Below are positions 1 through 64,000 of a DNA stretch of 64,000 nt, in pieces. The notes beneath the pieces are model-generated. The model made no database searches and was not told the origin of the DNA. It worked only from the letters and a program-made list of their open reading frames with translations. Each line of letters begins with the position of its first letter. Positions within the stretch are counted from its first letter, which is position 1. The stretch spans positions 172,959-236,958 of the forward strand of contig DF237025.1 of NCBI GenBank assembly GCA_000708835.1, given 5' to 3'. This DNA is from Klebsormidium nitens. Lineage: Eukaryota > Plantae > Klebsormidiophyceae. Both the position numbers and the translations under genes were made by a program.

Positions 1-34
1 CGTGTCTGACCTTGTCGCGCGCGTGTTCTTGCAG

Positions 35-710
35 GCATCTTCCACGGCTTCCAGCCCGACGCTCTCATCATGATCCTTCCCGCTCTCGCACTCCCGTCCA
101 AGCTGGCGGGGCTGTCGTTCCTCGTAACCTTCCTACTCGGAACCATTCTCGCGATGGGGAGCTACACGGCGTTCATCGGGGCGTCCTGCGAAGTGCTCGG
201 GGAGCAGGTCCCCGGGGTGAGGCTCCGGTTGTCAACCTCCCCCCCGTTCTTTCCCTTCTCTGAATGCTTTTTGAAGGTTTGAGACGTTCGTCGTGATGAA
301 AAACATATCTGTTACAAATGTGAAACAATTTCCAAATTTCTTGGACGATGGAGAGGAGTTCGGCGGAGCTGTGGAGAATTTAGTTGTACTCGTGCTTGCT
401 ACTTCGTATACGCCTGTTCGCTTGTAGAGCTTTTATAGTTTGGACTCGGGCGATCGGATAAATTGTTTTTGGTATAGCGGACACTCCATGTTCGGCCACT
501 GGGGGTGTGCATACCTCTTCTTGAGAATGCAGAGCCGATTGGTAATCAATTGCTTGTTTGAAACTCAGTGACTGGTCGGGTCTGTCTGAACAAATTTGTA
601 TCGTCCTTTCGCAGATCAACGAAAAGCTCTCGCAAGTTTCTTCGATGATTTCGATATTTGTTGGGGCCGCATTGATTTCTTCGAACGCATTCGGCTTCAA
701 AATCCTGTAA
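35..710 (+). CDS. 3' part of a CGF1/CGF2-like chloroplast membrane protein (NiCoT/UreH-like transporter family); last two exons 35-216 and 615-710, gene begins upstream of the window
   Basis: Spliced translation GIFHGFQPDALIMILPALALPSKLAGLSFLVTFLLGTILAMGSYTAFIGASCEVLGEQVPG|INEKLSQVSSMISIFVGAALISSNAFGFKIL* matches the recalled C-terminus of plant CGF proteins (QPDALMMxLPALALPSRxAG...MGSYT). AG acceptors at 33-34 and 613-614, GTGAGG donor at 217. Confidence 0.8.
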
Positions 711-2275
711 CAACTTTAGTTGTAGAGCTGAGACATGGACACGTTGTGGCTCTGAGAAGGCCCTGAGAAGGTCCCTGCAGATCATTGTGCACAACCCATT
801 GTGCACGTAGTATAAAGACCTTAACCGAAGTGGCTAATATTGCTGCTGCCTCGCAACCGACTTATACAAACCTATCGACAGGCTCCAGAGGTAGACCGTC
901 TGTGGGCAAATTGCCCGCGTTGAACCTTCATATTCTTGTGTCGTCGGCACATTTGGGAAGGTTATTGTCAATCCAGTGAGGTCATAGTTGTTCTTTGTTC
1001 TTTTTGAACCGTCTTTTAAACGGATTGAAGTCTTAATGTTCATCTTCCTCGAAGTATACCAGAGCGGCACCGACGTCAACCCCACTTTAATGGCTATGAT
1101 TGAAGCGGCGAGGAAATCTGGCCGCGACGGTAGAAAGCCAGCCCATGCATGTGTTTTTCAATGGCTGGATTCAAGAAAATTGGGTCTACATTCCTCACGG
1201 ATCATGTACGTGCTTGCGGAAGGCCGCGTATATCCGGACACATATTGACTCCTCTGTGGTCAAATGCAATGGTTGGGGCCACGTCATGAGGAGGCCGCTG
1301 GACGCATGCGGGCCTGTAAATTGGGTCGCCAAGAGGCGCGAATATTGCTATATCTAGGTATGCATCAAAGGCTATTGTCCATATGTGGAAACCATCCCTA
1401 GTGCAGATTGCGCATGACGGTTGTGACTTAACGATCGTCATGCGTAGAACTGCAGGTCAAAGTTCGCCGGGCCCGCTGCGGCCAGCGCCTTGCAGATGTC
1501 TAATTATTCTATTCGCGACAGCATGGGTTGCAGCCGCCCGCATGTGCTCACCGGCCGTCACGCACTGATCATTGCCAACGTACCGGCCCCGAGCGCGCGG
1601 CCCGCCCGTGTCGCGGCCGCCTCGCGCAAGACGTCTGTCTAGATTGGATCGATCGAAAGAGTATCTTCAGGGTTTTAGCACCCCAAACACGGGGTTTGCG
1701 CGGAATCTTCGAAAATGGGCGCAGCCGCAGCGAGCTGCCATGAACAGCCAGTCAATGCAGAGCTAGGAATTGTCGTCCACGCCAGGTCAGCTTGTTTTGT
1801 TCATTTTGTGGAGCGGCAAACCTAGGATAGAGGAGCTAGAATTGGGCGCCATTGAGTGTTGCAATGAAAGGCGCATCCATCTCCCGGAACAGGGTTACGA
1901 GAGTGTTTTGAGGTATCCAAGCATTCCAAAAGAAGCCCCTGAACTCGGGGGCAGATGTGCCAGTTTTGCTAGCTTGCGCTGAGTTGCAAAGTGGATTGGG
2001 CTTCACAATCTATGTAGAGGAAGTCGCCGTCAGGAATCTTCATTGGTATACGAGGTCCTCATGCTCCCTACATTGAAAGCGTCTGTGTCTAGAAATTACT
2101 TGTCTAGCGTCTTCTTCTTCGCATGCTAGAGGTGACCCAGTCCTTGCCTTTACTGATCCAAGCATAATGCTCTTGATTACAAGCGGAGCGGCCCTCATGA
2201 AAGCAGATTTGATGGTCTAGCTACAGATTCTGCAAGGATTGGGGTGCCGGACGGTCCGGGGGAGGGAGATAGATC

Positions 2276-5200
2276 ATGGAGGTGGCCTTTGTGCAGCAGC
2301 CTCTTCCCCAAACGCTGGGCGCCGTTGGCAGGGCGCATAGACAAGCATGCAGACGCGTTCTGCCTCTCCCAACCACATTGCCTCCGCCGTCGCACGCTAT
2401 CAGTCAACATGCAAGCCTGTCTTTAAGGCTAACCTTCCCTGCTTGGTGGAGCACAATCCATGCAAAATGCCACTTCGTTCGGTCAGAGCTGCAACGGAGG
2501 AGCCTGCGCTGGCGAAAGGGCGCCAGCTGTCAAGCAGACAGGGGCGTCAACTGTCGAGCACCCGGAGGCGCCAGCTGTCGTGCAGCGGCGGGGGGGGCAA
2601 CTCTTGTTCAGGAAGAGTCCCCGGCTGTACGTGTGACTGACATAGACAGGGAGATCAAGCGGCTTAGGGGGTTACGAGAACGGCTAAGGGCTGCGGTGTC
2701 CATCGACGAGCGGCGTCTTGTTTTGGAGAGCGATCCGGAGGTTCAGAGAGTCTGGAAGGCCTATCGGGACTCGCGGCATGCATTGAGATTGGACGAAGCG
2801 CACGGGAAGTACCTGCTCGATTGCATGATTGCGGCGGGGCAGGGGCATCTTCTGGAAAGTCCCACTCTTCTCCCCTCAAAGGAGCGGGTGAACGGGAAGC
2901 ATTCAAATGGCGCGCTGCATTCGAACGGCGCCCTCAAAGAGTCGGACACTGGGGTCTCTCTTTTGGACGGGCATTCAGACCGGGCACCCTACCTAGACGC
3001 ATTTCAAATGCTGGCGGACGCCGTCCGAAAGCTAGAGTTGGACGGCGAGCCGGACGCCCCAAACCACCCTGCGCTTCTAACCCCTCTCTTGGCCCCCGAG
3101 CATTTGGCGCCCGCGAACGCGCACGCCTGGGAGCAGCGACTGGCCGGACAGTCCAAAAGCGGGATCGACGCCATCCAAAAGCTAACGGACATGCTCAAGC
3201 GGCTTGAGAAGTTCTACGACAGCATCGGGGGTGTGGTTGGGTACCAGCTCGCGGCGCTGGAACTGATTCGCGCCAGCGAGGAGCGGGAGAAGTGCGTCGA
3301 AGAGGTGGAGAGCGTTTTGGCGGGGGATTCGGACGTGCCACTGTCCGAAAGTTCGCTTTGGGACGGGTCCGAGCTTTTGGAGGAAGCGGGCGAGGAGACG
3401 AATTACCACATGCCGGTGGGACCGGACCTGGCAGCCGATCCTGGCTTCGCACAGCGCGCGGCGGCTTGGGGGATCACGGTGAGAGTCCAAAGTGACTGTT
3501 TCATATATTTGTTACACTCGGGTGATCAAGACTTTACTTTCTCTCAGATGCATTACTAGCTGAGTCTAACGTGCACGTACTTGCCGCCAACATTATGAAA
3601 GTTGTGGTGGTGAAAAGGCTACCAGCATTTCTGGGGCGCAAAAGAATCCGCTTTTGATTCATTGGCTGGCGCCCGATCAGCACATTGCGTCGCAGCTTGT
3701 TGCATTTTGTAATCTCCACTCCGGAGATGCTTGAGACTCTCCTTCGGTTGACCATGCTCTCACAAATGGCAATTCAAGCTGCCACTTCTTACTCACGTGC
3801 TTCTTCCCTCTTGTGAGGAAGGTGCACACAACCTGTTTTCCGCCCCAATTGGTTGTAACTTTTGAAATGCCACCATTTATGTTGGCAGCATTGGATTCCA
3901 AAACCTTGGCTCTGGCTAAAGCATTCTAGATGCTGCTATAATCCCTACTTCACTGGTCCACCGAGGCCCAAAACCCTAATCTCGGTATTGTCCGACTAGA
4001 TTGAAAAGATGGGCGCCACTTACCCTGTCTATGCAGCTTGTGCTGGTTCTTTCAGCAATGCAAATCGGGGCGAACATGACATCGTTGCAAAGTTCAATGG
4101 CGCTGTTCTGACCTGAGATTGACAATGTTGAACAAAGGCTAAGCTCAATTTGGGTTGCACCTTCTGGTCTGGAATCCATGGGATGTGATTGCACAAAAGG
4201 TGTGGTTCCTCTAAAGTGGCTTATGCGGAAGGCAGTGCCAAAGGAGTTCTTTCAAACATCATGACCTTAAGGAGAAGAAATCTCACACGATGTCTCTAAG
4301 ATGAGGACTTGTTGCATGCTCAATCCCCCAAAAGTTATCTTCTCTTCTCTTTTTAAGAACCACTGTTGACCCGTACACTTCTTCCTATGGCTCACCCCTG
4401 ACGAGAGCTTATCATCTCCGTCAAATAAAATGCGGTCGTCAAAACCTGCATCTTTCAAGGAAACTGCTTGTGATGCACCCAGTCTTCTTCCAGGGGCTGC
4501 CGTCAATGGGCGAGATTTACCCCCTCGGCGGCGCGGGTGACCGGCTAGGCCTTGTGGACGAGCGGAGCGGCGAGTGCCTGCCTGTCGCAATGCTACCGTA
4601 CTGCGGACGGACTCTGTTAGAGGGCCTCATTCGGGACCTGCAGGCAAGGCCGCATTGAATCCGCAAGAATGTCAGGACTTAGAACATTGTGATGTTGAAG
4701 TGTTTAAACAGTCTGCGGAATGCAATCATGGGCGGTCAGGAAGCCGCTGTGTGCCCTTGATTGGCTTGGAGGTTGCCAGGCCCTTGCTTTGTGTCGGAAC
4801 TTCTGAGCTGAAAGAGAAGGCTAATGATGCTTATGATCTGGACAGCTGGATATAATCTGGGCCTTTCCCCTGTCTAAGCAACCATCCGCCATGGATTTCA
4901 AGGTGGCGGTTCTGCACGTTGGTTTTCGATTGTGGTTGTTTGGTGGAAGAGTCGACATGTGTGGGAGGAGAAAGCACAATACATCAATCGAGCACGGTGA
5001 AGGAGGAAGGGCATCATCTTGTGAACCAACTAAACTAAGGGTCCTCAGCCGAGGTCAGACTTTAGTTTAACTGACAAGCTCCATTTTGCACAGGCGCGGG
5101 AGTACTTGCACTTCCGGCTGTACGGTGTCCAGCACACGACGCCGGTTGCAATCATGACGTCAGCGGCCAAGGACAACCACCGGCGAGTGGTGGAGCTATG

Positions 5201-8200
5201 CAAGCAGCAGGGCTGGTTCGGGCGGGGGCGGGGCAGCTTCCGCCTCTTTGAGCAGGTCAGCCTCCCTAATTCGTTTTTTGTCGGGATAGTTGACGTGAGA
5301 AGGGGAAGGAGTCGTTTACTCTGGCGTACTTGACGTCAGGTAAGGAGGCAGTGGGCATGAGTGATGTCAGAAGGGGAGTCTCTCGTTGTTGGTGTACTCA
5401 ACGTTAGAAGGATAGAGAGATTAGTGTCATGAAGATAGCTGATTCCAGAAGGAGGTAACACTCGAGAATCACATTAATTGGTCAAGAGCAGCCAAAGGAG
5501 TCCACAATGTGGCTCTGGAGGCATAGTTCGGATCATCGAGCATCGGAGAATGTTGGGAGGGTCAGAATATGCTTAAAGTTTCTGACCGGTACTGGGGCGA
5601 ACAGAAGATATAAGGGCAGGCATGCACGATGGCTTCATGAAAGCTGGGGTCCTCGTGGCGGACTGGTTCAAAGCAGTGTCGCCCGCACATCAGCAGCTAA
5701 AGGATGGTGGTGACATTCAGAAACGAGTTCTAAAAAGGCTACTCGCTTATACCTGCTGCGTGGTCGCGGTGGCTGCGGACAACAGCCGGTAGCTATAACA
5801 GTACACTCCCCCGGATCCAAAGCATTAGTGCAATCTTCAGAATGTAATGATTAACACGTCCTATTGCACGTTCTGGACCAAATCCTATAAGCATTCTCAT
5901 AAGGCGACTCGTTTACATTTGCAGCCACTGGTTCCGGTGGTTGCCGCGGACGACGGCCGGTGGCTGATGCAGGAGCCGCTCCAATGTATTCTGAAACCAG
6001 GGGGCCATGGCGTCATCTGGAAGTTGGCGCACGACGAGAAGATCTTTGACTGGTTCCACGAGCGGGGGCGCAAGGCGGCCATCGTGCGCCAGATCAGGTG
6101 GGTGGCTTCTTCCGTGAAAGTTTAACTTTGCCCAAAGCATTGCCTTAGCAACGCGTCGCTCCATCTGATGCTGCCGAAAAAGGGACCTAGACCTGGAGGA
6201 CACCTAGGACAGGTTTAGCTCGACTGTTTGGGAACAGTAACCGAAACGCGCGTTTGACTGGCTCTTGAGCGCAGGCCTGATTTGGCCATAGGCAACCCGA
6301 TTGGTGGGTCAGGATATGGGAGGAAAGCTCGGTACTGAGGACACGGATTTTTCTTGAAAGCTCGTTTCGTCTAACAGCAGTGAACAAAAGGGGTCCGTTG
6401 ACTGCTTCCGCTTGCGTCGCCACTTGTTAGCCAGGTCTACTCGGTTGGGTCCTGGATGGAGGAAGATTCCGCTTTATGAGGCGCTATTGCAGTCTTGTGC
6501 GCCCTAACGTTCCTTCGTGAGCGACGGTAGAAACTCGCTGATCGGAGGAAGTCTAGAGTTGTTGCGCCAGCTTCAGGAGGTCGGTTGGTGCCGAATGGTT
6601 AGCCAGTCTCTCCAGCATCAGTTGCGCGCTGGGTCTCGATTTCCGTTCCCAGCATGCTGGTCGAGCTTGCGTCAGGTCGGAGTTGCCAGAGCACGGAGAG
6701 ATCTACTCAATTCTGCTGGCAAAACATGCATTCCTCATAGGCCGTTTACTTGGAGAAAATTGTCTGCCTCCTGTGGCCAACTCGCAGCGGACCGCAGCCA
6801 CTCCAGTTGTGTTGGTCGCCGTTTCAACATGGAACGACAGGTCGGAGAAGCGAGGACGTAACTGGTTTCCGCTTTACTCATTTCCTGCGAGGGAATCGCA
6901 CACCCGCTTTCTGACCTTGTCATGATTCACGCAGCAATCCAATGGCGGCTATGGACGCGACTCTGCTTGCGCTTTCTGGGGTCGGCCTGCAAGGTGGCAA
7001 GCGCTTCGGGTTTGCGTCGTGCGAGCGACGAGTGGGGGCGTCGGAGGGCATGAACGTGCTCAAGGTACGCTCACGATCTGTGAAAGGTGGTTCGATCCAT
7101 TTGGACAAACTTGCGCTGACCCGTTTACCAATAAGTTGATGCAAAAGACCTTGCCACCTCTCAACCACTTCTTGGATACCGTTTGAATTATAAGTGTCGA
7201 CATTGGGATTCGTTTCTTTGTCCCCGCTTTATTCACAGCCAAAATTAGTAGGCTGACCTTCCAGTCTGTCGTGGTGAATTGCTGTGTACGGTTTGAACAA
7301 TGAGATTCGAGATTCTAAACACGATTCATTCAGCTTTCGGCGCGACTTCTTGCAGTCCATGATCAACAGATTGACTTAGATTGACTCTATCAAGCTTATC
7401 GTATCTCTAACCTCCTTCCCGAACTAAATCGCGCAGGAGGTGCGCACGCCGTCCGGCGAGTGGCGCTACGGCGTGAGCAACATCGAGTACACGGAGTTCG
7501 AACGAATGGGCGTCTGCGACGTGGCAGTGGCCGGGGATTCCCACCGGTCGCAGTACCCGGCCAATACAAACGTGCTGTACGTGGACCTCGGGGCGGCGCA
7601 CCGGGTGGCGGCGAGCGAGGGCCGGGCGGCGCTTCCGGGGATGATCATCAACCTGAAGAAGACGGTAGAGTATAAGGACCACACGGGGCGGTTGCAGAGG
7701 TGAGGGGGCGCGAGAGGATCGTCTTTTGGTCCTGAGACATGGGGAAAATGTCGATGTCGCTTTGACGTCATGGAACACCCTTGCATTGAGCTTCATATAT
7801 TTGAAGAAGACGGTGGAGTAGAAGGACCACACGGGGCGGTTGCAGAGGTGAGGGGGCGTTGGAGGAGCGCATTTGTTCTGGGTCTTTGCGCTTAAGTTTT
7901 TGATTTCAGGTAACTTTGTGCAAGAATGTTTGAATCTAAAAAGTTTGTAGAGTATGAGGATCACACGGGGCGAATGCAGAGGTGATGGGGTGTGAGAGGC
8001 GTGTTTTTGTACTGGCTTTCTACGAGAATCTCAAATCGAAATCTCATGGAACGGTGAGCGTTCAGCTTTAGAATACCCGACGAAGACGGCAAAGTATGAG
8101 GATCATATGAGGCGACTGCAGATTTGAAGAGTGGGCGTGGGCTGAGCGTCTTGTTTCCGAAATATCGGGAAGAAAAGAACCAGTTCAAAGACTGCGGTGA

Positions 8201-10577
8201 CTCGCAGTATGGTTTGGCTCGACAAGCCCTCTGCGTCGGCTCTATTTGACACGCTGTGGTGCAGGAACAATGTTTCTTGGTCCACGAGCCTGACCTGCTC
8301 AGCCTTGGAATATAACCAGTTTGGCACCGCTCTATTCGAAGCTTCAGGAGTCTGGCACTTCTTAAAGCAAGTTACCAGCACGAGACAACGAAACTCGAGT
8401 TCCGGATCGCCGCCTTTTTATGAATCTTCGCCTGCGTTGATTCACGATCCCCACCACTTTCTTGTAGAGCGCGCGCGGGCGGCTCGAGTGTGCAGTGCTC
8501 TTTCCAAAGTTTCAGGATTTTGGCGAATCTTTAAGAAGTCACCAGAACGGGTAATGAAGGTCAACTTCCCGACTCCTACTTTTCAATGATCGTCGACTGC
8601 ATGCCACCTACAATCACTATGTGTTTGCAGGGCACGCGCGGGGCGGCTTGAGTGCACGATGCAAAACATTGCGGACGAGCTTGCGCAGACGTTCCCGGAG
8701 CGCCTTTCGCCGGAAGCGTACGAAGATTTGGACACGTTTGTCGTGTACAACTCGCGGACCAAGGTGTCATCGTCCGCGAAGCGGAGGAGAAAGCCGGGGG
8801 AGATGAACCTGCATCAGGTGGGTCACGAATTGGGTCAGGCGCAAGTGAGCGGGGGTTTAGGAAGGAGAGAATTTCGGTCGATAACTTTTTTCTGACGGTG
8901 ACAGGCTGTCGAGCTCTTCAGTGGGTTCAGCGGCGGTAGGTCCAGCTTTATTTTGCGCTTCCATGCTCTTCGAAACGTCCGGTCTTGGAGATCCAGACTT
9001 CGTAGGACTCTAGAGGGGGTTTATGACAGCCTGAGGCAGACGCCGCTGGATCGCCCTTGTCTGTTTCATAAGGTCGCCTGGCGTTTCGAAAACTGTCTGT
9101 CCGGTGAACAGATTTCACCGTTTATCCAGACGCTTCTGCGTGCAGGGCCCCTGACTCCAAGTCTTTACCTCGCTTCGTATCTCTTCAACCCCAGCTTTTC
9201 CTCTTCAAATCAACCAGAGGTATTGCCCCATTTGCCGCAGGTTTTGAACCAGTTACAACAGCCCAAGTTATAAGAAGACAACCTGCGTGGGACTGGTGCG
9301 TTAATCTTGGAGGCTCAGGGTGGGCAAAAGGGTGCACGTTTTCGGCTTTTTATTTCAAATGTTCGCTTTGTACTTTTTGTCGGTGTTTGCTTTGTTTTTA
9401 TCCAAATGTGAGCTTGTTCTAACCATCCTGATATTTATTCCTTTTGCAGACGCCGGACGGTTCCTTCTTCGACCTGATGGCCAACGCGCACGACCTGCTG
9501 ACGCAGTGTGACGTGGCGCTGCCGCCGGTGGGCGCCAAGGCCGAGTACCTCCAAAAGGGGCCGCCGTTCTTCGTGTTGCTCCACCCCGCGCTCGGGCCGC
9601 TCTGGGACGTCATCCGACAAAAGGTGAGCGCTCTTATAAGGAAGTTACACATATTTGTCAATCAAAATGTGGATCTTGCTGCGAAGCGATTCGTAGCTCT
9701 GACACGTCACCCGACAGAAGGTGGGCGCCTGGATTTGAGTACATTTCGTTCTCGCAGAATTGATCTCTTGGGAGCTTTTCCAGTTCTCATTCTTTAGTCT
9801 TGCTAAAACGCGATGTGACGAGACATGGGGTCCGTTTTCTAAACCCACTCAAGAACTTGTTGGAGTCGTCCTTTCTCCCTTCGTAATGGTTGGGACGGTT
9901 GCCCACAGAAGGTGGACGTCGGTCCTCAGTTCCAATCAGACTAACTCCTTTGGAAGCATGGGCGTTCATTCTATTACACTTCTGCTCCGATGCAGATTGT
10001 CGGGGGGTCCCTGGCCCGAGGAGGCGAGCTCCAGCTCGAGATTGCCGAGCTGTGCATGCGCCACGTGTCAGTCGAGGGCAGCCTCATGATCCGCGCCGAG
10101 AACGTGATGGGCGAGGCTTCCGTCCGGCGGACGTCCGGATCGATCCGGGAGCGGATCCTCACGTTCGGACGGCGCACCGCGCGGTGCCGGCTAGAAAACG
10201 TGACGGTTCGGAACATGGGCATCGACTGGAGCTGTCTGGCCAACGTGTACTGGCAGAACCGGCTTCAAAGAGACGAGATGCTAGAGGTCGTTTTGCACAG
10301 CGACGCGGAACTAGACGCGAGAGACGTTGTTTTAGAAGGGGGGGAGAGGATCGAGGTGCCAGCGGGACACCGGTTGAGGATCACCCGGGCGCCAAACGGC
10401 GGCCAAGTCAGGCGGTTGGAGCCGCTCGAGAAAGGGGTCGGGGGAGAGTCCCTACCGTCGTGGCATTGGCAACACAAACTGCGGGAGAATGGGAGGGTAG
10501 AACTGACTCTGGTCGAGGGGCCCGAGCGGCCGGCAGAGCAGACAGAGAGTGCCTTGGCCGCTTCAGGCAAGAATTGA
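2276..10577 (+). CDS. UGP3: UTP-glucose-1-phosphate uridylyltransferase 3, chloroplastic (sulfolipid pathway), about 1007 aa; exons 2276-3478, 4494-4643, 5094-5255, 5925-6097, 6935-7064, 7437-7699, 8631-8817, 9450-9623, 9996-10577
   Basis: Motifs GEIYPLGGAGDRLGLVD, MLPYCGRTLLEGLIRDLQARE, KPGGHGVIWKLA, YPANTNVLYVDL, RLECTMQNIAD, TPDGSFFDL, LHPALGPLW, ELQLEIAE match plant UGP3. All nine exons join in frame (3024 nt). Intron 2 needs a GC donor. Confidence 0.93.
7655..8135 (+). repeat. Four degenerate tandem copies (about 135-150 bp period) of the UGP3 exon-6 end plus 5' splice site
   Basis: AAGAAGACGGTAGAGTATAAGGACCACACGGGGCGGTTGCAGAG|GTGAGG is the true junction at 7699/7700. It recurs near-perfectly ending 7847/7848, more diverged ending 7981/7982, and heavily decayed at about 8080-8135. 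Confidence 0.9.
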
Positions 10578-11687
10578 TAGGGCGGCATCGGAGCGTCATG
10601 CACCGGACTTGCGCAAGCGTTTTTCCTACTGACTTCGTTCTTCATTTGCGAGCGGGAATAAATCTTTTTCAGGGCTGCAAATGTGAAGGTTCGAGTCGTA
10701 TGCTCAGGTGGAGTGTATGCTGAGCCGGCCCAGTACATCATGCTTGGGTTTTGGGCGGCGGCTGGGCTGCCAGGCCAGGGCTAGCTTTCTATTGAAGCAT
10801 TGTCGCCGTGTTACGTATGCGCACGTATCATGCATCATGATTGGCCGGCGCGGGCAGTCATGCTGGTGCGTCGGAGGATCCAACATCTATGAAACGTTGC
10901 CGGATTAATTCATAGCCTAGCCGGCAGCAGCTTTTTAGCTTCGACCAAAGTGTAGGTTCATATCTTAGTATACATCGGTTGCCGATCATATGCGTACAGG
11001 TATCGAGGACTGCAACTGCCGCAGTGCCTAGCTAGCTGAATGATACTAACATGCTTAGTAGTGGTCCTCCGCCCCCTCATGCATGTTGATATATACACCG
11101 CTGACTAGCGCATGTCTGCTAAGGACTAGCTGAATGTATGGCCCAACGATCATGTTGGATCGTTGATATGTGCGTATCTGGCATGATTGCTTATAGAAGG
11201 ATTTTGCCTCGGTGTATGCATAATCACATATGTCATGGGTGTTGCGTCGATGGCCTTGGTTATAACATCTGAACCGCCACACCTCGCGCATCTAAATTCA
11301 AGCCACGAACTTGGGCTGCAAACGGTCGAATTAGCCGGGTCAAGCTAGTACCATTTGGAGCGTCAGCTGCGACATCTCCAATCGCAATCGCGAGCCTGAG
11401 CTTAGAGGTCAGCTTGGGGTAACCATGTTCCTTTCACAAACTATATTTTTCTATGATTGCGCTGGACCCTTATAAAACTTGGTCGCTTGATTTAACCAGA
11501 TGAGATCCAATCGAGTCACGGTCTACAACGGCTTCAATGAGTATAATGTCCTATAGCCTTCTAGTGCGAGCTTGCTGATCTTGCTGCCACCTACTTAAGT
11601 CGCACCAGGCATATTTAACACGCACAAACAAACAACCCATCATAGCCCTGTACATACTCACACCTTCAATAGTAGTTGCATAAAAAC

Positions 11688-14004
11688 CTACAAGGACGGA
11701 TCCTTAATGACCTGAGGAACGAAGTCCGGCTTCACATACTCGCTCAGTAGCTTCGCATACATCTCATAGCGTGCCGTCAACCGAAACCCCCACTTGTCCT
11801 TCACCTGCTGGCAAAGGTTGAGATCCATATCTGCAATCATGAGCCCGTCGCGACACCGCGATAGGCTGGGCGTCCGAGAAGCGTCCGGCCCTGCGAAGTA
11901 GCTCGACCCGTAAAAGTGTCCGAAGTCCTTGTGCGCGCCCTTGCCGTCGCCGGATGTGAACGCGTTGGGGAAGGTTTCGGTGCCGACGCGGTTGATCGCG
12001 GCCACGAAATACGTGTTGGCAATTGCGGCATTGCGCGCCTAGGAAGGGAACATGAGAAGAAACGTTATGAAGGAAGAAACCACGGGTCATTTCGCAAGCA
12101 TAAGATTTTGTCCAGGCCCAATCGACCCTCTGAAGTAAAGTCGAGGCCGACCTTCATACTCTGATCGTGTCTGTAAAGCCCATGTTGTGTCAACAAGGAC
12201 ATGGACTTTTCTGCTGCACGACCCACTTAAGTGATCGACCGCCAAACCTCATGATTGCAACATCCAAGACCAATTTGAGCACCAGAAAAAGGTGTCCCCA
12301 AGCCCCACCTCAACGGACCACATCGGTTCGCTCAGCTCCCCCACTGTTGCTGACGGGTTGAACACAATCTCCGCTCCATTGAGACCAAAGCCCATCCAGT
12401 TAAGGGGATGATGCCGCCCGTAACAGATGTTGATCGCGATCTTTCCAAAGGCAGTTTCGAAGACAGGATGTCCGGTGTTCCCCTCCAAGTAGTAGGTGCT
12501 CTCGTTGAAGTCACCGACCCGTGGGATGTGATTCTGCATGGAATAGAAAGGGGTTCCGCGTATGAGGAAAGTTCTCACAAAATGGCGAACTTTTTGAATC
12601 AAAGGCTTTGGAAGAGGTTTTGTGGCTCAGATTCAAGGCAAGAACTTTTATCGGGGCAATTTGGCCACAGGAGAACGAGGATGCTTGAGCAGATCTATGA
12701 TCTTTTCACTGTCGCGTATTCAAGATTGAGATGGGGGTATTCAATTCTCGAATGATGAATAGGAGTGGACCATGTTCAATCAACTGCGGCTCTGCTGCGC
12801 TCAAAGGTTTCTTGCAGGCAATCGAACATGAACTGCTTGAATAGGCACTACCATGACACCAGCTTCTCTTCCACGGACAAACCTCCAGATTATCGAAGAA
12901 CCAACTCTCACCAACCCACCTTCCGGTGCTTCCCGATCACGTTGCCGTTGTTTCCAATGACAACAGCTGTGTTCCAGATCGTTCCCCCATGCGCTTCGTC
13001 CCTTTCCAAGATCGGGCTGACTAACACCATGTTGTGTTTTCGCGCCAGGTCTTGGCAGAAGCGAGTGCTCGGGCCGGTCTCGGCACTCTCAGCAAACTCA
13101 GACCACTCCCTTTCTCTGGTGCAGAATGCAAAGGGCATCGGCCAAGCCTCCTGTAAAGTAAGATTTATTAAGATTAAAAACATCAGTAAAACAGACAAAA
13201 TTATCAGGAGCATCATTCAAATACTAATTTGTTGTGATGATAAAGTAAGGTGCAGATTGGTAATCATCGGAAAGGGCGGGACGTGTTCCGCGAAGTGGAA
13301 GTGACCTTTTCCTGTCCTTCACACATGGGGCAGGCTAGAAGGTCGCGCGTTTTGAGAAACTCAATCAGGGGAGCGATGTTGAGGCAAACCGTTGCTAGAA
13401 CGCATCCTTGGCTTCGAGGGCATACCTTCTGCAGGCTTCACAGTCCCTGTTTCCATGTGGCAACTTGGCAAAACATGCGGTGGCGATGCGCCAATTGACT
13501 GGGATAGTCCAACCCTGAGTTACTGCTTTCAAACCCTAATCTCAACCTCTTTCAGAAACCCTGCGAGCTCACCTGCAAACACAGGATCTTCACACTCGCT
13601 GCCCCCGCCGCCTCAACGATGCTCTTTACCCGGTTGAAGATTGCCTGCCGCTGCTTCGCGTAGGGCGCGGTCGTCGGCAGCACGATCGCATTCTGAACCA
13701 CCCCAACCCTAACAACCCTCGGCGCCCTCAATTGCTCAGCCGCTGCTGAGAACTGATAAGCCTGGATGTCGAAGTCTTGCTTTTCAGCAGAGGAAAGAAC
13801 TTCTTCTGAGAGGGGGAGCTCAGAGACGGGCTTGCCGCTTTTCGATCCGTGCAGGACGCGCAGCGCCTCTTCGAGCTTGTCAGAGGGGACATACTCTTTC
13901 AGGAGCTGCTCGAGCGACTCGAAGCCAGCTAGGGAGCCTGGGGTCGTGGCGGGGCGCTTGCCTGAGCTGGGGGGACGAGCTCCATCGGCCTCGAGGGGCG
14001 CCAT
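11688..14004 (-). CDS. PYD3: Beta-ureidopropionase (beta-alanine synthase, nitrilase superfamily), about 412 aa; exons 14004-13573, 13150-12920, 12533-12309, 12038-11688
   Basis: Catalytic triad motifs [23 protein letters not shown] and [13 protein letters not shown] are present, plus VFNPSATVG and [18 protein letters not shown]. Canonical GT-AG introns, 1239 nt in frame. Confidence 0.95.
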
Positions 14005-14395
14005 CTTTGCACTTCAGATCTCCAGTGATGCTTCCCTAGGTCCTGTACTCCTGTGTGCAGCGCTCTTGAAGGAGAAGATAATTTGAATTAAATGGTACAT
14101 GACTCATGAGTGCATCTCTTTCCCCCTTCCCCTGATGAAGAAGCCAAGCGAAATCTACGGGACCCGGCAACGCAACTTAAAAGCGGAAGTTCTAGGCGTC
14201 CTCGTTCAAGGCTCAGAGAGTCATTCCTTTGAACCCTTAAACTTTTGAAGCCCATGTGCAACTTGGAACACTGCTCAAGCAATGTGAAACAAACCATGTG
14301 AGCTTCTGCTTCATGCAAATGCTCTTGGCGGGTTGCATGGCCCGGGGCCGTAGCTAGGCTGCAGAAAAAAAAAAGCTGTCCTTCTCTGGGCATGC
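14005..14395. promoter_or_regulatory. Compact divergent (head-to-head) promoter region shared by PYD3 and the ASHH1-like gene
   Basis: Only 391 bp separate the PYD3 ATG (14004, -) from the proposed SET-gene ATG (14396, +). Individual cis-elements were not identified. Confidence 0.45.
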
Positions 14396-17300
14396 ATGGA
14401 TCTCCTGACGGACGCGATTGGTCTTCTGGCATCTGATGGCGAGGAACGGAAACCAGCTGCACGGGCTCGAGGAATTGAGAAGCGGTCCGAATCGCCGTCC
14501 GACTTTATCAGCCAAGAGGACAGCATTCCCTTTGGGCCGATCTTCCCTCTCCCCCAGTTCGGCGAGGGCGCTGATCGGTTGATAGGGGTGTCCGACTTTA
14601 GTTTACCGCCAGACTTTGAGAAGCGTTTCCTCTGGTATCAGAAGCGAACGGAGAAGCACTATGAACGGCAGGGCAAGCCCCTGCCTTCAAAGACGCTCAC
14701 AAGCAAAGATGAAAGGAATATGGCCAAAGCGGAGAAGGAGGGGTTGAGCAACGGAGAGGGGGGGCTTGCGATTGTTGGACGAGGTGAGGGCGTGCTACGA
14801 CTTGGGCTTCAGAACATTACTTTATCTTAACTGGTTGTAAAGTTAGTCGATGGCTGGGTGGTTTTACGTCACTCCTGCTTTGAAAGATGATTACAAGTCT
14901 GGTGGAATGCAGGACATTTTTACACCGTTGAACATGTAGTCAAGTCCTTGGCGCGGAGCCAGAGTAGCCCAGCTACGGTGTTGGCAAGTAGCAGGTCCCG
15001 CCTCCGTTGAAACCCCACTACATTAAGTTCCTTTCTAGTTCATGCCCCTCTGAAATCCCTCCAATCCCTGGTCCATGAAAAATCCTGAAGAAAAGTCCCG
15101 GAAAGTCCATGTTTCTGGTCTTACCCCTGTTCTAAATGACACTTCTCCCCAAATCACTCCTGAGCACTTTTAGAAAAGTCCAAGACGATTCAAAGTTATC
15201 GAACCACAGATTCTCTCGACAACAAACGTTAACCAGACAGAAATTTGTAAACATAGGTCGGAGCGGTGGCTCCGGCAACAAGCCCCCCGCCTACAAGCAC
15301 CTGAGGAGGAACACATTCTTCCGGAGGAGCCATGTTGTTCTGCCCCCCGACGAGATCCAGGTGTGCGAGTGCCGCCCGAGCGAGGGATGTGCGTTGGACC
15401 ACTGCTTGAATGCAGTCACGCACTGGGAGTGCACGCCGGGGTATTGCCCGTGCGGGGAAGAGTGCCAGAACCAGGTGAGGACTGTGATCCACGTAATCGT
15501 CAAAAACGTGAGAGACAAGTTTCGAATTGAGGAACTGATCCAAATGGTGCGAGACCATTGCAGATGGTGGTATGGTGTATGACTTTAGAAACAGGAACGT
15601 AGGAGACAAGGACAGGGGTCGATTGTGTGTCAATGTGTCCTCGTTATACTCAGATTAGCGAGGGATCCTGATATTAGTTCGTAGGCTTCGTTAACCCACT
15701 TTGATTCCTCGCTCGTCAGTGCCAGCATTTCATGTGCATTCTCTCCAGACAAAGATAGATAGCCCATAGAGTGGAAACCGGCTATTGTCTCTCCTGTTCG
15801 GAACAGGACGTTTTGGGCGCAGTGTCATTTCATTGAGCATCCCATGCCCATTCTATGGTCCAAATCCTTTTGGAAACCGGGTGTAATAACATCAAAGTGA
15901 ATCTGTAAAGCGTGTAGATGGGGGTTCCTCTTCGCTTGAAATGCCCCCATTACTTCGTTCCGTGCAGCGCTTTCAGCGATGTCAGTACGCAGACGTCAAG
16001 CCATGCAAAACGGAGGGGAGGGGTTGGGGTCTCTATGCGCAGGAAGATATCAAGGTGAGGTCGTATCTACTTGCCCGAAACTTTGAAGTGAATCTACCTT
16101 CTTTTCTACCTCCCTTCTCTTCCTCCTCTTTCAACTCTTGTTCGAGAAGCCGGTAGGTCGTGAGTAGTACAAACGGATTGGAAGACAATACTCTCAATTT
16201 ACTCTGCCCGAGACATGACATCCAGGAAGGCACGCGGCTTCGATCTTGATTCACAGAATTCAACGTGAAGAGTTAATGGAACGGAGTACATTGTTGCAAT
16301 CCGTGCGGTGGATCCTGAACCAACAAATCCCAAATTTCCTCGGTCGAAATCCGCGGTTGGACAGAGAAAAACTGCTCCTGGAACGCAGGCTGGCCAGTTC
16401 GTGGTGGAGTACTGCGGGGAGATCATCAACGACAGGGAGGCCGTCAAGCGCTCCGAGGACTACCGACGGGAGGGTGAGCAGCCTCATCTGGGCCTGCTCT
16501 ACACGTCCGCTGCCTGTGGGTACGCTTGTCAAAGGCTTGAAAGCGGATGCTCCAGTTAACGCATGAAAGAACAACGTGAGGGGTATATTGCGTTTCGTAA
16601 ACCTCAAGGGGTGACGAGTCCACAGCTGAATCAGGTCAGGCAGCGAGTCGAGGCTGCGCGCCGCATTCGACAGGTGGACGAGGGTCCGTTTGACACTTGA
16701 AGATCAATTGAGAGTTCCTAAAATAATGCAAATGCATTGGTCGGGCTAACGTGACTGCAAGGTATTGCCGTTGCTACTGAATACACGCATGAAAGCACCC
16801 ATCTTAGCGACAAGCAAAGTGTGCGTGCTCCAGCTCTCACGCCGCGCCTACAAAACGTTCCTTCTTCTCCAGGCCTGCGCGACCACTACATGCTCATTCT
16901 GAGCGGCTCGGAGGTTATTGACGCCACCAAGAAGGGCAGCTACGGCCGCTTCATCAACCACTCCTGGTGAGCGCTGCCGACGTCATCTGGCTTGCTGACG
17001 TCATCTTTGCTGGGCTGACGGCTTGAAGCCGTACTCCTTCTGGCGGGCCAGGGTTGTGGGTGGCTAAGCGATTGCTGAGTTCCGGGATGCAGCGTACGCG
17101 CAGGTCCCGTTTGGATTATGCGTACGATAATCGAAACGGCTATGTCCGGCTAGTTCGGACTTTCCTGCCCGGCTCCTTAGGCTCGCACAGGCCATCTCCA
17201 ACCTCGAAACCCTGTTAAAACCAGTCACTTCCATACTCCTAAGTGTCAAGTTCTTGATCGGCCGCAGCCCAAATCCAGTCAGTCTGACACTCATTACCCC

Positions 17301-19723
17301 ACCTCCGTTCCTTCAGTAACCCCAGCTGCGTAACCAAGAAGTGGAACGTGCTGGGCGAGGTGCGCGTCGGCGTGTTTGCGCACCGCGATATCCCACGCGG
17401 CGAGGAGCTGACGTACGACTACGACTTCGAGTGGTACGGCGGGGAGAAGGTGCGCTGCCGCTGCGGCGCGGCCAACTGCATTGGCTTCCTGGGCGCCAAG
17501 TCGAAGCGGTTCAAGGAGGATCTGGTGCTGTGGGAGGACGACGACGAACGGTGCGCGCTCGCCCCATTTTCGGGTCGCTTTTCAGAGGTTTCGGGGTTAA
17601 ATTTTCTTGTGAGGTTGTTCAGTGTTCTGTTTTGAGATTGTTTTCTCGCTCTGTGCCTTGAGCGCTACAAGGAGGACTTCACGCTGTGGAGGACGAGCTG
17701 AAGTTGTGCTTAGCGCTTTTTGGTAACTCGGGTTCTAGGGTTTGCACTTTGAGGATTCGAGAATTTGAGGGCATTGAGCAGATTCTGTGTTTTGTATCAA
17801 AGCCCGTCGAGGACCTCGTGCCATAGGACGACGATGATAAGCGCTGCCCGCGTGCACAAGTCTCGATTTTATGTCGAATTAGGTGTATGTTGAGTTAGAT
17901 CAGTTCCCCGGGCTCACACAAACTATGAACCTAAACCTAAAATTAACTTGCTCCGCACCTGTACCCACCCTAAACCCCCAAATTAACCCCATCCGTCCCC
18001 CGGGCATGACCTAACTCAACATAACCGTAACTCAACGTAGAATCGATGTTACTCTCGCATCCGCGCCTGCCCGCTTCTTGGGGTGCAGGATCTGAAGACT
18101 CAACATTCTGAGTCCTATCTGAAAAATTAAGTATTCCCTATGATTGTCCTGTCTTTCTTGTAGATGTTCTCTTTTCGTTGTTGTTTTTTTTTCTTTTGCC
18201 TGGTTTATCAATTTCTGCGTCCGCTGCTTAGCTTCGCCCTTGGCGATCGGTCTTCCCTTTCCCCCATTGTTGGTCCTTGTTTCGTCCACGCTTCTCTTGT
18301 TCCTTCGTGCTGTCGTTCCTGTTCCCCAATTCCGCTGTACCTTGTTTCTGGGAGCCGTTGGTTCTAATCGGCCGTTGCAATCGCCTCTGTGTAGTCGCTT
18401 GCCAGAAAAGCTGGTTATTGCCAATAATCGCGTCATTGAACGATGACGATCATAATCAGCATGCATGCCCTTCGTCATATCCGACCAAACCTTCCGGATA
18501 CGTCCTACATTACAGACGTCTCTCAAGTTCTCCGGCGTGGTTGTATCGAGCTTTTTCCACTCTACTCCTCTTCTGCGGCCACTGCCTGCTTGCAACCGAT
18601 CAGCTCGGCTGTAGGGCTGTATTTGCGTGCTTGTGGATCGAGTTTCTATACTTTGCCACAGAACTGAAAGCTCAAAAGCGTGGCAATCCAGGGAAGCGTA
18701 CGTCTCTCTGTTTGTTTCGTTTCTGTCGCTTGTCGCTGTTCTGAAGTGGTAGCTTTTGCCCTGTCGTCCAGATATGAGATCGACAACGTGCCCACTTATG
18801 ACTCGGACGACGAGCCTATCGGCGGGCGGCAGCACGCCTACTACTCGTCAGACGGGGAAGCGTTCTCGGGTGACTCTGGCGGCGTATTTGACACCCTCAG
18901 GAAGGGCGACTCTGCAGCCAGGCCGCTGACCCAGAAGGTCGCCCGTAAACGGAGTCCGGAACCCGGTGTTGAGAACGGGCGGCCGGCTTTGCCGCTGAAG
19001 AAAAGAAAAGTGGGGCAAAGAGTTGGGGACACGGAGACCCAGCAACTGGAGGGAGTGTCAGTCTTGGCAAATTCGGACGCGGCAATCGAAATTCCGACTT
19101 CTCAAGTTGTGCGGTCCAGTTTCGAAGTGTCTGCGTCAGTTGACGGAATCGCGATTGCGGGGGCTGGCCTGGCGGGGCGATCGACGGTTGTGGAGGGCCA
19201 ATCGCACGACCGGATGCGACCGGGGTCCAAGCCTGTGCGAAAGCGGGTTAAGAAGGAGGTTACTGGTTTGGCAGCCCGGTTAAGGGTGGTCAAGGAGCAC
19301 AAGAAGGTGGTTAGGGGCTCGGGGATCACGGGGGGCCGGTTGGTGGTTACGAAACCGAGTGCGAAGGCGCTGTTGAACGGTGGGCGGAGGGGAAGGTTGA
19401 GGAAAAACTTGGTGGTTAGGGATGCGTTAATCAAGAAGGTTAGTGCGGTCGAGTGGGTCCCGTCGGAGGCTGCAAGGAGGGAGATTCTGGCGAAGGAACG
19501 GGCGTTGTCCGAAGCGAGAGCGGATCTGGAGCGATTGGAAGAAGAGCTCAGACCGAAGATGCAAGCGTGCGTTGAGTCAAAAGGGGCATTAAATGTTGCG
19601 GATGCGAAGCGGTGGGTGAGCAGTGAATGCCTGGTTGCCAAAGTGGCGTTTGAGAGACACTTCGCATACATCATGCACGGGCTTGGACTTACGGACCTTG
19701 TATCTGCTGCTAGCTTGAAGTGA
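14396..19723 (+). CDS. ASHH1: AWS-SET-postSET histone lysine methyltransferase, ASHH1/SDG26 type, about 685 aa; exons 14396-14783, 15257-15474, 15968-16054, 16389-16473, 16873-16966, 17317-17550, 18772-19723
   Basis: AWS Cys cluster (CECRPSEGCALDHCLN...CTPGYCPCGEECQNQ), GRGWGL, VEYCGE, IDATKKGSYGRFINHSC, ELTYDY and postSET CRCGAANCIGFLG. The following AKSKRFKEDLVLWEDDDERYEIDNVPTYDSDDE resembles the ASHH1-specific tail. 2058 nt in frame. Start codon is less certain. Confidence 0.88.
17500..17850 (+). repeat. Degenerate copies of the ASHH1 exon-6 3' end inside the following intron
   Basis: The true end GCGGTTCAAGGAGGATCTGGTGCTGTGGGAGGACGACGACGAACG|GT is echoed at about 17660-17705 (GCGCTACAAGGAGGACTTCACGCTGTGGAGGACGAG) and about 17808-17850 (GAGGACCTCGTGCCATAGGACGACGATGATAAGCG). 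Confidence 0.7.
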
Positions 19724-21222
19724 AGATACAGATTAAGCAAGACTGCAACCGTCAGGGGTGAAAACACGCCTTCGAATGTGTTGCGACCAGCTATGCCTAC
19801 CAAGTAAGCCTTGAAAAGCGATGCGCCTGCCATGCAGTGCCTGAAATATTGAAAATGTCGGACACGCTAACCCGGCAACTCGTTGCGGACTCTCTAGCTT
19901 CAAAGCCGCCTTATACTCCACTTTGTGGCCACGAAATGAAGCCGGCTGCAGGCACGTAGAAACGACAGCGCGACGGTCGTGTCTCGGTGCATCGCAAAGT
20001 ACTGTTAAGTCACAGGTTGCGCGGCCCTGCCTATACTAACATCAAATTTAAGCAACGGCGAGCGCGCAGTGCACATTTGGGGCAGATGGGCGAGTCCGGT
20101 TCTAAGTTAGTACTAGCAAAAGCACATGCAGGCTGCCATATGTGGCATGAGCTGTGACTAGCCATAAGTTTGTCAACGGGGCCGGGCGCGAGGCCAATCC
20201 GCGTATGGACTCTCGAGCTAGATCGTTCAAATGATGCGTGCTCGCATGTGACATGTGCCATGTATATGGACTCATTCACAGCTCATGCAATCGCTGAGCG
20301 CGCTTTCTCAATGCCACGGCCCATGCTGGTGTACCTCACGCGTTAAGCTTGAGCTACCGGCCTGTGCCATGTGAGCGCGGGGCCCGCGCAGCCCTGCCAG
20401 TGAGGCTGCCTGTACGTAGGCACCATGATGTTCATATGCTGGCACGTGTTCCACACATAAGTCAATGATGCGTGGGAGATATAGCTTAGTTTGTTTTTGA
20501 ATAATCAAGTGCACAGGCGTTGCTTTGAACACCGTCGAAATTTGTTGAATGCATTGCGGCGCACGTACCTATATATATATTGAGCAGTGGGACCGTCCCT
20601 TTCGGAACCCAATATCTTCAAAAGCTCAAGCTTCAGGTTCAGCTGGCTCACACGGAGTCTCAAAAACTCAGAGACCACTTGCAGCTCACTGATTTTCATG
20701 ACTGTTTTAGCATTGGCCAATCGGGCCCCTCTGCAATCTACAATTGCAACGATACCTATCCTCCTGCACTCAACACCAAACATTGTCCTACGATGTGTTA
20801 CAATGTATGTTGTTCCCTTTCTAAGCTGCACCTAAGCAAAATCTGCGCATGCTAGCTAAGGCTAACTCTCTGTCTATACAAACTTTCTTTCTATCCTAAT
20901 CCTCTGATAAGCTCCGATCGGTTACAATGTGCTAAACTAAATTTCCCGGCCCGCCCTGGGGCTTGAACAACACAATTCTGCCGCGCATCCCAAAAAATCT
21001 GCACAACGTTTGTTCTTGACTGCCAAAACACACCCTGTCTAATCCGTTGATCCCGCAGCTGAGGTCGTCAGTGGAAGTATGGCTCCTCTCTCCCAAGTGC
21101 TTGGTCTACAGCTGTCCTCAACACTCTGCTCAGTCGAGGAACGCAAACACAATGGAATCTGCATGAGCCCTAGAAGCCAGTCATCTTCGAGAACATACAA
21201 CCCCTTTACAGACCCGTGCGGA

Positions 21223-23589
21223 TCAAAGTGGGAAGCCCCGGTTTGGAACCATGGTTCGCATAGCATTGAAATGCTGACCATTCCCATACCGGTTCGAATC
21301 AAAACCCCCAAGGTTCGGAGTATGCAGCTTCCCCCCCAGGTCGAGCGGCGGGCTGGCCTGGTAAACTACGGGGTCAAGGTTGACCTCTGTGCCGAACCGC
21401 GACTCCGGCTGGGCAAAATCCCGGTACTGGAGGCCCATGAGAATCGGGTTAAGGCCCGATAACGCCCCCGGAGGGCTCAACGAGATCCCCGTCTGCTCTC
21501 TAGAAACCCGCATGGGGTCTGAGTGGACGCTCACGCGCATGCTATCTGAATGCAATGGCAACCGCATGGTTTCCGGATGCATCGGCAACGACATGCCCCC
21601 CGTCAACCCCCCGTCAAACATTGACAAACCTGCGCCGCTGTGAGAACCCCCGTTTCGAGACCCTGTCTTCATCGCTGTGCCGTACTCCGCTTTAGAAGGC
21701 CCTAGCATCCCAGCTGCCTGGCCCGGCTTTGCCGAAGGGAGCGGGGCGCACGCGCTGTCTAGGGGGGCACGATCGGCAGGCCCCAGCTGCCCCCCGCTAA
21801 GCACTTTTTCGACGGCGGCCTGGCATAGGTGCCATTTGCCACTCCAAAGCAGTCCCACACTGCAACAAAGGAAGGAAGCGTTCGGATCTGCACAGGTTTT
21901 TTCCAGTGGGTGCTAATGCAGACCGGGCTTGGCCGTTTCTTGACACGCTAGGCCATAAAGTCGAGCTTGGAAAGACGACCTAAAGAGTTGCTGACCACCA
22001 TACGTTGAGAAGCAAATCCTTCAGAAGGTTTCGCTTGCTTCGGCATATAAGCACCACCAACCCGAATAAGCACCACCAACCCGAATGCTTTTAAAAACTC
22101 CTGCGAAAGGATCAAACAGCTGCTGTGAACGACTTTGGGAGTTGATTCAAGGAAAGCAACAGCGTCTCAAACACCAACTGGAAAAGCTTGCTTCCGACCA
22201 CAGGTGCAAGACTTACACACCAAATATAACTCCAAGTCAGGCAAAGCGGCAGACTTGGTTTCGACCGACGATGTTAAGATGTACCTTCCCAACAAGCAGG
22301 AAGAAGGAAAAGAGAGATGACTCGTCAGAATAGGAGGAAGAGCAAAGGAGGGGAGGAGAGAAGGGTAAAGAGAAGGAAAAAGGCAGATCATTGTCTTCCT
22401 TACCTGCCATACACAGGATTGATTGTCCGCCCGCATGCCTCATACAGCAATGACTGGAACAGCGCGGGGCGTTGCGCTTCTGGCACCGCACTGCAAAAGG
22501 CGGTCAGGCCGGCCCGACCAAAGAACTTGGACAGGAACACGGTAGCATAGCCCTGCAAACAAAGGTTGATTCCAATCGGGATGTATACAGCATCTGAGGG
22601 CAATCGAAGCTTGACTTTCTTTGCTCGGTCTGCCAAGAAGGTGAGCAACATGGACAATAGTGAGATACGATGCAAACGAAGATGGCACGAGAGCCCTTCT
22701 TGAATGAGCTTGCGTGGGCCAGCTGCAGTGAAATCTCCTGGAAGCTATACATAACTCGAGTGAAAGCAAACGTTAATGGACAGGGAGACAGTGGCATAAT
22801 CTGCAGAGGGTATGTCAATGGCAACTAACTCGCAGAGCTGGCAACCAACTCGCAGAGCAGAAACAGTTTTGAATATTGTGGGTTGGTAGAGTGCGCTTTG
22901 TCATGTCTGCAAAATGAAGAGCTCCCCCGGAAAGTGGACAATGGCAGATGGGATTTTAAGCTATCACAAGGACAATCTAGTCAGGAAAATGAACTCCGCC
23001 CTCCCAACCTCAGTACACACTAGGCAACGACGCTGCTAACATAGGCGATGATACCGCCGCTACCTAACTTGACATGCTAGTGAATGCAATTTTAGGCGCA
23101 AAATGGCACCACTATTGGCAGCAGCTCTGGAGCATGACAGCCTGTGTCAACCGTGCAAGATCTGGAAGTACAATAAGCTCGACATGCAAGTACTCTGCTT
23201 CAGCTGCTGCTGCTAACATCAACCGCAATTGCTCAGCAGTTTTAGCAGCGCTTCCGGTTCAGTACGTCAGAGACGGGAATGCACACAGAAATTCAAACCC
23301 CTCCAGTTGGAGCTCAAGGACACCAAAGATAGCAACAGAGAAGCTGGACAATCGGACTATGACAAAAACCATCCTGAGCAAGAGAAGGGGTCTTGCTGGA
23401 ACCATGTAGGAATCATGACCAGCTCGCACAGACGAACAATCGCAGCCAAAAGCAAGCGTCTGCTGTCGCACGAACACTTTTCAAACTGCGCACCTGTGCT
23501 TCCTGCCCCTCGATGCCGCTCAGGGAGCTTCTGAGAGGGCATTTGTCGCTGCAGCCTTTCCTAAGGACGCGGCACGCTACGCAGCTCAT
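21223..23589 (-). CDS. LBD: Class II LOB-domain (LBD37-42-like) transcription factor, about 293 aa; exons 23589-23494, 22552-22404, 21859-21223
   Basis: Spliced N-terminus [17 protein letters not shown] (CX2CX6CX3C) ...EAQ|[15 protein letters not shown]...[23 protein letters not shown]|[23 protein letters not shown] is the class II LOB signature. Phases 0 and 2 are consistent, 882 nt. Confidence 0.92.
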
Positions 23590-26309
23590 CTTGACCGATA
23601 TTTAACCTTGCAGAACAAAGAGCGGCGCCGCTTTAGTAGACTCAATGGTCCCTTGAAAGCAAAACTACTGGATGTGGTTTTTGTATTTCTGGTGTGTAAG
23701 CAAAGTAGGAAACACTGGTCCAGAATGGCTTGTATATTCCAAGTAAGAGTGGGAAGCCTCTCTCACTTAGCCAGCACATGTCCAACATACTGCATTATGA
23801 GGCGTAAAGAAGGTGCTTTACCTGCTCAACAAGGGCTGCTGTGCTAGTTAAAGCAGGGTCTCCAACCTTCTAAGTTTTCTCAGAAGGGTTTATGCTCTCT
23901 TTGCCTTTTGGCCGCCACAAAGTGATACTAGCAAGGGAAAAACCATATTGCTACTACAAGCTCCCTAGCAAGTGGGAACCATCTCCTAAGGAACCCTTCT
24001 ACCATTCCCTCTTGAGTAAAGGCTTTAGGTTTTATTCAGACGGCAGCCTCGCTGTAACTGCGATAGATAAGCGTCAGCTGGAACTCAACATGCACAGCTT
24101 TGAGTCTTCAGTCCTAGACATGCTGTGCACTTGCTTTTAACTGGAAGCTGGGAGGCGTCAACATTTCAAAGTGTTCTTAAACGCTTGCAAATGTGAAATA
24201 CGGAAGTCAGCTTTAGTACTTGAGTCTGTACAACCATCAGTGGCAGCTTCAAATGCGCTGGTCACCTAAGCCATATACAGCTTTTCGGCCAAGAGAACAG
24301 TTTGTCAAAACGCTTGCTGCCAGAACAGAAGCTGTGCATAATGTAGACCATCGTATCCTTTGTCCATCATGCTTTTAAGAGCCTCATGAAGCAGCTTCAT
24401 TTTCAGACAACCATTACAAATAGTGCTCCTACCTCACATCCCCGGCTTTGACTCCAAGTCTGAGTGAAAACCAAGCAACTGGACAGGGGGGGCATGGAAA
24501 ACTCACTAAACGACTGGCTCGTCCAACTTTCGCTCTCTCCTGCTGCAATCTCGACACAGGCATGGGACGAGCTTTGCCGACCGTCTCCAGCTCCAGTTGC
24601 ACCCCCACACGCTCAACCTCGAGCCTCTTTTTCCAAACCTTCTGCTGACGTAGCTAACCACCGTCTTCCTGCACTCTTCCTACAGCTAATAGGAAGGCAT
24701 GGCCCTCGTATGGCCTGGTCATTCAGAATCATTGCCTTGCAGGCTGCCAAGACAGCGCGAATCGAAATGGACTAGACACCACAAAACCGACTTTTTCGGA
24801 CCTCTGCAATTCAGCCTGCTTCCTGGCAGGTTTAGGGGGCGGCCATGCTTTTGAAATTTGATTCAAGGTTCCTACCTTTACCTGAACTGTGAATCACCTT
24901 TGAGTCTCCAGGCTGGAAAGCAGACCACAGCTTCCTGAATCTTGCTGAATCCTGAACAGAAGACTGTGGGGACAGCCTACACTGACCCCAAGCATTTACT
25001 GTTCCGCACGATCATCATATGATTGCGTCATGATAAGCGAAGTTGTAACCGGTTCATCGGACGGTAGAAAGGGCTTTACTTGGAAGTACGTGTCATCATC
25101 GACAGCCGAACCAAAGAGAAGGTTCCTGGGGGGCCCGAGTACTGTTGAACTGACCCCCTTGATTGCATACTCCACTTTTACTGACATCATGTAAGGCACG
25201 TGACTGGATAAAGGCGGATATTGACACTGAAGAAAATATCGTTGGAATGATTGCTGGCGTTTTGGGACAAATTTGTCACACATCCACGCCGTCCACAAAT
25301 ATAGAGAGGCCGCGCGCACCGTCGATCTACCTACTCCCAAAACCTCGACGGCCGTTCGGAGTCCCGATTGTAACGGGGTAAATCATCATTTCAGGGCCCG
25401 CAACATGAGCTGGCTGGCAGGTATAGGAGATTGATATAGGACTTCCGACTCTATTATCTACGTATCGTTGCTAACGACAGGCTCATCCCCGCTGAGCCAT
25501 AAAGACCTTCGGCTGTTTTGGCGGTCCGTTCGACCGGCTCCTCCACATGTGCGCCCAGCGCGCAGCAGCTCTGAGAGTCGGTGATGAGAGTCAGGTTGGA
25601 GACGAGGCTTCTCGTCTGTTGCGCTATTAACATCAGCGCATCTCAATTAGTCTTCAGCGCAGCTAGGCCAGAGCCGTTCATCATCGATCGGCTCTTGCAG
25701 TTTAGAGCACGCTATAGGTGCGAGGCCTTTGGCGATATGTCTAGTTTCGTTAGTCGCGTTGATTTGTTCACGATTGCTAGAGCGAGGCATAGCAGTGAGG
25801 AGTGACATTTGAGGTGATGTGGCATTTACATGCGACTATAGCTTCGAGTTGGCTTGGCCAACGACCATTGTTCATATTGTTATAACAACAATATTTTGTT
25901 ATGGTTATTGTGACTGAGTGGAACTTGAAATGTTCGCATGCGGCTGATTGCATTCTTGGTGTTCAGATTGACTTGCCACGTCGCACGGCTGAATTTTGCT
26001 GGGCGGCCCTTGGCTGGAATCTACTGAAATATGAGGGAAGCCGCTAATCTAGTTTATGAAGCAAATTAGCCTGAGCTCCGAGGTATAATCACATGCCAAC
26101 AAAAGGCATAACATTGCCAGGGGGTCACTTCCGAACCAAACCTGATGTCAAATGTCATGCACAATTTATGGAGCTCGCTCAATTGATGCAACACAGATCT
26201 GTTTTGAGGACCATCAACATGCAACCGCACAATGTAGAAATGCATTCACGGGAGAAGACAACTTAGCATACCCGCCGGGATAACACGTGGCTTGCGAAAG
26301 ATCGCCTCT

Positions 26310-29300
26310 TCACTTTCTGAACAAGTTCCTAAACTGCTCGTTAGTTTTTGGGGTCTCGTCCCTCGCCGCTGCTTGCCCTGCTCGCCCTTTGATGTTCCTC
26401 GGCACAAATGTTGTTGGATCGCCCACTAGCTGCAGATGGCCCCCTCGTCGGTGGCTGACAACTGAACGGGGCGGGTTCTCCCACCCGCCTTGCCCCCCCC
26501 TCGGTGGGCCTCTTCCTTGGCCCCCTCTACCGGGTGGCCCCCTCCCTCGTCCCCGTGGTTGTTGCGGGCCTGGGTACGATGAGGGGTCCGACTTTTCGAC
26601 ACTCAGCTTCCGCCCACTGAACTCCACCTCGTTATGCTCGATGGCCCTCTCAAGCCCCTCGTCCGTCTCAAACTCGACATAACCAACGCCCTGCAAGACA
26701 TAAACTGACTAAGCATCGCGCTCCGTGAATATCCGACCCAGCTGATAATTCTCGAGGCGGGGAACAAAAGGGCTAACATCGGGATGGCCATCACTCAGTT
26801 CCGTCAGCTAACTTCAAACAATGAAGCCGGGGAAGATACAATTCCACAGAGCTCTTCAGAGTAGATAAGCATTAGAAAATGCAGGACGGAAGCAGCGGCT
26901 TGCACGTAACAGACAACAACAACAATAGCTCCAGCTGAGACTCAAACTTTCGCAAGCCGCCAGAAGACTGACGTCAGCCCAGCCGGAAGGACTCTCCGAT
27001 TCCATCCCTCACCTTCTTCCGGCCAGTACGCTTGTCCGTGGGCAACCGGACCTCCTTCACCGGCCCGAACTGTGAGAAGAAGTCGGCGACGTCCTTTTCC
27101 TCCGCCTGCAGCAACAGCAAAACGAACGAAACTTTTCACCCAATCACAATGAGCATTTAGCGGGCGATACGACTTCTTCAACCTGTTTCCGCTTGTCTTC
27201 CGCTCTTAGACTGCTATCTGATGTCTCATATCAAGTGCACTCCAAACAGAGCTCGGTAACCAGGACCAAGCGCGAGTCCGCCAGAGCATTACGGTGAGTT
27301 GAAAGCGCATGCTCAGACGCAGGGGTTCCGGTTCAATTCCGTTCCTTCGTTCGTTCTCGCATCGTCTGATATCGCATTTGGATTCCATTTCCAACTTTCG
27401 GCCATCGCAACGTGCACCAGGCGTCCGTTACGGCCGGCAGGGTTTCCGCAAGAAAAGGATTTTGGACTCCATGCAGCATGACGAAAGCAAAACCTTTGTG
27501 AGGCAAACGGCAGTCCTAGAACCAGCCCCAAGGTAGGCGGCCAATCTGCAGACGCACTCGTCAGTCGGCGCCTTTGCGACACCGCAGACATCGGCAAAGG
27601 AACCAGCTTGACTATCAAAACCCAACGGGCCGTACAAGAACAGTGGCTGAACGCCCCACCTCCCACGGCAGGTTCTTGAGGAACGCCGTCCTCTGATCCG
27701 AATACACCGGCCGCTTCTTCCCCCCCGCCTCCTGCCCCCGTTCCTCCGGCTGCTCCCCGGCCCCGCTCGTCCCCGCCGCCGCATCTCCGTGACCGGCGTC
27801 AGCATCCGTCATGCTGACGTCAGCCCCAGCCGCCGGCCCCGCCTGCCCGCTCTCCTCCGGGACTCCGGCCTGCGCGGGCGGTGCCGGCTCCTCTCTTTGC
27901 TTCTTGGGCCTCCCCCCGTCTTCTTGAGCATCTTTGAACCCTAAACCCCGTTTCCTTTTTGGGGGGGGCGCCGCCGCAGGTGCTTTTCCCGGGGGCTTCG
28001 GCTTACCCCGGGCGGGCTCGGTTGGGCGCGGGCTGGGCTGCGGGGCAGCGGCGGCCGCCTTCGCGTCGCGCTGCTGCTGAAGTGTGCGGAGCTCAACCAG
28101 TCGGGGGCCGACCTTGGCGGACGCCTTGTCGAAGTCGTCTAGAGTGCCCACCTGCCAACGGAACGGGGGTGTAGTTGTGTCAAAAGTTGTGTAATTCGGT
28201 GTTGACACAACCCAGATAGAGCAGTATCTTAGGAGAAAGTAGGTCACGACCGCTACCTGCAAACTGACATCGGCATGCGAGGCAATGGAACTACGTTGGC
28301 CTGAGATGACGTGTCAGCAGATCGTGTGAAAATCGAGAAGCGGAAGCAAGGAACTCGGCATCAGGAGCAAGAACGATATAGTTTAGTAGATCATTCCGGT
28401 TCGTTATGCCGCTCACTTGACAGGCCGTCGCTTCACGCATCATCACGAGCAAAATGTTAATCCTAACTCGGCGCACCAACCGTGGGATCCAAGACAGTCA
28501 ACTAGTCAGTCGCACGCCCAGTGGCTCACCTCCTCCTCAAATTGCAGCCATGCCAGGCACATCGCTTCCGTTCCGTTCCCCTCCAGCCCCCGCCCGTACA
28601 CCCGCCGGAACAGCTTCCGGCACTCCTCGAAGTTTTTTAATCCCTTCTCCATCTCGACGAAAGCTGCCCACGGCTCCACCATATGGCCCCGCGTTTTGAG
28701 CACTCCCTCCCACACGCCCTCCGCCGCTTTCACGTCCCCGTTCACATTCAATTCAACGCCCGCCCAGTATCTCTCCAGCCGGAACGAGCGGTCGACCCAG
28801 TCGGGGAAGAACTCTTTCAGCAACTCTGCCGCCTGTGTGAACACGCCCCGGAGCGTATCCCTGTCGCCGGCGGGCGCGTTCGCACCGGCCGCTGCGAGCC
28901 TCCTCCTCAGCCCTGCTGCGCGGGTAAGAAAAAGCTCCTGGTAGTCCTCGGCCGAGGCCTGCAGCCCGGCGCTCAGCGCCGACTCGAAGACCGCCCGGTG
29001 GGTCTCCTCCGACGCCCCCGACCGCTCGAGAGCGAGGAGGTAACGCACCCAGAGTGCGGACACCCACGGGCAGTTTCGGATGGCGCGCGCGTAGATTCGG
29101 ACGGCCTGCTGGTGGGCCTTCAGCTGGGTTTCGACGAACTGGCCGTAGCGGAGCCAAAGGTCGTGCGTGACGGGGAAGTCGGCGATGGCGCGTTCGTAAA
29201 GAATCTGGACTCGGGACGGCTCGCGTGCGGACTCTTCAAAGGAGATGTAGGCGAGGTAGCTGCTCAGGAGGGCGGCGTCGGTGGGCTTGTCGGTGACCTG

Positions 29301-31706
29301 CGTTTGAAGAACAAGCCTTACAGGTTTGAGCATACAAAACTAGGGAAGTTGGTAGAGATGAATTGCGAGAACACAAGCTCGCAAAGCCCTTTCAAAAGAA
29401 TGACGGCAAGTAGCTGAAGTGCAGACTTTCGTCGCAACAAAGAAAAGTCATTGCGGAGCTTATGAGGATTCAGATTGACGGTGACAGGACTGAATTTGTC
29501 GATCTTCGAGCAACTCTGCTGTCCGTTCTCCAACTTTGCAGCACGAAATCCCTACACAAACGTGTTCCGGACAATTTTCTTAAAAGCCTGGGAAGCGTTC
29601 CAGGAACTCACACTCTCTTCATACGGCAGTCGTGAGTCCACCACCTTGACCGCTTTCTTGAGCTCCGATTGGACGTCCGGCGGGAGTGCTTTCGGCTCGC
29701 CCGTTTCGGACGCCCACTCCTCGTACGCTTCCAGCGTGTCCGCGTGGTCCGCGAGCGGCGTTCGCAGCTGGCGCCAAAACAGCTTCTTCACACGCTCCAC
29801 CTGCTTCGCCTTGTCCTGAATGTACACGCGTCTTCCGGTCAGTCTGATCATGAATGTTTTCTGAGGATTGTTTGCTGACGGTTCGACAAAGAGGAATTAA
29901 TAGACTAAGCGGAATGAATGTAAGGAACGAGCTTCTATCGAGGACGGATCAGCGAGCGTGACATGCACCTGTCCGTGATTCGTGAACAGCATATGCCTTG
30001 GAACCGTCATTTAAGAAGCTCTCGACGAACACGCCTTGAAATATGCTGATGGACATCGGCTTGTCCTACCTCTTCGCTGGCGTCTTCCAGGGTTGGCAGG
30101 ACGGCGTCTTCAAAGTCACGATATGCTGTCCACACCCTGCTGCCCTTGGAGTAATGCAAGCCCGCAGCGGCCAGCGCGTTTTCGCAGAGCGTGCGGAAGC
30201 AGGCCATCCCCTCAGGAACGCAGCTGGCAACGTCGGCGTCGTGCTCCTCCACGAACTCTAGGTACTCAACCCATAGGGGAATGGACTGCACAGAGGAACG
30301 AGAGTTGGTGTTGGAAAAGGAAGCAAAGGAAGCAAACGAAAGCAAAGAGACTGTGATAAGAAGGACGAACGTCGGAGCAGAGAAAGGGTCGAAGTACAAT
30401 CACGATCAAACAAGAGTTCTAAACGAACCATGCCGCCTTGGATAGAGCATGTTATCGTGAACGTGAATGGGATAAAAATTGAATAACTAAGATAAGGCAG
30501 ACATTCCGATACCTCAACAGGTGGTTCTACCCATCAACATGTTGTATAGAGAAACACTGCAACTTGTTCTGTTGCTCTGAGGCGCTGTAAACTGATGGTG
30601 AAGCATACATAGCTTCGTTGTGTGGGGACTGTGCCAGTGAACCTACTTCCAGCTTACCAGGTAATCCTGTACGGCCCGCTCGTAGAGCTGCTGGATGCGC
30701 TCAACGTCTTCTTCTCTGCAGAAGTGGAAATCTTGATTCTGATCACAGTGCTGAGGCAGGACACGCAATGAGAAGGCAAGTCGATAATCAAGAACAGAAC
30801 GCAGTGAGAGAAACCAGACAACAAAGTTGGAGGTACTCAATGCAATGCTCGCTCGAAGCAAAAGAATCTTCTTCTCGAAGCACTACTTTGAAGGAAAGAC
30901 TTTTCCATACATCGATCTTGTCCACAGAGAGAGGAACTTTCTGGAGCACTTCTTCTTCAAAGCTAAGATTTCCGAGGAGTGCCGCCATCAACTTCATACT
31001 ACGCCAGACAAGCATTCGGTGCCCTCTGCATGTTCTGGTACACCTTGATTCACCTGCCCTCGTTTGCAGCAAACTTGTGAATCACATGGATAAGATATTT
31101 AGTCTGAGCGATTGGCCAGGCCGCCCTCACCCCTGCACCAGCCTCGCCTCATCTTGCGTCCATTCCCGCCACATGTCAGGCGTCAGCGGGTAGAGTGCAT
31201 TCATGCTCTCCCTAGCCGATCGGACTTTCTGCAGATCGCCAGACTTGCGCAGGGCTGCGATGTACTGCAAGAAGAACCAGATGCTTGAAGCAGGTTCCTT
31301 TTGAAGCTTTTTTTGTTCAGTTGCATGGCCTTCTATAGTTAAAATATAGAGGATATGCAAACGCCACCATGCATTGCTTTGCAAACCACAAACTTTTCTT
31401 TCAAGATGCTTTTAAAAAGTGAAGGATGTGCCCATGCACTACAATCAAAAAGCACCGTCACAATCTCAGCAGACGGCACCACTATACATAAGGTCTGAAC
31501 AAGAGCATCCCACCCTCGCTCCAACGCATCGTAACAACACTTTGAAAAGTGGGCCGGAAAATGCAAGAACATACCTGGACATGAGTGTTGTAGTCGGCAG
31601 GATTCGCGGCCAATTGATCCTCCAACTTCTTCAAAGCTTCCATGTCCACCTCCTCCACCTCTTCATCGCTGCTGTCAGACAGAGGGTCTGCATCAGCTGC
31701 CGCCAT
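26310..31706 (-). CDS. SART3: SART3/PRP24-like U4/U6 recycling factor (HAT repeats + RRM + LSm-interaction tail), about 825 aa; exons 31706-31575, 31264-31131, 30715-30658, 30285-30070, 29815-29612, 29297-28530, 28151-27660, 27105-27013, 26690-26310
   Basis: HAT-repeat motifs (PLTPDMWREWTQDE, LYERAVQDYL, LYERAIADFP, ARAIRNCPWVSALW), RRM (TAFLKNLPW...GVGYVEF) and C-terminal PKTNEQFRNLF. 2478 nt in frame. Confidence 0.9.
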
Positions 31707-31910
31707 AGCTGCAAACTATAATCTGAGAGGCCCTTCTTGATCGATATCTAGCTTGCTACAAGTCCCAGCTTTTAGGATTGAAGGAAGGAAGTCGCCCAAG
31801 GGAAAATGCGTATTTTCAATTACAACTTCAAGCAAGCTGGTATTTGAGCAATTAAATTTTGATTTTCTCCGAGTCCTAGCTCTGGCCCTGGGTTAGTCGA
31901 GGTTAGCTTC

Positions 31911-32234
31911 TAGGGTTTCTTGAGGGTTTTGTACCCAGGCTAATAAAACCCAGCAGACTACATAACTTTGCTACTAGCTAGTCTTCTAAACTACGTCATC
32001 CATGACATCAGCGATACCAGTGGTGGGGTACGGTACCTGTCGGTATGGTTGATACCGCCAGGTTTCACCGGGTGCGGTTGAAGTGCTCGGGGCAGATTCC
32101 GGTTACAATGAGGGCAAACCTGTGATCTTGGTGGGGTTAGCTGGGGGGTTAGGGTGGGTAAGGGTGCGCTCTGGCGGAACGCCTTAGGGTTTGTCAAAAA
32201 CCGGGTTACTGCTCAATATTTACCCTTAGGGTTT
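31911..32234. promoter_or_regulatory. Three perfect telo-boxes (TAGGGTTT = reverse complement of AAACCCTA) upstream of SART3
   Basis: TAGGGTTT at 31911, 32185 and 32227. Telo-boxes are known from land-plant promoters of translation and RNA-processing genes. The motif also occurs elsewhere in the window, so function is unproven. Confidence 0.35.
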
Positions 32235-32375
32235 TAGTGTGCGTTAGGAAGTTAACCCTGTGTGACATCATCAGTGACGCATATCGCAAGACTAGCAAAC
32301 TTACGTACCTACGTCATAAAACCTCAAAACCCTGGGCCGCAGTTCGATCAGCTTTGCCCACAATCCAATTGGCGC

Positions 32376-33465
32376 TTAACCCTTTGTGGCCGGGAGTTTT
32401 ACGGTAGTTTTACCGTCCGCGTAAATCATCGGTAATTCTCAAAAAATTTACGATCGCGCGATCGATCGATCGTACGGTGCCGATCGCAGAACCTGCCGGT
32501 CCGGCGTGCCGGTTTATCGAGGGGAAGGTGAATATTGACTCGATAGTCAGCTCCTTCGAGCTTTCTAGCTCCTACACATGTTGCCAACGCGTTCGCAAGG
32601 CCTCAGCGGGCCCCATACAGGCACGAATGCTAACAAGCTGAAGTCGGCTTAGTCGTAAGGCCTTGTCATGCCAATTCTGTTGCCAGTTGTCCCTCCTATA
32701 TGGCTGATGGAAGCGCAATATATGCGCACAATTGCTAATACAAACAGCTTGTTGCCCTTGGCCGGGTACCTACCTAGGTTACCTAGTAGGTACCTACTTT
32801 GTGACCAACCGGGGGCCATGTTGCCTCCCCCCAACAGTGGCAGGGGATATCCTCACGTTGCGCTGCCTTCTACATTCACACCATCTGTTGCCACAATCGG
32901 TTTGCCCGTGTTGCCACTTACGCTTCTGTCAGAGTGAATACGTCCTGCAGGTGCGGCGGCCGGGGTGCGCCGCAACAGGAAGCACGGTTTCGATTGCAAG
33001 GCCTTTCAATTCTTAGCTGTTGCCTAGCTAGTTCCCAGTCTGTTGCCCTCATTTCCGGTCGACAATGTGGGGCCTCCCTTATCTTGTTGCCATTCCCCTG
33101 CCAACCCGGTTGGCAGGGGAATGGCAACAAGATTAGGGAGGCCCAGCATCTCTCGACCGAAACGCTGCTTGGAGTTGCCTGGGCGCCTGCTAAATTGTCG
33201 AGGCCCCGTTTGTGGCCTTGTTGCCTAAGTAATGTTGCCACATGTGCGTGACAGCGTGGCAACTGCAGGCAACACACAGCCTACTGGGGGGGCCGCGCAC
33301 CTGGGCCCGGACCCCCCCATAATTTATTTTTATTTTTTGTATGTTGCATTTAGTCATTTGACACCACCCTATGAAGTCTGGGCCTCATCCGTTGCTTTCT
33401 GGGCCTATTTGCAACATTGTGTAAAGAGTGGCAACAAAAGGCAACATCCGGCCACAAAGGGTTAA
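32376..33465. mobile_element. Non-autonomous piggyBac-type DNA transposon, 1082 bp (32380-33461) with TTAA target-site duplications
   Basis: Left end TTAA(32376-79)+CCCTTTGTGGCCGG, right end CCGGCCACAAAGGG+TTAA(33462-65): a perfect 14-bp TIR. TTAA TSD with CCCT termini is the piggyBac signature. No transposase ORF inside. Confidence 0.85.
33081..33133. repeat. Perfect 26-bp-arm inverted repeat (1-nt spacer) inside the piggyBac-type element
   Basis: ATCTTGTTGCCATTCCCCTGCCAACC-C-GGTTGGCAGGGGAATGGCAACAAGAT. Pairing extends outward with mismatches (GGCCTCCCT/AGGGAGGCC). Confidence 0.95.
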
Positions 33466-33755
33466 GCTCTTCATGCAATGCGGCTCCTTCGGCAATGGCG
33501 CATGATGAACTTCATACTACAAAGATGGAGAATCTGTAACACGGTTGGCTTGGATTCTTTGCCTGATCCGTCCGTCTGCCAACAGAGCGTTGATTGTCTT
33601 GGGGTTTATTCATTCTTTCGTTCATTCATTGAATCCTGGTAGCTCTGCCAACTGATGCATTGCTGCATGATCCGCAACCTCATTCTGCCACATAGTCCCC
33701 TAGCCTAGGATGTTCTCTCCCCTAGCCTAGGATGTTCTCTAAGGCAAGTAATCTG

Positions 33756-36700
33756 ATGGGGGAGGATGCAAGAGCCGGCAGTTCGACTGCTCCCAATGGC
33801 GCTCCAGGACAGCAATCTACTGGACTGTACTCGTGAGTATTCCTGGCACTCATTCAACCAAAGTTGGGTTGAATTGGTTGTGTACCACCACCACACGATC
33901 AAAAACCTCTACAAGCAGATGTGCGCTCTTCAAGCGTGTGTAGGATTTTTGTCAATTGTGCAAGTCTTTTGGCCATGATGAAGTTTGAAAGATGATGCCC
34001 CTCTGAGGCGCAAGCACACATCACCACTGGCACCAACGATCTGATGATTCTATTCGAGTTCAGGAAGTTTGGGATGTGGGAACTACTTCCAAGCTTTTAG
34101 ACCTGAAACTGAGTTACCTGATTTCTTTCAATGTGATCCAGCGGGGGGGTTGATTAGCGCCCTTTCCAACCACTTGATAAGTCCATCACACTCGTCATGC
34201 CAGATGCCCTGAGCTTGAGCTACAAACGATGAAACTTGAAGCTTTCCCTTTTTAAATTATGGTTCCTCCTCGGAGCAACAATCCCCCCTTCTTCCACAGC
34301 TCAACCTACAAGGTCGAAGCTCCACCTTCTGAGTTTAACTTCTTCCCTTGGGCGAATCACCCCCTCTTCCCCCAGAGCTTGAGCTACAGAAGTTAGACTT
34401 GAAGCTCCCTTTTCTTCTCTAGCAAGTTCTCCTTAAAGCAAACACCCCATCTTTTGTCCAGAGATGATCCTGGCGCCGCCCCCGCTGTTGACCCGTACCT
34501 GCGCATGGCCATGTACAACGTTCGCGTTTGCCAACCTGGCGCTGATCTTGTTTGGAGTGATCTTGTTCGGCCTCTACCTTCTCCTCAACGACTTTCTGCA
34601 GCCCCTCCTATGGGCTGGCCTTTGTGCAGTGCTCCTTAAAGGTGAGGCCTTCGTGAGCGCGACAAGAGATTGGGACAATCCAAGTGTTCAGTGAGGCGTC
34701 GGAGTCGTGGCGGAATGTTTCTTGGATGCTGTTGGACGAGGTTAAAGTTGGCTGTGGTCGTACACTGATTCTTTGGTGCAAAGCTAGTGCTCCGCAAGCA
34801 CACGGAGCATCTCCCCGTTGAATAAGGCGACCTACAGGCGTAGATCGAGGAGAGGAACTTTCACATTTTTCTGATAGTGTCTCGTGCCGATATCAGTGAC
34901 ATGTAGTACGAAAGGACTTGGCTGAGTATGAAGAGATAATTAAAATGATGCAATTCGCGAGAACGACCTTTGCGCAGGTTGCTTTCGAAAAGCTGGGTCC
35001 GATACAACGCCTGCGCCTAGATCACTTCCGCCTTTGACAGATTTACACGTGGATTTGCCCCACATCGCATCCTCAGCGATTGCAATCGTCTGAATCCACC
35101 CATTCTGTTTTTGGAGCCAAGCTCTCGGCTTTCAGTGCTCTAAAAATGCTCCAGTCAGTTGATTCCATGAACTCTTGTATCCGGTGCTTCCTTGCAGGAT
35201 ACAAAGACTCCTTGGTTGAGTTCTGGGTCCCCTTTCTAGAACAAGGCCTTTCGTCCGTCCTTTCGGTCCCCTTCCTCCTGCTACGAGATCTGTACATAAA
35301 TATCGCACTTGACACGTGGGCCAATCTGAGCCCGTACCTGAGACCCCTTATGAAGAAGAAGGATGAAAAGGAGAAGGGCTCTGATGAGAAGGTTCCGCTG
35401 AAGCGGAGGCGGAGCGCTCCTGCCAACAAGTTGAAGGAAATGAAGATGCACACAAGATCTGAGGTGGGTACGAGATACCTTCTGCGTTGGGCGAAACGTT
35501 AAGTGAATAGGTGACAGTGAACGAGCTTATGTGAAGCCGGATTTGAACAGTGTTTCTGAGTTTTGCGAAGCTTGGCTCACTTGCGTTGTGTCCAAAAGCA
35601 AAGTGATCGAAGCAGAGAAAACCTCCGCTGTGCTTGCCTCCTTGGACAGTGCGTGTAAACGATTGTTCGTCTTTCTAGTCGACAGAGCATTCGAGGACCC
35701 CGCAACAATCCTTCTTGACAAATTGCAGACGTTTTCTAATTGCTACCACACGACGTCGGGAGGGAACCGTGAAGCGGTCTTTCGTTCACGTTGCTTCTGC
35801 TGGTTGCAACCACACACTTCTCGACTTTGAAGTTCTACGTTTTTTCATGTGCTGAGTTATAGCCCCTTTTCTGCACGTGCAGATACTATTCGAGTGGCTG
35901 GCGGCCTTTGGCGTAGGCAGCTTGCTGTGGAGCGGTCTGCGCCTGCGCTACGGCCTACTCGTTGCCGCCTGCTTATTGGGGTTTTGGACGCTTATGGAGG
36001 TTGCAAAAGAAAACGGCGCCTCTCAAAAAGCTGCACCGGCAGCAGAGCCGAAGGCGGCTGGCTCGGTTGCAGGCAGGGTGGCGGAGCGAGTGAAGGTGGG
36101 GAATGATGAATAGCGGCTTCGCATTGCTGCTTTGTTGTTGTCACCCGCTTTTAATGATACAACGGCTCTCGATCTATCTCGAAATCTTTCTTTATCCATC
36201 AAGTGTTACCGAAAGACGGTTCTCACGTGGACGCCCCACTTTCCTAGCGAGTCGCTCCTTTCTTTCCACTACTTGAGAAGACGTTCGTCCTTTCCAACCG
36301 ACGCTCTGTTACATCTTCCCGTCGTCCCATCTGTGCCGCAGGTCCAGCTCAGACACAGGGCATTCCTATTAGGAGTGAACCGCCCTCTCACAAACACAAA
36401 ACAGAGCACGGTTTCCGTTCTGATATATCTATCTCCGCCCTCGCCGCTCAGGTCGGCAGGTCGCGCTCTGAGACGGGCCTGCAGGGTCTGTCAGTCGCAA
36501 ATTGACGGACAGGAACGGACAACATCTTCATTTTCCCCTCTGATTTTATATTTTCCTCAGGCGGCAGACCGCGTGCTGGGCCAGAGCGTGGTTACCTTTT
36601 TCCATTTTCCGCTCTGACTTTTTCCTCCTTTCCGCTCAGGCGGCGGACCGCGCGCTGGGCCAGAGCGTGCAGTACAACATGAATTAAACGGAAACCAACT

Positions 36701-39700
36701 TCCGTTCTTTCGTTCTTCCGTTTTCCCTCTGATCTCCGTAACCGTTCCGCTCAGGCGGCAGACCGCTCGCTGGGCCAGAGCGCGCTGGCCCGCCTCCACA
36801 CGCTGGTGACGGTCGGCCTGGTGGCGGGTCTCCTGTTGGGCGCGCTCGCGCTCGCGGCCTTCTTCTCATACGCTATCGTGATGGAGACCAAGACGGGCGT
36901 CGAGGGGCTGAACGAGCAGGTGCAGCAGCACGGCAGCAAGTTCGCAGACTCCATGGGCGTGACCAAGGTGGGTCTGGTTATGGAGTTTGAGTTTTAGAGC
37001 TTTAACCGGGTTTCAGGGTCTTACTGTCCGGGTTCCGAGGGGTTTCGTCCTTCCGAGGCAGTGACAAATCAGGTTGGCTGGAAGCGCATCCAGAGGCGGA
37101 AAGTGGACAGGGAGCGTGTTTGTTGCCTGGCTGCATGCACATCAAGTTTCATGAGTCCTGGCGGTCGTTTCAGATTAATTCGGTTTCCGGACGGCTCACT
37201 TGTTTGGAAGCGTTTGCCCATTCGGAAGCAGATTGGTAGTCAAGCACCGAAAGCGCTGTTCTCAGGAGCAAACCCCAGCCATTGGCGACGGCAGCTTTTG
37301 TGTTAGCTCAGCAAACACCTGCAAGCTAAGACGGAACCGGTCTATCTTCTTGCTGTTTCATTGTCACTGGCCAAGCTTCTTATTCGCATGCTCCCACCTG
37401 TCACCTCTTCAGACCAGCAAACGTACTCACCAACAAGAAGCTCGGACGCAATCCCTGTAGTCCTGTAACATCTAAGAAACTGCTCCGCTATTCCTGGTGG
37501 TGGAGGTGACTATTCCTCCGTCTCGTCCGCAGTGGCTGCAGGAGAATGACGTCCCGGGGCTCGTGAACCGGACGTACGAAAAGGTACTGGGGACCGCCAA
37601 GGAGCAGTTCGACGATCTGGTTGTGTAAGCTTTTTAACGCCGACGGCGTATTCTCCTCCCTCTTTTCTCAGGGGGCACACCTAAATCTTGCAACGTGCAG
37701 CAAACCTTGGATCCTTCCTCTCAGCTCCGTACCGATCATCGACCGCATCGTGCCCCTCCTTCTGTTCCTAAGAAATTTCTTGCTTTGGCCGGCCGTTATT
37801 GCTCCGCTTGAAGACGAGTCGCTGTATTATCTGCGAATTGTCGGATGGGGGAAAGAGCGCGGATGTCAGAAGCTCGATTAACTGGTTGTTTTATCATCAT
37901 GGTAGCACATTAAATTGCCTGGGGCGATCTCTTTGTGTCGCTCGACGTCGGCCAAAAACGTAATGGTTTCCTTGCGAGTCGATGACAGCGTGGCGTTGCT
38001 TGACCCGCTGACCTTCTTAGAAGTCTGCACCAAAATCCGGTGGATACCTCAACGCTTCCTCGACCTCTGACGCTGGCGTGGCCGCTGCTCACGACTTAAG
38101 AAGATTTCAACTCATGAAGAGTCAGCGCAATGAAGGAAGAGCAGAACTTGTTGTACATCTGGACCCAAATGCCACCTGCTCCACTGGCACATCCGCACAT
38201 ACCCTACCCCCCTCACAAACCTCAACCGTTCCAGGGCCTCGGCATTACCCTACGTTGCGCTTACACTTCGTATAGAATCGATCGCCAATATCGGCTAACC
38301 GAAACCTGATCTGCAGGCGGTACAACTTGACGGAGGTGGTGGACACTGTTCGCGACAGTTTGGATCTCTACTTTGCAAAGGGGGAGCAGGGCGAGGGCGC
38401 GGGGAACGGGACGCTCGTGGCGACCAGGCCCGCTTCGGAGTTAGCTGAACGAGTCCAGGTAATGCAAGACTTGTCGCCTTTTCTCTTCGCGCCACTTTGC
38501 AACAGCCGTGCTGGGGTTTGATTGGTGCTAATATGCTTTGAGATTCACATGCATTCGTGAAGTTGCGGATCTGCCAGAATCCCCGGATTGGTGGGATCCA
38601 ACTTCTCAGAACTTTTGCAGAAGTGCTGGAAAACCGAGCAGTGCTTTACCTTTACTTTGGACCTTTGCCAAATACAACCAGACCTGATCGCCCTTCTTCG
38701 CGACGGCCTAGAATGAAACAGGCAATCTGTCGTGATACCCACCGCCCAATTTCTTTAGGAGTTGAATTTTTTTGCCACTGCTCAGGAATCAATGCTGCCT
38801 CCCCCTGATTCTCGAGCCCTTTGTCCCCTTATGTGTCCCCTTATCTGGCCCCATATCTCTGAACTTCATCACACGTTTGAATCTAGGAATGGCACCGCGA
38901 CTGAGCAGCCTTCCCCTTTGCAGGTCATTAAAGCAAATCTCATCGCGTATCAGGTAAGGCCCCTCAGTAGCCTATGCTGATTTGGAGGCTATCCTAAAGG
39001 GCCGCGTATTTCCTGTATGTGACGGTCAGGAGAGCGACGGCCGTAAGACGTGTGTCATTTGCAGTCCTCCGCAGGCTGCGCTTTGATTCACCTCACATCA
39101 AAGCAGACAAATGGCTCTACTAAGACCAGTCTTTGTGACAGGTTTGCGATTGACCAGTCGGGAAATGAAGAGCTCATTGTACTTACATGGAGTCAGTCAG
39201 TAGTTTGTCTTGGACTTGCCCCTCGCTCTCCTTTCGTGACCTGTCTGAGCAGCGTTTTGCGTCCTTCTGGAATATCCGAATCACGAAAAACGTCTGTGGG
39301 GAGCCGTCTATCGCAAACGCCCTCGCTAGCGAGAAGCTGACAACACGTGGCAGATTGCCTACTGGTTGATGCAGTTTCACGACGCGGTACGAGAGATCCA
39401 AGCCGTCGTGGCTCTGGGGCCAGTGACCAAGCTGCCGGTGTCGGCAGGTGAGGAGAGCAGCAGATCTGGATCAATCGTTGTTTGAGAATCTCTTGTTGTC
39501 TGGCTCAAGTCTTCTTATAAGCATATTTGGAGCGCTTTCGCCTTCGAAACCTGAATGAGTCCAAAAAAGAAAACTGAATGAATGCCAATACTTTACGACG
39601 ATGAACACGTGTGACTCTTTACCGGTTTCGATAAGAACTTACGGTACCGGGCTCTCTTGAGTCCCGCTTCCAAATAGGTACTTGCTTGGACCAAAACGGT

Positions 39701-42700
39701 CCCCCTTCTTGGATCCTTTACAAACAAAATCCTGACACGTTTCACCAACTTAGAGTGTTTCATTCTGAGAATCTGAAGGGTGTAATGGACAGTCATTCGT
39801 TTCCCTAGGTTCTGGTTTCTATTGTTCCGTTTCTGTGCAACTTTCGCCCTGCGTGTTTGCTGTTGACTTCCAAAGTCCTAGTCTATCTTCGCCAGCGGTC
39901 TTTTTGTTAGAAGTTGAGGAGTCGTTTCGAAACCAGGCTTCGCTAAACCTCTAGTCGTTCCAGTGTACTCGATCCTTGTGATAATCCAATCTTACCACAC
40001 TCTCTTATCGATTGCGATGTCGCCTTGTTTTATGCTTGTCACAGAGAAACTGCGCGAGTACCTGCAAATCGCGCAGAGCACTGGCGCTGCCGCTCTCCGG
40101 CTCATTGTTGGACAGGGATCCAACATGCTCACGGGGTCAGTCTCCCGTCCTTCTCTTTCTCAAAAACAAAGCAGGCGACGCTTGCCAGAGGATAGGAACA
40201 ACGAGCGTCGTTTGCTGAGAGTTATATATTTTTTCTTTTGTTAAATGTTTAGCCGACTCTCTTCTAGCTTTGCACATGCTAATAGTAGAAGCGCTGATGC
40301 TTGTATAAGCGGTTTTTCGTCCGCTGTCTAGCAAAGTCACAGACTATATGCTGCAAACACATGAGGAGCGGAGGAGGGAGATGCGGCAGTGAAAGAGGCC
40401 AGGCAAAGCAAAACGCATTTCCGTCTAGTCCTCGAGCTGCAACAAGACCGAACCGCATCCTTCTGAAGAAGGCGGCGAGGTGACCGCACTCTGCGTTGCG
40501 ACCCGCGAGTCTATGAGACCGCAAATCCTACCGCTCTTATCAGAACAGATTACTATTATCAAGCTTCGATTTCGGTGTCCAAATACTGTGAACCCAAAGG
40601 CCTAGTTAAAGATACGCCACCAAAAGTCAAGAAACCTGAAATCCTCAAGTCCCCTTCGGTCGTGTGCAGCGGCGCGACGTTGTTCGTGACGAGCTTCCGT
40701 ATGGTCCTGAGCGGCGCGTTGGGCTTCGTCAACTTCACGCTCCAGGCCGGCTTCTTCCTTACCATCCTGTATGCGCTGCTGTCCGCGGGTGAGCGTCTCA
40801 TCTCGAAACCAATTCGGACAAACCCGTTTCTCCACTTTGGCAAAATTTGGGGGATACGGGTTTGGCGTCAATCGACAGCTGCTGGAATCCTTCAGTGTCC
40901 CATTTGTGGTCCGAATAGCCCTTTGAGTGTAGGGCTTTAACATTCCCTTATCCAAGCAATCAAAAGTACAAATTTTTTCATCAGTTCAAGGACGGCAATG
41001 AGCTGGCTTGAGTTCTGGCAACGCAAGACCTCACATGAAAAAACGAGCCGTGCTTTGCCTTTGCTGGTCGCAGAGGAGGGCGCCGCCTCGAGTCAGCTCC
41101 TGGGACTGCTCCCCGTCTCGGACAAGCAGAAAGCCAAGATCAGCGACGCGCTTTTCACGGCAGTAAGGCTCTCGTCTCTTGGGAAAACGAGCCCCCCGTT
41201 TCACCATGAGGCTGAGATGTTGCTGCGGTCAAAGTTGGGCATGTTTAGACGCGGAAGCGACCAATCGTTTCAGTAAATCTAAGCTCGACTGTGCGCCTCT
41301 GCTTAGGTTTAACGACGGACGACCTCTTTCCCTTTCGCCTAGAAAGGGCGCCCCAATCTCATCCGCCAAATAGAAACCTTCCCTTCGTCGGCCTTGCTAA
41401 GGGCTGCGCTTGCTGCTTCGTCCGATCCTGCCTCTCGTTCCTTAGCGTTTGCTTCTTCTCCATTTTCGCATCGACCGCGCTTCTCTCTAAACAATGATGA
41501 CCATCGTCCTGTTCTTGGTTACCGGGGCTTGAGAACAACCATCGGAACGTCTGAACCATTCCCAAGTCAGTTACTCGTAAGCCATTCGAGCCTGACAAGG
41601 TCGTACGCGCGCTGCCCGTGCAGATCAGCGGCGTGTTGTTGTGCTCCGTCAAGCTGGCCCTCTTCCAGACCGCCTTCACGTGGCTCCTCTTCCGGGCCTT
41701 CCACATCCACTTCCTGTGAGCCGCATCGCTCTTAGCGCTCTCCAAAAGGTCTCTGCGTGAGTCTTTTGCTGCATGAAAGTCAACAATAGGGGTCGATCGG
41801 CCGAGTCGGCTTCTCCTCGTTAGACGGAAGAGACATTCTCTTAGGGAGATCAAATGATTGGATTCCTTCAAAACGATGAAATTTTCTCCAGGACGAGGCA
41901 GAGACCTCTTGTCGGCAGTTCCGAGTTAGCGCACATTTCCTTCTTCCGGTACTACGGGTACGTCATCAAATCACATAGTGAATGAAGCGCTGGACGCAAG
42001 CCTGAGACGCTGTTCCCACTGTCGCTGAATCATCCGTCTCTAAATCCTCATTTCTAAATCCCTTTCTAAATCATACCGTTTCTGAACCATACCGTTTCTG
42101 GAACAGGTACACATGCACGTTGCTCGCTGGGTTAAACGCTGTGCTTCCGCTCTTGCCCAACTGGCTGGTGAGCTGCCTCTTCCTTCCTTACGCCGTGATT
42201 ACATGAAATCAGCGATTGCTGACCTTGAATCTCACGGAAAAATGCAGGCCCCCTCCTTCTCTGCGGGTCGAAACCCAGACAGCCATATGAGGAGTCGATG
42301 TTGACGGTCCAAATTCCGAAGGCAAAAGGCCAAGATTCGTTCTCGCGCATGATCTTCAGTTCTCACAAGAGGTGCCTCGCTACTGGTTGCTTCCCCGTTT
42401 GTCGCTTCTCAGTTGCTCCCTTTTCTGTGGCAGTCCTCTCTTCCCGCGGGGCTGCAACTAGTCGCCCGGGGAAATTACGTCGGGGGCGTCCTTCTTGTCG
42501 TTGCGCATAACCTGGTGAGCGGCGGCCGGAGTCAAGTACTAAAAATCATTACATACCTTCCTAGATCAGAATTTCAATCCCAGAAGCTCTGCTTCATAAA
42601 GCTCCACGATAGATTGTGGACTCTCCGTAACCTAGGGCCTGAAAGTCGTTACTCGCTGACGTTTCAATTGCAAATGTTCGTGTTTCTTGGAAGCTTCCGA

Positions 42701-44150
42701 ACACGTCACTTTGGCGCCAGTTTTTTTCGGAGATGACCGACTCCCCCCCGACTTCTCTCTCCCAGAAACATCTTCAAACCTGTCACTGTCACTGATTCTG
42801 CACGCCGAGCGCTACTTCTCGCAGACAAGCGGACGTGAGCGGCTCAGGTTCTGATCGTAAAAGCGCACCAGTATCGCCGCATCTGCTCTGAGCACGCATA
42901 AGCACACGGGTATTGTGCTCGTTAGCGGGCGTGCTCTCAATATCATCGTCACAAGTCCGCTTTGTACCGATTCGCGGACGCCTAGCCCTTATTTTGTCGT
43001 CCCTTCCTGAAGGCTTTCTTTAACATCAAAAAGTGCATATAGACCAAGTTCGTTGTAACGGACAGCATCTGAGACTGAGCCACGTGTCCGGCAAACTTTG
43101 AGACACGTGTCCGGCTGTGCAGATGTTGGGTCAAGGCTCGGACATCATTTACAGCGACACTGTCCGGGCTCCCAGCCATATCTGACGGGTGAGAGCAGCT
43201 AGGGCAGAACTCTGGACCGCGCCACCGGAACCAGGTTTTGCCGCAGCCTAATCAGCAGCAGCCGCTCTCGAAGTTTGGATCGTATTGAAAACCTGATTGT
43301 TTGATTGTGAAGCACGGACACTCGCTTCAAGGAGGGTTCGACTGCATCCACGTTGCAGTCACCAATTGAATAGAAACTTGCTCGTCCCTTCTCAATCGGG
43401 CGGCGTCTGATTGTCTTGGGCCTTCTAGATCTCGCTGCACCGCGAAGCAGCACCACTTGCGTTTTTCGACGAGCCCAAATAGCGGGCTTTTGGTGCAAGA
43501 AATTGCTGCAAATGTCCCCGAAAGATGCACCGGGAGAGAGTGCGTAGATGAGGAGCTGCAGCACAAGAAGGTGCAAGGAATGTTGAAAAGCTTAAGGACT
43601 GGCCGCTTTTCACGCCTTGCAGGCTTGAGCGTTGTGGGTGGGATGTCGGTCTTCAGCTCGCCGATCCAGGTAATGCAGAAAGTAACGATGGTGTCTAGCT
43701 TTTATCCGTTCCTTGGAATTCGAAATATTCCCCTCCTCTAGTGGTAATCATGAACAATCACCTGCCATCCACTACGGAACAGTCCCAAAGTTCTGCTTCA
43801 ACAGAAACGCTCCTTGACTTTCTTTGAGAATCTCATTACCGCGACCGCGAGCGCACGAGTACTGAGATTGTGCTTTGGTTCCGTCAGAACAGTCTCGCCG
43901 GCTCTGCATTGGGATATGATCTTCTGATGCAACACGCAGGCGGCCGTCGCATTCAGGGTCGCGTTGTCAGAATTTAAACAATTGTTCGCATCCGCAACAT
44001 GTTTAGTTGACGTCTACTTGCTCCTTCTGACAGAATCTTTTGTATTCTGCTCGACAGGGAGCGATCTTCGGGCCTTTGATTGTGACGATCTTTGTAGCGC
44101 TTCGCAACCTCTATTCCGAGTTCGTAGGCAATCTCGGAACTGGTGCGTGA
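33756..44150 (+). CDS. TMEM245/AI-2E-family multi-pass membrane protein (about 675 aa if repaired), with two apparent frameshifts; 18 exons: 33756-33832, 34462-34641, 35198-35463, 35883-36095, 36755-36967, 37533-37624, 38317-38458, 38924-38953, 39375-39447, 40045-40135, 40670-40788, 41074-41162, 41624-41715, 42107-42167, 42434-42514, 43123-43188, 43623-43669, 44058-44150
   Basis: Motifs DPYLRMAMYN, NDFLQPLLWAGLC, ISGVLLCSVKLALFQTAFTWLLFRAFHIHFLY, PYLTGLSVVGG, GAIFGPLIVTIFVALRNLYSEF match the recalled plant/animal TMEM245 family. All junctions are phase-consistent except exons 2 and 16. Confidence 0.82.
36440..36790 (+). repeat. Four tandem copies of the 3' splice site and start of TMEM245-like exon 5
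   Basis: CAG|GCGGCAGACCGC..CTGGGCCAGAGCG occurs with AG at 36559-60, 36638-39 and 36753-54 (the productive one), with a decayed copy at 36450-51. Confidence 0.9.
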
Positions 44151-45329
44151 CATCAAATTTCGAGTGCTTCCGACGCGGTAACCTGCATGCTCGATCGGGT
44201 AAACATGGCCGAATCTTACGAGACGGTCGAGGCGCATGGTAAGGTGCACTGCATGCGATCCTTTCATGCACATTGATGACCCATTGATGACAAGTTGTGT
44301 TTGCAAAATGCATCCCCTTATCCAGCCTCGTCCCTTCGAAACGAATGCAGCTGAAGCGAGGGACCTAGGCTAGGGACTCGAAGAGTACAATTCTATGTAA
44401 TTTTGGACCACATCCCCATACTGCATGCGACATGTCTGCAACCAACGCACAAGCGCAAGTCGTCTTCGTATTAGCTGACTTTCGTATAATGCACCGTACA
44501 TTTATGCTAGCCTCAAGCTCAGCATGATCCATAGCCAGCTGGGCCTTGCACTAAGCTTCCTTGACCGTGGTGTGTGAAGGCGGAGAGCTTGAAGAACTGG
44601 GACCAGCAGCTTCACGTGGAGAACGCCACTGATATGCAAAGTCAGCATGCACAATTAAGACCCATGGGCTCACGATACGCCAACACCGCATGATTGATGG
44701 GGGAAATGATTACTATACAGTTAGAGTCATTTGAACGTGACCAGACATGCACTTCAATGCAGCTGAAATCAATTGGCGTCTATTCAACCCCTGTGATTCA
44801 TATTCAACTTACGCATAGGACGCAAGGCCTGCCAGTGCTTTGAGCACCAGAGCAGCTAGCCGCCTATTTACGAGCGCCATGATCTGCTGGGAGACGAGAT
44901 TGCGTTCAGTTTACAAAGCTGGCTGTACTGTTGCAAATGCGAGCTGACCAGTCTGGAGTCTGGGTAGACGGTTTGAACGTTGCCAGATTTGCCAGGAGAG
45001 CAGAAACCAGGTTTCAACATAACCCGGCTTCTGAGTTTGAGCTTGAAAACCGTCAGCAGAACGTCGCCGGCGAGACGTTTGACACAGTCGCGTGACCTCG
45101 TGACCCAAACGAATGTCTGGGACGAGTATTCCGTAACTCCCGTTGCAAGCGATGGATGCCCCTGGTACGTTGACCAGCACCACAAGAAACGGGTTAAGGA
45201 ACCAGGCAACGACTCGGCCACCGTCTAGATTCAGAATCAGACTCAGAGCTCCAAAACTTGTGGCAAAAGTGCATCATTTCTTCAGCTGCTCAAATTTCGA
45301 GGGGGCGCCAATCGTGCTTGGCAGTGCAA

Positions 45330-46745
45330 ATGGCTTCTAAGAGGCAAAAACTGTCTGACAGCATGGAAGAAACTGCTCGAGAAGAGAGGAATGACGAAGT
45401 TGAGCCTGGAGTCAGCGGCAGCATTGTGCCTACAGGGCCCGCCTGCTATGATTTTGCTTTTGCGTACGGCAACCCCTGCTTCAGCGACAGGATTATGTGG
45501 CTTCGGAAGTTGGAGACATTTGTTGAAGAGCAGACGCTGGTGGAAGAGGACGTGCCGATCAACAGCGCCATTCTTGCGTCCAAGAGTTCAGTGTTTCTGA
45601 ACATGCTTTCCAGCGGCATGGCAGAGTCCGACAAAGATCGTCCAGTCATCATCAGGATGAGCAGCAATGACGAGAAGGGAGCTTTCCTGAGGATGCTGCG
45701 ATTTGTCTACACAGGCGAGATTACACTTTCGAGCCTCATTGGTAGGGATCGTGCAGAGGAGTTTTTGGAGCTGCTAGCGGTTGCCGACAAGTATGCGGTC
45801 AGCAGCTTGGTCAGCGCTGTCAGTGAGGTTTGGGAGAAGCTGCTCGACGATGTCGATGTGCTGCAATTTGCCGCTTTCTCTCTCCCTGAGACGTATACAT
45901 CGCTGTACCGAGAGGTGAAAAACCTGGAGGAAAAAGCTCAGGAAGCTCTCGTTCGGAGGTTCAAGGGTGTTGGCACCTGGGATGATCTGGAATTCATGAA
46001 AGTGGGCTTAGAGTCAGTCAGTTTTTTGCTGGGAAAGGAGGAGCTTGAAGCGGAATCAGAAGAGAAAGTCTTCGAGCAGACTCTAAAGTGGGTTAGAAAT
46101 ACTTTCAAGACCACTGAAGATCGGCAGACCGCCGTGTCGAAGCTGTGTGCACATCTGCGGTTTGCACAAATGTCGGCCGACTTTATCGAGACCCAAGTAG
46201 CAAATGCTCCCGAGATGGACTCTCTCCCCGCGCAACGTCTGATAAGAGAAGGTCTTGGTTTTGCTGCATCTTCCTTGTCGAGAAAGGCTTCGATGACGGA
46301 TAGCCGGTTTCAAAAGCGAGGAGGCTTTGATTTTAGGATTTATTTCAGAGCCCTCCTAGCCGAAGATGCTGAAGTGGAAAGCCAACAGGTGTCGCCTGCT
46401 ATTGTGAACCACAATTGGAAGTGGCACCTGATGGTGAAAAGGATGGACCGGGAAGAAGAACCAAGCACTGTTGGGCTCTTCTTGGGTGCATATGAGACCT
46501 ATGAGGAGCAATTTGCACAACATTCTCTCCGTGTTCAAATGAGCTTTTCTGCAAAGTCAGTGGCAGAAGGTGAATGGGTTTCACTTGAGAAGCCCCAACT
46601 GCACCTGTTTGAATCTGAGGAGAAAGACTGGGGTTATCCAAACATCTTTGGAGATTCTTGGGAAGCAATATGTAGCAACAAGAAGTGGGTGGGAGCATCT
46701 GGCGAGATCACCGTTAGGGTTGAGGCGACTATCTTGTCAAACTAA
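45330..46745 (+). CDS. Intronless BTB/POZ-BACK-MATH-like protein (POB1/LRB-related CUL3 adaptor family), about 471 aa
   Basis: Single ORF with FAFAYGNPCFSDR, INSAILASKSSVFLNMLSSGMAES (BTB), ADKYAV, ESEEKVFEQTLKWV and HLRF (BACK), and WHLMVKR...VGLFL...WGYPNIF (MATH-like). The ORF track starts at a GTG (45258); the first ATG is 45330. Confidence 0.85.
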   Translation: MASKRQKLSDSMEETAREERNDEVEPGVSGSIVPTGPACYDFAFAYGNPCFSDRIMWLRKLETFVEEQTLVEEDVPINSAILASKSSVFLNMLSSGMAESDKDRPVIIRMSSNDEKGAFLRMLRFVYTGEITLSSLIGRDRAEEFLELLAVADKYAVSSLVSAVSEVWEKLLDDVDVLQFAAFSLPETYTSLYREVKNLEEKAQEALVRRFKGVGTWDDLEFMKVGLESVSFLLGKEELEAESEEKVFEQTLKWVRNTFKTTEDRQTAVSKLCAHLRFAQMSADFIETQVANAPEMDSLPAQRLIREGLGFAASSLSRKASMTDSRFQKRGGFDFRIYFRALLAEDAEVESQQVSPAIVNHNWKWHLMVKRMDREEEPSTVGLFLGAYETYEEQFAQHSLRVQMSFSAKSVAEGEWVSLEKPQLHLFESEEKDWGYPNIFGDSWEAICSNKKWVGASGEITVRVEATILSN

Positions 46746-48046
46746 TATCTGAGTGAGGCCCTCAATCATTACTGCAACTTCCAGCAACTACGACATGAGT
46801 TACGAATCTCGCGCAAGTGCTGATCCAAGTGAGACATGACTCCGGCTATACACTTACTTAAAGCGGCATGGCGTAGCAAGGTGTACGGTTTGGGGCCATG
46901 GCTCTTCTTTGGGGCCTTCACAAAGTTCACAATTCCTAGCTGTGCTTCCAGCGTTGTGATACACTTATCTGCTGCGCGGACGGTGAGCATCGGTGCCAGT
47001 CGCTGGGTCGAGTTGCCTTCTCTAGTCCAAAAAGACAGAGAGTTTTTGTTGGCAGATTCAAATGGACGAATTTTCAAATTGCCAGAATATGCATGCTTGA
47101 ATCTCAACTGAAGCCCACATGAATCCTTGCATGGAGATGAAGTTCGAGACGGTCCACCCCCACATGCATGACGTGGCTGATTGTTGACAACTACATAGCG
47201 ACGGCCGCTTGCAATTGTATGGAGTTGCATGATTGGCGAGATCGCTTGAATGCTTCATCGACGGTCGGACCGTCTCAGTGTCCTAAATAGGTTGATCTTG
47301 AAGATGCGGTGCATTGTGTGCTGCATTTGACTCGCATTCATAGAAGCTGCAATGGCAGGGGCATGATCGACATCACAAACGTGTGATCGAGGGCAATGAT
47401 TCATCCTATATTCAGGTCGGAAGACGGTATGCATAAGGTGGAGTTGACATATTGTTTGCACGGCTCCTGATTACTTGAAGCCTGCTTTCCCGAAGATCCG
47501 TCTAAAATTGAACATGGTTGAGAGCCTTCAAACAGTCATGGCTTCTCAATATCGCTAAACAAGAGTGATATCACAAAGCCACGACGGGAGTTACCTACCA
47601 CGGAGTTATGAGCCGCATTAATCTACCCAAAACCGGATCCTCGTGCAACTTACTGACCGTAATCCCGCTAGTGCGACCAACACATGTCGTGATGGCTGCT
47701 TGATGTACAAACTCATTTCTTACCTACCTCACTGAGCGATTTCGCCTACCTACCTGACTGAGTGATTTCTGGTTTCTGGCAGAAGTTTTCTCATCTTAGA
47801 CCCTCAGGAACTTAGGGAGAACACAAAGCAACCATCTTGTAAGACGAAACGAGCGCGCCTGTACCGCACAGTGGGCCCTTTCAGCCCCATTGCATAACCG
47901 AGACTTGATCATGGTCATGCAGAGCGCTCCCGTCGCGTCTTCTCTACCGATTACCTTAAAGTAGGCGTGGTTCGTGATCGAGCTAGGTACCGGTAGCTAA
48001 GCTTGCGCTGATTCGAGTGTAGGTTCTGCCGTTGCTTTTCGTCTGG

Positions 48047-51000
48047 TCATGTTCCATTTGGACCGGTAGGCTCCATCGTGCTGAATACCTCCTCGTGGTA
48101 GCGGCCCGATGACGCCATCGCGCCGAATCTTTTGGGTCCTGAGATACGAACAGAAAGTGATTACTAACACTGACGTCATTAGCTGAGACCAATCTTCCGC
48201 CGGCCCCCAGTTTTACAACCAGTAGTGCACCCTTGCTTGTAATCAGCTTTGCTTATGCAGTCCACTCATGGCAACACGGTTCCAAACCTTTGCATTCGTA
48301 GACCTTGACTTGACTTGATTCGCTTGAAGCTAGCATCAGAGAAGCAGGGTAGATTCGGAGACGACCGGCAACTCCAGAATATAAGTGGCTTGGTCATTTC
48401 AGCACTTTGCAGCAGACTCCGCGGCGACCGCCCTTTGCCACATCTGACCGGGATCTCACCCAGAAGAAATCGAAACGCGGCCGCGACTCCGTCGGCCATG
48501 CGCGAGCTCCCGCAGACGTACACGTGGCAGTTTGGGTTCTCCAAAAGAGGAGCGAGACGCTCCGCGCACTGAATGAGCAGCAAGCCAATTGTCAGGGCAA
48601 GTTGGTACGATGCGCCGTTGCCGCCTGTGTCACGATTCGACGGCAAAGTTTTGAGTAAACTCTGCAAACGCCTGCAGCTGTGAAGACTCTTTGCGTGCCA
48701 GTGTCATGGGCTGACCCTTGCAACCGGTTCGCATTCTCGATAAGTTTCTTGATACTGTAGAGAAACCTTATATTCATACTCAAGAGGAGGACGTCCTGGC
48801 TGGGTTTTACCGGCTCTGTATCGGCCCTTTGGGTTACACGGCCCTCCGGATAGAAATTTGGTTACAAAGCCGTTAACCAGGTCGAGTTATTCGCGGACTT
48901 CCTTTCTCACCTGCCGCAGTTTGTCCTGCACGTACTCTTTGGGGTGATTCCGGTCCCTGGAAAAAGCCACCGAGCGGAACGACAGCGCGCCTGCCGCGGC
49001 CGCGGTATTGCACTCTTTTCTGCGGAGGTTTCCAAAAAACGCAATTCTCAAAGGGCGTTCGATGCAGGGCTTGATCCTTTGTAAACGGTCGGCTGAGATG
49101 TTTGATGTTCTGTCTGGCAACGATCCTTCACATTCTTCAGAAATAAACGCAGAGAGTTTGCGGTCGAATCCTGATAGAAAAGCGTTCGAACGACTTTCAC
49201 GCCTACGATAGAATGAAATTCAGATAATCCTGATTCTCGATTTGGCTGACATTCGTTCGATGGCATCATCCGCGTGAAACCTTTCAAAGACACCACGGCC
49301 ATGAAGAAATTACGCCCTCCGTCACTTCGTTCTTGGAAGCCTGATTTCAATGAATACGGGTTACGACTAACCCGTTCTGGTTAAAGGGACGCCTCACCTG
49401 GATAGGTCCTCTTCTTCGCTGCGGCAGCCGTACAGAAGCGCGCAAGGACCGACGCCCCGTGCCCGGTTGGCTAGAACCGACCGCTGCAGCAGGAACCCTC
49501 GAAGGGGAGCAAACCCTGTGCCGGCCGCGACCATAATAACCGGGTGCTGGGAGTTCAAAGGTAGCTTGAAGCTGGACACCTGTCAAAGCGAGAAGACGGG
49601 AAGTCAGCCGTTGCCTTTTGAGAAGACACGAGCAGATTGAAGCCCGAGAAATAGGTTGCGGAGCGCTTACCTCAAAATCTCCTAACCACGGGGGGAGTAC
49701 GAGTTCCGCTACTAGGAATGTGGGCTGTTGAGAGTTGCGTGATACTCGCCGGAGAGCTGAACGGATTCGAAAGGCAGGAAATCTATGCAATCAGCCTCGA
49801 AAGTTTGAACGGGGACTCAAAATTACGAATGTAAGTTCAACGGTGAAAATGTCCTCGCATACGTTGGAATTGAACGCCGGTAGACACATCCACGACCGGT
49901 GTTTTCCCGGATCACTGACAAACCCAGAAGCAACAGTCGCTAACCCAAACTAGTATCTTGACGGCGTCTCCAAAACCTGGGTCGTTATCGTCCTTGCCCC
50001 GTTTTTAAGGGGTGGCCGGAGGTGCTTCCTAGCCTTCTTTTCTCCTTACGATCTTCCAAGTTGGGTTCATAGTCTCTTCAGCGTGCTTCTTTAGCACATA
50101 ACTATCTCCGTTCCGCCACCCTGCTTAGTCATGGGCCAACGAGAGTCGCCTGCCCTCACCTTCAGAATCTGCATTCTGACGTCATCTCCGGGTTGTACGC
50201 CTTCCGTCAGATAGCCCGAGCAGCTCCCGGTTCGTCTGCCGCCGCCGGGGGCGCTCCACGCCGTCTTTCCGCACAGTAAATGAGCCTGCGACACGTGGCG
50301 CTAGCAAAAATATACCCTCTTTCCACTCGATCCTTTTCTCGGCAATTCGTACCACAGCTTTTCTCAAGCGTGGTACACGGGACGCAAGCCTTACTCGCAG
50401 CGATAGAGATCCTGGGCCGCTTTGACATCGTCACCAATCCGTAAGACTGGACTCTGAGAGAACTAAACAGCAAAAAAAGAAGAGAAAACAAAAGTTGGCT
50501 TTCTCACTTCTCCCGGAGAAGCGAGCGCGCTGCTCGCGACGCTGTAGTGGCGCGCGTGGATCGGCGGCGCGAGCTGTAGGAACACTTCCACGGGCAGGTT
50601 TTGGGAGAGGGATGCGAAGAGGTCGAAGATGTCGAGCCACCTGCGAGCAACTCAAATCAGTCTGTGTCTCATTCCACTGAAACTTCCAAGGGGGATTGTT
50701 TCAAGCGCGAACGATTGCGACAGTGTTTGGACAGCCGCCAATGAAAGCTTCAAGGGAAAAGGACAGGTGATGTTTGCGAGGAGAAGGTTGGAAGATTTGA
50801 CTGTTCTTGCGAGTCAGATGGGTTCTTGAGGACCATAACGGTTGCTGGACAATGGTGGATGAGATCGGTTCCGGTCTACAGAGCCGGTACTTTTACCACC
50901 CTTCCTGGCACTTCCGTCGAATCACAGCCCCTGAGTTGAAGCTCGACGAGGGCTTCTTTGCGTACCTCGGTATCCATCCTTTATCCGACAAACCTTTGGA

Positions 51001-54000
51001 TACCACGTTCTAAAGTGATGAAGTCCTCTTGCTAATCTGACGACTCTTTCGGCCGCAAAGCAGACAGAAAAGACGGAAGTACTCTACGAGACTACTCGTC
51101 GATCAGTACGCTATCTCGTCTTTTGGGATCTGGAGACATGCCTGTTGTTTGCAGATCGTAGAGAATCAAAAATACCTTGTCTGGCGGCTGTCGTTCCAAG
51201 TGTCAAACAGCTGTTCGTCGCCCCCAAGCTCGGCGAGAATGTCAATCTGAACTTTTTGTCCCGCATACTGCGAAAGGAGCGCACTTTATACATCAGCACA
51301 CGTAGGGAAGCCGCTGTTAATCACAGATCCTGACCTAAGAGTTTTATAATCCGGGATTATGCGGAAAGTTCCAGATTTAATCGGCCAGCCAGCTGATCGA
51401 GGCAACCCAAGATGCAGGTCGGCACAGAATAATAATGAGATCTGTCATCCGGGTAAAAGATACACAGAGACCTTGCCCCCATCCATTCCGCTGTCAAAAG
51501 CCATGCAACCCCTGCTATCTAGACGTGAAACTCTTCCTGACGCAAGTTCATTCCAGAATGTACTTTCTACACAAAGACATTTCGTTTCAAGGCGCTGACG
51601 GACTAGACACATTGCCAAAGACGAAATGCTGGAATATCCATCACTTGCTTCTTAATGGTTTCTTTGCATTCGGTTGCTTACCTTTGAGAGGGGCGCAAGC
51701 GCCTCAAAGCGGACGGGCGCAAGAAGTGCCACGTGTCTCGTGAGCAAGTTCCAGAGGGTGTTTGGCAAGGGGTACGGTGGAGCCCCGCCCATCGGACCGT
51801 CCACAAAGAGCGGCTCCAGATCGAACGGCTGGGAGAGCGGGATGCTAAAGTGCGCGGCAAAGCGCGCGAGCGCTACGCGGTCCACGTGGTTGTTGGTGGG
51901 CAGTACGCTGACGTGATCACCTGGATGCGAGCACCGTGTCAGCTGATGATTGCTGATAACGGTTGTTTGGCTCACACGTTATGAATCGCTTATGGATCTC
52001 TGAGGGTTCTGCACAGCATTAGACGTCCGTGGGAACTGTCAAGCTGTCGTTTTGCACGGGGAGGAGACCCTCTTCGCGCTGAATAGTAACCCAGTTATAC
52101 GGTCTCTCGTATTGTACCTACCACAAGGTCTCACCCCTTCCTAAAAAAGCAAGGAGACTGTTAAAATCATGGTCTATTTCGTACCAGTCACAAGAGTGAT
52201 CCATTTGCATCCCAGCGTCCGTCGGTTTGCACGCGGGGCATTTGAGCAGGTCACGGCAAGTCATGGCTTGGTCACAGCGTAACCTGGGAAGCTAGAAGCT
52301 GACCTGGCTCGTACAAGGCCTCCGGAGCGCCCGAGAGATCCAGCCCGATGAGTTTGCTGGAGCGGCCTTCCGGACTCTTTGGGAGGAGTTCCTCGCACGT
52401 CAGCACTCGCGCCGTCAGGAAGCCGTCGGCCACGGGCGCGATCCGTTGTGAACCTGGCGGAGAGGAGTTTTGGGGTTTCAGAGTCAGGAAAGCTTGAAGT
52501 ATTTCAAAGGAAAAAAACGTTTTAGATTCTGTAGAAGCGAACATGTCACTTTTGTACGTTGCGAAGAGGTAACAAGCATATTGAGAGATCAGGAGACAAA
52601 CCGGCTGTCAAATCGGTTACATAAGAAGGTGACAAGCCGACCGCGACGGGCAGGCGCTGTGCAAGCCTAACGAGCTCGAGCTCTCGAGAAAGTGCTCACA
52701 CATAAGGATATTACCGATGTTGTTATCTCGACTGACTGGCAAGCGGCTTCAATGAGTGGCCATATGACGTAGAAGGGAACGCAACTCGATATTGCTTGCC
52801 TCTTCTTTTCACCAGCTTCTCGTGAGTTTTGAGGGTGCTGATAGTGTCAAAGGTGCTTTCTAACTGCAGTGAGTTGGCCCTCAGGCTTTCCTCGTGATCA
52901 TATCTTTCAGAACTAAAACCAAGAATAAGTCAGGAACCAAAAGAAGCGTAGGTCAGCTCTTACCGGCCAGAGGCACTATTTGGTAGCGGCACGTGAAAGA
53001 CGGATTGGGGGGCGACCGCTCCTCCAACTGGGCGAGGACGCAACTGGTCGCCCTCTCGTACTTAGGCTGCAACCGCACAGGGGTGTGATTAACCCAAGCA
53101 GGTTAACCGTTGGGTTTAAGCGTGGTCTAACATCACGTCTAGGAAAGCTTTGGAAACCAGCTAGTCCCTTAGAAAACGTCATTTCGGTCCTCAAGATTGA
53201 CGTTCACGATTTGAAGACAACGTCAATTCGAGGGGCGTTCTCGGTTCAGTGGTCTCTGAGCTTAGCACTTTCGCTTGGTTGAAAAGATCTGAAGAAGCGA
53301 CATAAGCATTATATCGTAGGTGAAAACTATTTAGTAACAGGAAAACGTTCTTCTTGTGCGCAAAGCACGTGATACGAACAAACTTGGATTCCGTCTGGCA
53401 CCAGTCCAGCATATGCATCTTCTTCGGTGGTTCGAGATCAACAACAATTGAGGGAGGAGGCCGAGATACGACGCCACTGGAACAATAGACGCAAACTTGT
53501 GGCGTCCCAGCAAACCGAATGCCTTTATAAACCAGCGGCAAAGCGTCGACCTACAAAACCAACACCGCATTCGTAGAGAAAGTACTCACCTTGACCGCCG
53601 ATGCAAAGCTCTCCACCGTGCGTCTCATCCAGTGAGAGAAGGCAGAGTCTCGATCGCCCATCTGATCCCCTCTGCCCACTGACGTCAACGACGCGCCTCC
53701 TGCAACGGGTGACAAAGTTCTGGAACGAAGCCTACCTCCGATCAGCTTTTCCAATTACGGTGATACCTTTCTTTGAAAGGTGTACGCTTTTGATTGGGTG
53801 GGATCGGCAGAATCAGTTTTACTGGAGGCCACGTAGCAACAGAACAACTCGGAAATCGCCCGTTTACAAATTTTCAGTTCCAGTGCATGTAGCAGAGGGA
53901 CCAGAAGTCGATTACCTGCCGCGCGCGCGGCCGCGTGCACGGTGTCCGCGGCCGCGCAGAAGCGCGGGTACGCGCGGCTGCCGAGCCCAAAGACGGAGAA

Positions 54001-57000
54001 CCTCAGCCCAGCGACAGGGGACTTTGGGCTGCCCCCGTGAGCAGCAGCCCAGTCGAGAAACCTGCGAGAAGTGTTATCAAATAATCATTATAATCAAGAA
54101 CTTCGAGAAACCTGCGAGACGGACACAGCCTTAGAGACCGGGAATTGAACCGGTCGCCGAATGCACTGGGCCGTGGGGCGTGTGGTGCTCGTTATCGGGG
54201 GTTTGTCGATCCTCGTTCGCGCGAGCAATCGAGGCGCTAACCGGGCCTGGTTAAGGGCGGTTAAAAAGGCTTCAACACGGTGGAAAGGAGTACAGGTTTG
54301 GACCTGTCAACTGGCGTCGAAGTCGCCACCTGGTACCTCGCACTGGGAGCTGAAGCTTTTTGAAACAGATGATACTTCTAACCAGTCAAACGATTAAGGC
54401 AGTCCGCTTTGTAAGTCTGATCAGAACGTGACCGTGTCTTCAATACGACCGCTTTGAAGGTCTTTTGTCTTCTCGTGGTCAATTGAACTGCTAGCAAAAA
54501 GTTGAAAAGGCTTACTTCAGTGCTGACGTCGGCAGTGATCCCGAACCGCAAGTGGAGATCAGCAGCAATAGCAGGTTGGCGGAAGCCAAGTCAACGGTCG
54601 AGAACTCCTCGATGCTGATTGTGGTGACATCGAACGCGCTTCCCAGCGCGCTACTTGTCTGCAACAAACAATCACAAAGTAAGCAGCACAATCGTCAGAG
54701 TAATAAGATCCCTTGTGCACGAGCGTGGCGAGAATTTAAGATCAGGCGAAGCTTCTCAAGTGGGTTGATATCATACGGAATTCGTTGGTGATTGCACTCA
54801 AGGAGACGGGCACCGATCAGCTATCTGAGAGCGGTTAGCAGATCTGACGAAAAGCAGGCTGAGCGCTGGGCAAGCACTTTCCTAGCACTTCTGAGCGATC
54901 ATACGCATGAGCTACAGGCAGAAAAGAACGGAAAGTGCGCTGATCTGGCAGCTGATCACAATGGGGAAAACATCCACCTAATAAAATAACCATCAAGCAA
55001 GCAGAAGGCGCGTCTTGTTTCCAACCTCACTTCGCTGATTACATTTCACCGAAGACGCTCTCTGCGCCTCAACAAGGAAACGAATGTCCATCTCACTCTC
55101 AGGGCGAACTCGCGCGCGGTCCCCGTCATGCTCGCGTACATCACCACGGCGCGCGGCCGCGCGGCCGCGACGCGCGCCTTGCAGCGCCCCAGGAAGCGGC
55201 ACACGTACGGGTTCAGGAACGCGGGGCGCAACGGGGCCCCTGGCGAGTACTCAAACCTCCCCCCGAACCACTCGCGAGCGTAGACTTTGAATTTCGGCGA
55301 TCGAATGTAAGCAGGCTGGAGAGTGTACTCGGTCGCTTTCGACAGGCCGAGATAGCACTTGCTCGTGGACGCAGCGACCGGGGGAATGATCCACTTCCAG
55401 TTGGTGGGCGTGTAGCCCCGCGCGGCCTTTTCGTCCTGTAAGGCGGCATAATATGGCTGGACTTTTGGATTCTGAGATTTTGGAAGTCCCGGTTTTGAGG
55501 TTTTGGAGCGGGCCAAAGAGATCATCTACCCGCTCTTGATTCGCTAGGAGTGGGCTCTTGATTGATCGCCAGATGCTCTGAAAGTTGCGGCTCGTGGAAA
55601 TTTTCGTCTTTGAGGCCGTCGAGCAAACGACGGTCGTGGTCGACAGGCATCGCTTAGTCAAACGGCTGAAAAGCTGTTTTGAGTTTATCAGGGGGTGAAT
55701 GGCTTGCCGTCGATGGAACGCTTGTACCTTGTTCCCTGAAGCAAAGCTAGAAAAGAGAGGCAATAATGGTTTTTTAAAGTGACATCGGCTGGTTTGGATG
55801 AGCTACCCAGCCCGAGATCCTCACTCGGAGGTTGTCTGGAATCTGTAAAGTGCCCACTACCATCAATCGGTGAAAGATTGTAAGTGCTTTGCTCGAGTTG
55901 CACGACAACAGCACAACGGCTAGCCCGACGGAGGTTGCTTAATCGAGACTGAATAAGGTTGGGATTCATTTCGCTCATACCCGCCACTTCGAGACTTCGA
56001 CCACCTCAAAAGTTTCCACCCAAGCCATGTGAGGTTCCATCAGGGCGTTCAAACTCGAAACATTCGTCTAAGGTCAAAAGCTCAGCAGCTGATCTGCTCT
56101 TTGGCACTTGAAACAGCACCCTAAGTACGTTGCGATCGTCTTAATCGCGTGTAAACTCGAATCGTCAAATGTTTACTGGGCTTACATGGTGCCACTTCCA
56201 GAACTGCTCCATCAGCGTGTGGTGGTCTGTCATTGCGATGCCGGCTCTTTGCCAGCTGTATAAGATCGCCTGCAGAGCGACCGAAAGAGTTGAGTCAGCA
56301 ACGGAAGCATTTGTATATCTTGGTGTTAAAGAGCGTGCGGTGGCATAGAGCCAAGTAGCTTTTGGAAATGGATTGGGTTTCTTTCCATTCCCGCCGCGTG
56401 ATGACTTTTGATTCGTCTGGTCAATATTCCAGTCCACTTCTGGAACATCCTGAAGCATCTGTTCGCGGTTGAACCGTAGCCGCGTACTCGAGACTCTGTC
56501 GTTTCGAGGCGTCCCGACAAGTGAAGGCTTCTCTCTCGCCTTTCCAGGTACGGACCAGCAACCTTGGCGAAGTTACCAGCCTGCTTGGCTGGTTGGTGAT
56601 TGCAACCCCATCAATTACTCGCTAAACAGGGCCCCTTTCTGAACCCCTTCTGCGGGCTTGAATTCGGCTGCCTTTGCGGCTTGAATTCGGCTGCCTTTGC
56701 GGCTTGAAGGCCACCGCTTCTCCCCATGTGGGCACAAATCTCGCCGTAAGAGCTTCCGCATTTGAGTGCCTGTTGAAGCGTTTGATGTACAAACGAGCCA
56801 GCCGGAGGACTCACGATCCCTGCTGGCAGAATTGCCACGTGTCCTCACCTGGTTGAGCGCCAGGAGCGCCGCGTCCTTCCACAGGCTAGAGTTGTCGTTA
56901 ACTGCTAACCCCAGATGGTTTGCGATAATTGGCAACACGTTGTAGCGCGACTCGTCGCTCAGGTTGCGAATGATCTCCGTGTCCGCGTACCTGGGTTAAG

Positions 57001-60000
57001 ATATAACCGAGGGTTGCAAACCGGCCAGATTTACGCGCGAGCGCACTAGGTCGAGGCGTCTTATAGACTGATGATGAGTTGTTTACAGGGCAAGTAGATC
57101 TTCAGAGCTTTGATGATTTTCGGGTTAAGGCCTATCTCGTGCAACAGAAAAGCCAAAAGTACGAAACCCTTGATGACGAGAAGAACAAATATGTTGTGCT
57201 GATTCAATTCTCCAGACTTGAAGTCACCCACGTCATCGCCAACGTCAAAGAGCAGATTGCGGAATGAGAAACCACAGGGTTAAGGCAAACCCACCAGCCA
57301 GTGAACGGCGCCCCGGTGTACTTCAGCCCCCCGAGCGTGAGCTGCATGTCTGAAACGCAGGGGATTCCGTACCAGCGGAGCCCCAGGCCCCCAAACCATG
57401 GGTGGTTAGGGTGGGTTAGCGGCACCAGGGGCACGTACTGGGGGGACACCTCGAACAGCTCAGGTTTTTTGTCTGGGCTCGGTTGGAGGACAAGGGGCAA
57501 GATGTCGAAATTGGTGCCTGCAGGGGGAAAGGCAGCCGTTAGGAAGGTCTTTTTCTAGCGCCGGCACTGGGCGCTTTTCTGTTCCTTTGGGAGCGATTTT
57601 GTGAAGAGCGTAGTGTAATCCACGCAACGCCTGACGTCAGCTTTGGGGACAGTTCCCTCAAAACATTTGGTTGTGTCGCTGCAAACCTTCAAACGCAATT
57701 TCGCTCGCGGACCGATCTATTGTGTGCCTCAAGGTCTAACGCGCTCTCCACCCGGAGCTTCGGCAGTATCTCTGCAATACTGAGTCCTGACCGAACCTGG
57801 CGGAAGGAAGCGTCTGTGAGCGCTTTTGCCCCGTTAAACTGTGATCAAAAGGCGTGCTCGCAAGGAAAACTGCGCGGGTGGTTGAACGAAGCAGAGAGGG
57901 CTGGCCATGCTCTGCGGACAATCCCCATACATGTACAGAATGCAGAGCTCAGCTTTTTCATTGCTGGTGATCCTACAGATGCAAAACTTCCAAAAGTGGC
58001 ACCAGTATCCAACAAACGTTTGGGCCCCGCACCCATCATTCATGCTGAATGACTCTTTGTCAGGGGGGTGAGAGTCCATAGCCGTGACGTCACCTTCGCC
58101 CTTCCAGCCGAAATGCCGCGTCAACATCTCGGTGAATGCCAGCTCGGAGGGATCCCCCTTGACCTCCATATCCGGTTGCCGATAGCCTGTAAGTAACAAC
58201 CGTTCATCGTTTAAGACTTGTATGTGCCTATCCAGTCTATCAACGGCAGTACGAAGAAAAGCTACCACTGTTGCTAGACTTACAAGCAAAAAACAAAATA
58301 CATTGGTAGTTCAAACGGAGGCCTTCAATAAAATGGACGCTTCCATGACCGGAGGAAACGTTATCTAAGCATACACTCGAGTTCCAACTGTTTCTTGAAA
58401 GTGAGCATTCTCAAGGGCCCTCGGGTCCCTCTGCGGGCCTCTGAGCCAAGAAGGGTCTCAAATGGCCCTCAGATGGGGTACCCACTGAGTGGGCTGGGCC
58501 GATTCAGATTCTTGTATCAAGTCAGTCCTGTGTCTCCGACCAGATCAAGGACCAAACCAGACGTTTGGGGCTGTAAACCCACCTGCAAACCGCATCAGCT
58601 GCAAATTCCACACCCGCGGCCCCCCCTGCTTCGTCAGCGGATGCTCCGGACGGAAGACGGTGACGTAAACCTCGGCGGCCCCGCTGCTCACGGCGAGGTC
58701 CATCATCTCCAGACACGCCTCGTTCATGCCCTGGCATAATGACGCCACGTGTGTTGCGTCAGCAACGGTGTGAGATCCAAGTGAAGTCTGACGTGCAGTC
58801 GCCCAGTGGCCGTGCGTGTGACGTCAGCAGGCTGGTACGGCTCTACCAACGACGTTTAATACGTGGTGGAAGGCTCACTTAGGCGACGTCGTTGGTCGTC
58901 TGATCAGCCCAAAAGCACGGTAGTAGCTTCGAACAACCCACGACTGATGTCTATCCAACGAGTTCATTACACGTCAACGAGAAAGTAATTTCGCTTGGAA
59001 CTAGTAAGACCCCTGTGAGCCCACGTTTTTGGGCCGATATGTCCGTGCAGCACTCCGTTTGATCTGAACCGATTTCCTAGAAGTGAAACCGTGCATTCAG
59101 ACGCATCGGGCGGTCTGGGTTGGGACTGAAGCAAGCGAACACAGGAAACGATTTATCTTGACGCTGGGTTGTGCAATTGATGCCGTCTGTCTAATCGTAC
59201 CTCTGCTGTCGACACGTGGCGCTTGTCTAGCAGCCGCAGAGTGCTCCAGTACTTCCGGTTGGAGCATTTGGGCGCGTTCCTCCAGGCAACACGCACACCT
59301 GAGGATGAGACGAATCTTGAATGAAGAAGACTGCATGAAATCGACGGCTTTTCGTAAACAACCAGTGACGTCTCTAAGGAAGAGTTGGATTTTCAAGAAA
59401 ATCATGCTTGGTTGGATCCATCTGAGCACCTTGAGAACGGAAGATGGGGCAAGGCGGCTTCCCAAATCGGCAACCGACGTCCGATGCAGGGGTTTCGAAA
59501 GCGAACCGAAAGAGGAAAAACTTCTTTGATTGAAGGTCCTGTGTGCATCATTACAGACGACTATTGGCAGACGCCGAGAGAGAAAAGGAAAGACTCAGCT
59601 TTATAGAATATTGGAGAGGGTTCCTCTTGGGAGACTTTACAGTTCCGTCACTTTCGGAGGGAATGAGAAGCCTCCGAGGGCGAGAGCAGGGTGTTTAACA
59701 CCTCACCATGCTCCAGTTCGTCCGTCGTGTGTGAATAGGTCCCCTCCTTGTCGATGCTGGCAAGGATCTCAAGCACTCTTCGGGCCTTGACGTCCTTCGG
59801 GGACTGCTTCTCGTGGTGGTACAGTTCCTAGACCCGGGCAGGAAGAGCTGTTAGATACTCAATACACAGTACTTTAAACTACTACAGGAAGAGCGCCCTA
59901 GAGGGAGCACCCTCTATCAAAGAGCAGTGCAAGTGAAGTTGGGAAGTTCATTCTTGCCAGCCTGATTACTCGGAAGGTGAGCCCCGAGGCGCGGGCCGCG

Positions 60001-61541
60001 ACTGAGCTGGTCACGGTCAGCATGAGTCAACATAACCGTTGCACGAGTACTATGACAGCTTTCAGAGTTTTGTCAAAGGCCAGACACTGTCATAATGCAT
60101 TGCCAGTGGGCACGTCACAGGCTGCTACATGTCAAACAAACAGAAGGCTCCTGGGTAGTCAGCCAAAACCTTGCATGTGGAAGTTGGACTGTCAATGTAG
60201 TGATCTTCTAATCTCGTAATTCTGGTCAAAGGTTGAAGTTTTGAGGGGGCGCGCCATACTGGCTCTGGCAACTTGACATTCTCAGAAGTAGTGTGCTTCC
60301 AGAATGAATCTAGAAAGAATCTACTCTACTTTCGTCAGCCAGCAGAAAAGCGTGAAAAGCATCCGGCAAGGATTACTCCTGGTTTACGAGCCACTAACCT
60401 GGAATTCTAGCGCCTCGCAGACGAGCTTCTCCTTCGGCGTCTCGAGCAGGTCAACGACTGGCTTGCAGCCAGACGAACAGACTGCAGGGTTCTTTCCATG
60501 AACAAAACCTGCATAAACATGATTATTGCACTCTTAACTTCGTGTTCCTCAAGTGGGCTCTAGCCAGCAATATCCAAACCTTCTGCTTGGTAAACGAGTG
60601 CGCTGAACCAGTTAGCAACCAGGTTTTCTTTCTGGTCGCTCTTTTGAAAGATGGAAGAATATGAAAGACCTGCTTGGAGCAATTGATAAGGGGTTGTTAA
60701 CACTTAAGGGTGCTGATTTTTCGAAGCGGACTTGAAGGCTTTGGTTGAGAGGGGAGGCTATCCTTTGCTGCTGCCAAACAGAGCCTCGGCAGATGCTTGA
60801 ATCAGCAAATCAGCAAGGAGTGCCGCTTACAATTCAGACTGCTACTGCATTATTGATGCACCAAGGCAGACCGCAAGGGTTCTCAAATCAACAGAACCAA
60901 CTTCTTCTGAATCACAGGCTTTGCGGTGCATCCCACTCTAGTTTTGGCCGGCACCAACTCAGTCAGCTTTTGGTGAGTCCCCTCTGCTTCAGACACTCAC
61001 CAGGCTCTGGAATCATGTCAATATCTTCAAGTCTCTGATGCAACTCCCTTAAACATCTAGTCTTTGCAGGCAAGAGCTTGACAGTGACTGCTCCCACAAT
61101 ATCAGAGATTACACTCTTGGCTTCTTTGCTTACCTTTGACATGGTCCCTGGATGTCACTCAACAAACATGATCTGTTGTAACTCCTCCCAACACTTCGGC
61201 TTAGCAAGAAAAACCTTGCTCATCTTAAGCAGGCCCTCTTTCAAGAATGATGAGAGGACGTCTTTGACAGCCAGCTTGCAGTCTTTCTTTCGCTTATTGA
61301 TGGGGTATTTTTGCACATCTTAGCACGCCTCACCTGGATAGGGTGTAACTGTGACAGTCCCGTGCTTGAAAGGGCAGCTTGGTGCGTCCCATGCTGGCCT
61401 CTCATCGTCGCTTTTCTCCCAGCCAGCTTGATGACGACACTTCTCGGTATCCAATTTTGGCTCCTTCTCACTGCTGTCATCAACAGCGGGCAACTCCGCT
61501 GATATCCGGGGTCTTCCAAAGCAATTCGCAAATGGACCCAT
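48047..61541 (-). CDS. NOS: Full-length nitric oxide synthase (oxygenase + CaM-binding linker + FMN/FAD/NADPH reductase), about 1099 aa; 23 exons: 61541-61334, 60508-60399, 59827-59707, 59298-59201, 58730-58583, 58186-58094, 57517-57295, 56990-56849, 56269-56186, 55435-55097, 54658-54516, 54061-53916, 53699-53590, 53066-52964, 52453-52304, 51920-51682, 51267-51176, 50640-50508, 50285-50160, 49579-49398, 49019-48911, 48568-48460, 48138-48047
   Basis: Heme-thiolate AWRNAPKCSNRKYW, RVWNLQLMRFAGY, FDILPL, LRWYGIPCVSDM, substrate Glu in WYADTEIIRN, DHH, WKWIIPP. Flavodoxin MYASMTGTA and FSVFGLGSRAYPRFC, FAD RHYSVASS, NADPH MVAAGTGFAPLRGF, FSR...KEYVQD, YVCG, RYHEEVF. All junctions GT-AG and phase-consistent (3300 nt). 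An in-frame TGA lies 9 nt upstream of the ATG. Confidence 0.95.
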
Positions 61542-62162
61542 GGCCGATCAGGAAGAAACAGTTTGCTTCGGAAGTTTGCCTGCTGCTGAGAGGGACGCTC
61601 TGAGAAAGCTGGTGCGGCGCCGGAAAGATCTCATAGTTAGAATTATGAGAAGGCTCTCAAATTAGAGTCTCAATTGAGTTTTTGGAAGGGCGGGCCTCGA
61701 AGGGTGGCTTGAAAGACAGCTCCCTAGCTGCGCTGATCGCGTCCCTTTGTAACCTTTCAAGAGTACTTCTATGTGGCCTGAAAGATGGCAATCGAGTAGA
61801 TGATATAGGTGTACTACCCAGTTGCTGCATAATGCAACCAAGTCTTACTTGAAGTGATCGACTGTGTCTGAATTGTGCAAGCTGACATTTTAAGCGAGGG
61901 CTCGCCTCTGCTCTGGGCTTCCAGCTTCTTTCCAACAGCCCCGGAAAAGTCGCGGGATGGCATCGCGGCAATGATGAGCGAACAAACACAGGTGTACCTT
62001 ACTTGGAGCTGTGTCAGAGCCATGCACGATGCCATCCCGGCCGGACTCAATCGCTCGGTCTCCTCAGGCTCAGCCAATGGCCGGCATTAGAAAAGTCAAC
62101 CAGCTATATGTGGTTAGTTACCGTACATGGCTCGAGCTACCCAAGTTTTGCGAGAGTTTTGC

Positions 62163-62610
62163 ATCTAGGTCATAGTCACCGCATCCTATATTCTAGTATT
62201 TTATTCAGACCCCTCAAATCTTGAAAATCCTAGTATTTTATTCAAAGCAGATCTCAAATTCGATAGAATCCTATGCGCGCCGTGCGCGGCAGCCCCCTCT
62301 CAAGGCCCTTTCAAACATGCTCGGAAACAGATATTAAAGGCAACAAGGTTTTTTAGTTTGCGGTATATATTCGTTGGATTTGAAAGTACAATTACCAAGT
62401 TATGCCATTATATACGAGAGAATATGCAGTGTCAGGGTTGGAACCTTCCTGGTGTGAATCGTCGTTCTTGTAGGCTGGACAGCCTGCGCTTTGGACTCAA
62501 GTCGGATTTTGGATAGGATTTTTATAGGATTTTTTTCGGGAGCCTATCATCCTATAAAATCCTAGTATTTTATTCTTCCCCGAATAGGATGCGGTGACTA
62601 TGATCTAGGT
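62163..62610. mobile_element. 432-bp MITE (62171-62602) with 19-bp TIRs and 8-bp TSD, P-element-like (or hAT) termini
   Basis: ATCTAGGT (62163-70) | CATAGTCACCGCATCCTAT ... ATAGGATGCGGTGACTATG | ATCTAGGT (62603-10). Internal subterminal direct repeats CTAGTATTTTATTC near 62193, 62230 and 62562. No ORF. Confidence 0.88.
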
Positions 62611-63129
62611 AGCAAAGACTAAGCACGCATAGGTATACCGTAGCAGCCTGAGTCTGCCTTGACCTCTAGTGGGTTATGTCAGTCAGAAGTAAGTACTGTC
62701 AGGGTTACAACTAAACCACGTCTTTGTCTGCAGCCTGCAACCCATTCTAGTCCATGTGACGAATTAGGATATTTCGAATCCTCCACACGCCGGGAGAACG
62801 GAGAGTCGAGGAAAGTGGGAATAGGCAGATAAGGGCAAATAAGAGGGCAGACTCAAAAAAGAGTTGCGCAGGCTCGGGGGAAGAAATTTTTTGAGTGCGC
62901 TAGGCCTATTCACACCCCGGGTCTGTACTCATTAGACCTAGTGAAGTACAGGTTGCGTACTCTCTTTTTGCGTACGTTTTTTCCAGTCTGTAGGTGTATA
63001 TACACCTACTTTTATTGTGGCCGTCCATTGCGTACATACAGATTAGGGTTCCAGAACATTCTGATTTGCATGCTCCGATTGAGCTGAAAAACGAGCTGGG
63101 GAGCCATTTGAGCTCACAGCGTTGCCTCT

Positions 63130-64000
63130 ATGGCGGCAGAACGGGACGACATCGCTGGGTTGCAATCCAAGAGCGAGGAGCTTCTAGAAACCATTGCAAA
63201 TTTGGAGGTGACTTTAGAAGCTGAAAAAGCAGCTACGTTAGCTGACTCGCAGAGCATTACCAAGGAATTTGATCTACGTGTGAAACAAGCTCAAAGCGAT
63301 TTGTACCGGCAACGAGACAGGATAATCAACGACCTTTACAAGAATTCCAAGGGACGCTGTGCAGTGCTTACGCAGCAGATTTAATCCGCTAGCAGAGAGT
63401 TGGCGTCTGTACAGCTTCATTTGCAATCACTGCGCAAGAAGCAAAGCAAGAATAGCGACAATGTCGTCACAGCTGGAGGAGTCAGCGAGCTCAGGCAGCC
63501 AGTCATTGGTCCCAGTCATTCCGAGCGAGATTCCGGAAGTGTGAGTCAGGGAGGATCTCCCCCTGTACATGTGGCCGACCAATCGCAGGGCTCAGGCAGC
63601 GTCATCAGCGAACGCAGGAAACGGGGCAGAAGCCCTGACACAGCAGGAAGCAAAGAGAGCTAAAACCATCTTCAGTGTAACCATGAGCTGGTTGGGTGGG
63701 GACATTCCTGAGGTTGCAGAAGAGGGCATTCGTACTTTTTTTCAGTCAGCATGCACTAGGGCATACGCAGGCAGGGTGTAACGATTACGACTCGTTAAGC
63801 CTAACCTCGTTCTCGACAGGATTTCGTTGACCTGCGGGTTAGCGAAACGGCGGTGGTCACGTCTTAACGACGCACTGCGTGGCTGTCTGCAAGACGCCGT
63901 AATATCCCGGATGGATCGGCTTCAGTGAGCCGATGTCACCGTTCAGGATAAGTTGTGTTCGGCTTCGCCGTTCGATGCAGCCAAGCTTATCTGTGTTCTA
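63130..64000 (+). pseudogene. Degenerate coding relic: coiled-coil N-terminus and low-complexity linker, interrupted by stops and a frameshift; possibly a LINE ORF1-like or other TE remnant
   Basis: ORFs 63130-63384 and 63400-63663 share one frame separated by a single TAA. A protein-like frame continues after 63664 with stops at about 63779 and 63926. Family assignment is not secure and a spliced gene cannot be excluded. Confidence 0.3.

Follow-up and report, generated by a model that had tools for sequence, protein, structure and literature searches.

Did the plant lineage once have a true nitric oxide synthase (NOS), and if so, when was it lost? This long-running question in plant NO research is raised again by a gene in a 64,000-nucleotide stretch of DNA (the window) from Klebsormidium nitens, the window being the final 64 kb of scaffold DF237025.1 (GCA_000708835.1), with window base 64000 at the scaffold end. 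The original prediction had described 23 exons encoding about 1099 aa without a frameshift at positions 48047-61541, and had suspected an already described gene if the host were K. nitens. Both statements proved right, with position, exon count and length exact. The deposited protein GAQ81306.1 (P0163; "nitric oxide synthase [Klebsormidium nitens]", 1099 aa) was threaded onto the minus strand of the window at 100% identity in 23 exons, and residue-by-residue comparison with the spliced translation gave 0 mismatches, all 1099 residues being identical, as the window is itself part of the encoding record. The same protein is described as KnNOS1, 1099 aa, by Chatelain et al. 2021 (PMC8728061). The gene is KnNOS1 (KFL_000760350), a nuclear gene of this streptophyte alga (Klebsormidiophyceae), and we consider it about 90% probable that the full reading, with a full-length NOS as its product, is right. 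With a GenBank entry named nitric oxide synthase and a description from 2021, the gene is already known, and the observation is correct and not new. A word search that started from the Chlorokybus NOS retrieved the full-length protein. A phmmer search with one exon against a library of 1.84 billion representatives gave a fragment from K. subtile as its sole close match, KnNOS1 itself being missed because it is not a representative in that library.

The threading defines a coding sequence of 3300 nt including the stop codon (Table 1). All 22 introns begin with GT and end with AG, and their sizes range from 216 to 825 bp.

Table 1. Coding exons of KnNOS1 in window coordinates, all on the minus strand. 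Threading refers to alignment of GAQ81306.1; contigs are spliced contigs from sequencing runs.
Feature	Position	Strand	Residues (aa)	Content	Evidence
Coding region, ATG to stop	48047..61541	-	1-1099 + stop	23 exons, 1099 codons + stop; ATG at 61541, last stop base 48047	Threading, GT-AG introns
Exon 1	61334..61541	-	1-69	Start codon 61541-61539	Threading, contig overhang
Exon 2	60399..60508	-	70-106	Putative zinc motif Cys80-X3-Cys84 at 60465-60479	Threading, contigs
Exon 3	59707..59827	-	107-146		Threading, contigs
Exon 4	59201..59298	-	147-179	WRNAPKC, heme-thiolate Cys158 (59264-59266)	Pfam, threading, contigs
Exon 5	58583..58730	-	180-228	Gln223	Pfam, threading, contigs
Exon 6	58094..58186	-	229-259		Threading, contigs
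Exon 7	57295..57517	-	260-333	Tyr309, Val314; two leading bases of the Trp334 codon	Pfam, threading, contigs
Exon 8	56849..56990	-	334-381	Tyr335, Glu339 (Arg binding), Arg342, Asn343	Threading, contigs
Exon 9	56186..56269	-	382-409		Pfam, threading, contigs
Exon 10	55097..55435	-	410-522	Oxygenase end (Trp422, Trp424), linker 456-506, FMN domain start	Pfam, threading, contigs
Exon 11	54516..54658	-	523-569	FMN domain	Threading; contig overhang matches exon end
Exon 12	53916..54061	-	570-618	FMN domain; site of nNOS/eNOS autoinhibitory insert, absent here	Threading, alignments
Exon 13	53590..53699	-	619-655	FMN domain end	Threading, Pfam
Exon 14	52964..53066	-	656-689	Hinge	Threading
Exon 15	52304..52453	-	690-739	FAD_binding_1 start	Threading, Pfam
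Exon 16	51682..51920	-	740-819	FAD_binding_1	Pfam, threading
Exon 17	51176..51267	-	820-849		Threading
Exon 18	50508..50640	-	850-894	FAD motif R880-H-Y-S	Threading
Exon 19	50160..50285	-	895-936	FAD_binding_1 end	Threading, Pfam
Exon 20	49398..49579	-	937-996	NADPH motif GTGFAP from Gly956	Pfam, threading
Exon 21	48911..49019	-	997-1033		Threading
Exon 22	48460..48568	-	1034-1069	YVCGSS with Cys1052	Pfam, threading
Exon 23	48047..48138	-	1070-1099 + stop	RYHEEVF, FAD-stacking Phe1088, 11-residue tail	Threading

Support for this gene structure at the RNA level came from spliced contigs of runs X1, X2, X4 and X5, which belong to four studies. Aligned with positions 55000-60999, the contigs skip exactly 571, 408, 470, 396, 576, 304, 579 and 750 bases with CT..AC ends, corresponding to introns 2-9, and their overhanging ends agree with exons 1 and 11, which fits introns 1 and 10. 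The junctions of the original prediction were thus seen directly for introns 2-9 and fit by overhang for the other two. The RNA origin of the runs would otherwise be a guess, and the contigs are taken as transcripts because they are without introns. These data bear on whether KnNOS1 could be a decaying or silent pseudogene, a stage in the disappearance of the gene from land plants. The sole argument for this is that land plants have no NOS (Jeandroz et al. 2016, as cited in PMC8728061). Within what sequence and RNA can show, that reading is refuted, and we regard it as extremely improbable: the 3300-nt frame is unbroken over 23 exons with canonical splice sites throughout, the spliced contigs come from four studies and one of these contigs has a length of 3571 nt, the GC content of 0.62 in exons versus 0.49 in introns is typical of maintained coding sequence, and an ortholog fragment from K. 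subtile, known as a transcript, is approximately 90% identical in protein. The NOS gene KnNOS1 is full-length and intact, and it is both transcribed and spliced.

Pfam analysis of the protein recovered the four domains named in the original prediction, the heme domain included: NO_synthase at 396 bits, Flavodoxin_1 at 81, FAD_binding_1 at 78 and NAD_binding_1 at 58, the latter three each exceeding its cut-off. The PF02898 match spans aa 95-455 and profile positions 2-357 of 362. The modules are accordingly a heme oxygenase (aa 95-455), a linker (456-506) and FMN (507-642), FAD (703-919) and NADPH (952-1061) domains. Scans of individual exons on the minus strand also detected NO_synthase (five exon pieces), FAD_binding_1 and NAD_binding_1; exon 7 scored 77.8 bits with NO_synthase and 87 bits against eNOS structures. 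The protein matches the full-length NOS1 structure 8t1j with E=5e-141, and in this alignment rat nNOS Cys415 (heme), Gln478, Trp587, Glu592, Arg596, Trp676 and Trp678, numbered by our own count, are all matched. Cys415 aligns with Cys158 of the WRNAPKC sequence (WRNAxxC motif), and the L-arginine pocket is kept in Glu339, Trp334, Tyr335, Gln223, Tyr309 and Val314. The position of nNOS Asp597 is occupied by Asn343, as it is by Asn in the aligned invertebrate NOSs (Acanthaster, Cylas); Asn is also found there in eNOS and bacterial NOS. At the pterin site Arg342, Trp422 and Trp424 are kept and nNOS Phe691 aligns with Tyr. Between Glu339 and Arg342 there is a one-residue deletion relative to animal NOS, common to other algal NOSs and one cyanobacterial NOS. 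The reductase motifs are Arg880-H-Y-S (RxYS), Gly956-TGFAP (GTGxAP), Cys1052 (CG) and the terminal aromatic Phe1088.

The statement that every catalytic motif is present held for the heme Cys, the arginine-binding Glu, Trp-x-Trp, RxYS, GTGxAP, CG and the C-terminal Phe, but not for two features of the N-terminus. The putative zinc motif, Cys80-SSG-Cys84, aligns as Cys-X3-Cys rather than the Cys-X4-Cys of animals, and both the N-terminal hook and the animal Gly-Ser-Ile/Val/Leu-Met/Leu stretch that follows the zinc motif are absent from KnNOS1 in the alignment. PMC8728061 likewise reports Cys-X3-Cys and a missing hook for KnNOS1. The predicted N-terminus is of the algal type. N-terminal myristoylation, considered on account of a Met-Gly start as in eNOS, was dropped; Pro at position 3 is a poor fit to the usual N-myristoylation consensus.

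By homology, the oxygenase domain, fused through the short basic linker to a diflavin reductase composed of the FMN, FAD and NADPH modules, would receive electrons from NADPH by way of FAD and FMN, the acceptor heme being that of the partner subunit of a dimer, and L-arginine and O2 would be converted at the heme to citrulline and NO. Catalysis, formation of dimers, use of a pterin and any control by calmodulin are inferred in this manner. A potential concern is that KnNOS1 is NOS-like and expressed but not a NO synthase in vivo, carrying out some other heme-oxygenase chemistry or mainly uncoupled superoxide/NADPH-oxidase activity, because an algal N-terminus lacking Cys-X4-Cys, the hook and the following Gly-Ser motif could not hold tetrahydrobiopterin as animal NOS does. 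The literature searched contained no assay of whether KnNOS1 makes citrulline and NO from L-arginine, PMC8728061 only planning production of the recombinant protein. Against this, KnNOS1 keeps every residue of the substrate and heme pockets together with the Trp pair that stacks on the pterin, and the alga-type enzyme of Ostreococcus tauri (OtNOS) is a functional NO producer (Foresi 2010 and Weisslocker-Schaetzel 2017, as cited in PMC8728061). OtNOS, also a full-length algal enzyme (Foresi et al. 2010), shares its domain order with KnNOS1 and is 36% identical to it (PMC8728061; OtNOS was outside the sequences aligned here); it is biochemically characterised, whereas KnNOS1 is known from sequence and transcripts. 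We consider the alternative chemistry improbable and favor NO synthesis as the function of KnNOS1.

Comparison with the mammalian enzymes NOS1/2/3 (PDB 8t1j, 1om4, 1nod) indicates a shared architecture, cofactor sites and pocket residues, with approximately 40% identity in the oxygenase part. NOS1 and NOS3 carry an autoinhibitory insert of 40-50 residues and a longer C-terminal tail, which are lacking or altered in KnNOS1: the NOS alignment reveals no such insert in its FMN domain, with 12 residues where nNOS has 50 (KnNOS1 571-584 versus 8t1j chain 821-872), and the tail past Phe1088 is 11 residues long. Animal NOSs also have a clear calmodulin helix. In KnNOS1 the linker, a possible calmodulin site, is basic, partly hydrophobic and conserved among streptophyte-alga NOSs, but its alignment to the nNOS calmodulin site is weak. 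Judged from the protein sequence, the layout resembles that of iNOS: a PDZ domain and the autoinhibitory FMN-domain insert are both missing, and the C-terminal tail is short.

In the tree, KnNOS1 groups with the K. subtile sequence (100/98), then with KnNOS2 (100/99), and then with Chlorokybus, Mesostigma and Apatococcus (98/91). KnNOS2 (GAQ90485.1, P0002), a NOS-globin paralog in K. nitens, is approximately 45% identical to KnNOS1 over 877 aa and approximately 70% in the oxygenase part. It has the same algal features but differs in a C-terminal ankyrin and globin extension, and its deposited model, apparently cut short at the N-terminus, begins inside the oxygenase domain (PMC8728061). The NOSs of Chlorokybus atmophyticus and Mesostigma viride (P0003, P0161, P0154) are 41-47% identical to KnNOS1 over the full length and share with it Cys-X3-Cys, the one-residue deletion after the Glu and the absence of an autoinhibitory insert; they bear ankyrin and globin extensions by Pfam, whereas KnNOS1 has the plain four-domain layout. 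Another near relative, P0004, comes from an ENA metagenome contig and is uninformative on other streptophytes. Algal (23 rows) and animal (6 rows) NOSs form separate clades, each with 100/100 support. The designation animal-type is thus apt for the domain architecture but not for the placement of the algal enzymes.

The tree also bears on whether KnNOS1 is foreign, through contamination of the assembly or through a recent horizontal transfer of animal or bacterial origin. The patchy distribution of NOS in algae, the conflicts of the NOS phylogeny with that of the species (PMC8728061) and the placement of Apatococcus inside the streptophyte clade could all be taken in its favor. The 237-kb scaffold that carries KnNOS1, however, is from K. 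nitens, and intron-bearing eukaryotic genes adjoin the gene. KnNOS1 itself contains 22 spliceosomal introns, the K. nitens genome encodes a paralog of it and K. subtile has an ortholog, and it belongs to a clade set apart from cyanobacterial NOSs as well as animal NOSs with 100/100 support. We therefore reject a foreign origin as highly improbable. The namable neighbors, a BTB/BACK gene and a HAT-repeat splicing-factor-like exon, belong to general eukaryotic families and are not land-plant-specific, and do not show the typical land-plant genes that the original prediction placed beside it. Its description of the host as a close relative of land plants is right in that K. nitens is a streptophyte alga, but the lineage is early-branching and not the closest algal relative.

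The position of KnNOS1 in the tree fits inheritance by descent in streptophytes with later loss before land plants, a view that is already standard in the literature. A NOS in Cosmarium or Chaetosphaeridium might help to date this loss, but a literature search on these genera gave nothing usable. More tentatively, and we think this rather doubtful as a whole, KnNOS1 may belong to a streptophyte-wide NOS lineage (Klebsormidium, Chlorokybus and Mesostigma) derived from the streptophyte ancestor, and may work as a constitutively active enzyme that is independent of calmodulin and binds pterin in a non-animal mode; the gene would have been lost once on the land-plant stem, and the copy in the trebouxiophyte Apatococcus would have come from this lineage. 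To what was known of KnNOS1 the present analysis adds exact exon positions in the window, support for introns 1-10 from the RNA of four studies and a tree that groups it with the NOSs of streptophyte algae, apart from those of animals. KnNOS1 is a key piece of evidence on whether the plant lineage had a true NOS and when that enzyme was lost.

The minus strand of the window at 48–61.5 kb carries nitric oxide synthase (NOS) signatures in many short open frames (AWRNAPKC, GTGFAPLRGF and HVYVCGSS among them); the substrate-pocket exon reads through as ...GWW, and splicing gives GWYADTEI. A Pfam scan of ten open-frame pieces detected NO_synthase in five (top score 77.8 bits), NAD_binding_1 in two, one above the cut-off and the other slightly under it, and FAD_binding_1 in one, under the cut-off. 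Among solved structures, the top-scoring exon matched the oxygenase domains of eNOS, nNOS and iNOS (at most 87 bits), and a phmmer search with it returned a 95% identical fragment from a Klebsormidium subtile transcript as well as the NOSs of K. nitens (KnNOS2), Chlorokybus and Mesostigma. A word search from the Chlorokybus NOS retrieved a protein of 1099 aa, 'nitric oxide synthase [Klebsormidium nitens]' (GAQ81306.1), which bears the name nitric oxide synthase in both NCBI and UniRef and is encoded by record DF237025.1 of assembly GCA_000708835.1.

We used this stored protein (P0163) for all full-length analyses. It was threaded codon by codon on the minus strand with introns restricted to GT/GC..AG, which gave a single solution with all residues identical, consisting of 23 exons and 22 introns, all GT-AG and 216–825 bp in length. 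The coordinates (48047–61541), exon number and protein length of the original prediction were thus exact, and its suspicion that the gene had already been described was correct: the gene is KnNOS1, called 'the standard model' (1099 aa, 36% identity to OtNOS) by Chatelain et al. 2021 (PMC8728061). In DF237025.1, 2459 bases lie upstream of the ATG, the same as the distance from 61541 to the end of the window, which makes the window the terminal 64 kb of this scaffold. The scaffold ends at window position 64000, just 2459 bp upstream of the ATG, so the far promoter region is unassembled in this record.

Features of KnNOS1 and its neighbours (nucleotide positions in the window; aa, residues of P0163)
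Feature	Position	Strand	Remark
KnNOS1 CDS	ATG at 61541, last stop base 48047	-	3300 nt, P0163 threading
NO_synthase	aa 95-455		Pfam, 396 bits
Flavodoxin_1	aa 507-642		Pfam, 81 bits
FAD_binding_1	aa 703-919		Pfam, 78 bits
NAD_binding_1	aa 952-1061		Pfam, 58 bits
BTB/BACK protein gene	38047-46745	+	1093 aa; downstream neighbour of KnNOS1
Last exon of BTB/BACK gene	45198-46742	+	515-aa open frame
Open frame with HAT repeats	28509-29339	-	277 aa; PRP39/Syf1/crooked-neck kind

All four Pfam profiles expected of a NOS matched P0163. The closest solved structure was full-length NOS1 (8t1j, E=5e-141), whose chain by our count follows rat nNOS numbering (heme Cys = 415), and residues were compared by use of this alignment and a MAFFT alignment of 13 sequences. 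The heme ligand is Cys158, and the heme/substrate pocket retains Trp152, Gln223, Tyr309, Val314, Trp334, Tyr335, Glu339, Arg342, Trp422 and Trp424. Reductase motifs are likewise retained (Arg880-H-Y-S, GTGFAP from Gly956, Cys1052 and Phe1088). The equivalent of nNOS Asp597 is Asn343, as in the NOSs of Acanthaster and Cylas, both invertebrates in the alignment; Asn also occupies this position in eNOS and bacterial NOS. The linker (aa 456–506), a possible calmodulin site, is basic and kept across streptophyte-alga NOSs, but aligns only weakly with the nNOS calmodulin site.

KnNOS1 differs from animal NOS in its zinc motif (Cys80-X3-Cys84 rather than Cys-X4-Cys), the lack of the Gly-Ser hook stretch, a one-residue deletion between Glu339 and Arg342, two extra residues following the PPV(A/S) stretch, the lack of a short insert in the NADPH domain, and a tail of only 11 residues beyond Phe1088. 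Its FMN domain lacks the autoinhibitory insert, having 12 residues at the position that is taken up by 50 in nNOS. All of these departures are common to the other algal NOSs in the 13-sequence alignment, and PMC8728061 says likewise for the hook, the BH4 side-chain residues and the Cys-X3-Cys motif. Recombinant production of KnNOS1 is still at the planning stage in that paper, and neither of the two papers found with the term 'KnNOS' reports activity; for this reason the predicted function as a NOS rests on homology.

Fifteen public runs from six studies contain about one-fifth to one-quarter of the words sampled from 55000–59400, approximately the exonic share of this interval. Splicing was examined over 55000–60999 in four runs from four studies. 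Each yielded one contig of 1573–3571 nt with mismatch-free exons. The stretches skipped by the contigs are bounded by CT..AC, measure exactly 750, 579, 304, 576, 396, 470, 408 and 571 bases and correspond in that order to model introns 9 to 2. The contig overhangs agree with exon 11 at its end and with exon 1 at its start. Transcripts with the predicted junctions are therefore present for the first ten introns. Two runs also gave short contigs of depth 2–3.6 at 55496–55760 (intron 9) and 57015–57271 (intron 7), one with G>A at 57232; these are unspliced pre-mRNA or DNA traces.

The deposited model of the paralog KnNOS2 (GAQ90485.1), which lies outside the window, starts within the oxygenase domain: its alignment begins at KnNOS1 residue 225, and so the heme-cysteine region is lacking. 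The first part of the FMN domain is missing as well, and the model is probably truncated or mis-spliced. A related, intron-poor NOS on ENA metagenome contig ERZ26858540 (L002:3001–7020) is divided among three called genes, a 616-aa oxygenase and FMN piece followed by FAD and NAD pieces.

The neighbours were predicted to be typical land-plant genes, but the BTB/BACK and HAT-repeat proteins belong to general eukaryotic families and do not establish this. Such neighbours are unnecessary to the argument because identity with the deposited scaffold fixes the host. The HAT-repeat frame is probably exonic sequence from a gene for a pre-mRNA splicing factor. The BTB/BACK protein also has a weak AI-2E_transport match, an unusual domain combination. 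Two long open frames at 2273–3556 (+, 428 aa) and 18668–19720 (+, 351 aa) had no Pfam match; they may be genes, remnants of transposons or chance frames.

In a maximum likelihood tree computed under LG+C20+F+G4 from 377 columns of 35 oxygenase domains, KnNOS1 joined the K. subtile fragment (100/98) and next KnNOS2 (100/99). The Klebsormidium NOSs belonged to a clade (98/91) that also contained two NOSs from Chlorokybus and those of Mesostigma and the trebouxiophyte Apatococcus. All NOSs from green algae, diatoms and dinoflagellates formed a single clade (100/100) and animal NOSs their own (100/100), so that 'animal-type' holds for domain architecture but not for ancestry. Apatococcus lobatus NOS (P0162) falls within the streptophyte-alga clade, which may reflect a transfer or unresolved branching, since an AU test did not clearly reject a clade of the six streptophyte sequences alone (p=0.06). 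The host, called a close relative of land plants in the original prediction, is K. nitens, whose streptophyte class, the Klebsormidiophyceae, is early-branching rather than the land-plant sister group; the closest relatives, according to the abstract of PMC9915684, are the Zygnematophyceae. The placement of KnNOS1 fits descent from a streptophyte ancestor followed by loss, as already published (Jeandroz et al. 2016; Santolini et al. 2017, both as cited in PMC8728061).
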